Assembly (NCBI GenBank): GCA_965649765.1 | Contig: OZ287754.1 | Coordinates: 35,712,001 to 35,776,000, forward strand | Origin: Bispira polyomma | Lineage: Eukaryota | DNA length: 64,000 nt | Reading direction: 5' to 3' | Part shown: positions 1-64,000 of the stretch, in pieces | Layout: each line of letters begins with the position of its first letter | How positions within the stretch are numbered: the first letter of the stretch is position 1 | Notes under the pieces: generated by a model | Told to the model about the DNA's origin: nothing | What the model saw: only the letters and a program-made list of their open reading frames with translations | Database searches by the model: none | Program-made: the position numbers and the translations under genes

Positions 1-149
1 TCTATAAATGTTATTTGTAGTGGGAGTGAGTATATGGACTGGTATAGCATGGAACATGCAATAGTTTGGGGAACAGTCAATATAAAAAATATTCCAATAG
101 TATATCATCTAGATGACATTTGTTTACAGATTAGTCCTGCTAGACTACA

Positions 150-1280
150 AAATAGCATAGAAATTCTGAAATTCGGGGTGCCGCAAGGGTGTGTGCTTGG
201 ACCACTCCTATTTTCATTATATACTACACCCCTTAGCAAAATTGTTTCCTCCTATTCTTCTCTGAAGTATCACTTCTATGCAGATGATACACAGATTTAC
301 GTGCACCTTACTCCTAATACATCATTTGGTGCCCTGGAAGTCCTTCAGAAATGCTTAGCAGATGTTCAAAATTGGATGCCGCTAAATAAGGTCAAGCTAA
401 ATCCTGCTAAAACCGAATTCATATTGTTTGGATCGGGCACTCAACGTGCTGAACTGTCAAATTCTTTTCCTGCAAACATTCTTGGGACACTGTTATCCCC
501 AACTGATAAAGTGAGGAACCTGGGAGTTTTGTTTGACAGTGATTTTTCATTTTCCAGTCATATCCAATCAGTGTGCAAGTCATGCTTCATTGGTCTCAGA
601 GACCTTAGGAGAATCAGGAGGTACCTTCCAAAATCGGTTGCAATAACGGCAGCAAATGCTCTGGTTAGTAGCAGACTGGACTACTGCAATTCATTGTATT
701 GCAGCTTGACCATAAAGGACATAAAGAAATTGCAATGCATCCAGAACTCATTGGCACGTCTGGTCAGTTGTTCTGCTCAGCTTTCAAATGCTTCACCGAT
801 TCTGAAGTCACTCTACTGGCTCCCTGTTAGGTATCGTGTGTTTTTAAAACTGCTACAATAGTATATAGATTTCTCGATTCAGGTTTGCCTAAATGCTTTG
901 AACCACACTTGAGTCACTACAAGTGCAATGTCAACACCAGGAGAGCTGCTCCCAAAAATAGATTGCTTCTTGTTCCAAAATATAAGTCCAAAGTACACAA
1001 GTCAAAGGTTCACTTTGATAAAAGTTTTGCAAATGATGCCCCTACCCTATGGAATAGTTTGCCTCAACACATTAGGACAGCTCCGTCCCTGTATTCCTTC
1101 CGGCGCAGTTTAAAGACCTATCTGCTCAATGATGCATTCCCTCCATAGTCTCTTTCCCATTCTTGGTGGACGTATTGATGACGACTTCCTTCTGTCTCTC
1201 ACCTATGTTTTTTGACTCTGGCTGTGGTTATTTTGCGCCTTAGAATTTGTTACAACGAAAATAAGCGCTAAAAAAAAAGT
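150..1280 (+). mobile_element. 5'-truncated L2/CR1-group LINE, 3' end of ORF2 (reverse transcriptase), frameshifted, with 3' UTR
   Basis: ORFs 34-861 and 885-1148 carry GVPQGCVLGPLLF, FYADDTQIY, KLNPAKTE, SRLDYCNSL, LWNSLP and LKTYL, all typical of L2/CR1 RT. There is a frameshift near 845 and an A-rich tail near 1270. Confidence 0.9.
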
Positions 1281-4200
1281 CTGATATATATTATTATAGA
1301 CAATCCATGCTGGTTCTAAGATGATAAAACCATGCCAGACATATATTTGTCTATTTGATTGTAGATGTACCACCCTATAAGCTGCCTCCTGGGCATACCA
1401 TGCATTTAGTCCAGGTACTAAACATGCCTCCTCTAATATGTGCATTTTGTTGGTGGCCTATTGCTGTATTCAAGGTTGACCTGAGCTTCACCTTTATTTC
1501 TATTACCAGTTCCTGTAGTTTCAGTGGTTAACAGTATGCACACCAAGCTCTATAGCTACTTTTTAGCAATGAAGGTTTAACTGTCCCTTCCCTGTACATC
1601 CCAGGCTTTTCTGACCGAAGAATAAAATATTTACAAAAGGACATTTGTACTTAACTGACCTTTCAGATCAAATTGTATTCACCAATAAGTGCATTGGCCA
1701 GGTTTTAATTTGTTGTTTGTAAGCTTGTTGCTTTGTTGTCTTTATTTTGCTTCACAATTTCACCACTCTACCAGCTAACCAGGGGTGATATTATTTTTGC
1801 GCTGTTAATTTGCATTTTCTTTTAAAATGGTCTAGTAGCAGTCCAGAAATCCGGGGAGAGTTTTACAAATCACTAGTTTGGGCATCTTCCCCTTTGTCCA
1901 GTAGAATGCTGTTAGAAGCATATTAATTGCTTATATATATATAAATATTAACTATTTTACTTGTCTATGTAAGTTTGCTTTAAATTAGGGACAATATGTA
2001 AACTGGCATTAATTTAAGTCTACTTTAAAATCTTGACCCAAACTAATTTAACATGGTCGTAAATGTTCCCTGTCTGTACATAAAGTAAAATAAAATGGAA
2101 TGTCATTAATATTTCCACTTACCTGTCAAGGTCACAGGGAGAGCCCATTGACAAATTTTATACACAGAAGTAAGGTTAAAAGCTACCAGATTTAAGATTG
2201 TTGCAAAGCGACATAAAATACATATATAACAAGGACTAGTCCATAAGTAACAAAGACGGCTTAGCCAGTGAAAACATTATGAATAGTAACAGTGTAAGAG
2301 GTAGAAACCATCAGTCACTGAAATAGATTTATAAAGCAAACTATTGAAGATCAGCCGAAGGAAGGTCAATATGCTGAAGTCAAATTTTATGCATGGGTCG
2401 CCAAAACCCATAAGACTGCATATTTCTACTATATGAATGCCCAATATTGGGAATAAAAGGGAACAATAGACAGATGCTCCGATCACGTCTGAAGGAAGCA
2501 TCAAATGTTTATGCAAGCTGAGGTTAAAGGGAGATGGTGGGATATCATCCGTTGTCCAGTTTCAATATGGCGTGTCTGTGGTGTGACAGCTATTGTAATA
2601 GGAAACAAAGGAGAATGGTTAAATGAGTGGGTGGATGGTCATGATGAAAATTGTTTTACCACTACACAATAAAGTATGAGTATCAATTTTACTTAAATCT
2701 ATTGAACAAGTTGTAAGGTACAAAAAGAACTTTCACTGCCCTGACCATTAGTACAATTAGCTAAAATAATTTCTTAGATCAATCTTGGACCATTAATACA
2801 ATTAGCTAAAATTAATTTCTTAGATCGATCTCTTGCTAATATAGTATCTTATATAATATATAATGACGGGTGGGCCGATTAAACACCTAAATCTAGACAG
2901 TATTTCATTTTTGGTTATAAATTATTTCAAGTGCGAGAAATTTGAATCATTTTAAATATATGACAATAAAACATATAATTACATAACTTAGTTAAATATT
3001 TATTATTGGACTATAAAGCTGTAAAATGTAACCAACTTAATTGAAATACTGTAAATATTACTGAATCAATTATATAAAATGCATGACAATTAAATATTTA
3101 TTATAGGTATAGGAGATAACCAATCCAGTCAGTTTCATCAGTTTTAATATCTATTGGAAATTTACCACTTTTAACTCACTTAAATAAATGTTTAACTCAC
3201 CAATACATGCTATATAATGCTAGAAAGCAACACACAAAAGCCTTTTTTCGTATATGTTGACAAATTAGACAGACTTCTTTCTCGGATGTAATATCCAGGA
3301 CTCCATCGCAGATATACAGCAGCTATAACTCAATCTCTGTGGACTAATGCGATTACAGCGACTTAATTTTTTTTTTACCAAACTAACTTAATTTTAAATT
3401 CTCTCACATTATATGACTTCTACATCACCTTATGACAATAAAAAATAAAGTTTGCAAGTGTAGTTTAGTGGGTGTTTTTATGTGAGAACAGACTTAAAAA
3501 CACATTATGTCCTGTCTTAAAACTTGCATGGGATCTAATTAGGTGTGCATGTTACAAGGTGCACTGGGTGATCATTATTTAACCATTTGGTGATCATTAC
3601 GATGGTGATGCGTGGTGAACTCGACCCTTGTGTTTCTAGAATGACCACCCCTGCTGTGAGTGACTCATCATATTTTTTTATAGAAAACTCGATGTAGTAT
3701 CACAACGATGCTAAATTCTGCCTCTGTGATCGTACTTGCATTCTAGGTGATTTCAACTCCTTCAGAATCTTGATCCGAATACTTATCGGGAAATGGATAT
3801 TGTTTGCTTTAACATTGGACCCAAAAAAATCAGCCCTAATCACGCATACAGAATGCGCTCAGATACGGTAAGTTTAAAGTGGGTTAAATAGCTAATATTT
3901 CTTACATTTTCCACTGTGTGTTTTATAACTGTATTTATAAATGCATGGTTATGAAGGGGGTTAAAATCCATTGTAATAAGACAACTGTGCTTTTTAAAAA
4001 TATTTCACATGTAAAAAAATGTAATGATTACGCACATACTTTTACAAATTATTTATCAAATATAGTGTCTGAAAATGATCTTAGATCAATTATGGGGACA
4101 TTTTTCTCAATTTCATGTGTAAAATTTTGCGCTGATTTGTAAATGCTAGCTATATATTCGCTTGGCGGATCCACCATCCACCAAATTTTATCCAGACCGG

Positions 4201-5079
4201 ATCAGCAGTTTTGGATACACCTTCAGTGTGAACATATATCTGAATCAAAACTACAAGGCATACATGGTGGTGTCATTTCCTTCCTGTACCCATTCTCATG
4301 GGCCATACTTTTACACATTGCTTTCTCATTAGAATATATTTTGTAATTTCAACATTAACATTCTCTTAAGTGAGGGTGTCATTTTGTAAAATTAGAAACA
4401 TCTCAGGGTTATCAAGGTTGTATGTGAAAGATTTGTGCATCAAATCCCCGGGACATTACGGCTTGATATAAAAACACACATATAAAACCTATATAAAATC
4501 ACATAATAACTTACAGGGTCTAGCAGAGGGGTTCATTTGGAGAATAAAAACTAAATCACATCTATGGGTTTTAGGACCTAGACATGTTTCGTTCACAATG
4601 TGTTGCCTTTCATCACACATGAGAGTAGATCAATGGTCCCTTCATGTGTGAATGTGTCCTGTTTTACCTGGTACTTGCTGCAGGTCGGTAGATTATAGTA
4701 GTATAAGTTACGGTAACATTCTTGCCTTTCAAGATGTTATCACCATCTTGCCCCTGTATTGCCACTGCCGCAAAACTTAATTATTTAAAGACAGTAACAC
4801 TAAAAAATTGTAATTTGTTTGCTATAATTTCACCACTATATTGAATAAAGTTGGGTTCAACTACAGTGTTCTAAACACAAACTTTGGGCTCTTGTTTACT
4901 AGTACCTTTTTATGTCTATGAACACTGATACTTCCAAAAAACGTATGTCTGCATATGTTTCTCACCACGTTTCTCACCAACATAAATTATAAATTGATTC
5001 TAAGATTCATATTGAATTTAGTTTTGAAAATGCTAACATTAAAAAAAATTGTTTATCGAATATAGAAAAACTGTTACAG

Positions 5080-5625
5080 GTACAAGTTCTACTCTTGTTG
5101 CTTTCCTGTGATTGTACCCTTGGATTTGAATTTGGATATTTAACGTCCACTCTAGTACCTTTTAGTAGGTTATATTGGGACGGATAGTTGGAAACGCTGG
5201 AGGAAACACTGCATACAGTCGGTTAAGGTTCTGCAGAGAAACCAGCGGCCCACAGTAAGGAACTACCACCTTTCCCACATAGACATCGACTGGATTCGAA
5301 CTCACGCCACCCAGAGGTGAGAGACCAGTGATTGTGAAGCGCAATGCTTGCTAACCACTAGGCCACCGCGGCTCCGATTGTACCCTTGGACAAAGTACCT
5401 TACACAAAGTTGTCCCTCTCTACCCATGTGTATAAATAGGTACCTGGCTGATAATGGGTGTCAATCTATGTGCCGTATGTGGCAGCATGGCTACTATGCT
5501 TCCTGGGGGAGCTGAGACCGAACAATTGTTTGACAAGTGGAATAACCTAGGCTGTAGGTGTAAATTGTAAAGTCGGTAAGACCTTAATAGAGGTGATATG
5601 AGACTATAAACCTGTACACACATGC
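5080..5625 (+). mobile_element. Older SINE (core-domain type, L2-like 3' tail), interrupted by a second SINE
   Basis: Contains gtacccttggacaaagtacctta...ctctacccatgtgtataaataggtacc...atgcttcctgggggagctgag...gtaaagtcggtaagac...actataaa, resembling widespread metazoan SINE cores and tails. The sequence is continuous once 5125-5390 is removed. Confidence 0.6.
5125..5375 (-). mobile_element. tRNA-derived SINE, 251 bp, with 15-bp target-site duplication
   Basis: The minus strand starts GGAGCCGCGGTGGCCTAGTGG (A box) and contains GTTCGAATCC (B box). It is flanked by exact direct repeats GATTGTACCCTTGGA at 5110-5124 and 5376-5390. Confidence 0.9.
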
Positions 5626-8600
5626 TTTATGTCATAATTTCAAAAAGAAACAAAACTGAGACACAAGCTGTTATCTGAGTTTTATATATACTATTTTATT
5701 TTACAACAAACACATTTTATTGAAAATATGGTAACACATACGTTGTTGCACAGCTATATTTTAGGCAATAAAATGTCGTAGGAACACGCTTTAAGAATTA
5801 GTTTAAACGTTAAATGAGCTGGTGGAAATTTTAGCTGGGATAAAATTTTACCACAACGTCATTCCTAAATATTTTCGTGGAATACATGTTCATTATTGGT
5901 CAAGTTGTGGTCAAATATATAGACAAATAAAACCATTTCTCGGAATTTTTTTTACTGTCCAACCTCATTAGCAAAAATAGTAAATGAATTCCCAGTAAAA
6001 AATCCACTTATACGGTAAGGAGGTTTGAATTAGACATGGGACATAGATTGCTCTAGACACTGCAATTTAGTGTGTGGATTATACTAATGGACAAGTGAGC
6101 ACACATTAATCACTTTAGTCACTGCTGACAATAACATGGTTAATAAGGCTACTCCTCTGTGTCACAACAGCAGACCGGCTAACACTCACACTGTGTATAG
6201 TAGCCTTGATTAAGGCTCAAGTCATCTAGTGGGGTAGACAGAGGTATTTGTCGCTCTAACAACCATGTTTTACTGATGTGAGGCTGTTAGCAACAGAACG
6301 GCCATCATAAGCAAAACTACACAAATCAGACACGACAATGAAAATTTAAAACTAGATTAAAAGCCATAAATGACAAATGTCAATAACAACCTCAATGGAA
6401 TGCCAATCGTGGATATTTTTACTCTGTTGAGACTTATTGGTAGTTTCTGAATATTTAACCTCCATGTTTGGTTGCGGGAACCTGTTGGCACATGCGCACA
6501 CCATGTCTTCCAGTGGGATTCCGTAGGGGTTGTCCGATTGAAATAATTGAAGAGAATAACATTTTAATCTGATACAAGAGATGCCCAGTGAAATCAGAAA
6601 TCAAAATAATTATATCTCATAAGTAAAGGAACGTTCAGTACAAATGTGCTTGACGTTATATGATGGTTATGGGATGGCTTTAGTAAAAATATAATGGTGG
6701 ACAAAATACAGAACATGTATCAATTGAGAAATATATCTCTATTTGGTGTTATGTTCTAAATAAAAAGGGTGAACGGATAATAACCTATACCAAAGCAATA
6801 ATTTCATGTATTTAAAACAAATGAAGTATTGCTGTAAATGTGCCGTTTCGGAGAGACAGAACTCAGTGTATTAGTGTGACTACAACTAAATGTTTGGGAA
6901 ACAACATGACTTGTGGAGACATTGTCCAAAACTCTAAAGCTCAAGTCATATTCAATCTTCAATATAGGGGCATCGTATGTATGGCAACAGTGACTTCATA
7001 TTGAACTTTTACTTTTCATACTGAACGTTTTGCTAAAATGATTGGTTAAAATAGGTTACTTTTATAATGCATAAGGTCCATTATAGGGAATGGTCACTAA
7101 CAAGCTTGCTAACAAGTATAAATGAGAATATCCATCACTTGGTCGTGTTATCTTTATGTGTTACTTTAGTGATGGCAGTTTGCATGGACACTTTTTTACA
7201 AAACCTATCTCTTGTAATTTAAAACTGTGCGTTAATATGTTTGTTCTAAGTTATAACTAATTCAAATACAAATTAGAATTATGCACTGTAGTGTAATTAT
7301 CTTTAGGTAATCAAAACTGTTAGGGGGTAAACAATTACCAAGATATTAAGATATTATATGGACGATAAACATTTTACAAAATGGTAGCCTTAGTCAAGAC
7401 TACTTGTCCATTTGTGGATCAGATAATTGCTGAGAGTGGACCAACACTTCCTTGCTAAAGAGTGTCCTGGCTTATATGGTAATGGTGATTAAACTTGGCA
7501 CCTTACTCAAAATATACCAAGCCTTAAATCAACATTTTGAGCTATCCAGCGTTGATGTGTGATGAATATGAAATACAATTTTTCCATTTTTACATAAAAA
7601 TGATTTGCCATATCGAAAAGTATAAAAAATATGCCAACAACTATCTGGGTTTTTAGCGATATCTTAAAACTGTGAGCCTTTGTGAATTACAGGTTGAGTA
7701 TTTCCAAGTGTACAAACACGGTTAATCTGGTAATAAATTTTGCAAGAGAAGATTATTGTGGGTCAGTTTGGGGTATTTTTGCAGTTAATTTACTGGTGCT
7801 TATATGCCCTTAGTGGAAGGGATACCTTGTTACATTGGTTATCAAAGCTCCTGCCTCACGATTGGGCTTGACTGTTAGATAGATGCCTACAGGTTGTATT
7901 TGGCTGACCAAAAATGTTATTATAATCGATCAGAGTATTAATAGTATATTATCATGCACAAACTGTATATAATGAAGGCCCTGTGATAAAACTGAGGTTT
8001 ATATTCATGAAATGTGTGTTAAATGTTCTGGGACCCAAATTAGTAACTTTTTTATCGAGTCTTGTAGGCAGTTGGATTGATAATGATTTTTGTTGGGCTG
8101 CTCAAATCTATAATTATATCAACTTATTGTGTTATCAGTGATTAGAATCTAGACACAGGGATCCACTAATGTTAAGTAGAAGCTTAACAATTCAAACACC
8201 ATGGTGCAGATATAGCACTTGTCAGCCGCTGTTACTGCACTAACTTGATCATACCCATGTTATCCCTGTATATATCCGTATATAACTGCATAACTGTTAT
8301 ATAACGTTCACATTGCTTTAAAACTAACTTCTAGCTGATGGTAAACACATGAACTACTGTGAAAAATGAAATATCCATGAAAAACTAGCTATATATATAA
8401 AAAAATATATATATATTAAAAAAATAACGTAATTTTACCTAAAATCCTGTACCATATAATGACATAAAGTGAGTGACAATCATGCTTAAATTGTTTTATG
8501 ATTGATGCTTTTCTGTTGGAAATGTTGATAGCTGTAACCTTGATATGTAAAACTTGAAAAGTTAAATCATTTAAAGGACAGGTGTTCTACTGTTCCTGTG

Positions 8601-9305
8601 TTTTGTCAAATTTAGTTTTCTATGCCATGTATAGGGAGTAAATAGCCTGAATAGTTGCTATTACTTCCTTGTATGTCATAGCAAGATTTAGATGGGGACA
8701 TAATTGAACTAAGAACAAACTTCTGGCACAGATTCATCATGCACCCATTTATGTAATGTAACACACGAAGTTATTTGTATTTGTAACAATGTTATTGATT
8801 CTGCAGTCAAAGTGTAGTTCATAGTTTAGTTTATTCAGTCTATTATTAGTGATACAATAATTAGAAGTAATACATACAATAATAAAAATATGATTCATAT
8901 TGCAATTCGTAATGACTAACGTTTACACTATTTAGTCATGACCTGATCACGACTGGACTGCATCTTCTGCCAAAGTACCAGTCTTTTTGGTAGTGTGTCA
9001 TAAAACAGAACAAAAACAGAGCTCAATTACTAAGTATGTTGATATCTCGCTATGGCCACATTGATTCAATGGGGTGCGAGAAGGCTATTCATATTTTAAA
9101 TTTTGTTAGATATTCCACTAAATAGTGTGATAATCAAGCAATTTTTTTTGCAAAATTTGTTAAAATTAGATTAATTGTTCTTCATCTATGTTCCTAAAAT
9201 TAAAACTTTCCAATTAAATTTTATTGAGCAGCCAAATAACTTTTTGATGTCTTCCACTTATCATCTCAAAGATACAAAACGACCGCATGGCAATGTGACA
9301 CAAGG

Positions 9306-9485
9306 AGATACAAAATAAGTCAAAGGTTGATACAAAATAAGTCGAAGGTCAATACAAAATAAGTCAAAGGTTGATATCAAATAAGTCAAAGATTGATATC
9401 AAATAAGTCAAAGGTTGATACAAAATAAGCCAAAGGTTGAAACATAATAAGTCGAAGGTTGAAACAAAAAAGTTAAAGGTTGATA
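9306..9485. repeat. 22-bp tandem repeat (GATACAAAATAAGTCAAAGGTT)n; array resumes at about 10042-10085
   Basis: About 8 imperfect copies are visible, plus two more after the 9485-10040 insertion. Confidence 0.9.
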
Positions 9486-10040
9486 TAGGAATAACCCATG
9501 ACAAAGCCTGGTATACGGTAGTTTTTACCACAATTGGAAGCGTAGTAACACAAAGGCGAAGCCTGTGTGTTTCTACGCTCCAAGAGTGATAAAAATTACC
9601 ATCTACCTAGCTTTGTCATGGGTTATTCCTATTATAACATGAAAAATTAAAATTATTACCTAAATCCAGCCTTTTTTTACTGCATAATTGCGTTATTGAA
9701 GGAAATTATATTTAATGGTCATCCAGTACCTTTTGGACGAAATTAGTCTATTTCCGTCTATAGGTATACGGCTATTTTTACTGAGGCTGTCGGCCAATCA
9801 CAATGGCGGACACAGCCTTGGCATGTTAGAATAGAAAAAAATTCTAATATGACAAATTAAATTATTATTTCTGATTTAAGCTGCTTTTACTGCAAAATTA
9901 TGTTATTGAAGGAACTATATTTACTGGGGATCCAGTACACTTCAGGCGAACTTTGTCTATTTCCGTTTATGGGTATAGGGTTAATTTTACTGAGGCTGTC
10001 GGCCAATCAGAATCGCCGATACTTCCATGTCATGTTAGAA
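9485..10040. mobile_element. Non-coding inserted element: ~150-bp hairpin head plus two tandem ~205-bp units
   Basis: A perfect 23-bp inverted repeat (9485-9507 / 9610-9632) has a GGCGAAGCC apex at 9555-9563. Two related units end ...GGCCAATCA...CATGTTAGAAT (about 9632-9832 and 9845-10040). The element interrupts the 22-bp satellite. Confidence 0.65.
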
Positions 10041-10772
10041 TCCAAAATAAGTCGAAGGTTGATACAAAATAAGTCAAAGGTTGATTTTTACTATATCACA
10101 AATTCTTAATACAAACGAAGTCGAAATAGCCTTTTACAAAATCTCTCCATCACTCATCAGCCAACTAGCTTGTGACAACTAAATATTATACATACATGGT
10201 CAACTTAGTTTGTACAAAATAAGTATGTTGAATGCAGAATAAGCAAAAATAACTGCTGCTAGTAAATAAACACGTAACATATAATACTATGAAATACAGT
10301 TAAATAAAAGTAAAGAAAAACATTGACAAAAAACTGGAACAAAATAAGCCCGTGATGTTTCAAGTGGGTTGTAGCATTTAAAAAAAAAATATTTAATGAT
10401 ACAAAAAATAAAAATAATAATACAAAAAAATAGACTTTATTATTTAAGATTTATGTTCATGTTTTGGTTAAGTAGTTATTGTTTAAAAAAAATAAAATGC
10501 TTTAATAAATTTGGTTTAATAAATTTGGATTAATAAATTTGATTTAATGAATTTCGTTTAATAAATTTGGTTTAACATTTCTGTTCTTTTTTGGTTAAGC
10601 AGTTATTGTTTAAAAAAAAAATTTGAAAATAAAGTTTAGAAAATGTTCATCAGCCTTTTATTATACACCACATATGGAATTTTCACATGTGGGACCTCAT
10701 CCACCACTGATTATTAAAGTTCATGCATGTCATGACAAAGATCATTTCAAGTTTAGACATCAAAATGTAAAC

Positions 10773-10915
10773 ATGTCTCAGTGTCCTATCTGCTCAAAAA
10801 CATTTTCAAAACCTGAGAGTTTAAAAAGACATATAAAATATGTTCATGTCAAAGGAATTATATCACCAGTGTTGCAAACAGTGTTGCCACCAGTGTTACC
10901 AACAGTGTTATCAAT
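10773..10915 (+). pseudogene. C2H2 zinc finger plus Pro-rich repeat; duplicate of the 5' part of the downstream ATPase gene
   Basis: Translates as MSQCPICSKTFSKPESLKRHIKYVH. The nucleotide paralogue is at 11237-11360. Confidence 0.7.
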
Positions 10916-10974
10916 GAGGAAAAAAATAATATGCATTTGTGTTGACACAATTGCAAAGAGGATGGGAGTGTGCG

Positions 10975-11172
10975 AGGAAGGGAGCTAGAATGGAAAATAA
11001 GGAGTGAGGGAGGGAGTGAAGGGTGAGGGAGGTATGCAGAGAGGGAGGGAGGGAGGGAGGTAGGGAGGGAGGTATGGAGGTAGAAAGGTAGGGAGGGAGG
11101 GAGTGAAATATGGAGGGAGGTAGAAAGGTAGGGAGGCAGAGAGGGAGGGAGGACGGAGAAAAGGAGGGAGGA
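10975..11172. repeat. Purine-rich (GGGA/GGAG)n low-complexity tract
   Basis: Directly visible G/A tract. Confidence 0.9.
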
Positions 11173-11236
11173 GTGTATATTAAATGAAACATTTTTTTTA
11201 AAAGCTCATTCTTTCATCAGACACTCAACTGTAAAC

Positions 11237-11876
11237 ATGTCTTAGTGTCCTGTCTGCTCAAAAACATTTTTCAAGACCTGACAATGTAAAAAGACCTATA
11301 AAAAATGTTTATTCCAAAGGAACACCACCACCAGTGTTGCAAACAGTGTTACCACCACAGAAGGTCAAACCAACAGATATATATCCAACTCCTAGAGTAG
11401 ATCAAGATGGCTACAGCGTGGTAGCGCTACCTAAAATGAGACATCCATTTACATGTCTGGTGGCCGGACCAACTGGAAGTGGCAAAACCACATTTTTGAA
11501 AAAGTTATTGCAAGTTAAAGATGAAAAGATATATCAGCATCCATCAAAGGTTATTTGGTGTTATACACAATAGCAACCTCTCTATGCAACGATAAAAAAT
11601 GTAGAATTTCATCAAGGACTGCCAGATATCAAGGAATTAGAATCTTGCTTGCTTATTTTAGATCACATGATCAATCGCTTGGAAAGTGGAGTGACTGAGT
11701 GGTTTACCAAAGGCAGTCATCACCGCAACATTTCTGTCATTGCGGTGACTCAAAATGTGTTTCACCAAAGTAAATACCAGAGAACAATCAGCTTAAATAC
11801 ACATTATATGGTACTGTTCAAGAATCCCCGAGATGCCAGTCAGATTAAACATTTAGCCAGACGAATGTACCCCTAA
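11237..11876 (+). pseudogene. Polinton/Maverick-type DNA-packaging ATPase (FtsK/HerA, A32-like) relic with N-terminal degenerate C2H2 finger
   Basis: Shows HPFTCLVAGPTGSGKTT (Walker A), LLILD (Walker B), FTKGSHHRNISVIAVTQNVF and RTISLNTHYMVLFKNPRD, typical of Polinton ATPases. It has a stop at 11571-11573 and is truncated at about 11876. Confidence 0.85.
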
Positions 11877-11899
11877 GAGTATATTCTTATTCTCTATGC

Positions 11900-12613
11900 T
11901 TGGCCTATTTTCCTCATCATTTTTGTCAATAGACTCCAGAATTATGGTAGTTAGGGTTTGAATATTTTAATTTATTTTGATTTAATTGTTAAATCAAAAC
12001 CTAAACTTAGGTCATATGAACTATATAAAAGCAAATTTGAAACAGAACCTTACCTCTTCTTTAATTCGACCAAGAGAGAGAGAGAGATCATACTTTCACA
12101 ATTTCGTACTGGTATACTCCCCTTAAGGATTGAGACTGGTAGATTTCACAATATAAAAGACCCTGTAACAGGAAAACTTCGTAGATATAAATCTAAGGAA
12201 CGGCTGTGTGAAGTTTGTCAATCGAATGAAGTTGAGGATGAAATGCATTTTTTATGTACCTGTCCCCTATATAATTATCTCAGAAAAGAACTATATTCCA
12301 AAACTATTGCAAGAGAACAAATCTTCACTAATCTAAATGTACAAGAAAAATTTGTACATCTTATGAAAATGAAATACTATACCTATGATCTTGTGAAATA
12401 TGTGCTTAAAGTATAGAATGTTAGAAACCAAAATTTATTTATATAGAAAATTTATGCGATGTTTGTATCTTCTTCTGTATTCAAACATGTTTAAATTTTT
12501 CTAAACGCTGTGTAACTAATTTGTGATGAATGTGATGTATAAGCCCTATATAAGGCTGAGCTAACTGAAAATGTGTATTGCTTAATATGACTGATACTGT
12601 AATGTTGCATAAT

Positions 12614-12620
<7 letters not shown>
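11900..12620 (+). mobile_element. 3' fragment of an RTE-X-like LINE (C-terminal zinc-binding region of ORF2)
   Basis: ORF 11958-12416 contains LSQFRTGILPLRIETGRF...RLCEVC...EDEMHFLCTCPLY. It is followed by a short UTR and an (AAT)/(TA)n tail. Confidence 0.75.

Positions 12621-12676
<56 letters not shown>
12617..12676. repeat. (TA)n microsatellite
   Basis: Directly visible. Confidence 0.98.
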
Positions 12677-12681
<5 letters not shown>

Positions 12682-12740
12682 TTCAACACTTACCTAAATT
12701 TTTATTAATCTACATTTCTCTTGAACTGTTTAAGAGTATA

Positions 12741-14220
12741 CAGTGACTACAGAATTATAGTAGTTAATGCTTGAATATTACAATTTTTTTAAATTTAAGA
12801 AAAAATTAAATCTTACAAATCATTCAATGCATAGCTATATAATACATACCAGCTTGTAGCCCTTGGCCTGAGCTTCCCAATGCTTTTTACAAAATCAAAC
12901 TCGCCCCACTACTCACTGAGATATCCCCAAAATCAATACATGTGTGTTCATGTGTGTCTTTGTACATCAGTGACGCACATCAGCAACACACATGCGACCA
13001 TTTGTCTCACAGCTTGAGACAATTTTTCGCAAATCCCCATGTACATACAAATCTCTAAGCTAATCCATGACTATTATGCATCCAGTGACTACAGAATTAT
13101 GACAGCTAATGTTTGAATAATACAATTTTTTAAATTTTAAAAAAAATTATCTTACAAATTATTCAATGTACATATATTATACATGCCAGCTTGTAGCCCT
13201 TGACCTGTGCTTTCCAATGCTCTTTACAAAATTAGAATTGCCCCACTAGTCACTGAGATATCCTCAAAATCAATACATGCGTGTTTTAAGATTAGTATAT
13301 CATTGACACATCATTAACATATCACTTTTTGGGGAGCTCCAAAAAATCCAAGATGGCGGCTGAGTGATAATAGAGTTATTTGTAAAATTTGGAACCGTTC
13401 AAGGGTCCCAATTTTTGAAGTTCGCAGAGGGCACACTTTTTATCAAAGTATGTGCTAATTTCATACACGGAAATCATATTCTCAGTAACATTTTACCTTG
13501 TGTAAACGCCATTTTCTGAAACTTATAAAAAACTGTGAAACTTCCAAGGAAGCTTCCATCTTCCTTCTCCCCTTAGCAACCAGGGACATGCTAAACTCAA
13601 ACAGTCCCAAATCCAGTATTCTACAGTCTTCCCAAATATTCCCGAAAATGACTGATGTTTGGGGGGTTTGACATATTTGGGACAATAAGCAACCCCACCT
13701 GTCTGATTATAGGTAACCCCACCTGTCTGGTAATAGGATACCCCTGGATGGCATTTAGTGCGCACCTACCCAGTTTGGACATCCTCAGTTGCAGGATGTG
13801 ACATCATTTCCAGTGCCCCTCAGGATGTCCTATGCACAAAAGTACATTAGGTTTTCCCATTTACATTTGAATTTGCAACATGGTTGCCAACGTGGTGGGT
13901 ATGGTGATACGACGATTTGTCGCACACCTTGTGACGATTTTTTGCACATTCCCATCTACATACAAATTCCCACACTAATCCATGCAACAATTTGTTGCAC
14001 ACCATGTGATGATTTGTCGCACACTCTACGACAATTGGTTGCACTGCTTGCGACAATTTGTCACAGGGTTTCCTATCTACCATTTGAATTTGTGACAATC
14101 AGTCACACTGCTTGCGACAATTAGTCGCATCACTTGCAACATTTAGTCGCACAGTTTGTGACAAATCGTCGCATCACCACAGCAACCACCCTAGCAACCA
14201 TGGTTGCCATAGCAACCTGC
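12741..14220. repeat. Complex repeat region: ~340-bp direct duplication, 21-bp tandem triplet and many GCGACAATTTGTCGC-like short palindromes; probable DNA-transposon body or subterminal region
   Basis: CAGTGACTACAGAATTAT... occurs at 12741 and 13083. ACCCCACCTGTCTG repeats lie at 13692-13745, and palindromic units at 12990-13030 and 13910-14175. Confidence 0.6.
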
Positions 14221-14899
14221 ACCCAATCTGCACCTGTGCGGGGGGGGGGGGGGGGACTTTGCTCATTCCATACTACTGTTATTTACTTTTAGTGTATGTT
14301 TATTTTAATATCTATTGTTTTATATTGGCCTTTTTTTTTTGGGGGGGAGGGGGGGTATTGATAGGACGGGAGAATTAATTTTGTGTACTTCGTTGATTTA
14401 TTAGGGATTGTTTCCTTTTCACAATTTCTTCATTTAGTTGGATGTTAATTGAGTTTACTTTTTAGTTTCAGAGAGAAATCATATGTTATTTCCATTTCAT
14501 TGTGTATATACCTCCAGTCTCCGTTTAGTTCCATACAGAAATCTCAGGTGTGAAGTTGAAAAGGGAAGTGATAAGTGAACACCAAGTCATTATAAAGGCA
14601 TTCTTTTGGCATTTATTAAATCTACAACAAGTATCTATAATTAGTATTGTTAAAACTAACAATTGGCTACAATTGCCCATTCTTCTAGAGTCTGATATTG
14701 GATTTTGTTTCTACCTTGAGGTATGCTATATACCTGCTGGTAAATACACATATATCCAAAATTATCTTTGGACTTGATTGGATTTGTGCAATTACCGCTT
14801 TACACATTTGTAAATTTTGGGTTGTAAAAAGGGGCCACCTTGAATGTCAGATTTGTTGACGGAAGGAGAATGGTGTTGTACAATAGACTGTGGTGACAC

Positions 14900-15790
14900 A
14901 GGACATATAGCACTATCCCCCCCTTAAGGGGGAGCAGAAGAGATTTGCTATTTCTTGGACACTAACTTGTTTACGTTTTGGTTTAATTTCACCTTTTTTG
15001 GGGTCAATAGAAAGGGTTGTGGAGGGCGGGATTTTTTTTTCACACACACATCCCCTGCAAAATTTCCCTGAACCTCTTTTGTTTTCAACTTTTTAGATTC
15101 ATTAAATGCCTCCAGCCAAGCAGTGTTCCAAAAAGACCTAGTTTTTATGCTTTCGGGGCTTTCTGGAGGCTTCTCCCGTTTTCCAGGCCCCTGCAATTGA
15201 TTTCCCTATGTGCATTAAATTTACTAGTGAGGCCAAAACACTTGGCACAACCATGTTTTAAAATCATTCCAGCAAAGGCATAGTCACCTGACTGGGTAAA
15301 AGTGCCTTTGTTGTAGGCAGTACAGGGTACAGTTTTACTTATTCCGGAATTTTTTTGTGGAAACAGTTGAAGTAGTTTCACAACTATTTTCTTTAATAGT
15401 ATGCTGTGTCAAGCGAGCTCTAATTTCATGAACAGATACCATGTCATGCCAATTAACTTTCCCCTTTTCCATTTCGAGTAATAGAACACAGTGGGTGCTT
15501 TTGGCAGTATATTATGACGTTTCCATGGCATCCCTCATTAATTCTACTCCGTATTGCATCATGTTATTTTTAACTACATTTTCTGGTTCCTCTAACATAC
15601 ATTGTAAATAGCCTTGATACCACATAAGTGGAATAAGTTCATCATAAGCTGGATATTTTCTACTAGAGTTTACATAACAATGTTCATGTGGCCCATTAAT
15701 ATGTTCTCTAATGGTATGCTCACCAGTAGTAATAAACCAAGTTTTGTTACCTTGCTTCTCTGGTGAGGAGGCTAGCCTGTTTTTATGTTG
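14900..15790 (-). mobile_element. DIRS-order (Ngaro-like) retrotransposon remnant a: gag C-terminal half and start of pol
   Basis: Manual translation gives KQGNK...YPAYDELIPLMWYQGYLQCMLEE...MRDAMETS*YTAKSTHCVLLLEMEKGKVNW and PCTAYNKGT...HGCAKC, homologous to gag of the 42.6-49.5 kb element. Confidence 0.8.
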
Positions 15791-16998
15791 TTTTAAGTGC
15801 GTGTCGACTTGACGTTGGATGTGGTCATTCTGACGCAGAAATTTTTGACTAGGCAGTAGTAAGTCCTCGGAATCCTGGCAGTTGTAGTGTCCACGGTCAG
15901 CTGGTCTACTTTCCTCACAACGGCCCTGTTCAGCAGCAGATCTATCAGCTCATCTGGTAAAAACAGGAAGGCCCCCTCGTTGTTTAGACTCCATGTCATC
16001 AAGTGATCTCAGTCTTTGTCACCCATCAGCAATTCATTACTGTCGGCGATGTAATTCGGACAGACTTTGTACAGGAACATAATAAAGAAAACTACTTATA
16101 TAAAAGTGTATTAAAGAAAGGCATAAATTAAAAGTAATAAAATTTCGGGAGAACAATTACCTTTTTAGATTAGGTACAATCGGGATCTGGTCAACACTTA
16201 ATCTAGAAAGGCTCATGACTTATTTGAAATAGTTTGAAATGGATTTTTCATCCATTATAGGACACTGTAGAGTTTGATTTATATAAACAGCATGAAGTCA
16301 TAACTAAAATTAGCAATAACAATTCATTTCTTTATTGGACTTTACCCAATGCAGTGCAAAAGCAATGTAAATTCAATTTACACCTACATGTATGTGTACA
16401 TGGATTAAAAACTGTTTCAATCACACAATTTACATTTGGCTGCCTACTATTACAATGAGGAAGGAAGGAAATGGTTTCTGACACTAAATCCAGTTAAGTG
16501 AGTCTAGTCTTCACAAACAAATCAGTTAATCCATGGCTTCCCATTAATTCGTATCAAATTAATCTGTGCAAAAGGCATATTGGAAGAAAAAGTGTATTGT
16601 GATCTTACAACAAATTAGGGCAATTTTGAAAAGAAAATTACACCCCAAGAAAAGATGCATTATAAATGTAAGTTTATCAGTAAAACAAGTAATAACTGGA
16701 ACATTCAATAATAAGCTTTAAACCTGTGATTATTTTCAAACAATTAACAATAATTCATCATCATGTGAATTAATTATATAATTCAAACATTTAAGATGTC
16801 TAGTTTTCAATTTTAATCCAATCTCAAGTTTGGCTAGTTTTCCTTGCCAATCTAAGATGGGATAGCTCATCTTAAGATAGGCTGCGAAACTTATAAGTTG
16901 GCCTGTTGCCCATCTTACGATTGGCCAATTGTAAGTTAGGGTTTGACATTTACACAGTACAATGACAAAAATAATTCAGCCATTAAATACAATATCAG

Positions 16999-17706
16999 GG
17001 CCCTATAAATCAAAACCTTCGTTGCAATGTCAACTGATGAACGTGTGACGACAAAACTACCAGACATAAACTGGACAACTCTGAGGGTAAATGGAAACCA
17101 TTGGTTAGGTTTTCGTTAGTCGATCCCAAACAAAGGTCTAACTGATGTGGTTGTATGGCGTCATATAATGTGGTTATAATATAAATGTAAACATTAGGCC
17201 CCTTGTAACAAACACTAACATTTAATATGTCTTACACAGAGTATTGATCCAACTAGTGCAACAATAAGTTATGGGTATCATTTATCTGGAACTTTAAAAT
17301 TTACGTAAAATACAATGAAGTCCTGTACATCTCCAAATAAATATTGTGACAGATATCATGACACATATGTACAAATGCATTTGTAAATAAAGCGAGGACT
17401 CAATATTATTTCTATTGATTTTTTTGTGGGCTATATTGGATACAAAAGTTAAATATATTGCATAATTACCATTTTCTTGCTATTTAGACATGTTTGCTGT
17501 GGTTTTCATTGATTTATTGGTGAATATATTACCTAATACCTAACGACAGGACCTCAGTTGTCGTTTAGGTTTTAGGGTTTTACGAAGTAAATGAACTAAT
17601 AGACGACTAATAAGGCTTTCCATTTACACATAACTTTCTCAACTAAGGCTTAACCAATATACATAACGAGTTAGTTGGTGTAACGAGAGCTTCAATTTAC
17701 AGGCCC
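16999..17706. mobile_element. MITE with imperfect TIRs and 3-bp CAG target duplication (PIF/Harbinger-like)
   Basis: The left end GGCCCTATAAATCAAAACCTTCGTTGCA matches the reverse complement of the right end, GGGCCTGTAAATTGAAGCTCTCGTTACA. CAG lies at 16996-16998 and 17707-17709. Confidence 0.7.
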
Positions 17707-18522
17707 CAGGGCTCCTGCTTCCACAAGTGTTAAACAAAATGCCAATATTTGGCATAGTGCACAATAATGCAAGCAGTGTACCAATGAAGAGTTCACACTG
17801 TCACTTGGCCACAAATAGGATCATAGTTTGATTGAATGACAGAAGGAAAAAGTTAAAAATAAAATATTTCTATACATATCATGAACATAATATTTGGTGG
17901 AATGGTAAATAAATGCCATACCTATTAGTTGATCCATTAAAAATATGTTGGAAACTGTTTGAGTTATAAAGGTTCAAAGTCCAAAATATGCCTAAATTAG
18001 GATCATCATTTGATAAACGCTTCTACGTAACATAGGAGTGCGTTATGGGGTATATGGACGTTGTACTTGAAACATAATGTCCAACAGAAAACATCATTAC
18101 CAATTGATGTCAATGAGGGTGGGTAATGAAATCAATATGTATTTCTCAAGTTACTTCAAATTGCATCACACATACATCAAATAAAAGATTTAAGTGATTT
18201 TTATCATTCATTTAAAAGGGGTCATTTCAAGAATTATTCAGAGACATATGTTAGCCAGCCTAAATGAATCACACCAATGATCGGGCTTGCATCAGAGAAA
18301 CGTAATGGAATGACATGATAACAAAAGATAACGCTGTTGCTTTCTGATTTGGGATACTTGTAAATTATGTTGTGCTTCTGATGTTTAACTTCATGACATG
18401 CAACTGCATTATAATTATATAACACCCGGCGGATATTATAATAATATGTTATGATTCTGTATATTTCAATATTACTTTAACATGGAAATGCTGGGGAATA
18501 TTACAGTATTAAGTTATAATCC

Positions 18523-18637
18523 TTTAATATCCCCCAGAGGAATAAACAGTACCAACAACTTAATCTCGTTTAATCCCCAGGGGATATTTCAGGAAGATTT
18601 CTCAATCCCGAAATATTCCCCGAGGGGGATATATTAA
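18523..18637. repeat. Imperfect inverted repeat / hairpin
   Basis: TTAATATCCCCCAGAGGAATA pairs with TATTCCCCGAGGGGGATATATTAA. Confidence 0.55.
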
Positions 18638-18849
18638 GAAAACGCCCACACAGTCAGAGGTGCATGTTCCATGGCTCTGAATGTCGCACAATGGAATATT
18701 ATATCGATGTCACCCTAGAGCGACGGAAATCATGGAATGCGGGGGGGAATCCTGCAGACTCAATCTTGCCAACACTAGGTGGAGGTTGTGACGTAACCTA
18801 GAATCTGTAAGGGGAACCCATTCACTCTCCAGCTTATACTGAAAGAGTG

Positions 18850-19330
18850 GGCCATTATTTGAGCCTTGGGTTATGGCCAACAGATTCCTACTGCTAGATG
18901 GGACACTGAAATTTCAAGTGGTAACTACCTTCTGAGCCCGGGTCCTTCTAATTCTGTCTGTTTTCGGAGTTTCCCCCCAAGAAATATTGCCCTCCTCCAA
19001 TTTACAGAGGACAATATGTGCCCCCTCAGCAGTGTTCTATGAGAAGTCATGGCCCTCATCCACCAATTCAGATATATTTTTGAAACCTAAACCCATTTGG
19101 CCATAGAGAGGCCATAATAGGAAAGTATTGTTTTCAACTGTCCACCTATTTTCAGGCCATGACACTTGGCGCCTGTCTCATTGATGTGGGTGAGTTTACG
19201 TAGTCTTGTATCTACTGCTGCCTGAATATGGTGAGACTCCGTCAGTATCTGGACGGATGGTACCAGTACATCGTCAGGCATAGATTCCCACTCAGCTTGG
19301 TCTGGACTGGCTGCCATACTCACACTGATG
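18850..19330 (-). mobile_element. DIRS-order remnant b: internally deleted gag
   Basis: Translates in pieces as DDVLVPSVQILTESHHIQAAVDTRLRKL, RQVSWPEN, LSMAKWV and DEGHDFS*NTAEGAHIVLCKLEEGNISW. Confidence 0.8.
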
Positions 19331-21265
19331 TACTAGAATCAGTTTTTGCACAGTAGCAGGTATAGTATTAAGTTCAGACTGTTACACACATTTTTCCATC
19401 GATACAGCTACCCGGATCATTCACTCTCTGGTAGTTTTTATGGAGTTTCTATTGCAGTCACCAATTCTGTAGCAGTGTTGAAGTTGATGACTCAAAATTT
19501 TCATGATGATCACTCTCATTTGTCTCATAAATATGGTCATCTCTTCATTTGAAGCATTAACCACAATTACACTTTCACACCAAAACCTTGGGGAATCTTT
19601 GATATTATTTGACTTATTTCAAGTTATAATAGCTTTTTATTCTGTAATATGTAGGATAAACTACATTTTTAATTCTTTATTGGCGTCGTGAGTCAACTTT
19701 CCATAACGCACATCTTTAAACCCTGCACATAATCTTAACATCGATGAATTGGTGTCACGATAATATCCTGCAAAATAACAGAATTTTACTAATATTTACT
19801 GCATTGAATGGCTGTACCTTCATCAATATTTAACCCTAAATTTTCGTTTTTGTATCACCGGAAAGCTATTATTTTATGCTTTTCAATAGTCCAGTTTCCA
19901 GATCCAATGAATATTAGTTGAGCTTTGTGCAGAAAGCATTGTAAAAATCTTAAAACTTTTAAGATAAATAGGCATTGATCAAATTATGATTTTTCTGTAA
20001 TTAAATTAAAAGCTAAAATTATAAGATTTATATATTATAAATGAGCCATTAATACACTTTTTGACCCATTTTACAGAATAAAATTTCCTTCAATACTGAC
20101 TGAGATAGTGGCCTTTATATTATACATACATATTTTACTGTGAATTCTATTTGGCAGTCATTTTTTTTATTGTCGTGAAAAATCTGCGTATACCGAACGA
20201 TCCTTTACCCAATTTATATGAAAATGAGTCGAGATCTGTTAGAAACTGTGATTAAAGTTCAAAATATATAAAAATTAAAACTGGAAAATGGCAGTTTCTT
20301 ACTTCTAAATAAAATCTGCTTTCTAATGATTGGATTGTATGTTTTAATTTGCATCTGGTAACGAAAATCTCTAAAACCACCACTCGTCTCGAAAACGTAA
20401 ATTGCTTTCAGTATATATCTATGAAGTTAAATAAAAAAAGATCCCAAAAAGAACCAAATAGAAGCAAGTCCCCTTAGTTATTTGATATTTAATTTTAATG
20501 AAATATGATAGCTGTGAGTGATAATAGACGTTATTGTAGACCAATTTTTACCCGTGATACAACTAGCCCCGTAAATTAAAATAATTATATATATTTGCCG
20601 TTTTTCGTCAGTAACCAAATGTGTTTTATATCTCATACATTATAAAATAATATCTTAACATGTCTTGATTAAAATACAGCTCCAATTTTCCCCGAAAACG
20701 ATCTTTTTCAACGTGAAATAAGGAAATGGTTAAAACTCACGAATCTACGACACACAAGGCTATCTATATATAGTCAATATTCCAAAATCCGGTCCATTCC
20801 AATTTCTGGTCTAAACGTTTTTAATGTCACAATTGAGATAATTTACAAATAAATGTGCTAAATCAAATTTTGTAACTTTCAAAGAGAAATGTTAATTAAT
20901 TGAAATACACATTTTGGCGAGAGTTAAGTGGTATCCAATGTGTACAACTGCTATGATATAAAAGACCTACACCACATTTTTAATAGACTGGAAAGGGGTA
21001 CCACCATCATATATCTATCATCAAACGTCTTGTTAGCATACACTTCATGTTAACGGACACCAGACCTGCTAGCAAATCTCTTATTTTGGGGTTTAGAAAA
21101 AAATAAAATGTGGACGAAAACATAAACGGCATTCTCTGATCTTTCTATTTGTATTATCCCCCACTGAAGACCGACCCTGTAGCGACTGTGTGGTTATCAA
21201 TTTTGACCGCTATCTTGTGACTGGTTCACTATTTTCGGAGTCAAGGCAAGTATTATAGATGGAAT

Positions 21266-24200
21266 TTAATTTATGATCTTGTCTATCCTGAGGGTTTCTT
21301 CGTCAATGTCAATAACAATGCCCATACATGTAACTCGTTTACTGGGAGGTACTAGTTTACTGGGGTTTATAGGAAGACCTAAATCTGGCAGTAATTGCTG
21401 TAAAGTATCAAAAGCTAAGGTAGCCTTATCTTTATGTTCTATGAGTATGAAGTCATCAATGTAATTTATAACTGTGTAACGTTTTTGTTTCATTATGAAG
21501 ATGATACAGTCATAGGTCATCATAAAAGCTGCAGTCCCATGAGGAAGTCCAAAAGTAAGACTTAAATTAAGGAAGCATTGCTTTTTCAGATATAACCGAG
21601 TTTCAAACAGTCATAAGGGTCTATTCTTAGGTTACGAAACATGTAAGCTATGTCCACTTTTGCTAAGGTCGTCTTAGGTCCTATGTCCATAATGAGAGAG
21701 GTTATTTAATCAATGGTGGGTAATTTTAAAGTGAAGTCAATTGTGTCGTACTTTGTTTTAACAGTGCAGTCGTTTACAGAGTTCCCTGCTGGGTGAGATA
21801 AATTCATATAAGACAGTGCTTGTCAATGTCTTTAGGTTAAAAGTTGAGAGCAAAGTATGTCGGGGTGAAGGTGGGAACAAGCTGGGCCCATTAAAGTGCC
21901 TCGTTTGAGTTCTGTGACAAAATATTTATCAACAGCTTCTGGGAAAAATCTATTGGTATTGGTTTTTAACATTTTGAACAGTTAATCTATCTCTATCATA
22001 AAGTAAAATGGGAAAGCCAAATTCAATGTATTGTAATATGATATTGTCCGGAAAGTCTGTCAAATATTTTTTCCAATTTTCGACATTGAGGTTACTCTTA
22101 AGAGGTATCCTGACTTGTTTATAATTAGAAACTCTAGAAGTCTTAACAATATCAGCAATTTCAATAAGTTTGTCATATGAATTTATGTGAACTTCTCGCT
22201 TTTCTGGGCCTACCAATTCAAAGTTATTCTGTCTGTGTGGTATAAAACCATAAGTTTTATCACTAGAAAAAGTAAAGGCCTCCTGTTTGACATTGTCAAT
22301 ACTAGTGTCTGATGATTCAAATGTCAAAATGTCATTAATCATGACGTCTTCATTATGCACTAATGTAGGTTTTGAATCATAGAGATTTCATTATGCACTA
22401 ATATAGGTTTTTGAATCTTAACATTGTCATTATGCACTAATATATATTCCAGGTTTGTGTCATTGGGTAAGGGTAAGGGAACCTGATGATTATTGTTTAA
22501 ATGGTTCTGGTGTTGAAAATTTTGTTTGCAGATCTTGGCAATGATATCTGTATAATAAAAGGTTTGTCCAATTTTTGTATGTGTATGTGCCACATTATGC
22601 TTTGTAATTTTTGACTGATTGGATTGAGTGTAGTTTAAGACTGTAGTACAACTGGTTTTCACATAGGATAATGACCACATATGAACCAGTGTATAGGGGT
22701 TTGATGTAAGTACCACATATTATGACAATAAGTCCATTTGTATACACCTGAGATACATGGATCATCATGACAAACAATATAACAATAAGTTAGACAATCA
22801 TGATTAAAGTTACTGATACTAACATAAATGTCTACTGTACAAGAAACAAATGATGTCTTGTGACCATTATTGTCACCCTGAAACTAATCCATATTTTCCA
22901 ATTTAACTGGCAATTCTTGCCAACATATGTCTTTGAAAGGGCTACTGTCAGGCAATGCTTGTGATGTCTTACTGGGATCACCATAGCTCAGTTGAGCAAA
23001 TGGCTCATTGAATTTACAACTCAAATTATTTATAAAATTATGCTTAGTACTGTCTTCCTTACAAATTTTTCCATTAATGTTACTGTTTAAATCACTACTT
23101 CCTGTAAGCACACAATGACTATTAACAACATCAAAATTGAACTTAAGCTGAGTAGCTGTGGTGTCTGTTAGCAGTCTGTATCCCTAGTGGGGTGCGTTCA
23201 CGGTCGCGTTTGGGCTTCCATGGATTTTGTTGTATTTTGCTCGGGATGCAGATTCATTTTCTTGTTAAGTTGAAAGCAATTTGCACAAATATGTCTAAAT
23301 ATAATATTGTTGCCTTCGTGATCTTTCTGATGTTGGCACACATTTTTTTGGTAATGTCTGCAAGGCATCTCATTATTGTTGGAAGACGAGGTCGAAAAAG
23401 AATTGCTTGAGGGTGTAGTAGTGGAAGTAGCATTTGATATGAGGGCCTGAGAATAAGAAAGTCTGTTCATTGTCCATTTGGTGTAATCGACCCAACTCAG
23501 ACGCCCCTCTTCAAAATCATGCATATTGCTAAGCATAGGCGCCACGGGCAATCTCCAAGGAGATGGTGGAGGCGTCCTTGAGGGTGTCTGCTTACTCAAA
23601 GAGCATGGCCCGTGAAATGGCAGACTTTTTAACTTCAAGTATATTTTGAATCTGCCCAGCAGCAAACTATGAGACTGATAACTTATCGAAGGAAACTCGT
23701 TTCTCGCTTACACCGGATAAGCAGGCCTCATTCGGCCAATGCTTCATGGGGTCAGATACACACACTTCGGAAGTATTATAACATCCTGATTTACGTTTGG
23801 TGGTCAGCTTACCTTGGAGAGTTTCATCTTTGGCCCAGGCTTCATATTGTGTTAGCCATTGAGAGACCTCATTCTGGATGAGCAACAACTGCTCCAGAAC
23901 TTCGGGAGTCGGTAGAATGGTGTCTTTGAAGGTACGTTGGGTTGCTTTGTGGTCATACTGGTAATGCAAACTAGTTGGTTGACGTGTTGAGAAATCTGCT
24001 GTGAGAGGTTGGGGCGCGAACGAGCTGGTGGTGTTTCCTCTATGGGTGTCATAAAGCCCTAGTATAGTGGGTAACTCTGTGTGAGAACCTCAAGGTGCGT
24101 TATGAATAAAAACACGAGTAGTCTCTGTCTTTTTGGATTTTAGGTCCCAACACATCTTCTTGTAGTTTAGAAACTGTAGTTAATAATGTCTCCATCATAG

Positions 24201-24410
24201 TCTGCTGAGTGGTGTATGCATCATTTTTCATTACTTACTTGCTCACTTCTCTCAGAAACACTACTAAGGTCATCACTGACAAAACTGGTTTGGTTAAGAA
24301 CGCTATTCCCTGTATCTACAGTACGTTTGCATCTATGAAAGATTTCACATCTAGAGCACGCAGCTGTGTCGGTAGAGGTTTTCTTTTTTCCTCTACCCAT
24401 TGTTAAGAAG
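21266..24410 (-). mobile_element. DIRS-order remnant c: degraded gag and pol (RT), 3'-truncated
   Basis: Gag pieces: CSRCEIFH, WPNE, FEEGRLSW, PCRHYQKNVC..HICANC. Pol pieces: YGFIP, LNVENWKKYL..IEFGFP, VINYIDD and KLVPPSKRVTCMGI. Confidence 0.85.
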
Positions 24411-26089
24411 TATCTTCGCAAAGTAGCACAAAAGATGCACATTATCAGCCTCCATATGAAGACTCTCGTATCCTTGTAAATTAATAAACACTTAAGAAGG
24501 CAATTGGATTTTTAAGAATATTTTGTCAAAATTTTCGAAAATTTTTTGCTGATTTTTGTTGTTGATTTTTGTTGTCGGTAGCTTGACTTCTGACTTATTA
24601 GTGAACTTATAATGGAAAGGGCACGAAAACGCTGGGGGTGTAAGAAGGTGATTGGTTGTTGATACACAGATGCAGCACTAGGGTTGGAGTAGCTGTGATA
24701 TACAAAATGGTTTGAAATAGGCGCTACTGTAAAGTATAATATTTTTGCGGTTGACTAGCCATGCTACTTTGTGGCAGTGACGAAGATTAGCTTCTCACCG
24801 TATGCAAAACTGTTTGGAAAACTGTATGGAAAACATGTTTAGACATGTAGAATAAATATGTACTCTTGGGCCATTAGTATTCAGGACCATTAGGAGTTTC
24901 ATATCTATATATACATTTTCATTTGCTGATCAGCGCCTATTATTTGCCTAGAAATCATGATCATTAGCTACCAAATGTGACGCAAAAGTCTTATAACAGA
25001 AATAATGTCAGCTTCCTCATTAGGCTAGTTCAGGTTTATTTTACTCGCCACTGAAGACTTTAGTAAATAGCAGGATGATTTGGTTACATACTAAAATAAA
25101 CCAGACACAGATTTGCTTGAACTGTTTCTCCCATTTTTCTTCCATACCTACATGAACCCATGGCAGTAATTACCAATGCACTAATTAATGTGGTCTTCCA
25201 CACGATCTGCAGCTAATCAGCATCGAGGACAAAAAATGTTAAGAAGACAGTCCTCGTCATAAGTCTGCACTAGAACATCGTGCACTGATAAAATAACAGG
25301 AACGGATCAATAAATAATACATTGATCACCCGTGATGTTTAATATGAAGAGGTAAAATGGCCAAGTGAAAATATGGGGTCACCCATGTTAATCAATATGA
25401 AGAGGTTAAATGGTCAAGTAAAAATATGGCTCCATACAAAGTTAAAAACATGATAAGTAGAGGCAGTAGTAGACACATTCTTAACCCCAACACTCAACAA
25501 ACACCTTTGGTGAGCTAATAAAATATTATACCAGTGCAAATTTAAAATGTATGCCATGTTTTAGTGACAAAAGCCATGTTATTTAACATATGTGATAGCG
25601 CTATGCCGAAAATCAAACTACCACATATTTGACTTCATTCAGGAACAGTTTCCAACATTTAGTCGGTAGAAGAATTTGACCTTAAAGGTATAGGGCTTTA
25701 TTGAAGGAGAGTAAGACAAAGCTAGAAGAATTAAGCCACAAGAAATTCACGCAGCAGTTATTTGAGTATAAAGGTAAACACAATTTTGACATTGTCCATG
25801 TTTAGTTCTATTTAAAGTTATTCTTAATGTAACAATACATACATTTTGTGTTGTCTAAGAACAAGCAGCACATTCAATTAATCATTAACATATTATTAAT
25901 ATACACTTTGTTCAACTTTGTTCAACTCATCTAAACTGTCTATAGCATAGACTGTATTACAATTAAATAATTATCTGAACTTCACAATTAAACATTGTAT
26001 TATAATAAAAAAATTATCTGCACTTTACCAAAAACATTTTTACAGTATACCACAATAATATTTTTCAAATAAGAATGTTTTACATTTTG

Positions 26090-26760
26090 CTTTAAAAACA
26101 TCATAACTCGATATTTGTTCAATGTCAGTTGGCAGTTCATTCCACATTCGATGACCATGATAGCTAAAGATCTGTCTCCAAAAGTTATGTAGTGCTATGT
26201 AGTCTACCTGTCTGTTTACTTGTTTTCTCTGAAACTTAAAAAGGTATTCAGGAGCCGTTTCCTTATATACATTGGTAAATATCCACCTAGATATCTTATA
26301 CTCTTAGATCTAACAATCTTGTCATCACATACATACAAAGAGTCAGTGAAGCATTTTGAAAGGTGTACTGTACTGCCAAAGTAAATGAATCAGTCTTATC
26401 AGGATTCATTTTTAACTTGGTTTCATTCATCCACCTCTGGCTATCTATCAAGGTTTCTTCCATAGCTAGTATGAATTTCATCTCGTGTATCATTGATGTT
26501 GCAAGAAAACTCTTCTCTGTACATGATCACAAGGAAAGCAAAATAGGCTGACACCAGTGGACGCAGTGGAACAGTGTGGTGGCATAAATGATGAAGACGA
26601 AAGCCTAGCTACAACCACCCTTCAGGATCAAGAGGGATGGTTGTTTTTCATCGCTTATTCTATTATTAACTATCACACAAATGTCTCTCGTAGAACTGAA
26701 TGGTTGACAGTATCGAAAACAGCATTGAGGTCTATCAATTTTATGGCTGATATTTGATCT
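26090..26760 (-). mobile_element. Highly degraded L2/CR1-type LINE RT fragment
   Basis: Short motifs IDLNAVFDTVNH, RWMNETKLKMNPDKT, APEYL and TFGDRS occur in shifting frames. Confidence 0.65.
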
Positions 26761-27379
26761 AATTCTATTAGTCCAGTAGCTTAAGTCAATATTTCATAGG
26801 AAAGCTAAAAACCAGCATAAATATAGTGCTAATTAATGTATTAATAGAGGGGATGGACAGACACATAGAGAAGGTGAATGGTGGTCCCAGGAAAGATAAA
26901 AACAGATTAAATCTAATCGCATCTTGTCACTGATGATGAAACGTTTGGCCTGTTGTATTTTCATAAAAAATCTCAAAAAGTGGACGCATTGTTTTTTCTG
27001 ATGTGATACTGAGGTCAATATTTAAAGAGCATTTTCTATTATTAATTGTGAAGGGGCGCCAATGTGTGATAGAAAGAAGGAACTAAAGTAAATTTGACTA
27101 AAATTGTTGTAACTGTGCTTGGCTGTGTATATAAAGCCCCGATGTTAATTTTCAGGAGACTTTCAAAATTGTAAGTTATACCATGATATCTAGACTGTTT
27201 GTAAAATGAAACCTTTATGAGAATCACCTTATATATTGTGTTATTACAACATTATGGAAGTTGTGGAATTTGGATTCACTCTTGTCAGATATAACAGTTA
27301 AATTATGAAGATTATAACCCTGTATAAGTTATATTGTCAATGTCTTGATAATGATAATGATATGATAGATTCTATTTTC

Positions 27380-27790
27380 TAAAGCAAATTCGTGATTGGG
27401 GTGACGTGGAGGAGATATATATAGGGTAAGTAAGGATGAAAAGATGGACTTAAGGTTACTTATAAAGCCAGAGAGGGTTTCCTGGGATTGTATATTAGTT
27501 GATAAATTATTATATAGCAGAGACTTACAGTAGTCCAATCGACTGATGATGAGTGCATTTGCTGTCACTGTTTTTTGATTCTCCAGAGGTCGTGAATATG
27601 GAGGTAGCAAGATCAACTTATATTAGAGATATCATTGTTGAAGAAAAAGAGGGAGTTTAGAGTGATACCAAAATTCTTTACTTTATCGGCTGGGAATATA
27701 TTATTGCTGTGTAGGTTTAATAGGAAACAGTGATTTAAGTTTATCCCTGTGTTTTAGTGCCGATTAGTATCAATAAACAAATTTAATGCT
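27380..27790 (-). mobile_element. Degraded L2 fragment related to the element at 150-1280
   Basis: TANALIISRLDYCKSLLY and DKVKNFGI match the ORF at 34-861. Confidence 0.7.
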
Positions 27791-28119
27791 GAGAATGTGG
27801 CCTCTAGTACGGCTCACTTGTCATCATGATGACTTGAAATCAAACATGTCAAAGATATGGCCCTATAGTTTGTACCAGCTTTAAGAGTGCTGGATCAATT
27901 TTTCTAATCAAAGGTTACTATATACTATATTACTATAGGGTAGAAGGTTAGGCTAGGCTCTGCACAAGAGATACTTTGTCTGTCTATATAGGCCTTGTAT
28001 GGAAGAGTTGCTTTAGAACATCATGGATTAAGGTGCGATCTACGGTACAAGGAGAAACACATTGATTCAGAAGACATTCATTCGTCAATGGCTCCTATCT
28101 CCCGTGGCAGTCACGGCAT

Positions 28120-28350
28120 CTGTAATGTTAGATAACACTCTGGCCCCACCTCTGTAATGTTAGATAACACTCTGGTGTTAGATAACACTCTGGCCCCACC
28201 TCTGTAATGTTAGATAACACTCTGGTGTTAGATAACACTCTGACTCCACCTCTGTGGTGTTATATAACACTCTTGTCCCATCTCTGTGTTGTTAGATAAC
28301 ACTCTAGCCCACCTCTGTGGTATTAGATAACACTCTGATCTCAACTCTGC
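28120..28350. repeat. ~32-bp minisatellite (TGTTAGATAACACTCTGGCCCCACCTCTGTAA) with some truncated units
   Basis: About 8 copies of GTTAGATAACACTCT are visible. Confidence 0.9.
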
Positions 28351-29601
28351 AGTCCCAATTCAGTTGTAGTAATTGTCTTTACCAGTAACCTGTACGCCAT
28401 CGAACAATACACAGGTGTAAATACTTTAATCAATCATTGCTAGAAAAAAGAAGTGAGTACCAATGGAATATGTTTGCAATCAGACACTTTGTCAACCTAC
28501 TGTCTAGTGTTCTATTTTGTGTAGGAATACGTCTGATTCATTATGTATATCTTAAGCTTGTATCCTCGGGCCTTCCAGGGAATATATATTAATGTTAGCA
28601 GTGGAAATGAGGCCCCTGAGTAAGGGCCTTAATGGGTTTTACTCACGTACCTAGAGCTGAGACAAGCAGTGAATCATATAAACAGTGGCTGGTGTGAATG
28701 ATAGGGCAAACTAACAGCATGGCTTTTTTTTTATCAAAATTATATTTTTAATTAAGACGTAATGCCACATTAAGTGTATATGGAAAAGATCTCAAAGCAA
28801 GAGTTCCACTAAATTGTTATTTAAAAATTTCTCACATATAAATGAAATCCTTCCCAGAATTTTTCTGAGATTACCTTGAAGACATATGATTATCGGATCA
28901 TTCCAAGATACATTATTTATGGCTGTGTCCTATAATATTAAGCTTTTGGTACTAAACATAATACTGACCAACAAAATGATTTAATTTCAGTAGTTTTGAG
29001 AAAAACCCCATAATTATTGAATATTATTGCTTATTGCTGTTCATATAGACTCCATAGCTGATTTATGTAGAATTGAGTAGTTTTATTGTTACACAGAAAC
29101 GGTCTGGTGACCTTTTAAAGAAGCATTTTTCTCTCACAGTGATTTTTGAAAGGTAAATATGAGACCACTGTTACATTTCTATGATAGAATTCAAACCTCT
29201 ATTTTGCACTTCAGTTGTGTACATGTAACACTCTTATGTCGGGATTTGACAGCATTTATCTGAAAGAAGGTTCCAGTGGACTTGCTAAAGACAATTGGTT
29301 TGAAGTTTGAAAAATTTTACCAACTAGCCCAGACTAGTTTATCTTTTGATAAGCCGATTGTTGTGACATACTAAGCAGTTGGTGAAGGTGACGTTCAACT
29401 TTAAATAAATATAAATCTACCCTTTCAGACAGCTTATTACTCACCATTTTGGCAGTTCTGCAAGCCCATGTAGCATTCTAGATCTAGAGGTAGAACCCCA
29501 GGGATGTAGAGACATCCCGCTGTTTTGTGTATCATAGTTTTCGTTAAAATGTTTGAGATTAAATATGTTTCGCTATATTACACAGTATTATTTATTGCCT
29601 T

Positions 29602-30272
29602 TCACCACTTTAATGTGTACTGACAGGAATGGCTCATCACTTTGATGTGTACTGACAAGAATGGCTCACCACTTTAATGTGTACTGACAGGAATGGCTCA
29701 CCACTTTAATGTGTACTGACAGGAATGGCTCACCACTTTAATGTGTACTGACAGGAATTGCTCACCACTTTAATGTGTACTGACAGGAATGGCTCATCAC
29801 TTTAATGTGTACTGACAGGTATGGCTCACCACTTTAATGTGTACTGACAGGAATTGCTCACCACTTTAATGTGTACTAACAGGAATGGCTCACCACTTTA
29901 ATGTGTACTGACAGGTATGGCTCACCACTTTAATGTGTACTGACAGGAATTGCTCACCACTTTAATGTGTACTGACAGGAATTGCTCACCACTTTAATGT
30001 GCACTGACAGGAATGGCTCACCACTTTACTGTGTACTGACAGGTATTGCTCACCACTTTAATGTGTACTGACAGGAATGGCTTGCCACTTTAATGTGTAC
30101 TGACAGGAATGGCTCACCACTTTACAGTGTGCTTGACAGGAATGACTCACCACTTTATTGTGTACTGACAGGAATTGCTCACCACTTTAATGTGTACTGA
30201 CAGGAATGACTCACCACTTTATTGTGTACTGACAGGAGTTGCTCACCACTTTAATGTGTACTGACAGGAATG
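29602..30272. repeat. 32-bp minisatellite (CTCACCACTTTAATGTGTACTGACAGGAATGG), about 21 copies
   Basis: Head-to-tail, near-identical units with no unique spacers. Confidence 0.97.
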
Positions 30273-30446
30273 ACATACGTTAAATAATTATATTTATTTG
30301 CAGATAAGGAAACAAAAACTATTATTCTTACCTGTAATGATACTTTTTTCCTAATACCACAACTATAAGTAATTTATTCTAACACATCGCATGTAACTTT
30401 TACAACTGGTTGTTTTATACATGTATGTTTTCTAACATTGAATTTA

Positions 30447-30448
<2 letters not shown>

Positions 30449-30501
<53 letters not shown>
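30449..30501. repeat. (TA)n microsatellite
   Basis: Directly visible. Confidence 0.98.
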
Positions 30502-30504
<3 letters not shown>

Positions 30505-30864
30505 CATAGAATATTGTCTATCCTTCACATCATTAATTCCTATGGTACTAGTCATTTGGATGTAAAAGGGTTCGTTATTAAGCAATTTCAATAATATACA
30601 TATTTTACTATATTCTAATCAATAACTTTGGAGAAACAAAAGGAAGATATAAGCATATAGCTAATTTAAATACCAAGTTTATTTGTAAGTACATTAGTAT
30701 GTTTCTTATGGCCTTTGTATAATTTTCTTAATGTCATAACTTTAAATGTTATTTTCTTCAAATCTACCCCAGCAGCATATTTAATACTTTCAACACACTT
30801 GCTTGAAGCCATTTTCCTTGTTTTGATATCTGTAGCTATAGTAGTGTTCTATCTTGCACTCGTA

Positions 30865-31100
30865 CTATCCCTTAAATATCATATCTTTGACCAGTTTCTG
30901 AATATCTCCCATGTTGGCGTTGCCGTTGCCCACAGAAAGGCGCATTCTGCTATTGCTGGGGCCCGGGATTGGGGGTTTGTGGAGGCGGCGTCTGTTGCTG
31001 GGGGCAAAGACTTCCCCGCCCCGCGAGGGTGGGCTCATGTCTTTGTCCTGTAGGGTGGTGAGGGCAAAGTCTAAGTTATCAAAGCCCAGGATACCAGGTG
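30865..31100 (-). CDS. Terminal coding exon of a putative secreted peptide precursor
   Basis: GC-rich island preceded by a strong acceptor TTTTTTCCTCTCTTTCAG (phase 1). It encodes (T)PGILGFDNLDFALTTLQDKDMSPPSRGGEVFAPSNRRRLHKPPIPGPSNSRMRLSVGNGNANMGDIQKLVKDMIFKG*. The phase matches the donor at 53305. Confidence 0.65.
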
Positions 31101-31392
31101 CTGAAAGAGAGGAAAAAAGACACAATAATTACATACAACAAGAATACCAAGATACCAGGTGCTGAAAGAGAGGAAAAAAGACAATAATTACATACAACAA
31201 GATTACCAAGATACCAGGATCTGAAAGAGTGGAAAAAAGACACAACAATTAGGCCCAACAAGAATACCAAGAAACCAGGATCTGAAAGAGTGGAAAAAAG
31301 ACACAATAATTAGACCCAACAAGAATACCAAGAAACCAGGATCTGAAAGAGAGGAAAAAATACACAATAATTACATACAACAAGAATACCTT
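31090..31392. repeat. 59-61-bp tandem repeat (5 copies), each containing the splice acceptor of the adjacent exon
   Basis: CTGAAAGAG(A/T)GGAAAAAA occurs at 31101, 31162, 31221, 31282 and 31343. Confidence 0.92.
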
Positions 31393-34300
31393 GATACTAA
31401 GAAATTATGAGAACTAGTTTTGTGCCACTTGGAATAATGTCAGCACCTTTGTTCAGGTCTTATTTTTTATTAGATGTAATGCCGGAAGTAGTGTAGAATT
31501 CTATTATAATAATGTAATAAGATTATGCATTTTAACGAGAGCACAGAACATAATTAATTGACCTGCTAAATGCAGCTATTAGTAGTCTCCCAAAAATTAC
31601 TTAAAAAGGGATCAATAGGTATCCACTAAGTATCTTTAATTATAACATGACATATAATGCAAACTGTAATATTATTCATAACTTTCGTCAATAATAAGGA
31701 ACTATTTTCTTCATTTGGTGTACTCCAATCTTCATGCGTTGTTTGTTTCTTTCTAAGTGCTGATGGTAGAAAAATGGCCTAATTCTTAAAAAATGTAATT
31801 TATCATACCTTGCAGAGATGTGTAGGTAGTTACACATGGAATAAGTGACAGGACTACTCTATTATCTTTGTACCGGGGTGTGCTAATAAAATAGAACTGT
31901 ATTTACAACTTCTAATATTATTTATGTGCTGAAACAAAAATGGTAAGATTAATGCCCCTTGCCTTTAGTTTTGATCTGTATAGTACTTCTGTAATTATAT
32001 ACTTAAAGTATAAAGTCTGGTGTTTTCAATATGAAAGGAAATGAAAAAAACAAAGAAACAGAAATAGCAGTGAAGGATTAACTAAAAACCACGACGCACA
32101 AAATAATAGGTCAAATTCCAAGATGGTAATTAATTTTATATTTCATTTATATAATCCCCGATTTTAAAAGCTCAAAACTTAAGAGATGTGTGTTCCACTT
32201 CTAGTTTAAAAATAGATAGGTTTGAGTACAAATTAATATTAAAATATATAGATACAACCCGACGTCATTTTACATACTCTATACAAATATGCTACTATCT
32301 GATGTGTATGTGGATAAATAACCATGTTGTTGTTTATAATAAATTCAATCATATGTATAGCTACAAAACTTGAAATATTTAGAATCTGCTAATCTAAATG
32401 TTTTAACAATTACACAGTCATCCCAAGTAGAAGGGTGTCATGTAGATATATAATCCTCTTTGCAGCAAAAACAACTTTTTTTCTGACAATTATTAAGCTG
32501 TTATTTTATCACACCTTGCCAAAAGTTTTCTGTTTTAGAAGCTTTTATTATTCCCCTAGTTGTTCCTTGTTTTTGATACTATATCCTTTATGCTGGCAAC
32601 ATCACTACGGACTTCAGAAGGGTGTGTTTGATAGTACGGGCGTGTATTAGAAGGTACGTAGAATCAGACATCAGGCCACTATGGTGTGCCTCAACATTTC
32701 ATGTGATATGAACTGCCAGTGAGAAACTCGATACTAAATATAAACTAAATGGACCACAATGAGAGGCCAGCTTATTACACATTTTGACTGAATAATTTCA
32801 TGTTGTAAAAATTATACAAAATATAATGGTAAAGTCTTTTTACTTCTTAGTGCTTTACACGCAAAAAGTTACGCATTGCCACATATTGGGGTTTAACTTT
32901 TAAGACATTTAATGTTTTAAGTTTCACGTTTAGAATGACTTTATATAATGCTTTGCAACTTTTCCAATAAAAAACGCTATCCCTTTGATAAGATGTTGAT
33001 CGGGGTTCTTAAAGAATCCTAGTCTAATTTCATTGCACAGATATTACTATGATTTGTAAGAAGTCGGTTCATTAACTTTACAATAGCCTCACTATTAATC
33101 TCACAAATTGAACCTGTCAGAGTCATTATTGCTGCATGTCATTTTATCTTTAGCTTACTCAATCAGATTGACAGATAGTGTGCGATGACACTCTCTATTG
33201 ATGTCAAACTGTGTATAAAACCAATACTTACTTTGTGACAGTCAGTCAGTTTCTTTGATGTGATAACCACACTGCCAGACAGTGGATTGCAAACAGTCAT
33301 TTGCATAAGCCAGCTCTTATCGCCTACCTAATTGTCTGTAAGTAAAAAGCCAGTGACTTTTGTCATAGTGATGTCATAACTCACTCCCACATCAAGTCAC
33401 TGCCTGCTGATTATTACTTCAATGGTTACTTGTACAAAAACTCTAGGCGTATCTATCGTTCTATGCAATACTACAATGAGTGAGTACATTGATGTAGGTG
33501 ATTCTTTTAATGGTATTTTGGTGATACCTACATTCTGTGACTTTGTGGTTACTCCCTACATAAGCACAGTCCCCAATCATCAGGCACCTAAAATTAAGGT
33601 GGCCGTGACCTTGCCTAATAAGCCTTGTTCAGTTCACTGGGGTTTTCACCTACTCTAGTGTCTATTCGTTTGTTTTTTTAAAGCAGAGGACAAAATCCAT
33701 TATTAATACGGAAAAATATTAAGAGATATATATCAAGCTTGTGCAAACTTGTTCTACAAAATTTGCTTGATAAGCAACCCCTTTCTAAGTTACACACAAT
33801 ATGCCATACCTTCATTTAACCTACGCTTCCATGCATCAGATATATGTCAGTCGACATCTGCCGATTCCGTTTATCTCAATAATTACAGTGTAATACTCCT
33901 GTCTAACTCGATCGTAGCCCCTGACCATTATGATTATGCAATCGGAGAATACTTGGATATGTTGAGTAGGTTGTCTTTGATATTCAGGCCACTCAGGGTC
34001 CTTTGGCGAGATGCAAGTAGGTGCTCATGGACCAATAAGTCATGTTAGGACAGTTTATTTTTCCATCCAACGACTTATTTTTTCAAATGGCCCCTCCCAG
34101 GACCCAAATCGCTAGAAAACACATCTATCCACATTCCAGCTTATCTTTCCATCCCTAACGATAGGTCGGGTTCGTACCAACTTATAGTCGCGCATCCCCA
34201 AATTATCAAGTCGTGTGCCAATAAAAGGTTGTTAGAAAGGATAACTCGGGCTCTCCAAAAGATAGGTCGGTAGAACCCCCTCCCCCCCCCGCCGATTAAA

Positions 34301-34467
34301 AAGATATGCGGAGTATTTAAGGGTGGACTGTGACAGTCGTCTTTATCACAATCAGTTCCACCTTTCAGAGAGTACACATCTATTCTCAAAAAGAAATATT
34401 TTACTGATACAGTGTCTTTATTTATTCTTTTAAATAAACTATTAAAATGCCACCAAAAATCAAAGAA

Positions 34468-35130
34468 AATGAGGATAGAGACAGTTGTCACAGCTGGGTT
34501 TGCTTGAAATAAGGACCATTAGTGACAAATGACCAGGAGGAGGCCGTGGTGGATTTCCTCAAGGATCATGAGTGGCTGTATAACAAAGCATGCATTGTGT
34601 AAGGACTCACAAAAGAAGGACATTGTTTGGCAAGATTCCTGTTGTGCAAGGGGATTGGACGCAGATGAGGTCAAGAAGTGGTCCCAGTCACAGAGGCCAA
34701 TTTACGGCAAATCGAGTCAATACAAGTCTGGCCAAGCCCCTCCTGATATGTCTGACCGCCAGAAGTGAAAGGGGCATTTAACTTTCTGGGGCCGCAAATG
34801 ATCCGTCATGCCAACAAGGCCACTGGGTTCAAGCCAATATCATCTGCATCCACAGAAGCCGCACCAGCAGCTTCATCAACACCACTAGCTGGATCCAGTC
34901 AAACACCGACCAATGTGGAAATGGAATCTTCAATAAACACATTGCTTCTCCTGGCAGACTCTCCAAGCAGTCTTCCAAATATGGGGGCTTGACCCCTACC
35001 CCAGAAACTGAACTTTTTAACGAGATGAGAGAGAGAATGGATCGGATGGAGGATAGTCTCACAGGGTTTTTGAAGGAGGCCACCAAGACGAAGATAGAGG
35101 TGCTTTCCTGAACTGACTGACTCTTGAAGC
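34468..35130 (+). pseudogene. Harbinger Myb/SANT-like (MADF) DNA-binding protein, disrupted
   Basis: DQEEAVVDFLKDHEWLYNK / KDSQKKDIVW / DEVKKWSQSQRPIYGK / KSGQAP..DRQK*..FNFL, read across frameshifts. Confidence 0.75.
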
Positions 35131-36200
35131 GGAGTGTATGAGTATCTCTCTCTGTTCTTTGGCTGCCCTGCTAGGATTTCTATTGACAAGTGGGTTATTA
35201 TCTCCTGCTAGTGCTTCCAGTGGGATGGATAGGTCGTCTTTTGGATTTTGGTACTGTATCCCCTGGTTTATAGCAGCGGTTCTCATCATGTTGTGTTGGA
35301 CGACATTGGCTAGGGTTACGGTGGCTACCACTAGTGGTTCTTCCTGCATGGTAGTTATTAGAACCCTGAACCTCTGTACTAGGATCCTAAAGGAATTCTC
35401 TACTAACCTTCTCCCCTGGGAAATCCTGTAGTTGTAAATCCTCTCATTCGGGTCCATCCCTGGTCTGAAGAAGGGGGTTAATGCTTTATGGCTTAAGGAG
35501 GGAGGAAGTTGATGAACTGGGGGAAGTTGATGGACTAATCCTTTAGTTTATCCTTCAGTTCTGAATATCTGAGAATCTGAGTTGGACCCACTAGATCCCA
35601 TGTCGACCCACAGGAACCTGGACTCTGCATCCACCATGGCTAACATCAATATGGAGTGGAAGCCCTTGTAGTTTAAATATGCAGTGCCCCTTTTTCTTGG
35701 ACATCGAATGCCAATATGTTTCCCATCTATAGCCCCCAGGGCATTTGTTACATCTCATGTCACTTAAGTGGGACAGAAATTCTTCTTGGAACTCATCTAT
35801 GATGGCCTGGCAAACCTGTGGCACAAACTTGGTGATGGTTGACCCGTCTACTACAAAAGAGTACTGCAGTGATGTGTATGACTTCCCAGTCGCCAAATGT
35901 CTCTATTGCCAAATAGCTAGCTTGAGTACAGGGGACCGTGGTTTCCTGAACCATATGGTCTGGCTCTGTATCCTGTGCCCCACCCTCTTCTCCATTTCCT
36001 GAAAAAATTCTGGGGTTATCTTCAGAAAATTCCCTGTAAGACTGGAGATCTTGCACATCCATGTGTGGCAGAAGTTGTGTGTAGTAACCATGTTCTTCCC
36101 TTCTCTAAAGCCATGGCCTGACCCAGAATCTACGTCTTGCTCTTCTTCTTTTACCCACCTTCTCTTGAACATCTGGATTCTCTGCCTCTTGGAGACTTCT
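35100..36200 (-). pseudogene. Harbinger DDE transposase (HARBI1-like), disrupted
   Basis: Motifs ATGKSYTSLQYSF, TITKFVPQVCQAI, GAIDGKHI, NYKGFHSI and ERIYNYRISQGRRLVENSF. Confidence 0.88.
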
Positions 36201-39200
36201 TTTTATTCCTTCAATGTCCATAATAGCTATTAATTGTAATTGCATGTGGGTAACTAAACCTTGGGAGACCTCTTGTAATATTTATTATTCTATGGGGAAC
36301 CATCGCTTTGACTAGACTAAACAATAAAAATTAACTGGATAACTGGTTACAAGCAATAGGTTGGCGTGTGGTTGGGACTTTTTTGGGGAGGTTGGGGTCA
36401 TACATTGTTGGTTGTTACGACCAGTACAATCGATTAATTGCAATGAAAAAAATCAATTGGGCCTTGTGTACGACTTATGCACTACGACTATAATCGGGTG
36501 ACGTACATTTTTGTGAGTTCTTTGACACAGATCAGGGCACAATGGGATAACATAGCTACAAATGACCACGATCAAATTATTAGGGCCTCATCCCAATTGG
36601 TCGGCTAAGTGGAACAGTACCATCAGCACTTGCATGTGTCAGATAAAATCAAATGTCGTCAGAAATTTTAGGGGAACGAAAAAGTCAGCAAATCAGGTCG
36701 CTTGTTGTGTGTTCTGTCTCTAAAATGTGATTCCAAAATGTCACCCAGAAACATATTTTGCATTGGTTGTATGGAAGCATAACTCTACCGATGTCTGACA
36801 AAATACTCATCCATCAAATTGACTGAGGTCAGGATGGGCGAGGTGGAAGTGTAGGCTAAGTAAAGTTTACTTTTTAAATAATACCCTGGATCTTTTGTGA
36901 TGTTGTTTTTTTAGGCCAGTGATCTTTAACACTTTCTGGTTAGTTGTATTTGTTTTGGTTTATTCCTTCTAGCTTTCACTCAATACAAGATAATCCCAAC
37001 AGAAAATCGATGGGGTGAGTGTTGCGTAACCCAAGATTGTTGTCTTTATAGAAATGTGCACTTTCAATAGCGGTACTTTGGACTTATTAAGATATGCCTA
37101 CTTTGAACCTTCTCCATGATTTCTTATTGTGAATATTTTTACAATAAAATTTATATATTAAAAGACTATATATTTTATATATTTTGCAGTTATTGTCGCA
37201 GTAACTAGTATAAAACATATACTGATGACTGCCATAATAATTGATGTAATTGCACTGCTAACACCTCTCTTCTCGTTTTCTGTCCAGGTGATGCTTTACT
37301 GTTAGTAAAAGTTCACTAATTATAATAAATGACCAAAACACACCTGTAACAGGGCAAAGTAATAAGTAGTTGTGTGACAAGTTATGGCAGTTGTCTGATT
37401 AACTTATTGCCAGTAATATAACACTGTTAAAACATGTTATCAAACAATAAGGCATCCAAGCATATTGCAGCAATTAATTACATAGAAACCGGATGATTTG
37501 GATCCTATTTGTTATTCAAATAAAGATATATGCTAAATATGATTTCACTGATATGTTATTTTTTATCTTTTCAGTGTCATTAAATTACACCTGGTTATAG
37601 TTTACGTAGGAATACCATACAGAAAATAAGAAAGATCAAATTATTACAAATTTAGTTTAAAGAACTTTATAACATAAAGACAATTTGATATAAATACACA
37701 TATCAATTTCACATTAAAACTATATATGAAATATAAAACTGTCTGATGTGCATATAGATAAGAAACCAAATTCTGTCATTTGAACATTGGTACAGCCTAA
37801 AACTAATGACAGTGCATCTTATAATGTCCCTCCGATGTAGGATATTGTTACAGATGTTATCCCCCAATAACCATATTGCATTCCCCAAACCAGGGACCGT
37901 CAGAACTTAAGTCAACTAAATCACAAGAGACGATTGTTGTAAAAATTGAGTTAGCTTTTACTTTGATCTGATACCTGTGAAATGAAATCTTTTAGTACTT
38001 TTTTAAAATTTTTTTGGAAATAACAACAGTTGTGCCATACAAAATTGCTGAGAATTCCAGTCTGAATTGCAGACATATCTTAAGTTGCTGAAAACAGCTG
38101 AGAAAATCTAGGCATTCAGCTTGAACAAGTTGCTGAAGTCATTTCAATCTCGGTGACTCACTACCAATAGTAACACCCATCTCACAACTACTGTTTAGCA
38201 GGGAAGGCTAAAATAAAAGATTACTCATTTTCTAAGGAATTCCCTTTTAAAATAATTCCCCACGTTTGCCCATTTTTACCTTTGCCGGTGATGTTTTCTC
38301 TGCTTGTTATAATGTTTGTTATAATGTTTATTCAAATCTCTGATCAAACAGTAAGTAACATGGTAACTTTGATCTCAATTTAGCCCGGTGTTCTTATTTG
38401 TACATAAATGAGCCATCACCATGAGTACATAATCAGATAGAGTGTGGAAACGTTATTATTGTTATTACAGGCTACCTCTCTATAACTAGTCATACAGGAT
38501 ATAAGAAACACCAAGTGCAGCAACCCAATACTCAAAGAGTACATGAACTTGCAGAATATGACCGAACCAATTTAATCTTATAACCATTTGCTTTACAACT
38601 TCCTTCGGGTTGGTTGTTCGAACATTTTAGAACTTTCTTCCCTGAATATGTCAGTAATTCTGTCTCTGCACATCACCAAGAAGGTGCCGCAGCCCTTTAC
38701 CACATCTAGATAAGTCCAATCCGTTCGCACCCCACACAGCTTTGTTATGGCACCTAATTATGACTAGTGACACCTTTACTTTTACGGTACATAATATTCT
38801 CTTGTGAAAATATACTCTGCTGAATGTCAAGTAATAATATGCATGTACTGTTTTGTGGGGATGACTGGTTAATCACACCACTTAGGATATATCATAAATA
38901 TATTATCACACTCCATTTCAATTAAACATCAATGTATTTTGAAAGGACACATTTCCTTTTTTAATTGATGACGTTATGAAACTTGTAGTAAAAATTAACG
39001 AGACAACTATTGTCATGAGATAATAACATTTCACTGTGAGAGCAATGACTTATATTATGTGAAATTAAACAGAGGCCAAAAGTGTTAACAAAAATAAATA
39101 TGAAGGAATGTGATCTGTTGAAAGCAGCAGCAACAAATGCTGATAATGTTTGTGATATTTCTTCACGCTACCACACTTTAACCACGCATAATTACACAGT

Positions 39201-42200
39201 GGCATTGTCTCCAAATGGCTGTCACACACTTATTAGCGTCTACATAAAACAGGGTCAGGCATAAAACAGTGGCACACATTAAACTGTAACTCAAGCTCAA
39301 ACAAGTTTGGTTGTTTTTTGTGGAAAGTTGCTTTCATGGGCAAAAAAAAAATTGCAAGAATGGAAAATAATTTATTTAAGGAGCCTTCAATGCTAAAATT
39401 TCAGTCAGCAGCACAGAATATAGATACTTTGCATCTACTATCCAGATTAACATTTGGATGTAGCTTGAGATTCAGACTGGGTGCTAGTAGTGTTCACAGA
39501 ATGCTGTGTAAACTGTATTCCAAATGCAGTTAAGCTGAAAGATATGTAAGCAAGATAAACTAAGTCACACTGGAAAAGCTTTTGCTATCTCCCTCTTATT
39601 ATTTTACTATACACAAAAATATGTGTTGATTTTAAATTTTTGCCATGTCCTGTAGGAAATTGGTCAGAGTGGTGAGATGGGTGAAGACATTATCGTTTTG
39701 TATTGCTTTTTTGTATTTGTGAGGTTTTTTTCTTGTTGGCTCGTGATGAGCATATTACCCCCCTAGCTTATATCATACGGGCAATACGGTATACTTCCTA
39801 ACCAACTGGTAAGTGATGTGGGCTAAGCAGTCTGTCACACACATATACATGTATTCCAGTCAGATAGCACCAGAGGCATATAATGTCATTAAAGCCAGTA
39901 GTCTTGTGCTCAGGATTGTTGTCATTGTAGACGAGAAGGACATGTAGAAAGGTATACAAAATGACCCCATAGTGCCTGCAGTTTTTTTAAGGGGAAGCTT
40001 TGTTTCGTTATTTGTTTGCCCTATTCAACAACTCATTGGAATATACATCAGCATGATAATATTCCCATAGGACTTAATCTTCAATATTTTATACATGTCA
40101 AATCATCATGTCTAATATTCTCTGCTACTAAAACCCCCTCTGCTTTTATTGAACATTAAATACCTAAACGTAGCATTATTTCACCCATGAGTTAGTTACC
40201 CGGCAAAAACACTAAAATAAATGATCTTTTGCTCTTTGGGTCAGAATGATCAAAATGCTGTAAATAGTATATTGCTGTTTAAATATCTAAAACTGCAGGA
40301 GCTTGATGTCAAGTTATGACCTTGGAATTTATGTTTCCACTTGTGTCCACTGGATTACGTGAATTTAGTGCAGGGACAGGACATGGACCGAGAAATAGAC
40401 TATTACATTTTAAAGTAGATCTGCGTACTATGTACTATGTACCAACCTCAAAACAATTGTGCCACGTGGAGCCTAGCAATCCTCCAAGTTTCTGTACAGT
40501 GTGTGGTTAAATGAGGGCTATTTAATTAGTGGACATTGTGTGTATACATGTATATATATCTGCTGTGAGATTTTAAATAACATGATTGCCGTTCTATCGT
40601 GGGGTCTGGGATGAAATGTCCATGTATGTTGTCGATCAAACACATTTCGGTGGCTAGATATGCTCCATCTGATCCAATGGGTGCCACATTGTACACACAC
40701 TTTCAGCTATGATTTGCATGTACCACATGATATTGCATCCTTTTAACATTTCAGGTAAAACTTTATTTTCATTTAAGGGAAAAAAATCCAATGCCTTTGC
40801 CTCGACTCTGAGAAAATATTTACAGATCTGGCCACTGGGCTAAGGAAGTGCTTTGTTAATACACTGAGCGCCTCTCAGGTAGACATGTCTAATATTTCTA
40901 TTAACATCCAGTTTATCAGTAATGAATGCATGTGTATTGGGGTATTGTGTATTTGAGCCATTCCTTGTAATACTAGATGTTATGTGGGCAAACAACAACC
41001 CCTTCTAACGTCAGTAACCTACCCTATTGACACATGTAGCCAAGCCTTAGCATTGTAAAACTACTTTTGTGCACTACAGTAGTGTTTTCTCCAATTTGCT
41101 AAGGGTTCTGTGCCTGAAGCATTGTTTAAACCTTTCAGTTTTAAAGGAAACTTGGATTTTTGTTTATCAATTTGAGTAATGGTAGAAGGACACTTACGTT
41201 CAGTATTTGTGTTGTGCATTTATTTGCAGATAACAGAGAAAGAGATGCAGTTTGATCAAACCTACTGTTTCAAAAATAAAATATATTAAGTGGAGCATAA
41301 AGGCTTTTTTCAGCATTCTTTGTGCACTTTCTACAATTATCTGTAACTTTCTTAGGTTGATACAAGTGTCATAATAACTTTTTTGTATGTTTGGTCATTG
41401 TTGAAACTCGCCAAATTCAGTGGCAAGAAAATGTCCTTCTGGGTTCACAAGTAGTATCATTATTGCAGCTTATTCTTCTATTTAAACTGAAAACGTTTGA
41501 AGTATTTAGGAGATGATTTGATTTCATGAGTAAAACATATACAACGTTATAGAGCACCCCTGCAATAGTTAACATAAGACAAGTACAGGGTACCGCCGTT
41601 AAAAAGTTAGCTATTTTGTCACCGTCACAAAAATTGCACACAAACGACTAAACAAATTTGTAATGACATTTGACTGAGGGGTGGGGCTTGTTTCAAGTAA
41701 AATCCATTCCATTTTGGAGAAGATCCTGCCAGAAGAGTCAATCCAGATTTTTCCCTCTTTTTAACACTGTACTAATCTTCCGATCATCCGTTCACATATG
41801 CTAAGTAAAACATCAGGAAATAGGAGATCGTGTTTACCCGGCTTATTAGAGATCAAAAGCCTAATTAACCATAAAACTAGTAATTAAAAACCGCCAAAGG
41901 GCTATGTACTACACATAAAACAGTCTGTTATAACCTGATCCAAGTGTGATGTGATTCTTATGGTAACATGATATTGCCCACACTGGCCTATTAATTAGAC
42001 CTTTCTAATAAGTTGATCAAATGGAATATACTATTACAGTAGCAGGAGGTCTTATTATACAAACTAGAACGTCACCCAGTAGGGTGCATACTTCCGCCTA
42101 GATTGTACATCCTCTAAAAAGGGAATCAAAAGCCTAGATGTCTAGCATATCAGGCTAAGCTTTAAAATCACAATTTAACACTACTAAAACTAATTGATGC

Positions 42201-42623
42201 AAAGACAATTAACCCTTATTCTTAGTAACGTAAACACAAATTAGTAACGTAAACACAAAAAAAGGATTACGGGTAACCACGTTGTGTGTGCCGGAGCTTC
42301 TCAGAAACTACACAATTTTTTCTTTGTGGCCTTAAACTCGATTTATGGATAACATATTTACTTTTTTATGACTAGAAATAATAAAAAATGATATATATTT
42401 TAATTATATACTAATTTATATATTTTACGTATCATTTTAAGGTATCTTAAGACATACAATACACATATAGCAGTATGTAAAATTGGGTAACTAGAATGGG
42501 TAATATTTTCAAAGTACATGCTTCACAAACGTGACACAATTCATATACCAAGCAGGGATCAATACTGAAGTATTATACACGACTAGAAAAAGGAAAACTC
42601 AGCATTATTTTGAATGAATTCCT

Positions 42624-43017
42624 CAGTGCCCTATTTGACCTTGAAGTGATGATAACTAAATAAGAGAATAACCTTGGGATAATTAGTTTATTCTATGTTA
42701 ATCTACTTTATATACAGAACTGAAGACTAAGCCCACCGGGTTTAAGGTTGTCATAAGTGACAGCTTAAACTGAGATTAAGAAAGTTTAAGTTAAGGTTAC
42801 CCTAACGTGAGATTAAGTTTCCGAGTATAAGGTCATCTTAATTTAAGATGCCAAGTTTGAGTTTAAGGCCATCTTAACTTGAAGATGGTGTTTTAAGTTT
42901 AGGTTAACCTTAAATAGAGTTTTTATTTTATTTGAATTTTGAGTTTGTGATACAGGAGGGCTTAGCCTTGATAACATGAGTATATTATTTTATGTATATT
43001 TTCAAGTAAAACAACAC
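42624..43017 (-). repeat. Split direct repeat B2 (394 bp)
   Basis: Matches 44021-44413 with 3 substitutions and a 1-bp indel by eye. Confidence 0.96.
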
Positions 43018-43827
43018 ATTAATATAGTTAGAATAAAGCAGTAACATGAATAAAGTGTAAAAGAGTGTAAAGTAAAAAAAAAAATAAAAGCAACCCTGTT
43101 CTAGCTAAAAGACTAAAAAATAAACTAAAAGCACATCTAGTTTAGAGTCCCGTGAATCCTTATGTGATGTACCACTAACTTACTCAGCCTTACTCGCTAG
43201 CCTAATGCCAGCCCTTGTTACATACGCAGAGGTTGCAAATCGAATAAATCGAGTTACAATTTGTACATTAAGGTATTTGCTGCACTTGATCTTGTGAGTA
43301 GATGGATCAGTGAGGCTTGATTGCTGATAGACACAGAGCCTTTGTATGGACCATTGTTCCATGCAATCTGAAACTATACACTAACGGTTAGACGTGTTCA
43401 TTGTGTGAGGGCAGCCTGTGCCTTTACTTTTTGTACATATACATTTACAACATTCTTTGACATTTAAATCATGAAATACAATACTGAAAACATTAATGTG
43501 AAATACAATTTGTGAAGAGGTTATATCTTCTCCTGGCTGCAGCTATAAAAGAAAGAGGGTCCCATTAAGGGGGCTGGTGGTAAACCAGTCAAGGGTTGGA
43601 GACAGCAAGGAGGGACTCCTGAGGGACCCCAAGGAGGCACCGAGGTGAAAGACTGCAGTCGAGCTATGCTGCTGACAGGTCAAAGCCCCGCCCCGGCACC
43701 CCCCCGCCCCCCCCTGTACATGAGGGCGTGAAGTGGAAGAACAGGAGCCCCAACTTGCGCAGCTTGCTCCCGGACGACGCTATAGCTGAAAAACAGGCGT
43801 AAGTAGGGGATGAGGGTGGGAACAAAA

Positions 43828-44020
43828 TGTATATATTAAAAATGGCGTCCTGCCTTGTTGACTTTAAGCTTAATAATGAACCCCTTAGCTATATGGCGGG
43901 AATTCTTGCCTTAATTGGGTTAATTAGCACCAATCATTTCTGAGGTCACCAGGACAAGAATGGTTTTAATAAAAGGTCTTACTAGCACTGACCCTGCTAG
44001 CCCCTCCGGGCTACCTTACA
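43828..44020 (-). repeat. Split direct repeat A2 (193 bp)
   Basis: Identical by eye to 49302-49494. It abuts B1 and so reproduces the circle junction. Confidence 0.96.
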
Positions 44021-44413
44021 CAGTGCCCTATTTGACTTGAAGTGATGATAACTAAATAAGAGAATAGCCTTGGGATAATTAGTTTATTCTATGTTAATCT
44101 ACTTTATATACAGAACTGAAGACTAAGCCCACCGGGTTTAAGGTTGTCATAAGTGACAGCTTAAACTGAGATTAAGAAAGTTTAAGTTAAGGTTACCCTA
44201 ATGTGAGATTAAGTTTCCAAGTATAAGGTCATCTTAATTTAAGATGCCAAGTTTGAGTTTAAGGCCATCTTAACTTGAAGATGGTGTTTTAAGTTTAGGT
44301 TAACCTTAAATAGAGTTTTTATTTTATTTGAATTTTGAGTTTGTGATACAGGAGGGCTTAGCCTTGATAACATGAGTATATTATTTTATGTATATTTTCA
44401 AGTAAAACAACAC
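44021..44413 (-). repeat. Split direct repeat B1 (393 bp)
   Basis: Copy of 42624-43017. Confidence 0.96.
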
Positions 44414-44423
44414 CAAACCCAAC

Positions 44424-45413
44424 TTAGGAAGTAGGGAGAGAAAGCAAGTTTTGAAAAGCCAGGGCTACTTTGTCTGAGGCGTTATGATCTGTTGTTATGT
44501 ATTTCCAGACACACTCAGATGTCCAAGTGCCATGGCTTTGAATTTCTTGTAGAGGGACATGGTTATTGAAAGCCAGGGTGGCAGCTGATCGTCTGAAATC
44601 ATGAAAGGCAATTGGGGATTGATTTAAACTGAGTCTTGACAAATTTTGCTTTAGGTTATGTCTTATTTTTGAATCTGTGAGAGGCCCCCATCCATTTGCT
44701 GCCTTAAACTGAAACAGAGGTGAATTATTTGAGCCTGGACAAATGGCAAGAAGGTTTCTTATGGCTGCCACTGGGCACAAGACTGAGTTGTGTATGCGTG
44801 GAACTTTAAGAATTTTGATTGAATTTCTGTTTTGGAGAGTCTTGGACCACTTAATAATAAGTTGAAGCCCCGGGGGTGCAAATAACACATCAGCCCTGGC
44901 CAACTGTTCTAGCGGATTGTAGGTAGCCACCGTGTGTGGGACCAGGTTAGAAATCCTTAGAAAGGAAAAAAAAGGCTAGTAGATAGGCTGCCTTAAACAC
45001 CTGGCCCATGTACATTGAATCACAGGTTTGTACTATTTGAGTTAGCAGGGAGATGTCAATGACTTTATTGATTTTAGCTTTGAAAGGTCTTTGTAGAATC
45101 ATTGCTTTTTCAAAGTATTTTATACGTGGATCTGCAAATGGACTTGTGTCAATGCCATATAGGCTAAGCTTTGCTTTTATAGCGGACAAATAGTTGACAA
45201 TTGATGGCTGGGATACTTTACTGGCTAATAGAACCTGCAGAAATGAAAGAACAAATAAAACTGAAATCTGTGTCAAATCGACGCCTACAAATACTGTGTA
45301 AGCAATAAAAACCTTGAACATATTTTGGTAGGCCTGCTGAGTGGCAGGCCTGAAGGCTTGATGGGCTGTGTGAGCCGCTTGACCTGCTAGCCGACGCACC
45401 AAGGGGGGTAAAT
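44424..45413 (-). CDS. Tyrosine recombinase (YR) of element d; one frameshift in a homopolymer near 44970
   Basis: ORFs 44947-45402 and 44424-44930 join via FLRISNL (catalytic Arg). HDFRR (HxxR) and HGTWTSECVWKY (W...Y) are present. Confidence 0.92.
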
Positions 45414-45423
45414 CTGAAATAAA

Positions 45424-47867
45424 TTATATACTCCAGTCAATTGCCAACATTTGATCTGGGACCGTCACCCAGCATGGGTCTGTTACTAATTGCTGTAATA
45501 TATTTTCTGGGTGACTGACCTTGTGCCACCTAGATAACAAATCTGCTGTTACATTAAGTTTGCCTAAGATGTGGACTGGCCTGATATTAATGTCAGCTTT
45601 GGCTACTTCCATAAAAATGTTGCGTGCAATTGCTGCCAGGGTTAGATCTCTGGTTTTGCCTGAGTTAAGAATTGTTACTACCGCTTGGTTATCACAGTGA
45701 ATGACCAGTTTTTTGCCTTGCCATATATCTTGCCACACTCTTAGGGCTACTAATATATTCAGCATTTCTAGATGCACTATGGTCATATCTAAGTAATTGA
45801 GAGGAAGTTCCTTTGTGTACACTATGTTATTACATCTGCCACCCAGACCCGTTAAGCATGCGTCTAGTTCAATATGGTCAGTGACCGGGCTATGGTCGAA
45901 GAATGCTTTGCCATTGAATTTGCCTACAAATTTTGTGAACCAATTTAGATCTTGGAAAAAGAGGAACTCAAGCCTAATTTGTTTTGTGTCATGAGCGTTA
46001 CGCAAGACGTCGAGCATTCTATTTAGAAACACTCTGGCGACCCTTACGCACTTGGATATGTAGAGAAGCGAGCCCAGCAGTGATTGTAATTCTCTTTTGG
46101 AGCAATGCTTTTTATCTACCCAGGTTTCGCATATTTGAATAATTAGGCTTAATTTTGCAGGTGGAACTTCCTCTGTAAAGTTTTTTGCGTCAATAAGGAC
46201 TCCAAGACAAGTTACTCTGCTGGTCGGAGGGACGAGCTTTTTTGCACTATTCGCGAAACCTAGATCTTTGACCAGTTCCTGCAAAGTTTTATAGGCGTCA
46301 TGGACGTCAGGTGCGTTGCCATACCCAATGACGTCGTCGATATAGTTGACGACGTCATAGCCTCTGACGCGCATCATGAAACGCATTGCGTCACTGAGGC
46401 GCTGAAAAAGAGCACTTCCGTGCCTGTAGCTAAATGGCAGGCACGTATCTACGTAGTATTCGTTTAGTTTGAGACCTAGTAAGTCGTATTCTGCTGGGTC
46501 TAGCTTAATGTGGCGAAACGCACGACTTATGTCTAGCTTATAGATAAGGGCATTTCTGCCCAGTTTTATGATCTCGTTGGTGACATCGTCAATGGTGGGA
46601 AGTGTTAACAAAAATTTTGAGCCAAGGTATTGATTTGGATGTATAGCTGCGTTAACTGATTGACCCCGAGGAAAGCTTAAATCTATAATAACCCTTCTGT
46701 GAGGGGCGCCAGGTTTTTCCCTCGTCATAAACGGGGATATATGTAAATCCTTGATCGGGGGTTCTTTAAAAGGGCCTAATATGGCACCATGATTTTTCTC
46801 TTCAGTCAGGTAAGCTTTAACGTCATCTGTGAACTCACACGCCGAGAGGTGATTTTGATCTTTATGTGCTAATTTACAAGTCCTGTCAAAGTCAAGGGGA
46901 AAACCATACTGGATTAAAAACGGTAATTGGGTGTCCCAATAACCCTTTAGGAGTTCTTTCCAGCGCACGTGGTTAAGTTCCGACTCGACAGTGAATTGCT
47001 TGTTCATAAAATTGAATTTATTGCTGTCTTTTATTTCTTTGTGGAGCTGCAGAGCTGAAAATTTATGCTCGTTTCCTTGATCAGTTGGGGGGTTTTTTAA
47101 GGGGCCCAGAGGAATATAACCAAATTTGGCCCGATTTTGACTATTCCATTTTTGAAAAGTTTCATCAGTTTAGCCTTGGCTAGTACTTCCCTATGCCGAG
47201 GTTTTACCTGTAATTGAAGGTTGTATTTGTCGTCGTGTGTGTCAGCAGAATAAGTAATTATTTTGCCTTTGTGTAATGGGCTAGAAGTGACACGAGTGTC
47301 ACAATCAGGGATATCACACTCAATGACGGATAGAAGGGGGTCAAATCGGTTGCGGAGCTTGACTCCATTGTGTTGCTTGATTGGTATTTTACCACTAGAG
47401 GATTTGTCAACCTTTCCATCCTTAGTATTTGATTCTACTGTGGACCCAGCACACAATGCTGTTTTATTCTTGACACCTTTTTGGCTACACACACTTGTAG
47501 CTCTGAATGGGCTAGTAGAATCTGACCGTACACATTTATTTTTATTTACACTATACACACTATTAGGGTGACTGCTGGGGAGAGTTTTGACCTTCGGAAA
47601 GCTTTTGTTTTTATTTGTTTTGACTTGAAATTGGCTGTTTGCTTTAATGACATTTAGGGGTTTTTGCTGCACAACTTGTGCATAGGATTTATGTACAAAC
47701 CTGGCCCAGTCTGCCCTCCAGTTGTCACTCCTACCATTATATACATGAGAATTATGAATGTTTCTTACAGAGGTGAAACGTGTTCTGCTCTGATAGTCAC
47801 TACATTTGTCAGTCTTATTGTAATTCTTGAGCGGCACTGCAGTTTTGCAGTGCCTTACTCGTTTTTT
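45424..47867 (-). CDS. Pol (reverse transcriptase + RNase H) of element d; one frameshift near 47170
   Basis: A 527-aa open core has RVIIDLS, KLDISRAF, YIDD, DACLTGLGG, HLEML, CDNQ and ADLLSR. An upstream extension (FGYIPL) runs back to the gag-end slippery site. Confidence 0.95.
47833..47867 (-). promoter_or_regulatory. Predicted -1 programmed ribosomal frameshift signal (gag to pol)
   Basis: A_AAA_AAC at 47867-47861, a 6-nt spacer, then a perfect 9-bp stem GGCACTGCA-AAAC-TGCAGTGCC. Confidence 0.8.
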
Positions 47868-48911
47868 GCATTGTTTTTCCTTCTGCAATCTTTTTCCGAA
47901 TGTGGGAGATTTTTGCCTAGAGCAGAGCACGTTGCACAAACATGGGAACAGTCTACCAGCCGTCTCATGGTCCCCTTTTTGAGGACATGTACCTTTCTGA
48001 AAGTAAATACACGGCATACCTCTTTTACTGTTACTTTTGTTTTGACCCTGGGAATGTGAAACAGCATGCAAATTTGATCCCCTTTGAGCATGAGCTCGTC
48101 GAATTCTGTCAATTTTTTGGGTTTCGAGCCAATTCACCTTGCCCTCCTCCATCTTACACAGGAGGACAGCATGGCTGCCTTTGGCAGCATTCTAACCAAA
48201 GTCGTGGCAATCTTCCATTACCTCAGACATGTATTCAAGCATTGCGTTTCTTACCTGGAGGTTAGTTTCTTCCCTTATTATGGTACTAAACCCAGATACC
48301 CATTGCGCCATAGACAAATTGTCATATGACATACGAGTTTTAGTTTGTCCGCCCAAAATAAAGTTTTGTGGCCACGGTACTTGTTGCCTGACTCAAACAG
48401 TCTCTGTTCCCCCCCTTTGTGACTTGAAATTACCTGTTTGGTTCATCTGTTGTAAGTCCTTCAGTCTGGTGTCCACAGCTCTCTGCAGTTGATCCGATTG
48501 TCTGAGGGTCTGGAGTGACGGTACCATGAGGTCATCTAACTCTGTGGTCCAGCGGGTCTGCTGCCTGCCATAATCTGTCGTGTGCAAGGGGTTAACTGGC
48601 TGAGGTAGGCTCGTTGACTGAGCACTTGAGAGTGAATGTTCGTTTATCACAGGTACAGCTGATGCTCTCTGAACTGCATTAACTTTAGACTGTCCATCAG
48701 TTTCCACCCTCTTTTCAACTACCGACATCCTGCTTCCTAGATCTTTAAGCTCTTGGAGTATTCTCAAGTTTACCTCCGCTGCCGACAGAGCAGAGTCACT
48801 AGCATTATCTTCAGTACTAGTGTCGACGTCCTGCCAGGGACAGTTCGCGTTAATAGGTCTAGTATGCTTAGTGCCACATGCCGAACAGTTGTATAGTTTA
48901 CGGGGTGCCAT
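47855..48911 (-). CDS. Gag-like ORF1 of element d; in-frame TGA (48393-48395), TAG (48192-48194) and a frameshift near 47945
   Basis: N-terminal CSACGTKH..C, central WPQN...YDNLSMAQWVSGF...MEEGKVNW, and a C-terminal Cys/His knuckle CIYFQKGTC..H..HVCATC..H..C. Homologous pieces occur in five other copies. Confidence 0.85.
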
Positions 48912-49301
48912 CCCTCGTGCAGCTCATATAGAGTTACCTTATTACAGTTTCTAGTCCAAAATTCCGTGGGTTATAGTCTTTCCACTGTCAATGTTTATAT
49001 CTAATTTCACTGAAAGATAATATACACAATCGTGCTTTGATAATTGCGGATATTTGGGCTTGTGGTTTTTCTAATATAATTTAGAAGACGATTAAATATT
49101 AATGAACTGAGAACGTCCCTTAACAAGTTGCCCCCACAATAAAGCCAGAGCAATATTCGCATTTATCAAAGCATTTGATTCCTAGAAACACTCCAGTAGG
49201 ATGGCTGCGTCTTCAGTTGGTCATCTAGTACATTCCTTGCTGATTCGGCTTCAGGTTATTACATTAAAGTCCAAAAAAAAAAAACACACAGTAAAACAAA
49301 G

Positions 49302-49494
49302 TGTATATATTAAAAATGGCGTCCTGCCTTGTTGACTTTAAGCTTAATAATGAACCCCTTAGCTATATGGCGGGAATTCTTGCCTTAATTGGGTTAATTA
49401 GCACCAATCATTTCTGAGGTCACCAGGACAAGAATGGTTTTAATAAAAGGTCTTACTAGCACTGACCCTGCTAGCCCCTCCGGGCTACCTTACA
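49302..49494 (-). promoter_or_regulatory. Split direct repeat A1, probable element promoter
   Basis: Identical to A2. It contains ATTGG (CCAAT box), TTCCCGCC (E2F-like) and CGCCATTTT (YY1-like) motifs upstream of gag. Confidence 0.75.
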
Positions 49495-50711
49495 TTTACA
49501 ATAAAAGCACAAAAACGGAGATAGAAAAAGTTAAAAGTTTCACCCTTCTGAACAGAATGATGTTTTGTATTCTTAATTTTTATAAAATAAGGAAACATAT
49601 GAAAAAATGTAAATCATTCAAAATAATATATATGTTTTTTAAAGTTGTTTAGCGTATATATTGTGTTCATATATGCTAGATCAATACTCGTATTGTGTCA
49701 CAATAGAAAGAGCTCTCTGCAAAAAATGTTTATAAATATGACGTTCCCCCATAGATTTCAAAATGTGTGACGTCACAATACAAGAATCGTTTTATAGGTG
49801 GTTATATAGTTTTTTAGAAAAGTATTATAGTTTTAAATTGTCTGGGTATATGAAAATAGGTAAAAACCTTGCTAAAGAATCGTTTTATGGATGCCATTGT
49901 GTGTATATGAGAGAAAATGACTAGCGCAAATGCAGTATGATTTATCGGCGACGTATTTGTGTGTTTACGTTACTAAAGCCTTAGGCCACTTTAAAATGAT
50001 TTATTTTTAGCTGTTTTATAATGCAACTATCAGGGAACTATTATGTTGTGCCATGACAAGGCTTCAGAGGAGTAGGTCAGTGGCTGGACACTGGCTAACT
50101 TGATGAATACTAGCTAACAACAATATGCAGTTTGGTGTTCTTTTTTCATATAAGTAATTATTTCATTATCATTTGTACTTATTTCTAGAAACATAAGCAG
50201 AAATTTATCCAACTAAAAATACAGTAACATGAGCCTGAGCAATAAATCCAGGGAAAACGTAAAATATTAACAAATAAAAAGAGCATAGTTTTCTCCAATT
50301 TTCGGGCCATTCTCAGACTACAAAATTTGTATTTTAAAGTTAAAAGTAAATGAAGCCAGGTCATTGTGTAATTGTAAAATCCGGAGTAGAGTCCTACTCT
50401 AACCACTGTGTACAGCCTTTACATCTATAAAGGGAGGTAGTCCTATTAAAGCATTACTTGAAAACACGCAGAGCCTTTGATGTTTTTTCCACGTAAGCTC
50501 CTAGAACAAAGAAATTCTGGTATGTGAGCTCTAGGTATGTAGCATGTTAACCATTCCACAAAGCCCTTGCATATTAGAGTCCTATGACGTCACCGTAACT
50601 TAGATAGAGGCCTTGGTGCACTGCGTAGTGTAGAGACATTTCTAAGTTAAAGTTTGAGAGGATTCATTTGAATCAAAGACTTATCCTTACAATAAATTGG
50701 TCTTAGAATGG

Positions 50712-51085
50712 TTTGGTTTATTCAGTCTGGGTTATTCAGTCTGTGGTTTAGTCAGTCTTATGGTTTAGTGAGTCTATGGTTTATTGAGTATGTGGATTAT
50801 TAAGTCTTTGGATTATTGATTCTTTGGTTTATTGAGTCTTTGGATTATTGAGTCTTTGGTTTATTTAGTCTTTGGTTTATTGGGTCTATGGTTTATTGAG
50901 TCTGTGGTTTTTTGAGCCTTTGGTTTATTGAGTCTTTGCTTTATTGAGTCTGTGGTTTAGTCAGTTTGTGGTTTATTTAGTCTGGGTTTATTCAGTCTGG
51001 AGTTTATTTAGTCTGGGGTTTATTCTGTCTGGGTTTATTCAGTCTGGAGTTTATTTAGTCTGGGGTTTATTCAGTCTGAGTTTAT
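50712..51085. repeat. Degenerate 15-17-bp tandem repeat (TTTATTGAGTCTTTGG-like)
   Basis: More than 20 imperfect units are visible. Confidence 0.9.
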
Positions 51086-53304
51086 CGAAAATAACTGTAT
51101 ATATGTTGGGCAGGTGTCCTTACAATCACACTACATTATGCAAAATGCATTAAAACATGTTACTGAGAAAACATGCATTAAAGTGTACAGCTTTTACCTC
51201 ATCCATGCTAATAAGATAAAAAATTTTTTAAGTATGTATAGTTTTGTTACAGTTTAAGATTTTGTAATTATTGTGATCTAAACCAAACAATCTGTGTCAG
51301 TAAAATATTAAATCTTTAGCGGAAAACTGAATAGGAAATATATCATGCTTTAGAAATCTGTTTAAGTAGGCAAGAAGTAGTTCTTAATAATTGTAAAAAA
51401 ACTGCATCAAAAAGTCACACCAGCAAAAGAAAAAGCTTTTGGAAAAGACATCTCTATATGAGACTAATTAGCTGCATATTAAGAAAGGTCATTTAATGAT
51501 GGTGGTGTGATTTATTTAAACAAGATAACGTAATCAGATAATCAATACATTGCTTTGTTAATAAAGATTGCGCTGTTTAACAGTTCTGTCGCATTCCTTG
51601 GAAAAATCGGACAGAATTTCTTCATCAAGGACACAGCAGAAAAATGCTTTCTATGTCAATGTATTTAATTTATTAAAGAGCATTATGTAGCACCAAAATT
51701 GCTGAATGCATCCTCTAAGGTGTTTGGTCTCATAGCTGGTGTACGTCCTCACTACTCGATAATGACATGTCCACTCCTTGTCCAATGGTGTTACTTGTAG
51801 TAACCAGTATTACAAGGAGTGGGACTGGGGATATTCTGATCACTGGACCAAGTCTCAAACAACTTAGCCATTACAGACATATGGTTATGGAAATAGAAGT
51901 GCGTCATTTGCAAGGACTCTATTGTTAAAATAATATTGTTCTCCATTCTTATTGTATTGTTGTATTTGAAAAGATCATTAGTTAAGAGAAATCTGTTTGT
52001 TCTCACAAACTTCGCATCGTTAATCACTTACAGGATGTCTCTACATGACTATATATGAAACAATACAGATCATAACTATAAATGACTTAGTGTAGAAATG
52101 TATTTTCATCTGATAGTCAAAGTAATGAAAATAGATACAAAGTACAATTTATAGATTTTCCTAGGATATTCTTTCCAATTATCTCGTTGAACCTACAGAA
52201 CCCCCCACATGCCTCTGTGGCCTGTCATTACTGTAAATCTGTACCTTTAAATTAAATCTTTAAAACTCTTGACACAATAGCATCATCAGCTTGGCCAAAA
52301 TAATGTACTTTTTAGAGCAGGAAGAGACTTGTGTGAGGAGCATTGCTGAAGCAGTAATTAATACATTGTACATTCAGTTTAAAAATGTTTATATGTTTAA
52401 ATATTGTGTGATTTCGCTTTGTTTTATATGTCGTGACAGAAACTCCAATCTGACAAGATTTGAAATTCTGTCAACAGAAACTTAAATTAGAGTCTGTCGA
52501 CAGAAACTCCAATTGCAATCTCTGTCGACAGAATTACAAATCTTTAAAATTATTTAATATTAATAATAATATTTATATATCCAGCATAATATTATACAAT
52601 ACACTGATGTTACAATGGGTGCTGAAAAGGAATGTCTGAAGCTATACAACTTATTGTATCACATTCCCCGCTTTTAAAAAAAAAAATAATAAAGTAAAAA
52701 AAAAAAAATAAATAAAAAATAAAAAAAAAGGAACAACAGTTTTCTTTCTAAAGTTGATCAAAGTGTAATAATTTATTCCAGAGTATAACAGTAGTACCTT
52801 AAAATGGCCTTCATGAATTATTATAATTTACATAACAAAAACAAAAGTTTAGTGAAAATTCGTATTGATTAACATGATTATAAAGGGGTATGTATTATGT
52901 ACTTTAACAGTCGTGCTTCATTAATGTACAAATCAAATATGCTGTCTACATTTTAGTAAAGCCATAGCAAAGTGTTGTTCACGTTTTGGGGTTCATTTGT
53001 TTGTTTACTTGTAGCCTGTAAGTTAGATCAGAGCTACGAATCTATCCTCATCTACATACATAAAATAATTCCCATAATTGTATGGACAATTTACAGAAAC
53101 AAGACCATAAGATAAATTATTGAAAGGCTTAACAAATTTATAACACTTTCTGCAGGAATAACTAAACAAATAGGATAAAATCTATATAATTGTCAAACTC
53201 ACTTGGTCATTTTATGTCTGACATCAATTTAGAAATATGGCCAGGGTAAAATGCTCAATAGATAAACAAAAATAAACAAAAACATGTTTGGTTAAAAAAC
53301 TCAC

Positions 53305-53776
53305 TTGGTCTTTTTTGTCTAAGTATTGTTACATCTGGCGATTGGACATCCTCCTGTAGGATAACCTTGATCAGTCGACTGTACAAAGGTGACTCTGTCT
53401 CTTGCAAGGTCACTCCCCTGGTGACGCCGCCATCTACCACATAGACATCTGGATAGTCCGTGTCGTCAGAGTCAAAGTTCTGTAAAATAACATCACCCCC
53501 TATATCACGTGTGGGATTGTCCTGCTCTAAGTAATCAGAGAATATGTCCTTCACCCTGTAATTGGAGGTGTGTATATCACGGAGTCTGCTCTGAGTCTCA
53601 GAGCCTGGTGGTCTGGTGTCATCTGCTGAAGTGCTCTTATACACTGTAAAAGCGCTGCAGATATTCCCTAAAAACATGCTGAATATTAAAGCTAGGTAGA
53701 GGTTGGAAAAGCCTGACAGACACAATCTGTTTAACCCCATCCTTCTCAAGGTATTACAAAATAGCAGAAATGACAT
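53305..53776 (-). CDS. First coding exon of a putative secreted peptide precursor (signal peptide, acidic pro-region, KR site)
   Basis: ATG at 53776 or 53740, hydrophobic LYLALIFSMFLGNICSA, a D/E-rich region and ...LRQKRP. The exon ends at the phase-1 donor A|GTGAGT at 53305/53304. Confidence 0.75.
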
Positions 53777-53895
53777 GTCCACACTCCTATTTAAACACCT
53801 CTCAATATATGTTTGCTCCCCACTGAACAGATTTTTTTGCCTGTCTCTTTTCTAAATGTAATAATGTGTTGATGACACTGCACTTATAGCAATAT

Positions 53896-53897
53896 AC

Positions 53898-53927
<30 letters not shown>
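53896..53927. repeat. (CA)n microsatellite just upstream of the coding exon
   Basis: Directly visible. Confidence 0.95.
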
Positions 53928-53928
<1 letters not shown>

Positions 53929-56900
53929 TCCTTCTCCTAAGAACAACGTTTCAGAGATGGAAGAAGTAATAATCCTTGATATAAATACATCTATGTGACT
54001 ACATTTCCACACACACAGTAGACATACGGTGAGAGTCAGAGGGGAACTTTTGAATTATCCTGCAGTCGCAAAAGATCACTCTAATTATGCATTAATTTTC
54101 TTGAACTGGAAATATCTTGATTGGCTGCAAGAGAGCCTCTGCAGAATTTGTGTCTGTGTCTATCGCCAGTGAACGTTTTTTGACTCTCCCAATGGGTCTT
54201 TATTGGAACTTGTTTACAGCTTTGGTATTTATAAACACAGCCGTCTTTAGGGATTAACACCCAGCCTTGCGATAGGCTTAAATATGGCCACTACAGGACA
54301 ATCAACACTGCCATCTTTATGTAGAGGTGGTTTATAACAATGAATGATAAATTACTGTAAAATGTGAGCTATGGTGCATGTGCTATGGTTGAATCTGCTA
54401 AATCGTGTGAACTATCAAAAACAGAGGACACTTTTGTTTTATGACTGAGTTTTATACCCAGTAGATAGTAGATCCTTTTAACATTTTGGTATCAGCCTTT
54501 AAAATATTATGATAGCCAGATATAAACGCTGTCTGTCCTCCTGACTCCATGGCATGCTGTGGTTACCTGCTAACTTGTATGTCCAAGACGTCCTGTCTGA
54601 TCTTTAATCATCAGATTTAATCATCTCAAACACCAATAATAATTTATCATGTAAATACCATATAAAAGGTTTGGAACATACTTTTTGAGACATATGTTGA
54701 CACCAATTGTAAGTTTAGTAAAAATAAGTTGCAAACTCATGATGGATTTTTCGTCACGGCCCTCTAGAGGTAATAATCACTTTGTGAAGCTACAGGCCTT
54801 TTACAATAAGTAAATATTGAGCTTAACGTTTGTTTGTAACGACAGGACATTTTGTTCAATGGTTGTAGTTTTGAATATTTTATGCAACAACCAAAAAAGC
54901 ATCACTGTTTTTGAACGACCCTGACCTTAAAGAAAAGAAAGGAACACGTATCACATATTATAAAAACTTTGTTAAAAAGTTATATATTTAAAAAACTGAC
55001 AAAAATAAATAATGTGTGTGTGTGGTTTTAAAGTAACTTATTTACCCAGTTACTAATTCGATCATTATTTCCTGTAGGCCTTGAAAAATCGTGTTGGCTC
55101 CTATCCTAGAAATCATCCAACTCACACAGAGACTGGTAAAAATTGTGTTGTTTTTCTTGCTCAGTAATTTATCCATGATCACATGTTCCTTGATTAATTT
55201 ATGGCCTATAATTGGACAAAGAGTAAAATGACGAACAGCAATAAATTCTCATTTCATAAATTGGTGCCATTTGGAGGCATTTGATGTTAAAGTCACTCTT
55301 AATGTAACCAATAACAGTCCTAAAAGGCCATCCTAAAATATTTACGATTTCAATTGTTTTCCCACCAACTCCAAACTACACTTGTTGCAATAAAAATGCA
55401 CAACAATGACATTGATTGAGTTAATAAACCAATGGGTCAAAATCCTTCTGCAGCAAAATGAATGAAACTTACTTCTTACTTGAAGCACATAAACACTCTA
55501 TTATTTCACTTATTTTGACAAACTCTACCTAATTGGAATATACACATTGGTTATGTGTTTAACAAAGATAGTGTGTATTACTTGATGGGTTAAGGTGCAG
55601 CATGTTATATTCCAAGGAATAACCTCCAGATTAGCAGACTATAACTCTGCTGCTTTAAGAAACAATGCAAATCCTGCATGTGAGCATAGCACTTTTACAG
55701 TTGACTCTTTTTCGAAGTATTTATTGTGGCATAACCACCATGTAAATACCTAATTTTGACATCGGTTACTCTACTTGCTATACTTGTGCCATGTAACTTA
55801 AGTACTTTTAATTTAGAATTTTTTTTATTATTAAAGCTCTCACCCCATGCACAAATGACCAATGCTTTCTTGTAAGACTTTAGTGCTACCAAGAAATAAA
55901 TGACTCATGAATGTATTTATATTGTGATATGGTATTTGTAAAATATAACTTTTGCCTTGTCGGTGAATAAGTGATATAGGGTGTAACTGTGTACTCAGCA
56001 GAAACTGGCAAATATAAAAACAGATACCTGGGATAACTTTACACAAAAAGTACCCCAACTTTAAAAAAACGTTCAATACATTTGTGGGAATGGTGAAAAG
56101 GGTCAAATCAGTGTCTACCTCCCACCTCCTTCCTGTAAAGATAAATGATGCCCTTTACTGGGCCCACATGAGGGGTAAAAAATACAGTTCAAAGCCAGGT
56201 GACGTCAGCAAAATATATAATTCAGTAAGTGACAGAAACCCATAAAATATACATGTATGTATAGAAATAGAAAACATGACGAATTAAATTAGAACTTATG
56301 GTGAATTTATAGTTTAAACTAAATTTTTTTTTAATAAAACTTCACAAATAATAATTATCTAATAGCCTTTCCAGACCGCTCTATGGTAAAATCTAGAAAT
56401 ATGCAACGGCTAAGAAATGATCAGATATATAATATTTATGGACCATTGAATCAAATGAGATTATGCTGACATGGTCAATATAGTAAGTGACAGAATATCA
56501 GTTGACTGAGACAGTTTAGGGATGTTACCAGCTTTAATAAAGGCTTCTTTAAAAGTAGGGCTGTTACAGACAGCAAACTCCTGATGGACATGATTCAACC
56601 AGACAGCATGTCATAATTGACATTATTAATGGCATATCCTGTTGGGGGTTCATCAATATTGACACAATCTCAGCCTTTGAACACATGTACACACCCTGTG
56701 TCTCAAATAAATTCTTTATTCTACAAAAAGTATTCTTCACTATTCATGCTTAATTTTTTTAATCAAAACAGAAATCATAGAATCGTTATAAGGTTTTTAG
56801 TTTTTGTGTATCTCAAAACATGCTATTATGCAGTTCTAATTACACCCAGGAAGAGTTATAACTAAGCGTATTCAGAAGATTTGTTCTTTGTGTGTTTCTA

Positions 56901-57529
56901 GTGCTTTGATCAGGTATGGTTTGAAATGATTTGGAGGTAACAGATCAAAGGTTGGTTACATTAGAGACAAAATAAGGTCCTCTCCTTTTTGGTATTAACG
57001 CCCCTTCTTTTGCCAGAACAGTTTTCCTGTTTTTTTAAACTTGTTTTTCATTCATCTACATGTTTATCTGAACACTCGGGTCTGATGATGCACACTTTTG
57101 AAGATGCCTTACATTCCCAAGGTTACATAAAATGGATATATCTATCTAGCCTTTGTTACTGAGAATATCACTGTCAGTGGAAATTCTATTTAATCTATTT
57201 GTTCTTGGACACTCTCAGCACTTAATAGAATATTGTTAGATTGTTGAGAACCAGTTTCTTAAAGTTTACAGTCGCTTGTTTGTGCAGTTTGCAAGGTAGG
57301 CATTCGGGGCTGGCAAGGTTACTGCTGGACCCTAAAACACATTTATAACACTAGTCCTCTTCTTAATTTGACCTCTCACTTTATTGGCTAGCAGTTGGCC
57401 TACATACACTTTTGCGCCCAACCAGCTCCATCATTAATGCTTTGATAAGTCACATAGCAAGGAGTTTTTACAATTGGGTTTTTACTACCCAGTAATTGTT
57501 TTAATATTTGTTTAAAATTTTACATTGAC

Positions 57530-60500
57530 AATGTCAAAGAAAGTGTTCAATTGTAGTGTGTGTTCTGATAAACACCGTCCTGTGGAAAAGAGATGTCGCT
57601 ATGCGTTGGGGCACAGTGTCACCGATAATGTAACCTCTGTTGGACATGCTATTACCGCTGAAGTGCCTGGTACTGTGTTTGGTACTGGTACGGGTGCAGG
57701 TTACGGAGGCAGCGCTGTGCTCACCCAGCGCCAATAAGGAATGTATGACTTCTAGTCAAACAAGTACTATTGTTGCTGGTAATGTGTCAGAGCATGTGGC
57801 TGAGGCAGTAATTCCTTCCCTAGATTACCTAAAAACAAACGATAATCTGCAATCTCAAGTAGACCAACCACTGCTTCAGTTGCAAGATTTGAATGAATGG
57901 GCAGAAGGTAAATTTAAATCACAATGGGGGAGGGGGCGTTGAAGCCTCTATCAAAAGGTCAGTAGATTGGCCCCAAAACTTTGTATTGTCAGGTGCTAAG
58001 AAAACTAGACCCACATACGACGAGTTGTCACTGGTTCAATTTATTTCTGATTTTATCCATTGTTTACAAGAACAAAAAGGTCCAGCTACTCGAGAAGCCA
58101 TGCTCGAGTACATGGCAAATTTAATGAACGATGCCCACGATTTCTCAATCGACTCCCACGATTTCTCGATCGACTGAACTGGACTGATGTGGAAAAAATT
58201 GACCGTATACGGAGGGCCCATGCCCAACGTCATATCACATCTAGTGCAAGTGGGTCTAGTTCTGCTAAGTCCACCAGTAGTGCTAAGGGTAAAATTCAGG
58301 CCAAATCCCAAGGTGTCAATTGCCGTTTTTCCAAGAAGGCACATGTAAATTTAAGGCTAGCCATCGTACTTCAGGTCAATTATTTAGGCACAACTGTGAA
58401 ACTTGTGATGGGGGCCATCAAACCAAACTATGTACCAAAAAGGGGTTAAAAAACTAAGGGGTAAAATTAAAGAGGTTTCATCTAGGACTGTTTACAATAC
58501 AGCCTTTTCTAATTTTAAATTGTTTGAAAATGTATGTTTTAACCATGTGTTGAAAAGTATGAAAAGATACTACATGGACATGGTGAAATTGGGAAACAGT
58601 GTTCCTAATGATTTCACACAAAATAAAACTGCACACGATATTGGCAGGAGAAATGAAAGGCGGGTTCTTTCAGGTGAAATTAAAAACAAATTAGAGAGAT
58701 AAACAAGTCTTCATGTCTTGCCAGTTTGCTTGACAGAAAGTTCAACACCAGCCGAGCTAAAACACGTCTGTCAAAATCAGTAAACAATGTGTTTCATTTA
58801 ATGAAAGCAAACAAGAACAATGGGGGTTGTGAAGCCACCAAAATTACATTTAACCAACAAGTCAATAAAGTGTCACGTTCTGTGAACACCAAAGGTAACA
58901 ATGAAAGTGGTGCTAACCCTTCTTTAGTAAGATGGGCCCCCTCCTCCATTTCTAAATTAACACCAATTAGCTCGGGTGGTGTCAACAATGAATGGGATTT
59001 TCAATTGCCCCTTCACAATAGGTATGCATTATTGGGTGAGCCAAACGTGGAGGGCGCAAATGTTAATGACCCAGTGTGGAAGGTCAGGCCTCTAACAAGA
59101 TCTTGCCTGTCCATAATAAAAAGGTAACCACTCAAGTGAATAGTTGTGATGACAAACATGTCCTGGAGGTATACAAAAGGGGCGATAAAAGACAACGTCT
59201 TAATAATGCTAAGCACGTTGACACCCACAAGATGTGGTAAATTCGTATTCATCCCTCTTGCTTCGTGGGGTTCTCGTGGTAAATGTGTTTGTCTTACATA
59301 AGCGCCTTAAGGCTTCTGTAACGTAAACACACAAATACGTTGTCGATAAATCATATTGCATTTACGAATTGTAACTTTAGCACATATACCTACAACAGCA
59401 GCCATCAAATGGTTCTTTAATGACCGTTTTACATATTTTTATATGCAAATACTATTTAGAACTTCATTATTTTATTGCATAATTATTAAAAAAAGCCGTA
59501 TAACGATACTTGTATTGTGACGTCACACAATTTGAAATTTATGGTGGAACGTCATATTTGTAAACAAGTCTCGCAGAGAGCCCCTTCTGTTGTGACACAA
59601 TACAAGTATTGATCCAGCATATATGAAGATATTATATAGACTACACAACTTTAAAAAAGGTGTATATTGTTTTGAACGAATTACATTTTTAAATATGTCT
59701 CCTTATGTTATATAAACGTAGAATACAAAGTATCTTGCTGTTTAGAAGAGTGTAATTTTAATGTTTTTCTATTTATCCCCATTTTTTTGTGATTTTATTA
59801 AAAAACGAATTTATTCACAATATTGCTAATGTTTTCCTTTTTCTAGTCATGTATAATATTTCAGCATTGATAGCTTCTTGGTATGTGTATTGTTTCACGT
59901 TTGTGAAGGGTGTACTAGATCGAATATTCATGTTTTTCTTACAATTTTACACCTTCTTATACATAGTATTTGTTGCTGATAAATTGTTAAAATCAATGTT
60001 AAAATTTATAAAATTCGGCACGAATTGTTATTTAATCTGTCCACTAAAATTATCACAACTCATAAAGCAAAAATCGTATTTGAAAATGAACTTTAAGGCC
60101 TTTATAACAATGTAGTGTATGTTTCTAGACAGTGATTCCTTTACAACGTGGTTTAGCGGCGATCGTTTTTTGTGTTTACGTCACTAAAGCCTTAAGCGGG
60201 ATGGGCGCCCAAACTATAAAGGGCTACAGATAGCAGTGATTAGACAACTAAAGGCCCCTGTGTGGGAAAAGTATTTGACAGGGTATTTGGACTGGGAACT
60301 CCCTCTACTGATAGAATTTGGTTTCCCTCTGGATTGTTGTGAAGTACATGTCTTCCAATCTGACCTTGAAAACCATTCTTCTGCTACTCAGTTTCCTGAA
60401 CATGTAAGCCATTATCTAAAGGAAGAATGCCAACTTGGGGCTATGTATGGGCCGTTTAATATTCCCTCTATTGACAGTATACACACTTCACCGTTCATGA

Positions 60501-62050
60501 CACGGGACAAGTCAAGCTCGGTTAACTGACAGGTGATTATTGATTTGAGTTGGCCTCATGGCCATTCGGTTAATGCGGCTGTATGTCCTAATACCTACTT
60601 AGACAAGGAATTCATCCTCACGTATCCGTCCATTGATACTATTACTGAACAAGTAGTTGCTGTAGGCAGGGGTTCACTGATCTTTAAGGCCGATATAAGT
60701 CGCACTTTCCGGCACGTGACCATAGATCCTCGTGACATCGACCTTCTGGGCTTGTATTGGGATGTATATTATATAGAGCGGTCACTGCCGTTTGGCTACA
60801 AACAGGGATCTGCGATTTTTCAGCGAATATCGGATGGCATGAGATACATAATGCAAGATGAAGGTCACCAGATCACGAATTACATCGACAATCTCTTCTG
60901 CTGTTCAGTTCCCTTAAAAATATACAAAACTTATGACAGGTTGCAAGTCCTCTTAACCGAACTAGGTCTTACATTGAGCCACAAAAAACTGGTTCCCCCT
61001 GTGACACAGGTTACTTGTCTAGGTATTGTGATAGACACTGTTGAATTTACCACTTCTATACCAGAGGATAAGCTACAAAACATTCAAGACATGTGTTAGA
61101 ATTGGGTCGGTAAAAAGTACTGTACTAAGAGGGAACTCCAGTGCTTGCTGGGGTCCTTGCTTTATGTGTCTAAATGTGTAAAATATTCAAGGTTCTTTCT
61201 CAATAGAATGCTCCATCTCCTCAGAAGCAATCAGACAAGTAAATCAATAAAAATCACTACAAGTTCTACAGAAACTCTAACTGGTTTAGAGCTTTTCTGA
61301 AAAAAAATAATGGGGTTTCCTTCTTTTAACACAAACCCATCACAGCCATGATAGAGCTTGATGCATGCTTGACTGGTATGGGTGGCATCTATGGAGCTCA
61401 AATGTACACCTTGCCCACCTGTTGCAATGCAAGATTTGAATATTGCTTCCCTAGAGATGCTCAACATTCTAGTTGCTTTAAGGTTGTGGGGGACTCAATG
61501 GAAGGGTCATAGAATCCTTATCCAGTGCGATAACCAAACAGTGGTTAGTGTACTCACCCATGGCAGAATACGAGATAGCACTTTGGCTTTGTATTCCAGA
61601 AATATTTTGTATCCAACAGTCCTCTTCTTTTAGATGAAAGTATATAAGCTGTGCATATATTGTGTTCTATATAAATATTGCTGTTACAATTTAAACCAAA
61701 TTACATCAGTTGCAATGTCTTCCTTCTCGTTCTTTGTTTTCCAGAGGGAAATCCGGTCCAACAGTCACTCTACATAAATGCCACGGAAAAACTGCACCTG
61801 GCTTTCTGTCGCTCTAGAACTAGATCCTACAATGCTATGTACAGATTATACCAGGCGAATGCTGCTTTTATGGATCAACCTACAAATCAGGTGACTGTAG
61901 TCAACCTCCATGCCTATTTAGAATTGTTACATTTTAATGCAGTTAAACCCGCACAGATGGCCAACTACTTTTCTGTTATCAAAGCTAAGTTTATTGTCCA
62001 CAATGTACCAATTCATGCCTTCAGTGACCCACGTATAGCTTACTAACAAA
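57530..62050 (+). mobile_element. DIRS-order copy e: degraded gag, pol (RT/RNase H) and YR N-terminus, interrupted by a Kolobok-like MITE
   Basis: Motifs FNCSVCSDKH, WPQNFVL, IDRIRRAHAQR, IIDLSWP, NYIDN, LEMLNIL, CDNQ and YR-like ANYFSVIKAKF..FSDPRI. Confidence 0.92.
59311..60191. mobile_element. Non-autonomous Kolobok-like TIR element, copy 2 (881 bp, TTAA TSD)
   Basis: TTAA lies at 59307-59310 and 60192-60195. The TIRs are GGCTTCTGTAACGTAAACACA and TGTGTTTACGTCACTAAAGCC. Removing the element restores the pol frame LHKRLKRDGRPNYKGLQI. Confidence 0.88.
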
Positions 62051-62089
62051 AAAACAGTACAAATGGCTGCCCCCTCCAGGTGAAACAGG

Positions 62090-62720
62090 AAGCTGAACAC
62101 AGAAAGGTAATTATTGACATGGCCACATGGACAATTAGTTAATTCCGCAATTAAAAAGATACATACCTGGTACCACATTCAATTTAACTCTTCCAACAGT
62201 GGATGCAATGACCAAAAACATCATCAAATTAGACATTATAAAAAGGAGCCCTGCTATATACGTTAGATATAAGTTACATGTTCCGTCACGTGAAGATAGA
62301 CCCAGTCGAGTTACTAGGACCTAAGTTAAATAATACATATATATGCCTAAGCAATGCGGTGGGCTTTATCATGACATCACATGGACATGATGTCATCAAT
62401 TGTATTGATGATGTCATTGGCTTCGGCCCTATCGCCACCATATATGAATCATTCAATATTCTACAAGATGTGTTCAAAGTGTTGGTTTCATGTTAAGCAG
62501 AAATAAAGCAGTAGAATCAAGTACAAAGGTTGTATGCTTGGGCGTACTTATCAATACAGAAGACTATACTATCCCTATTGCAAAACCAGGCTACTTGAGA
62601 ATATTTGGAACACATGGACTAGTATACAAAGAAGCCTACCTATTGGCATTTTTCTACCTTTTGCACCAGCTAGCAAGGTCTGACATGTTCTTTTCCAAAC
62701 CTGCTTTAGTTTATGAGTAA
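62090..62720 (+). mobile_element. DIRS-order remnant g: deletion-riddled RT and YR pieces
   Basis: Pieces RKVIID, FRHVKIDP, DVINCIDDVIGFG, VVCLGVLIN, YKEAYLLAFF and QLARSDMFF. Confidence 0.8.
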
Positions 62721-63206
62721 CTCAAACTCCTAATGTGGCCTTGCTTTTGTAATTATCTATGTTTTTATACAATCTGTTCATAATGTAGAATGTACAATTT
62801 CCCACCTGAATTAATTAGAATCTCACGTAATGAATAGAAATTGAGAGGACATAACACCATTTTAACTTTCAGTATATTATTCTCTGGTCAGATTTTATTT
62901 TATAGAACGATTTATGAGCTTTTATTCTGATTTACAACTGGGCTATATATATATACACATATGTAATTGTGCACGTTGAGGATTGCTACAAAAAAAGCAT
63001 TCTAACTATTGGTGGAACCTGTTGTTGTGTTATTGACAACTTGCTTTGATATATGCAAATTCTGCTTTTTTGTTTGAGCCAGATATAATGATGATATCTA
63101 ATCTATCTTATTACAGCAAGATTTTGTCTCAAAGTAATTAAAAAATTTATGACCTCATTAGAATCCGCATATACCAAAGCACGGTGTGTGATTTCTATTT
63201 TCTAGA

Positions 63207-64000
63207 ATGCCACGTAGAAACTATTCAGCATGTGGTGAAAGCCATACAAAACGTGATGAAAGTGAATTTTTTTACCATGAGGATGCTACGGATGATACCT
63301 CTAAAACGGATACTAGTGACATTTTAAGTGCTGCAGTAAATTTATGTATTTTACAAGAACTGAAACAATTAGGTGAACGTATGTCAATAATGGAAGAGCG
63401 AGTTGAACTTTCTGAACAGCAGACTGTAGCTCCCTCCGCTATGGAAATTCCTGTTAAAGTATCCACTTTTGGGATCATTGCAACCACCAGCAGCACTGAT
63501 GATATCTTGGTCCCCTCATTGAGCACCTTGAAGATGTCGCAACAACTACTGCATGCAGTCAACTCCAGATTAAAGGAATTGGTAGACATGAATAAATCAA
63601 GTAACCACAAATCTCAGAGAGGAGGTCCTGATACTGTATGAGTCAATTGACAAGTCACTTGGCCACAAAACCATATTTAATTACTAATAACTATATTATT
63701 CTAAAACTCGTATGTCTAATGATAGTCTTTCCATGGCGCAATGGGTGTCTGGGTTTGGTGCTATAACCATAGGTAGGAGTAATGTTGAAGTTAAAAATTG
63801 TATGCCTGATTATATCCAATATCTAATGGAGGACAGCAATGATTTTTCATAGAAAGCGGCAAAAGGCAGTCATGCAGTCTTGCTATGCAAGATGGAGGAG
63901 GATAAGGTCTCATGGCATGAAATCCCTAAGAATGATCACATACGTAGTACACATGCCTAGAACGTATCAATCAGCAACCACGGGTCGCACTCCTCCCATA
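63207..64000 (+). mobile_element. DIRS-order copy f: gag, runs off the window end
   Basis: Translates as MPRRNYSACG..LSAAVNLCILQELK..DDILVPSL..KSQRGG..WPQN..AQWVSGF..DFS*KAAKGSHAVLLCKMEE. Confidence 0.9.

Follow-up and report, generated by a model that had tools for sequence, protein, structure and literature searches.

A probable -1 frameshift signal between gag and pol of Ngaro-type retrotransposons in Bispira polyomma, with predicted readthrough and splicing in related copies

Introduction

How are the polymerase and the recombinase of a tyrosine recombinase (YR) retrotransposon made, when their reading frames overlap others or have no start codon? The expression of such frames has so far been guessed at. 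Poulter and Butler (2015), as quoted in the portion of PMC13003380 available to us, hold that the YR ORF is probably reached by ribosomal frameshifting. The question is raised by a locus of Bispira polyomma (assembly GCA_965649765.1, contig OZ287754.1, positions 35,712,001 to 35,776,000 of the forward strand). This whole stretch of 64,000 nucleotides is called the window here, and coordinates are those of the window unless stated otherwise. On its minus strand, gag of a YR retrotransposon ends in a slippery heptamer followed by a hairpin, which the preliminary description of this DNA took for a -1 frameshift cassette linking gag to pol, and to which it added a splice for the recombinase. We examine these proposals in the window copy, in its relatives throughout the genome, and in Gag homologues from elsewhere.

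The Host Element

The element that carries the junction is a decayed copy, whose parts are as follows.

49295..49494, minus strand: split direct repeat A1, 99.5% identical to A2 in self-comparison
47855..48911, minus strand: gag, with zinc knuckles at its end; interrupted by two stops (48395, 48194) and, near 47950, by a break of the frame, open in sister copies
[quoted passage not shown]
44424..45413, minus strand: tyrosine recombinase (YR) ORF, with no initial Met; broken near 44965 in the window copy
44021..44413, minus strand: split direct repeat B1, 99% identical to B2 in self-comparison
43821..44020, minus strand: split direct repeat A2, from self-comparison
42624..43017, minus strand: split direct repeat B2, from self-comparison

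By the published definition used here for classing (PMC4157794, in the part of that paper available to us), the host fits the Ngaro type of the order DIRS. It shares with Ngaro elements the split direct repeats in the arrangement A1-B1-A2-B2, with the inner repeats after YR, the order gag, RT/RH, YR, and the absence of a methyltransferase. RT is recognized above the Pfam cut-off (RVT_1, E 1.4e-8). The match to RT_RNaseH is weak, as are those to Phage_integrase and SAM-like in the sister copy L118, the RH and YR scores lying a little below the curated cut-offs. For Gag, Pfam gives no match. No methyltransferase was found after RNase H at E 0.01 in Pfam, pol ending soon after RH; no hydrolase ORF was seen in L118, and no DDE integrase was found in the element. 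The PAT-like and DIRS1-like types are not matched: the methyltransferase domain is absent, and so are the inverted terminal repeats by which DIRS1 elements are recognized.

In the simple A1-B1-A2-B2 scheme the repeats are adjacent, whereas here A2 and B2 are separated by ~800 bp (43018-43820), with a G-rich stretch near 43715-43685. The flanks of the element, 49500-49991 on one side and 42513-42621 on the other, match 59300-59799 and 59807-59916, respectively, in inverted orientation and at 78-85%. Since both flanks match two adjacent stretches near 59.3-59.9 kb, the element was probably inserted into an older repeat.

The Gag-Pol Junction

The cassette at the end of gag has three parts.

47861..47867, minus strand: A_AAA_AAC, the slippery heptamer, standing in gag phase; retained by 25 of 30 loci of the family and by 109 of 162 copies genome-wide
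47855..47860, minus strand: spacer of 6 nt, made up of the last gag codon GAG and the gag stop TAA (47857-47855)
47833..47854, minus strand: 9-bp stem with a 4-nt loop, the predicted frameshift stimulator (z -5.7; pair counts from 17 sequences)

The heptamer stands in the phase of the zinc-knuckle end of gag, and the -1 frame there translates as KKRVRHCKTAVPLK. The two arms of the stem (47854-47846 and 47841-47833) are exact complements of 9 bp each, and the 41 nt 3' of the heptamer fold with -21 kcal/mol, a stability that 0 of 200 shuffles equal. A -1 signal is expected to have an X_XXY_YYZ heptamer in zero-frame phase, a stable 3' structure 5-9 nt away, and a downstream ORF in -1 that is open from the site and has no start of its own. 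The first two are found in the window copy, where the structure is 6 nt away, and the third in unbroken sisters, the window copy itself being broken. The heptamer, its phase, the 6-nt distance and the perfect 9-bp hairpin had thus been described exactly (47867-47833). The accompanying claim that the -1 frame leads openly into pol does not hold for the window copy, whose -1 frame terminates at 47097, with the break near 47170; it does hold in sisters.

Because the window copy is decayed in gag, pol and YR, the open -1 frame was examined in sister copies, a sample of 30 family loci from a search of this genome. In nine of them this frame stays open from the gag end as far as RT, over 477-556 codons. 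Loss of the heptamer from intact copies had been named beforehand as one observation that would speak against a frameshift, and the reverse is found, all nine open loci having kept it. In L118, gag, a pol of 844 codons, and YR are all open. The first Met comes 284-382 codons past the heptamer in the seven copies checked, with conserved pre-RT sequence lying before it, and in L007 there are 25 ATGs upstream; an independent start of pol is therefore unlikely in the focal family.

Two other copies in the window bear on the same question.

58448..58457, plus strand: copy e, A_AAA_AAC (58448-58454) and then the gag stop; the hairpin is missing in this copy
15178..15184, minus strand: copy a, G_GAA_AAC in gag phase; a long downstream stem is present in relatives

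The AAAAAAC TAA reported for copy e is in place, but no hairpin follows it in this copy (z 0.3); in its relatives the stem is present, with swapped pairs. GGAAAAC of copy a is indeed in phase at the gag end (15184-15178), 37 nt before the gag stop, and relatives with G_GAA_AAC have a -1 frame that stays open over 423-727 codons, together with a long stem. Through their relatives, then, the -1 reading is supported for copies a and e as well. In L120 and L263, which belong to G_GAA_AAC families, the arms of the long stem are ~50 nt apart and enclose the gag stop. Copy f (L116), whose gag end lies beyond the window, has a decayed gag end without the heptamer.

Conservation of the Junction

Of 221 loci from this genome, 173 had a readable gag end and 48 were dropped, leaving 162 distinct sequences that form 45 clusters at 80% identity. 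A_AAA_AAC is in phase in 109 of the 162 copies and in 35 of the 45 clusters, and is absent from ten clusters; being related and sampled by similarity to the queries, the clusters are not independent trials, here or in the counts that follow. Among clusters whose Gag ends in K-N, 33 of 35 use exactly A_AAA_AAC, as against 6.6% expected from gag codon use. K-N pairs internal to Gag take this form in 3 of 51 cases. For asparagine these gags use AAC more rarely than its synonym (145 vs 264), yet AAC is nearly fixed at the site; for lysine AAA is the commoner codon (429 vs 208).

Strong folding (z < -2) of the 45 nt past the site is seen in 28 of the 35 cluster representatives vs 8 of 140 control windows, and the median fold energies are -16.7 and -5.4 kcal/mol, respectively; a strong stem is absent in seven representatives. 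The first base pair lies 3-9 nt after the heptamer, mostly at 6, and unlike stems occupy the same position. In the 17 sequences of the short-stem type, 92.8% of the cells are paired and three pairs change on both sides. However, covariation alone is modest, since five of the nine pairs are invariant and 27 of 500 shuffles also reach three two-sided changes. Since the stem is at the same time coding sequence of the -1 frame, some of its conservation may be protein-driven. In L219, and in L159 with its relatives (cluster F4), the gag tail has a further heptamer in phase, 12-18 nt upstream of the main site. L276 and L277, which form a long-branch family, have A_AAA_AAC with a weak and distant predicted structure, and their gag ends in two TAA codons.

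Gag homologues were also sought outside this genome, and 120 of 159 were examined, all from ENA assemblies and with 37-60% identity. A terminal knuckle is present in 89 of the 120 homologues listed, and 83 of these 89 end in K-N followed by 0-11 residues, against a background of 1.5%; among the matches listed, 62 of the 83 have the ending K-N-x-stop. Where the frame runs on, several homologues read G-T-A or M-Q-C, as the arms of the hairpin would. Two homologues were compared with this genome, and the top matches among those listed have 52-56% identity; for this reason both probably come from other species. Two metagenome scans gave no DNA context for the outside homologues, and the evidence from outside this genome accordingly consists of protein ends only. 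In two runs there are contigs of other families whose likeness is confined to 47833-47867, with divergence to either side.

Taken together, frame layout, codon-level conservation, and the conserved downstream stem strongly support -1 frameshifting for the focal family and its clade. We consider it very probable that the cassette is a real and well-conserved -1 frameshift signal of the textbook type, which would be likely to yield RT as a Gag-Pol fusion.

Alternative Explanations of the Junction

Pol might instead be made as a separate protein, through leaky scanning, reinitiation past the gag stop, or a non-AUG or internal start, with the heptamer and hairpin serving some other function such as packaging. 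The hairpin lies directly past the gag stop, a possible place for reinitiation or for a packaging element, and the linker of many other families carries Met codons. However, the positions of these codons are not shared between families, and the focal family is Met-free for a distance that extends beyond the conserved pre-RT sequence. A separate pol would also leave unexplained the synonymous fixation of the site as A_AAA_AAC and the placement of pol exactly in -1 wherever the heptamer occurs. We judge this explanation improbable.

Still less probable is slippage of the polymerase on the six-A run, which would add a base to some transcripts and so fuse gag to pol without any ribosomal shift. 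One added base would give the same frame change, but the final C and the codon phase of the site are conserved, and the G_GAA_AAC families have the same -1 layout with only four A. Also, the distance from heptamer to stem is one that suits a ribosome. Finally, it is hardly credible that protein constraint (Gag K-N-E, Pol H-C-x-x-A-V) together with AT-rich codon use gave rise to the motif as a side effect: the five invariant stem pairs and the preference for AAA agree with it, but the near fixation of the rarer AAC, the few internal K-N pairs of the same form, and the common position of unlike stems are already at odds with it.

In the -1 frameshift that we favor, the stem would make a ribosome pause while tRNA-Lys and tRNA-Asn occupy AAA-AAC. 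Most ribosomes would read GAG and then the stop, giving Gag of ~350 aa, while a minority would slip by -1 and go on through the linker, RT, and RNase H, giving Gag-Pol of ~1160 aa with K-N followed by R-V-R-H-C at the junction.

In such features as heptamer class, phase, 6-nt spacer, 3' stem, and a pol in -1, the signal is like the gag-pol signals of retroviruses and Ty3/gypsy elements. It is unlike them in its host, a YR retrotransposon in which no DDE integrase was found, in having a short simple hairpin as the stimulator, and in having the gag stop inside the spacer. In the available part of the review PMC5009743, A_AAA_AAC is counted among the shiftiest eukaryotic heptamers, and pol is in -1 in 28 of 51 animal LTR retroelements; the first 300,000 of its 449,034 characters contain neither "Ngaro" nor "tyrosine recombinase". 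A full-text search found no paper on a slippery site, readthrough, or YR splice in elements of the order DIRS. Goodwin and Poulter (2004) and Poulter and Butler (2015), both outside the reach of that search, may already propose a frameshift between gag and pol, and the novelty of a gag-pol signal in Ngaro elements is provisional to that extent.

Predicted Splicing to the Recombinase

The frame of the YR ORF relative to pol could be measured in 57 of 65 long copies: it is 0 in 11, +1 in 13, and +2 in 33. Since all three relations occur, passage from pol to YR by frameshift or readthrough is disfavored. Candidate splice sites are found instead.

48428..48437, minus strand: predicted donor in gag, phase 1; the intron would begin at 48433
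45411..45430, minus strand: predicted acceptor just past the pol stop, phase 1; the intron would end at 45414 (3020 nt)

G|GTA in phase 1 occurs at the same place, before a K-S-x-R motif, in 48 of 49 open gags, and the residue after Gly at the donor varies among them (K, N, T, I, or S). At the other end, 50 of the 57 copies have their first pyrimidine-rich YAG past the pol stop in phase 1, and five of the remaining seven show a phase-1 site close by. The product predicted for the window copy has 159 Gag residues fused to YR. These conserved sites support a spliced message for a half-Gag-YR protein.

The preliminary description had one transcript yielding Gag, Gag-Pol, and Gag-YR. Its splice is supported, the phase-matched sites being conserved; the scheme has to be amended in that two mRNAs from one pre-mRNA would be needed, and only the first ~159 Gag residues would be included in the recombinase fusion. 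The arrangement also differs from Ngaro elements as described by Poulter and Butler (2015), in so far as the available part of PMC13003380 quotes them, in that the YR frame varies relative to pol and candidate splice sites of matching phase are conserved. A junction of gag to the acceptor was seen in 0 of 30 genomic loci at the YR start of the family, an absence that is neutral, as spliced genomic copies need not exist. Among the matches listed for contigs of two runs of unspecified kind, none has a joint at the predicted sites, which counts neither for nor against the splice.

Probable Stop-Codon Readthrough in Sister Clades

A third copy in the window had been assigned to the frameshift class on the basis of CCCAAAC.

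23184..23186, minus strand: copy c, gag TAG, readthrough candidate; pol is in the same frame in the copy c family

The heptamer is present (23214-23208), but the -1 frame closes and pol is in the gag frame, which contradicts the assignment. Among 45 loci of the copy c family, a sample in which four places are included twice, the -1 frame closes 13-17 codons past the gag stop in all 31 readable loci, which end in CAA-TAG, and the zero frame runs for 499-610 codons into RT in three. Twenty further loci related to copy c gave 18 readable ones, all of which end in CAA plus a stop (17 TAG, 1 TAA). In these the -1 frame is closed within 29 codons without exception, and eight have a zero frame that stays open over 560-880 codons. 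CCCAAAC is rejected as a -1 site on these grounds; most of the 18 related loci have no such heptamer. In L119 and L121, at about 4450-4720 of the oriented loci, the pol linker of the UAG family contains a 39-nt tandem repeat that keeps the frame.

A similar layout is seen with UGA. Among 20 relatives of copy a, 16 were readable, and 11 of these have a UGA-C end past which the -1 frame closes in 10 codons or fewer; in two the zero frame runs into RT. Past the junction, an R-x-F-W-N-like motif is shared by the G_GAA_AAC families, which have it in the -1 frame, and the UGA families, which have it in the zero frame. Both sister clades therefore have the layout of readthrough, namely, pol in frame behind one conserved stop with the other frames closed. 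They have no shared strong 3' structure in single-sequence folds, which do not model pseudoknots. Readthrough of the stop codon is the likely mode of reaching pol in the UAG and UGA clades, judging from these layouts.

In gammaretroviruses (MuLV) gag and pol are joined by UAG readthrough, and UGA-C contexts are known to be leaky. The two sister clades resemble such systems in having an in-frame UAG or UGA-C between gag and pol, and differ from them in the missing shared 3' structure of the single-sequence folds and in that both modes, readthrough and frameshifting, would occur within one element group of one genome. The available part of PMC2194720 describes UGA readthrough between gag and pol in Candida Tca2.

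The relation between the modes was examined in an RT tree of 36 copies, 13 of 49 being left out (outgroup, near-copies, or mode unknown); the tree is unrooted and comes from quick searches, and the modes were labeled before the first such tree was made. It requires that the mode, -1 or readthrough, changed at least twice. Families with G_GAA_AAC form a group with those having UGA (SH-aLRT 98), and a topology that holds all -1 rows together is rejected (p-AU 0.012) in a test chosen after the tree had been seen. The trial outgroup fell on a very long branch; it was an RT-like frame beside a Ngaro copy (L032:199-849, oriented), which by its motifs we take to be DIRS1-like and which served this purpose only. 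Another RT-like frame lies beside a Ngaro copy at L223:7025-8827 (oriented).

Discussion

The scheme that would unite these observations starts from one RNA. Gag would be the default product and Gag-Pol the product of recoding, while a second, spliced mRNA, from which pol is removed at conserved sites, would join the first ~159 Gag codons to the recombinase. Two sister clades would reach pol through UAG or UGA instead. Recoding would then have switched at least two times among -1 (with A_AAA_AAC or G_GAA_AAC), UAG, and UGA within one genome, with the splice remaining fixed, and for these elements the published idea of access to YR by frameshifting would be mistaken. We hold this scheme as a whole to be probable, with less assurance than the -1 signal itself, going by patterns in genomic DNA.

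The -1 mechanism is a textbook one, and what is added here is the switching of modes and the splice. Exact candidate sites are provided: a frameshift cassette of 35 nt, two readthrough contexts, and one splice. Two further features of the genome bear on the evolution of recoding signals: unlike stems that form a natural series downstream of one heptamer, and related elements in which readthrough would have taken the place of frameshifting.

The window is rich in other repeats. At least five further decayed pieces of YR retrotransposons, of different families, lie at 15050-15870, 18630-19300, 21300-24030, 57900-62600, and 63200-64000. Tandem arrays are found at 29602-30274, 31086-31397, 50712-51085, and 9307-9498, with units of ~64, 60, 20, and 22 bp, respectively, as estimated from self-BLAST offsets.

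What the first reader, a model, noticed from the sequence alone, without database searches (positions are those of the whole stretch)
48192..48194. Same in-frame stop codon in gag of four diverged copies: candidate amber/Trp recoding site
Seen in sequence: the position in the motif D-x-x-x-x-x-[*]-x-x-A-K/E-G/S-x-H is TAG in d (48194-48192), TAG in f (63850-63852), TAG in b (19039-19037) and TAA in a (15514-15512). It is TTG in c and deleted in e. Neighbouring Trp codons (WP, QWV, xW) are mostly intact in the same copies, and the downstream protein stays conserved. Copy d is young, with identical A repeats and an open 527-aa RT. From recollection, related Gag proteins have Trp here. Inference: independent decay is an unlikely explanation. 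A-to-I editing (UAG to UIG = Trp, as at the hepatitis delta amber/W site) or readthrough could gate full-length Gag and Gag-Pol, while the spliced YR mRNA would bypass the stop. A mutational hotspot remains possible, since other TE relics here also have stops at probable Trp positions (11571, 12414, 34766).
Basis: partly seen in the sequence, partly recalled or inferred. Interest (0 to 1): 0.85.

Follow-up and report, generated by a model that had tools for sequence, protein, structure and literature searches.

The report
Shared stop codon in dead retrotransposons
Four decayed copies of a tyrosine-recombinase retrotransposon have a stop at the same tryptophan codon of gag; the coincidence is real and statistically odd, but all four copies are broken elsewhere too, so it looks like mutational decay rather than programmed recoding.

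Summary
Copies d, f and b have TAG and copy a has TAA at one gag column. Copy c has TTG there, and e has lost the codon in a deletion. Homologous gag ORFs from a related metazoan assembly have Trp there in about 99% of cases, and hundreds of them are open full-length ORFs. The stop is therefore derived and not a family trait.

The recoding idea finds no support:
- All four copies are broken upstream of the codon as well.
- The base after the stop is A or U, a poor readthrough context.
- No conserved RNA structure surrounds the site.
- In the related genome the same codon was hit four separate times (TAG, TGA, TAG, TAA), apparently in single copies. Other Trp codons there were hit about as often.

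The coincidence is still unlikely under a simple neutral model, about 1e-3 to 1e-4. I also found that d and f share a second stop (TGA at another Trp position), although they diverged under purifying selection (dN/dS about 0.2).

Best reading: G-to-A nonsense decay at a stop-prone codon, possibly helped by a host-specific hot spot. A tolerated stop in the d/f lineage is not excluded, at roughly 6%.

The parts
43821..49494 (-). Copy d: tyrosine-recombinase (YR) retrotransposon, gag - orf2-like - RT/RNase H - YR, bounded by 200-nt direct repeats
   Evidence: Pfam hits to RVT_1, RT_RNaseH, Phage_int_SAM and Phage_integrase. tblastn of the ORFs of an intact relative, L001. Repeats.
48192..48194 (-). 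Flagged TAG in gag of d, at a column that is Trp in about 99% of homologues
48393..48395 (-). Second in-frame stop of d (TGA), at a column that is Trp in the nearest homologue clade; shared with f
47828..48911 (-). gag of d; a 1-nt frameshift near 47930 lies ahead of the C-terminal zinc knuckle
   Evidence: At 52 columns that are at least 90% conserved, d deviates only at the flagged Trp and at two columns beyond the frameshift.
45424..47178 (-). RT/RNase H of d: 527-aa open ORF (45424-47007). Its N-terminal extension is cut off by a 1-nt frameshift near 47185.
   Evidence: It deviates at 2 of 144 highly conserved columns, and all 7 conserved Trp are TGG.
44550..45402 (-). YR of d, split by a 1-nt frameshift in a T8 run near 44970
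43821..44020 (.). 3' copy of the 200-nt direct repeat of d (199/200 identical to 49295-49494)
49295..49494 (.). 5' copy of the 200-nt direct repeat of d
63207..64000 (+). Copy f: gag running off the window end. Stops: TGA 63639-63641 (shared column with d), TGA 63648-63650, TAA 63688-63690, flagged TAG 63850-63852, TAG 63958-63960. One frameshift at about 63650-63690.
18929..19299 (-). Copy b: gag fragment with the flagged TAG at 19037-19039 and an upstream frameshift. It abuts a YR C-terminal fragment at 18746-18895, so pol is deleted.
15262..15871 (-). Copy a: distant gag fragment with TAA at 15512-15514. It has no recognisable N-terminus, and there are stops upstream in frame.
23258..23927 (-). 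Copy c: distant gag relic with TTG at the column (23556-23558). It has stops at a Gln column (TAG, first base 23669) and a Leu/Met column (TAA, first base 23594).
57914..58406 (+). Copy e: gag relic. The flagged codon and about 18 following codons are deleted with a frameshift, beside a 21-nt tandem duplication at 58136-58177.

Best explanation
The window is a graveyard of six diverged, dead copies of a YR retrotransposon (DIRS order, Ngaro-like layout). The flagged stop is a loss-of-function mutation of an almost invariant Trp codon at the start of helix 3 of gag's four-helix core. TGG can become a stop by either of two G-to-A transitions, which makes it the most stop-prone codon. The stops arose by ordinary mutation in copies, or in their immediate sources, that were already leaving the active pool. 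They are not decoded.

The concentration on this one codon is partly the vulnerability of the codon and partly a coincidence that a reader hunting for oddities would pick out. Some extra local mutability may add to it.

What is shown: the ancestral state is Trp, all four copies are dead, there are no recoding signals, and the same codon is hit recurrently but sporadically in a related genome. What is inferred: the window's four hits are mutational and mostly independent.
For: - Relatives have W at the column: 61/62, then 156 of 158 covering it, then 404 of 408. 287 ORFs run open to the gag C-terminus.
- All stops at the site differ from the Trp codon of relatives only by G-to-A.
- Each stop-bearing copy has further disabling lesions upstream of the site.
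- In the related assembly, 43 nonsense-type ORF ends fall mainly at Arg (12), Trp (6) and Gln (6) codons. The flagged column was hit 4 times in 4 different families (TAG, TGA, TAG, TAA), none found to share its stop with another copy, and each has a W-bearing relative 81-98% identical.
- ORF ends before the four conserved Trp of relative P0001 number 3, 2, 4 (the flagged site) and 0, so there is no special hot spot there.
- There is no conserved RNA structure: z-scores run from -2.3 to +1.3 and RNAalifold finds 0 pairs. The +4 base is A or U.
- The AF2 model of an intact relative puts this Trp inside a confidently folded helical core with pLDDT above 90. A stop here removes half the core and the zinc knuckles.
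- Copy d carries about five lesions, and its flanking repeats differ by 0.5%. By my arithmetic, one or two nonsense mutations are the number expected for a copy of that age.
Against: - The neutral model gives only about 4e-4 to 1.4e-3 for four of six copies sharing a stop column.
- In a, b, d and f none of the 12 other conserved gag Trp codons is a stop.
- In the window's decayed RT copies, which have 6-9 stops each, none of the roughly 11 conserved Trp columns covered is a stop.
- Copy d has only two nonsense codons in about 1450 codons, and both coincide with stops in f. Yet d and f diverged under purifying selection with saturated synonymous sites (dN/dS about 0.2).
- Two of the eight stops seen at this codon are the double change TAA (copy a and L005), more than independent single hits predict.
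- An AU test does not reject a, b, d and f as one clade (p = 0.45), so a single origin is not excluded.
Confidence: 0.6

Rival explanations
1. Host-specific G-to-A hot spot. A cytidine deaminase acting on the single-stranded minus-strand cDNA (APOBEC3G-like, GG-to-AG on the coding strand), or some other context-dependent process in this genome, hits these particular Trp codons again and again. Independent copies therefore end up with the same stops.
For: - Every change at the site is G-to-A, and TAG dominates: 5 TAG, 2 TAA and 1 TGA over 8 copies.
- The double change TAA occurs twice.
- Both of d's nonsense codons, and one of its two deviations at conserved RT columns, are G-to-A at a G followed by G.
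- In vertebrate retroviruses and ERVs, recurrent Trp-to-stop changes are the hallmark of such editing (PMC5165236, PMC7308096, PMC4866542).
- DIRS elements replicate through linear single-stranded cDNA (PMC7192593).
- This would explain the shared stops of d and f without shared descent.
Against: - The other Trp codons have the same TGG context and are untouched: about 23 in d's gag, RT and YR, 12 in the gag of a, b, d and f, and about 11 in the decayed RT copies.
- At conserved columns there is no clear G-to-A excess over C-to-T, though the counts are very small.
- The related genome shows no site-specific excess.
- No close pairs of copies were available in which to look for clustered G-to-A.
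- GG context is built into Trp and Gly codons, so it is not independent evidence.
Confidence: 0.2
2. Tolerated or recoded stops. The d/f lineage, or a wider host-specific clade that includes a and b, stayed active while carrying UGA and UAG at two Trp positions of gag. The stops would be read through or edited A-to-I back to Trp, throttling Gag output.
For: - d and f are sisters (SH-aLRT 93) and share both stops with the same codon identities.
- Their divergence shows strong purifying selection before, between and after the stops.
- Apart from the stops, d's gag and RT are nearly pristine at conserved columns, and d and f share no other deleterious state.
- Both stops, and a's TAA, would become Trp codons by A-to-I editing, and UAG is the favoured ADAR triplet (general knowledge).
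- Synonymous identity between d and f is raised just 3' of the TGA: dS 0.77 against saturated elsewhere, over only 37 codons.
- A clade of a, b, d and f is not rejected.
Against: - No copy with the stop is otherwise intact in the window.
- Two stops in series would multiply the loss of Gag.
- The +4 bases are A/U after the flagged stop and G after the TGA, which favour termination. There is no readthrough motif and no conserved duplex.
- The stop type varies: TAG, TAA, and TGA in relatives.
- No stop-bearing lineage is seen among several hundred gag ORFs of the related genome, where the stops appear only in single copies.
- A stop kept for more than one synonymous substitution per site should have left a large clade, and none was found.
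- No precedent is known to me for a programmed stop inside a folded gag domain.
Confidence: 0.07
3. One dead ancestor. A single copy acquired the stop, or stops, and a, b, d and f are its descendants by segmental duplication or trans-mobilisation, followed by neutral drift.
For: It would make the shared column trivial. The copies lie within 50 kb of each other. An a-b-d-f clade is not rejected.
Against: - Pairwise differences are concentrated at third codon positions: d-f core 51/37/89 and b-d 58/39/81 (first/second/third position).
- dN is far below a saturated dS.
- On d's branch (0.26 amino-acid changes per site), neutral drift would by my arithmetic have produced several stops in gag and about 8 in RT. 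RT has none.
Confidence: 0.03

Closest known systems
Ngaro-type YR retrotransposons (order DIRS)
   Same: Layout is gag-like ORF1, RT/RNase H, then a tyrosine recombinase with an N-terminal SAM-like domain. There is no DDE integrase or protease hit. Direct rather than inverted repeats flank the coding region. The elements sit clustered among their own kind.
   Different: The gag family has no Pfam or PDB match. The full split-repeat (A1...A2) architecture was not worked out. Nearest relatives are only 54-59% identical, and all come from one unnamed metazoan assembly.
APOBEC3G-type G-to-A editing of retroviral and ERV cDNA, which turns Trp codons (TGG) into stops
   Same: Stops at Trp codons created purely by G-to-A on the coding strand. 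The same Trp codons are hit in independent copies. There is a GG dinucleotide context and a single-stranded cDNA intermediate.
   Different: No hypermutation is visible, since nearly all other Trp and G-rich codons are intact. No deaminase of this kind is established for the (unknown, probably invertebrate) host. Strand asymmetry could not be shown.
Hepatitis delta virus amber/W site (ADAR editing of UAG to UIG)
   Same: A UAG at a position where Trp gives the longer functional protein. UAG is the favoured ADAR triplet.
   Different: The HDV site lies in a defined duplex and both protein forms are needed. Here no duplex is conserved, the codon sits inside a folded domain, one copy has UAA, and the copies are dead.
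Programmed stop-codon readthrough (MLV gag-pol UAG with pseudoknot; TMV-type UAG-CAR-YYA)
   Same: An in-frame stop followed by conserved coding sequence in a retroelement.
   Different: Known sites lie at ORF junctions and have a stimulatory 3' context or structure. This one is mid-domain, the stop is followed by A or U, and no structure is found.

Membership tests
YR retrotransposon (order DIRS; Ngaro-like) | Reverse transcriptase plus RNase H | tested here: met
   RVT_1 E=1.4e-8, with weaker RT_RNaseH and RVT_3 hits on the 527-aa ORF of d. It is 59% identical to RT ORFs of about 800 aa.
YR retrotransposon (order DIRS; Ngaro-like) | Tyrosine recombinase instead of a DDE integrase | tested here: met
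   Phage_int_SAM_1/5 and Phage_integrase hits, all below Pfam's cut-offs. 52-56% identity to the 293-aa YR ORF of the intact relative L001. No integrase or protease hit was seen.
YR retrotransposon (order DIRS; Ngaro-like) | Split direct repeats (Ngaro/PAT) rather than inverted terminal repeats plus an internal complementary region (DIRS1) | tested here: inconclusive
   One pair of 200-nt direct repeats (199/200 identical) flanks d, and no long inverted termini were found. The A/B repeat layout was not resolved.
Programmed stop-codon readthrough site | The stop is present in the functional (intact, young) members of the family | tested here: not met
   Relatives have W, and 287 gag ORFs are open to the C-terminus. 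All four window copies are otherwise disabled. The source genome itself could not be sampled.
Programmed stop-codon readthrough site | Stimulatory 3' context (C at +4, CARYYA, or a downstream structure) | tested here: not met
   The contexts are UAG-AAU, UAG-AAA, UAG-AAC and UAA-UAU. Fold z-scores run from -2.3 to +1.3 with inconsistent pairing. RNAalifold finds 0 pairs.
Programmed stop-codon readthrough site | Downstream codons under purifying selection | tested here: inconclusive
   dN is far below dS downstream between d, f and b. This is equally expected if the stops arose after the lineages diverged.
ADAR amber/W editing site (HDV-like) | The target A lies in a conserved RNA duplex | tested here: not met
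   There is no consensus structure within 60 nt either side across 7 stop-bearing copies. No inverted repeat in d includes the site. A long-range partner is not excluded.
ADAR amber/W editing site (HDV-like) | A-to-G mismatches between RNA and genome at the site | not testable with these tools
   No transcriptome data are available.
APOBEC-type cDNA hypermutation | Clustered, strand-asymmetric G-to-A changes in a preferred dinucleotide context | tested here: inconclusive
   The stops are G-to-A in GG context. Nearly all other TGG codons are intact. Counts at conserved columns are too small to judge. No near-identical pairs of copies were available.

The most novel reading that the evidence does not exclude
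An active lineage of YR retrotransposons, at least the common stem of d and f, carried two in-frame stops (UGA and UAG) at Trp positions inside the folded core of gag for a long evolutionary time. It would have depended on A-to-I editing or near-cognate readthrough to make Gag, as a built-in throttle on its own expression.
Probability: 0.06. Interest if true: 0.8.

Novelty: already known. Interest (0 to 1): 0.25.

Why it matters
As it stands, this is pseudogene decay in a transposon graveyard. It is a useful caution: Trp codons are natural weak points, and the same one can be knocked out repeatedly.

If the minority reading were true, it would be the first retrotransposon known to depend on recoding stops inside a structural domain. 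It would then be a natural system for studying editing or readthrough as a control on transposition.

The shared pair of stops in d and f is the one piece worth a cheap follow-up, and it needs only the source genome and its RNA-seq.

Tried and rejected
1. Variant genetic code: rejected. The 527-aa RT ORF has no internal stop, and the ORFs end in TAA.
2. Suppressor tRNA or a known RNA element in the window: none found by ARAGORN or Rfam.
3. Finding close relatives of d and f in order to tabulate the codon:
   - An exact look-up of d's RT found nothing.
   - Word-index searches with gag and RT gave at most 57-59% identity.
   - An exhaustive HMMER search with d's N-terminal gag piece gave at most about 58% identity, over short fragments.
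   The source genome is not in the collections.
4. Bystander gag copies in the fetched related loci: none.
5. Universal hot spot at this codon: not seen. ORF ends before the four conserved Trp number 3, 2, 4 and 0. Two of the four hits at the site came from a search whose query ended exactly at the site, so they are biased upward.
6. Recent shared ancestry of the segment that holds the stops: rejected. Even the most similar patch (columns 274-320) has dN/dS of 0.24.
7. Naming the gag fold: no Pfam, PDB-sequence or Foldseek match.

Broken genes were read through only with X at the breaks.

Full report
WHAT IS THERE. The window is AT-rich (about 36% GC) and holds no known RNA family or tRNA. It contains six diverged gag copies of one retrotransposon superfamily. 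Copy d (43821-49494, minus strand) gives the anatomy. It has a gag-like ORF1 and an RT/RNase H ORF that is open for 527 aa. It also has a tyrosine recombinase with an N-terminal SAM-like domain (Pfam). Each part matches the ORFs of an intact relative, L001. Two 200-nt direct repeats, 199/200 identical, bound the element. This is a YR retrotransposon of the DIRS order with an Ngaro-like layout.

Copies a (15262-15871) and b (18929-19299) are fragments, and b's gag abuts a YR tail. Copy c (23258-23927) and copy e (57914-58406) are relics. Copy f (63207 onward) runs off the window end.

At one gag column d, f and b have TAG and a has TAA. Copy c has TTG, and e has lost the codon in a deletion with a frameshift beside a 21-nt duplication. 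Homologous gag ORFs, all from large contigs of one ENA assembly, have Trp at that column. The contigs carry C1q and tyrosine-phosphatase genes, so the assembly is a metazoan. The counts are 61 of 62 W, then 156 W and 2 L among 158 covering it, then 404 W, 2 L and 2 G over all members fetched. In a, b, d and f the other three conserved gag Trp codons are TGG in 11 of 12 cases.

An AlphaFold model of the intact relative P0001 (mean pLDDT 78, core above 90) places this Trp at the start of the third helix of a four-helix core, upstream of the zinc knuckles. A stop there removes half the core. The fold has no Pfam or PDB match.

THE COPIES ARE DEAD IN OTHER WAYS.
- Copy d also has a TGA at 48395-48393. 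It has 1-nt frameshifts near 47930 (gag C-terminus), 47185 (pol N-terminus) and 44970 (YR). The last lies in a T8 run and could be an assembly error.
- Copy f has five stops and a frameshift in about 245 codons.
- Copy b has an upstream frameshift and lacks pol. Copy a lacks a recognisable N-terminus and has upstream stops.

In every case translation would fail before reaching the flagged codon. Recoding it could not rescue Gag in any present copy.

NO RECODING SIGNALS. The bases after the stop are AAU, AAA, AAC and UAU. Folding 60 or 150 nt on each side gives z-scores between -2.3 and +1.3, with inconsistent pairing of the codon. RNAalifold over seven stop-bearing copies predicts no pairs, and no inverted repeat in d covers the site.

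THE WIDER FAMILY. I could not sample the source genome. An exact look-up failed, and the nearest gag and RT relatives are only 54-59% identical. In the related assembly, 287 of 395 ORFs with a close reference reach the gag C-terminus. Among the 43 truncations that look like nonsense mutations, the ancestral residue was Arg 12, Trp 6, Gln 6 and Leu 4. The flagged column was hit four times, in four different families. L002 has TAG, L003 TGA, L004 TAG and L005 TAA, and each has a W-bearing relative 81-98% identical. Two of these four came from a query that ended at the site, so they are biased upward. Counting all ORF ends, the four conserved Trp positions were hit 3, 2, 4 and 0 times.

Trp codons in general are weak points. 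This one is not special in that genome, and stop-bearing copies there do not appear to form lineages.

HOW ODD IS THE WINDOW? A model weights each column by its routes to a stop and uses the observed number of stops per copy.
- It gives 4e-4 to 1.4e-3 for any column being a stop in at least four of six copies.
- It gives 1-2% if d and f count as one lineage.
- The window's decayed RT copies carry 6-9 stops each, but none at the roughly 11 conserved Trp columns covered.

The concentration is therefore real. It was also noticed after the fact by a reader scanning for oddities, which weakens these numbers by an unknown factor.

A NEW AND UNEXPLAINED POINT. Copies d and f are sisters in the gag tree (SH-aLRT 93). 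They share not one stop but two: the flagged TAG, and a TGA at a column where the nearest homologue clade has Trp. These are d's only nonsense codons in about 1450 codons. Its RT has no stop, all 7 conserved Trp are intact, and it deviates at 2 of 144 highly conserved columns. Yet d and f differ mostly at third codon positions (core 51/37/89), with dN/dS of about 0.2 and saturated dS. Descent from a dead common ancestor is therefore excluded.

Two possibilities remain. Both stops arose twice, at about 1e-3 under the gag-only model and lower, by my arithmetic, if d's whole coding length is counted. Or the stem lineage stayed active while carrying them. An AU test does not reject a clade of a, b, d and f (p = 0.45), but their branches are very long. 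A patch of raised synonymous identity lies just 3' of the TGA (dS 0.77 over 37 codons). That is too small a sample to interpret.

VERDICT. The most likely account (about 0.6) is ordinary G-to-A nonsense decay of a stop-prone, structurally essential Trp codon in dead elements, with a coincidence selected post hoc. A host-specific G-to-A hot spot, for instance deamination of the single-stranded cDNA that DIRS elements use (PMC7192593), comes second at about 0.2. The same mechanism turns retroviral Trp codons into stops (PMC5165236, PMC7308096, PMC4866542). It fits the pure G-to-A pattern and the two TAA double hits, but not the many untouched TGG codons. Tolerated or recoded stops in the d/f lineage remain possible (about 0.07) and are the only exciting reading. 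The test is cheap once the source genome and its RNA-seq are at hand.

Noticed in passing
window 48393-48395 (-) and 63639-63641 (+): Copies d and f share a second in-frame stop (TGA) at a gag column where their nearest homologues have Trp. These two shared stops are d's only nonsense codons.
   Followed up: yes
window about 48270-48400 (-) versus 63630-63760 (+): Just 3' of the shared TGA, d and f keep unusually high synonymous-site identity (dS 0.77, against saturated elsewhere). This covers only 37 codons, so it may be noise or a nucleotide-level constraint.
   Followed up: partly
window 58136-58177 (+): Copy e has a 21-nt tandem duplication directly before a deletion of about 18 codons, with a frameshift, that removes the flagged codon.
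   Followed up: partly
window 18746-19299 (-): Copy b is an internally deleted element: a gag fragment joined almost directly to the C-terminal part of the tyrosine recombinase.
   Followed up: partly
window 44962-44976: The YR frameshift of d lies in an 8-base homopolymer and could be an assembly indel rather than a real mutation. The other two frameshifts lie in 3-base runs.
   Followed up: partly
L004:6001-11294 (ENA ERZ22147071 ctg31445l): An apparently young related element has TAG at the flagged column. Its gag is otherwise open, it has a 932-aa RT ORF, and it is 98.5% identical to a W-bearing relative. This looks like a fresh example of the same knock-out.
   Followed up: partly
P0001 (L001:7683-8717): The gag family has no Pfam, PDB-sequence or Foldseek match. 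The AF2 model shows an N-terminal knuckle, a long helix at residues 42-75, a four-helix core at 188-265 and C-terminal zinc knuckles.
   Followed up: partly
At 11571 a TAG interrupts ...IWCYTQ*QPLY... downstream of a GKT P-loop motif. These families were not identified.
   Followed up: no
window 29602-30272, 50714-51078, 31086-31397: Tandem arrays: 32 nt x 21, 16 nt x 23 and 61 nt x 5.
   Followed up: no
window 34-861 (+): An open 275-aa ORF with an RVT_1 hit (E=1e-15) from another retroelement at the window edge.
   Followed up: no
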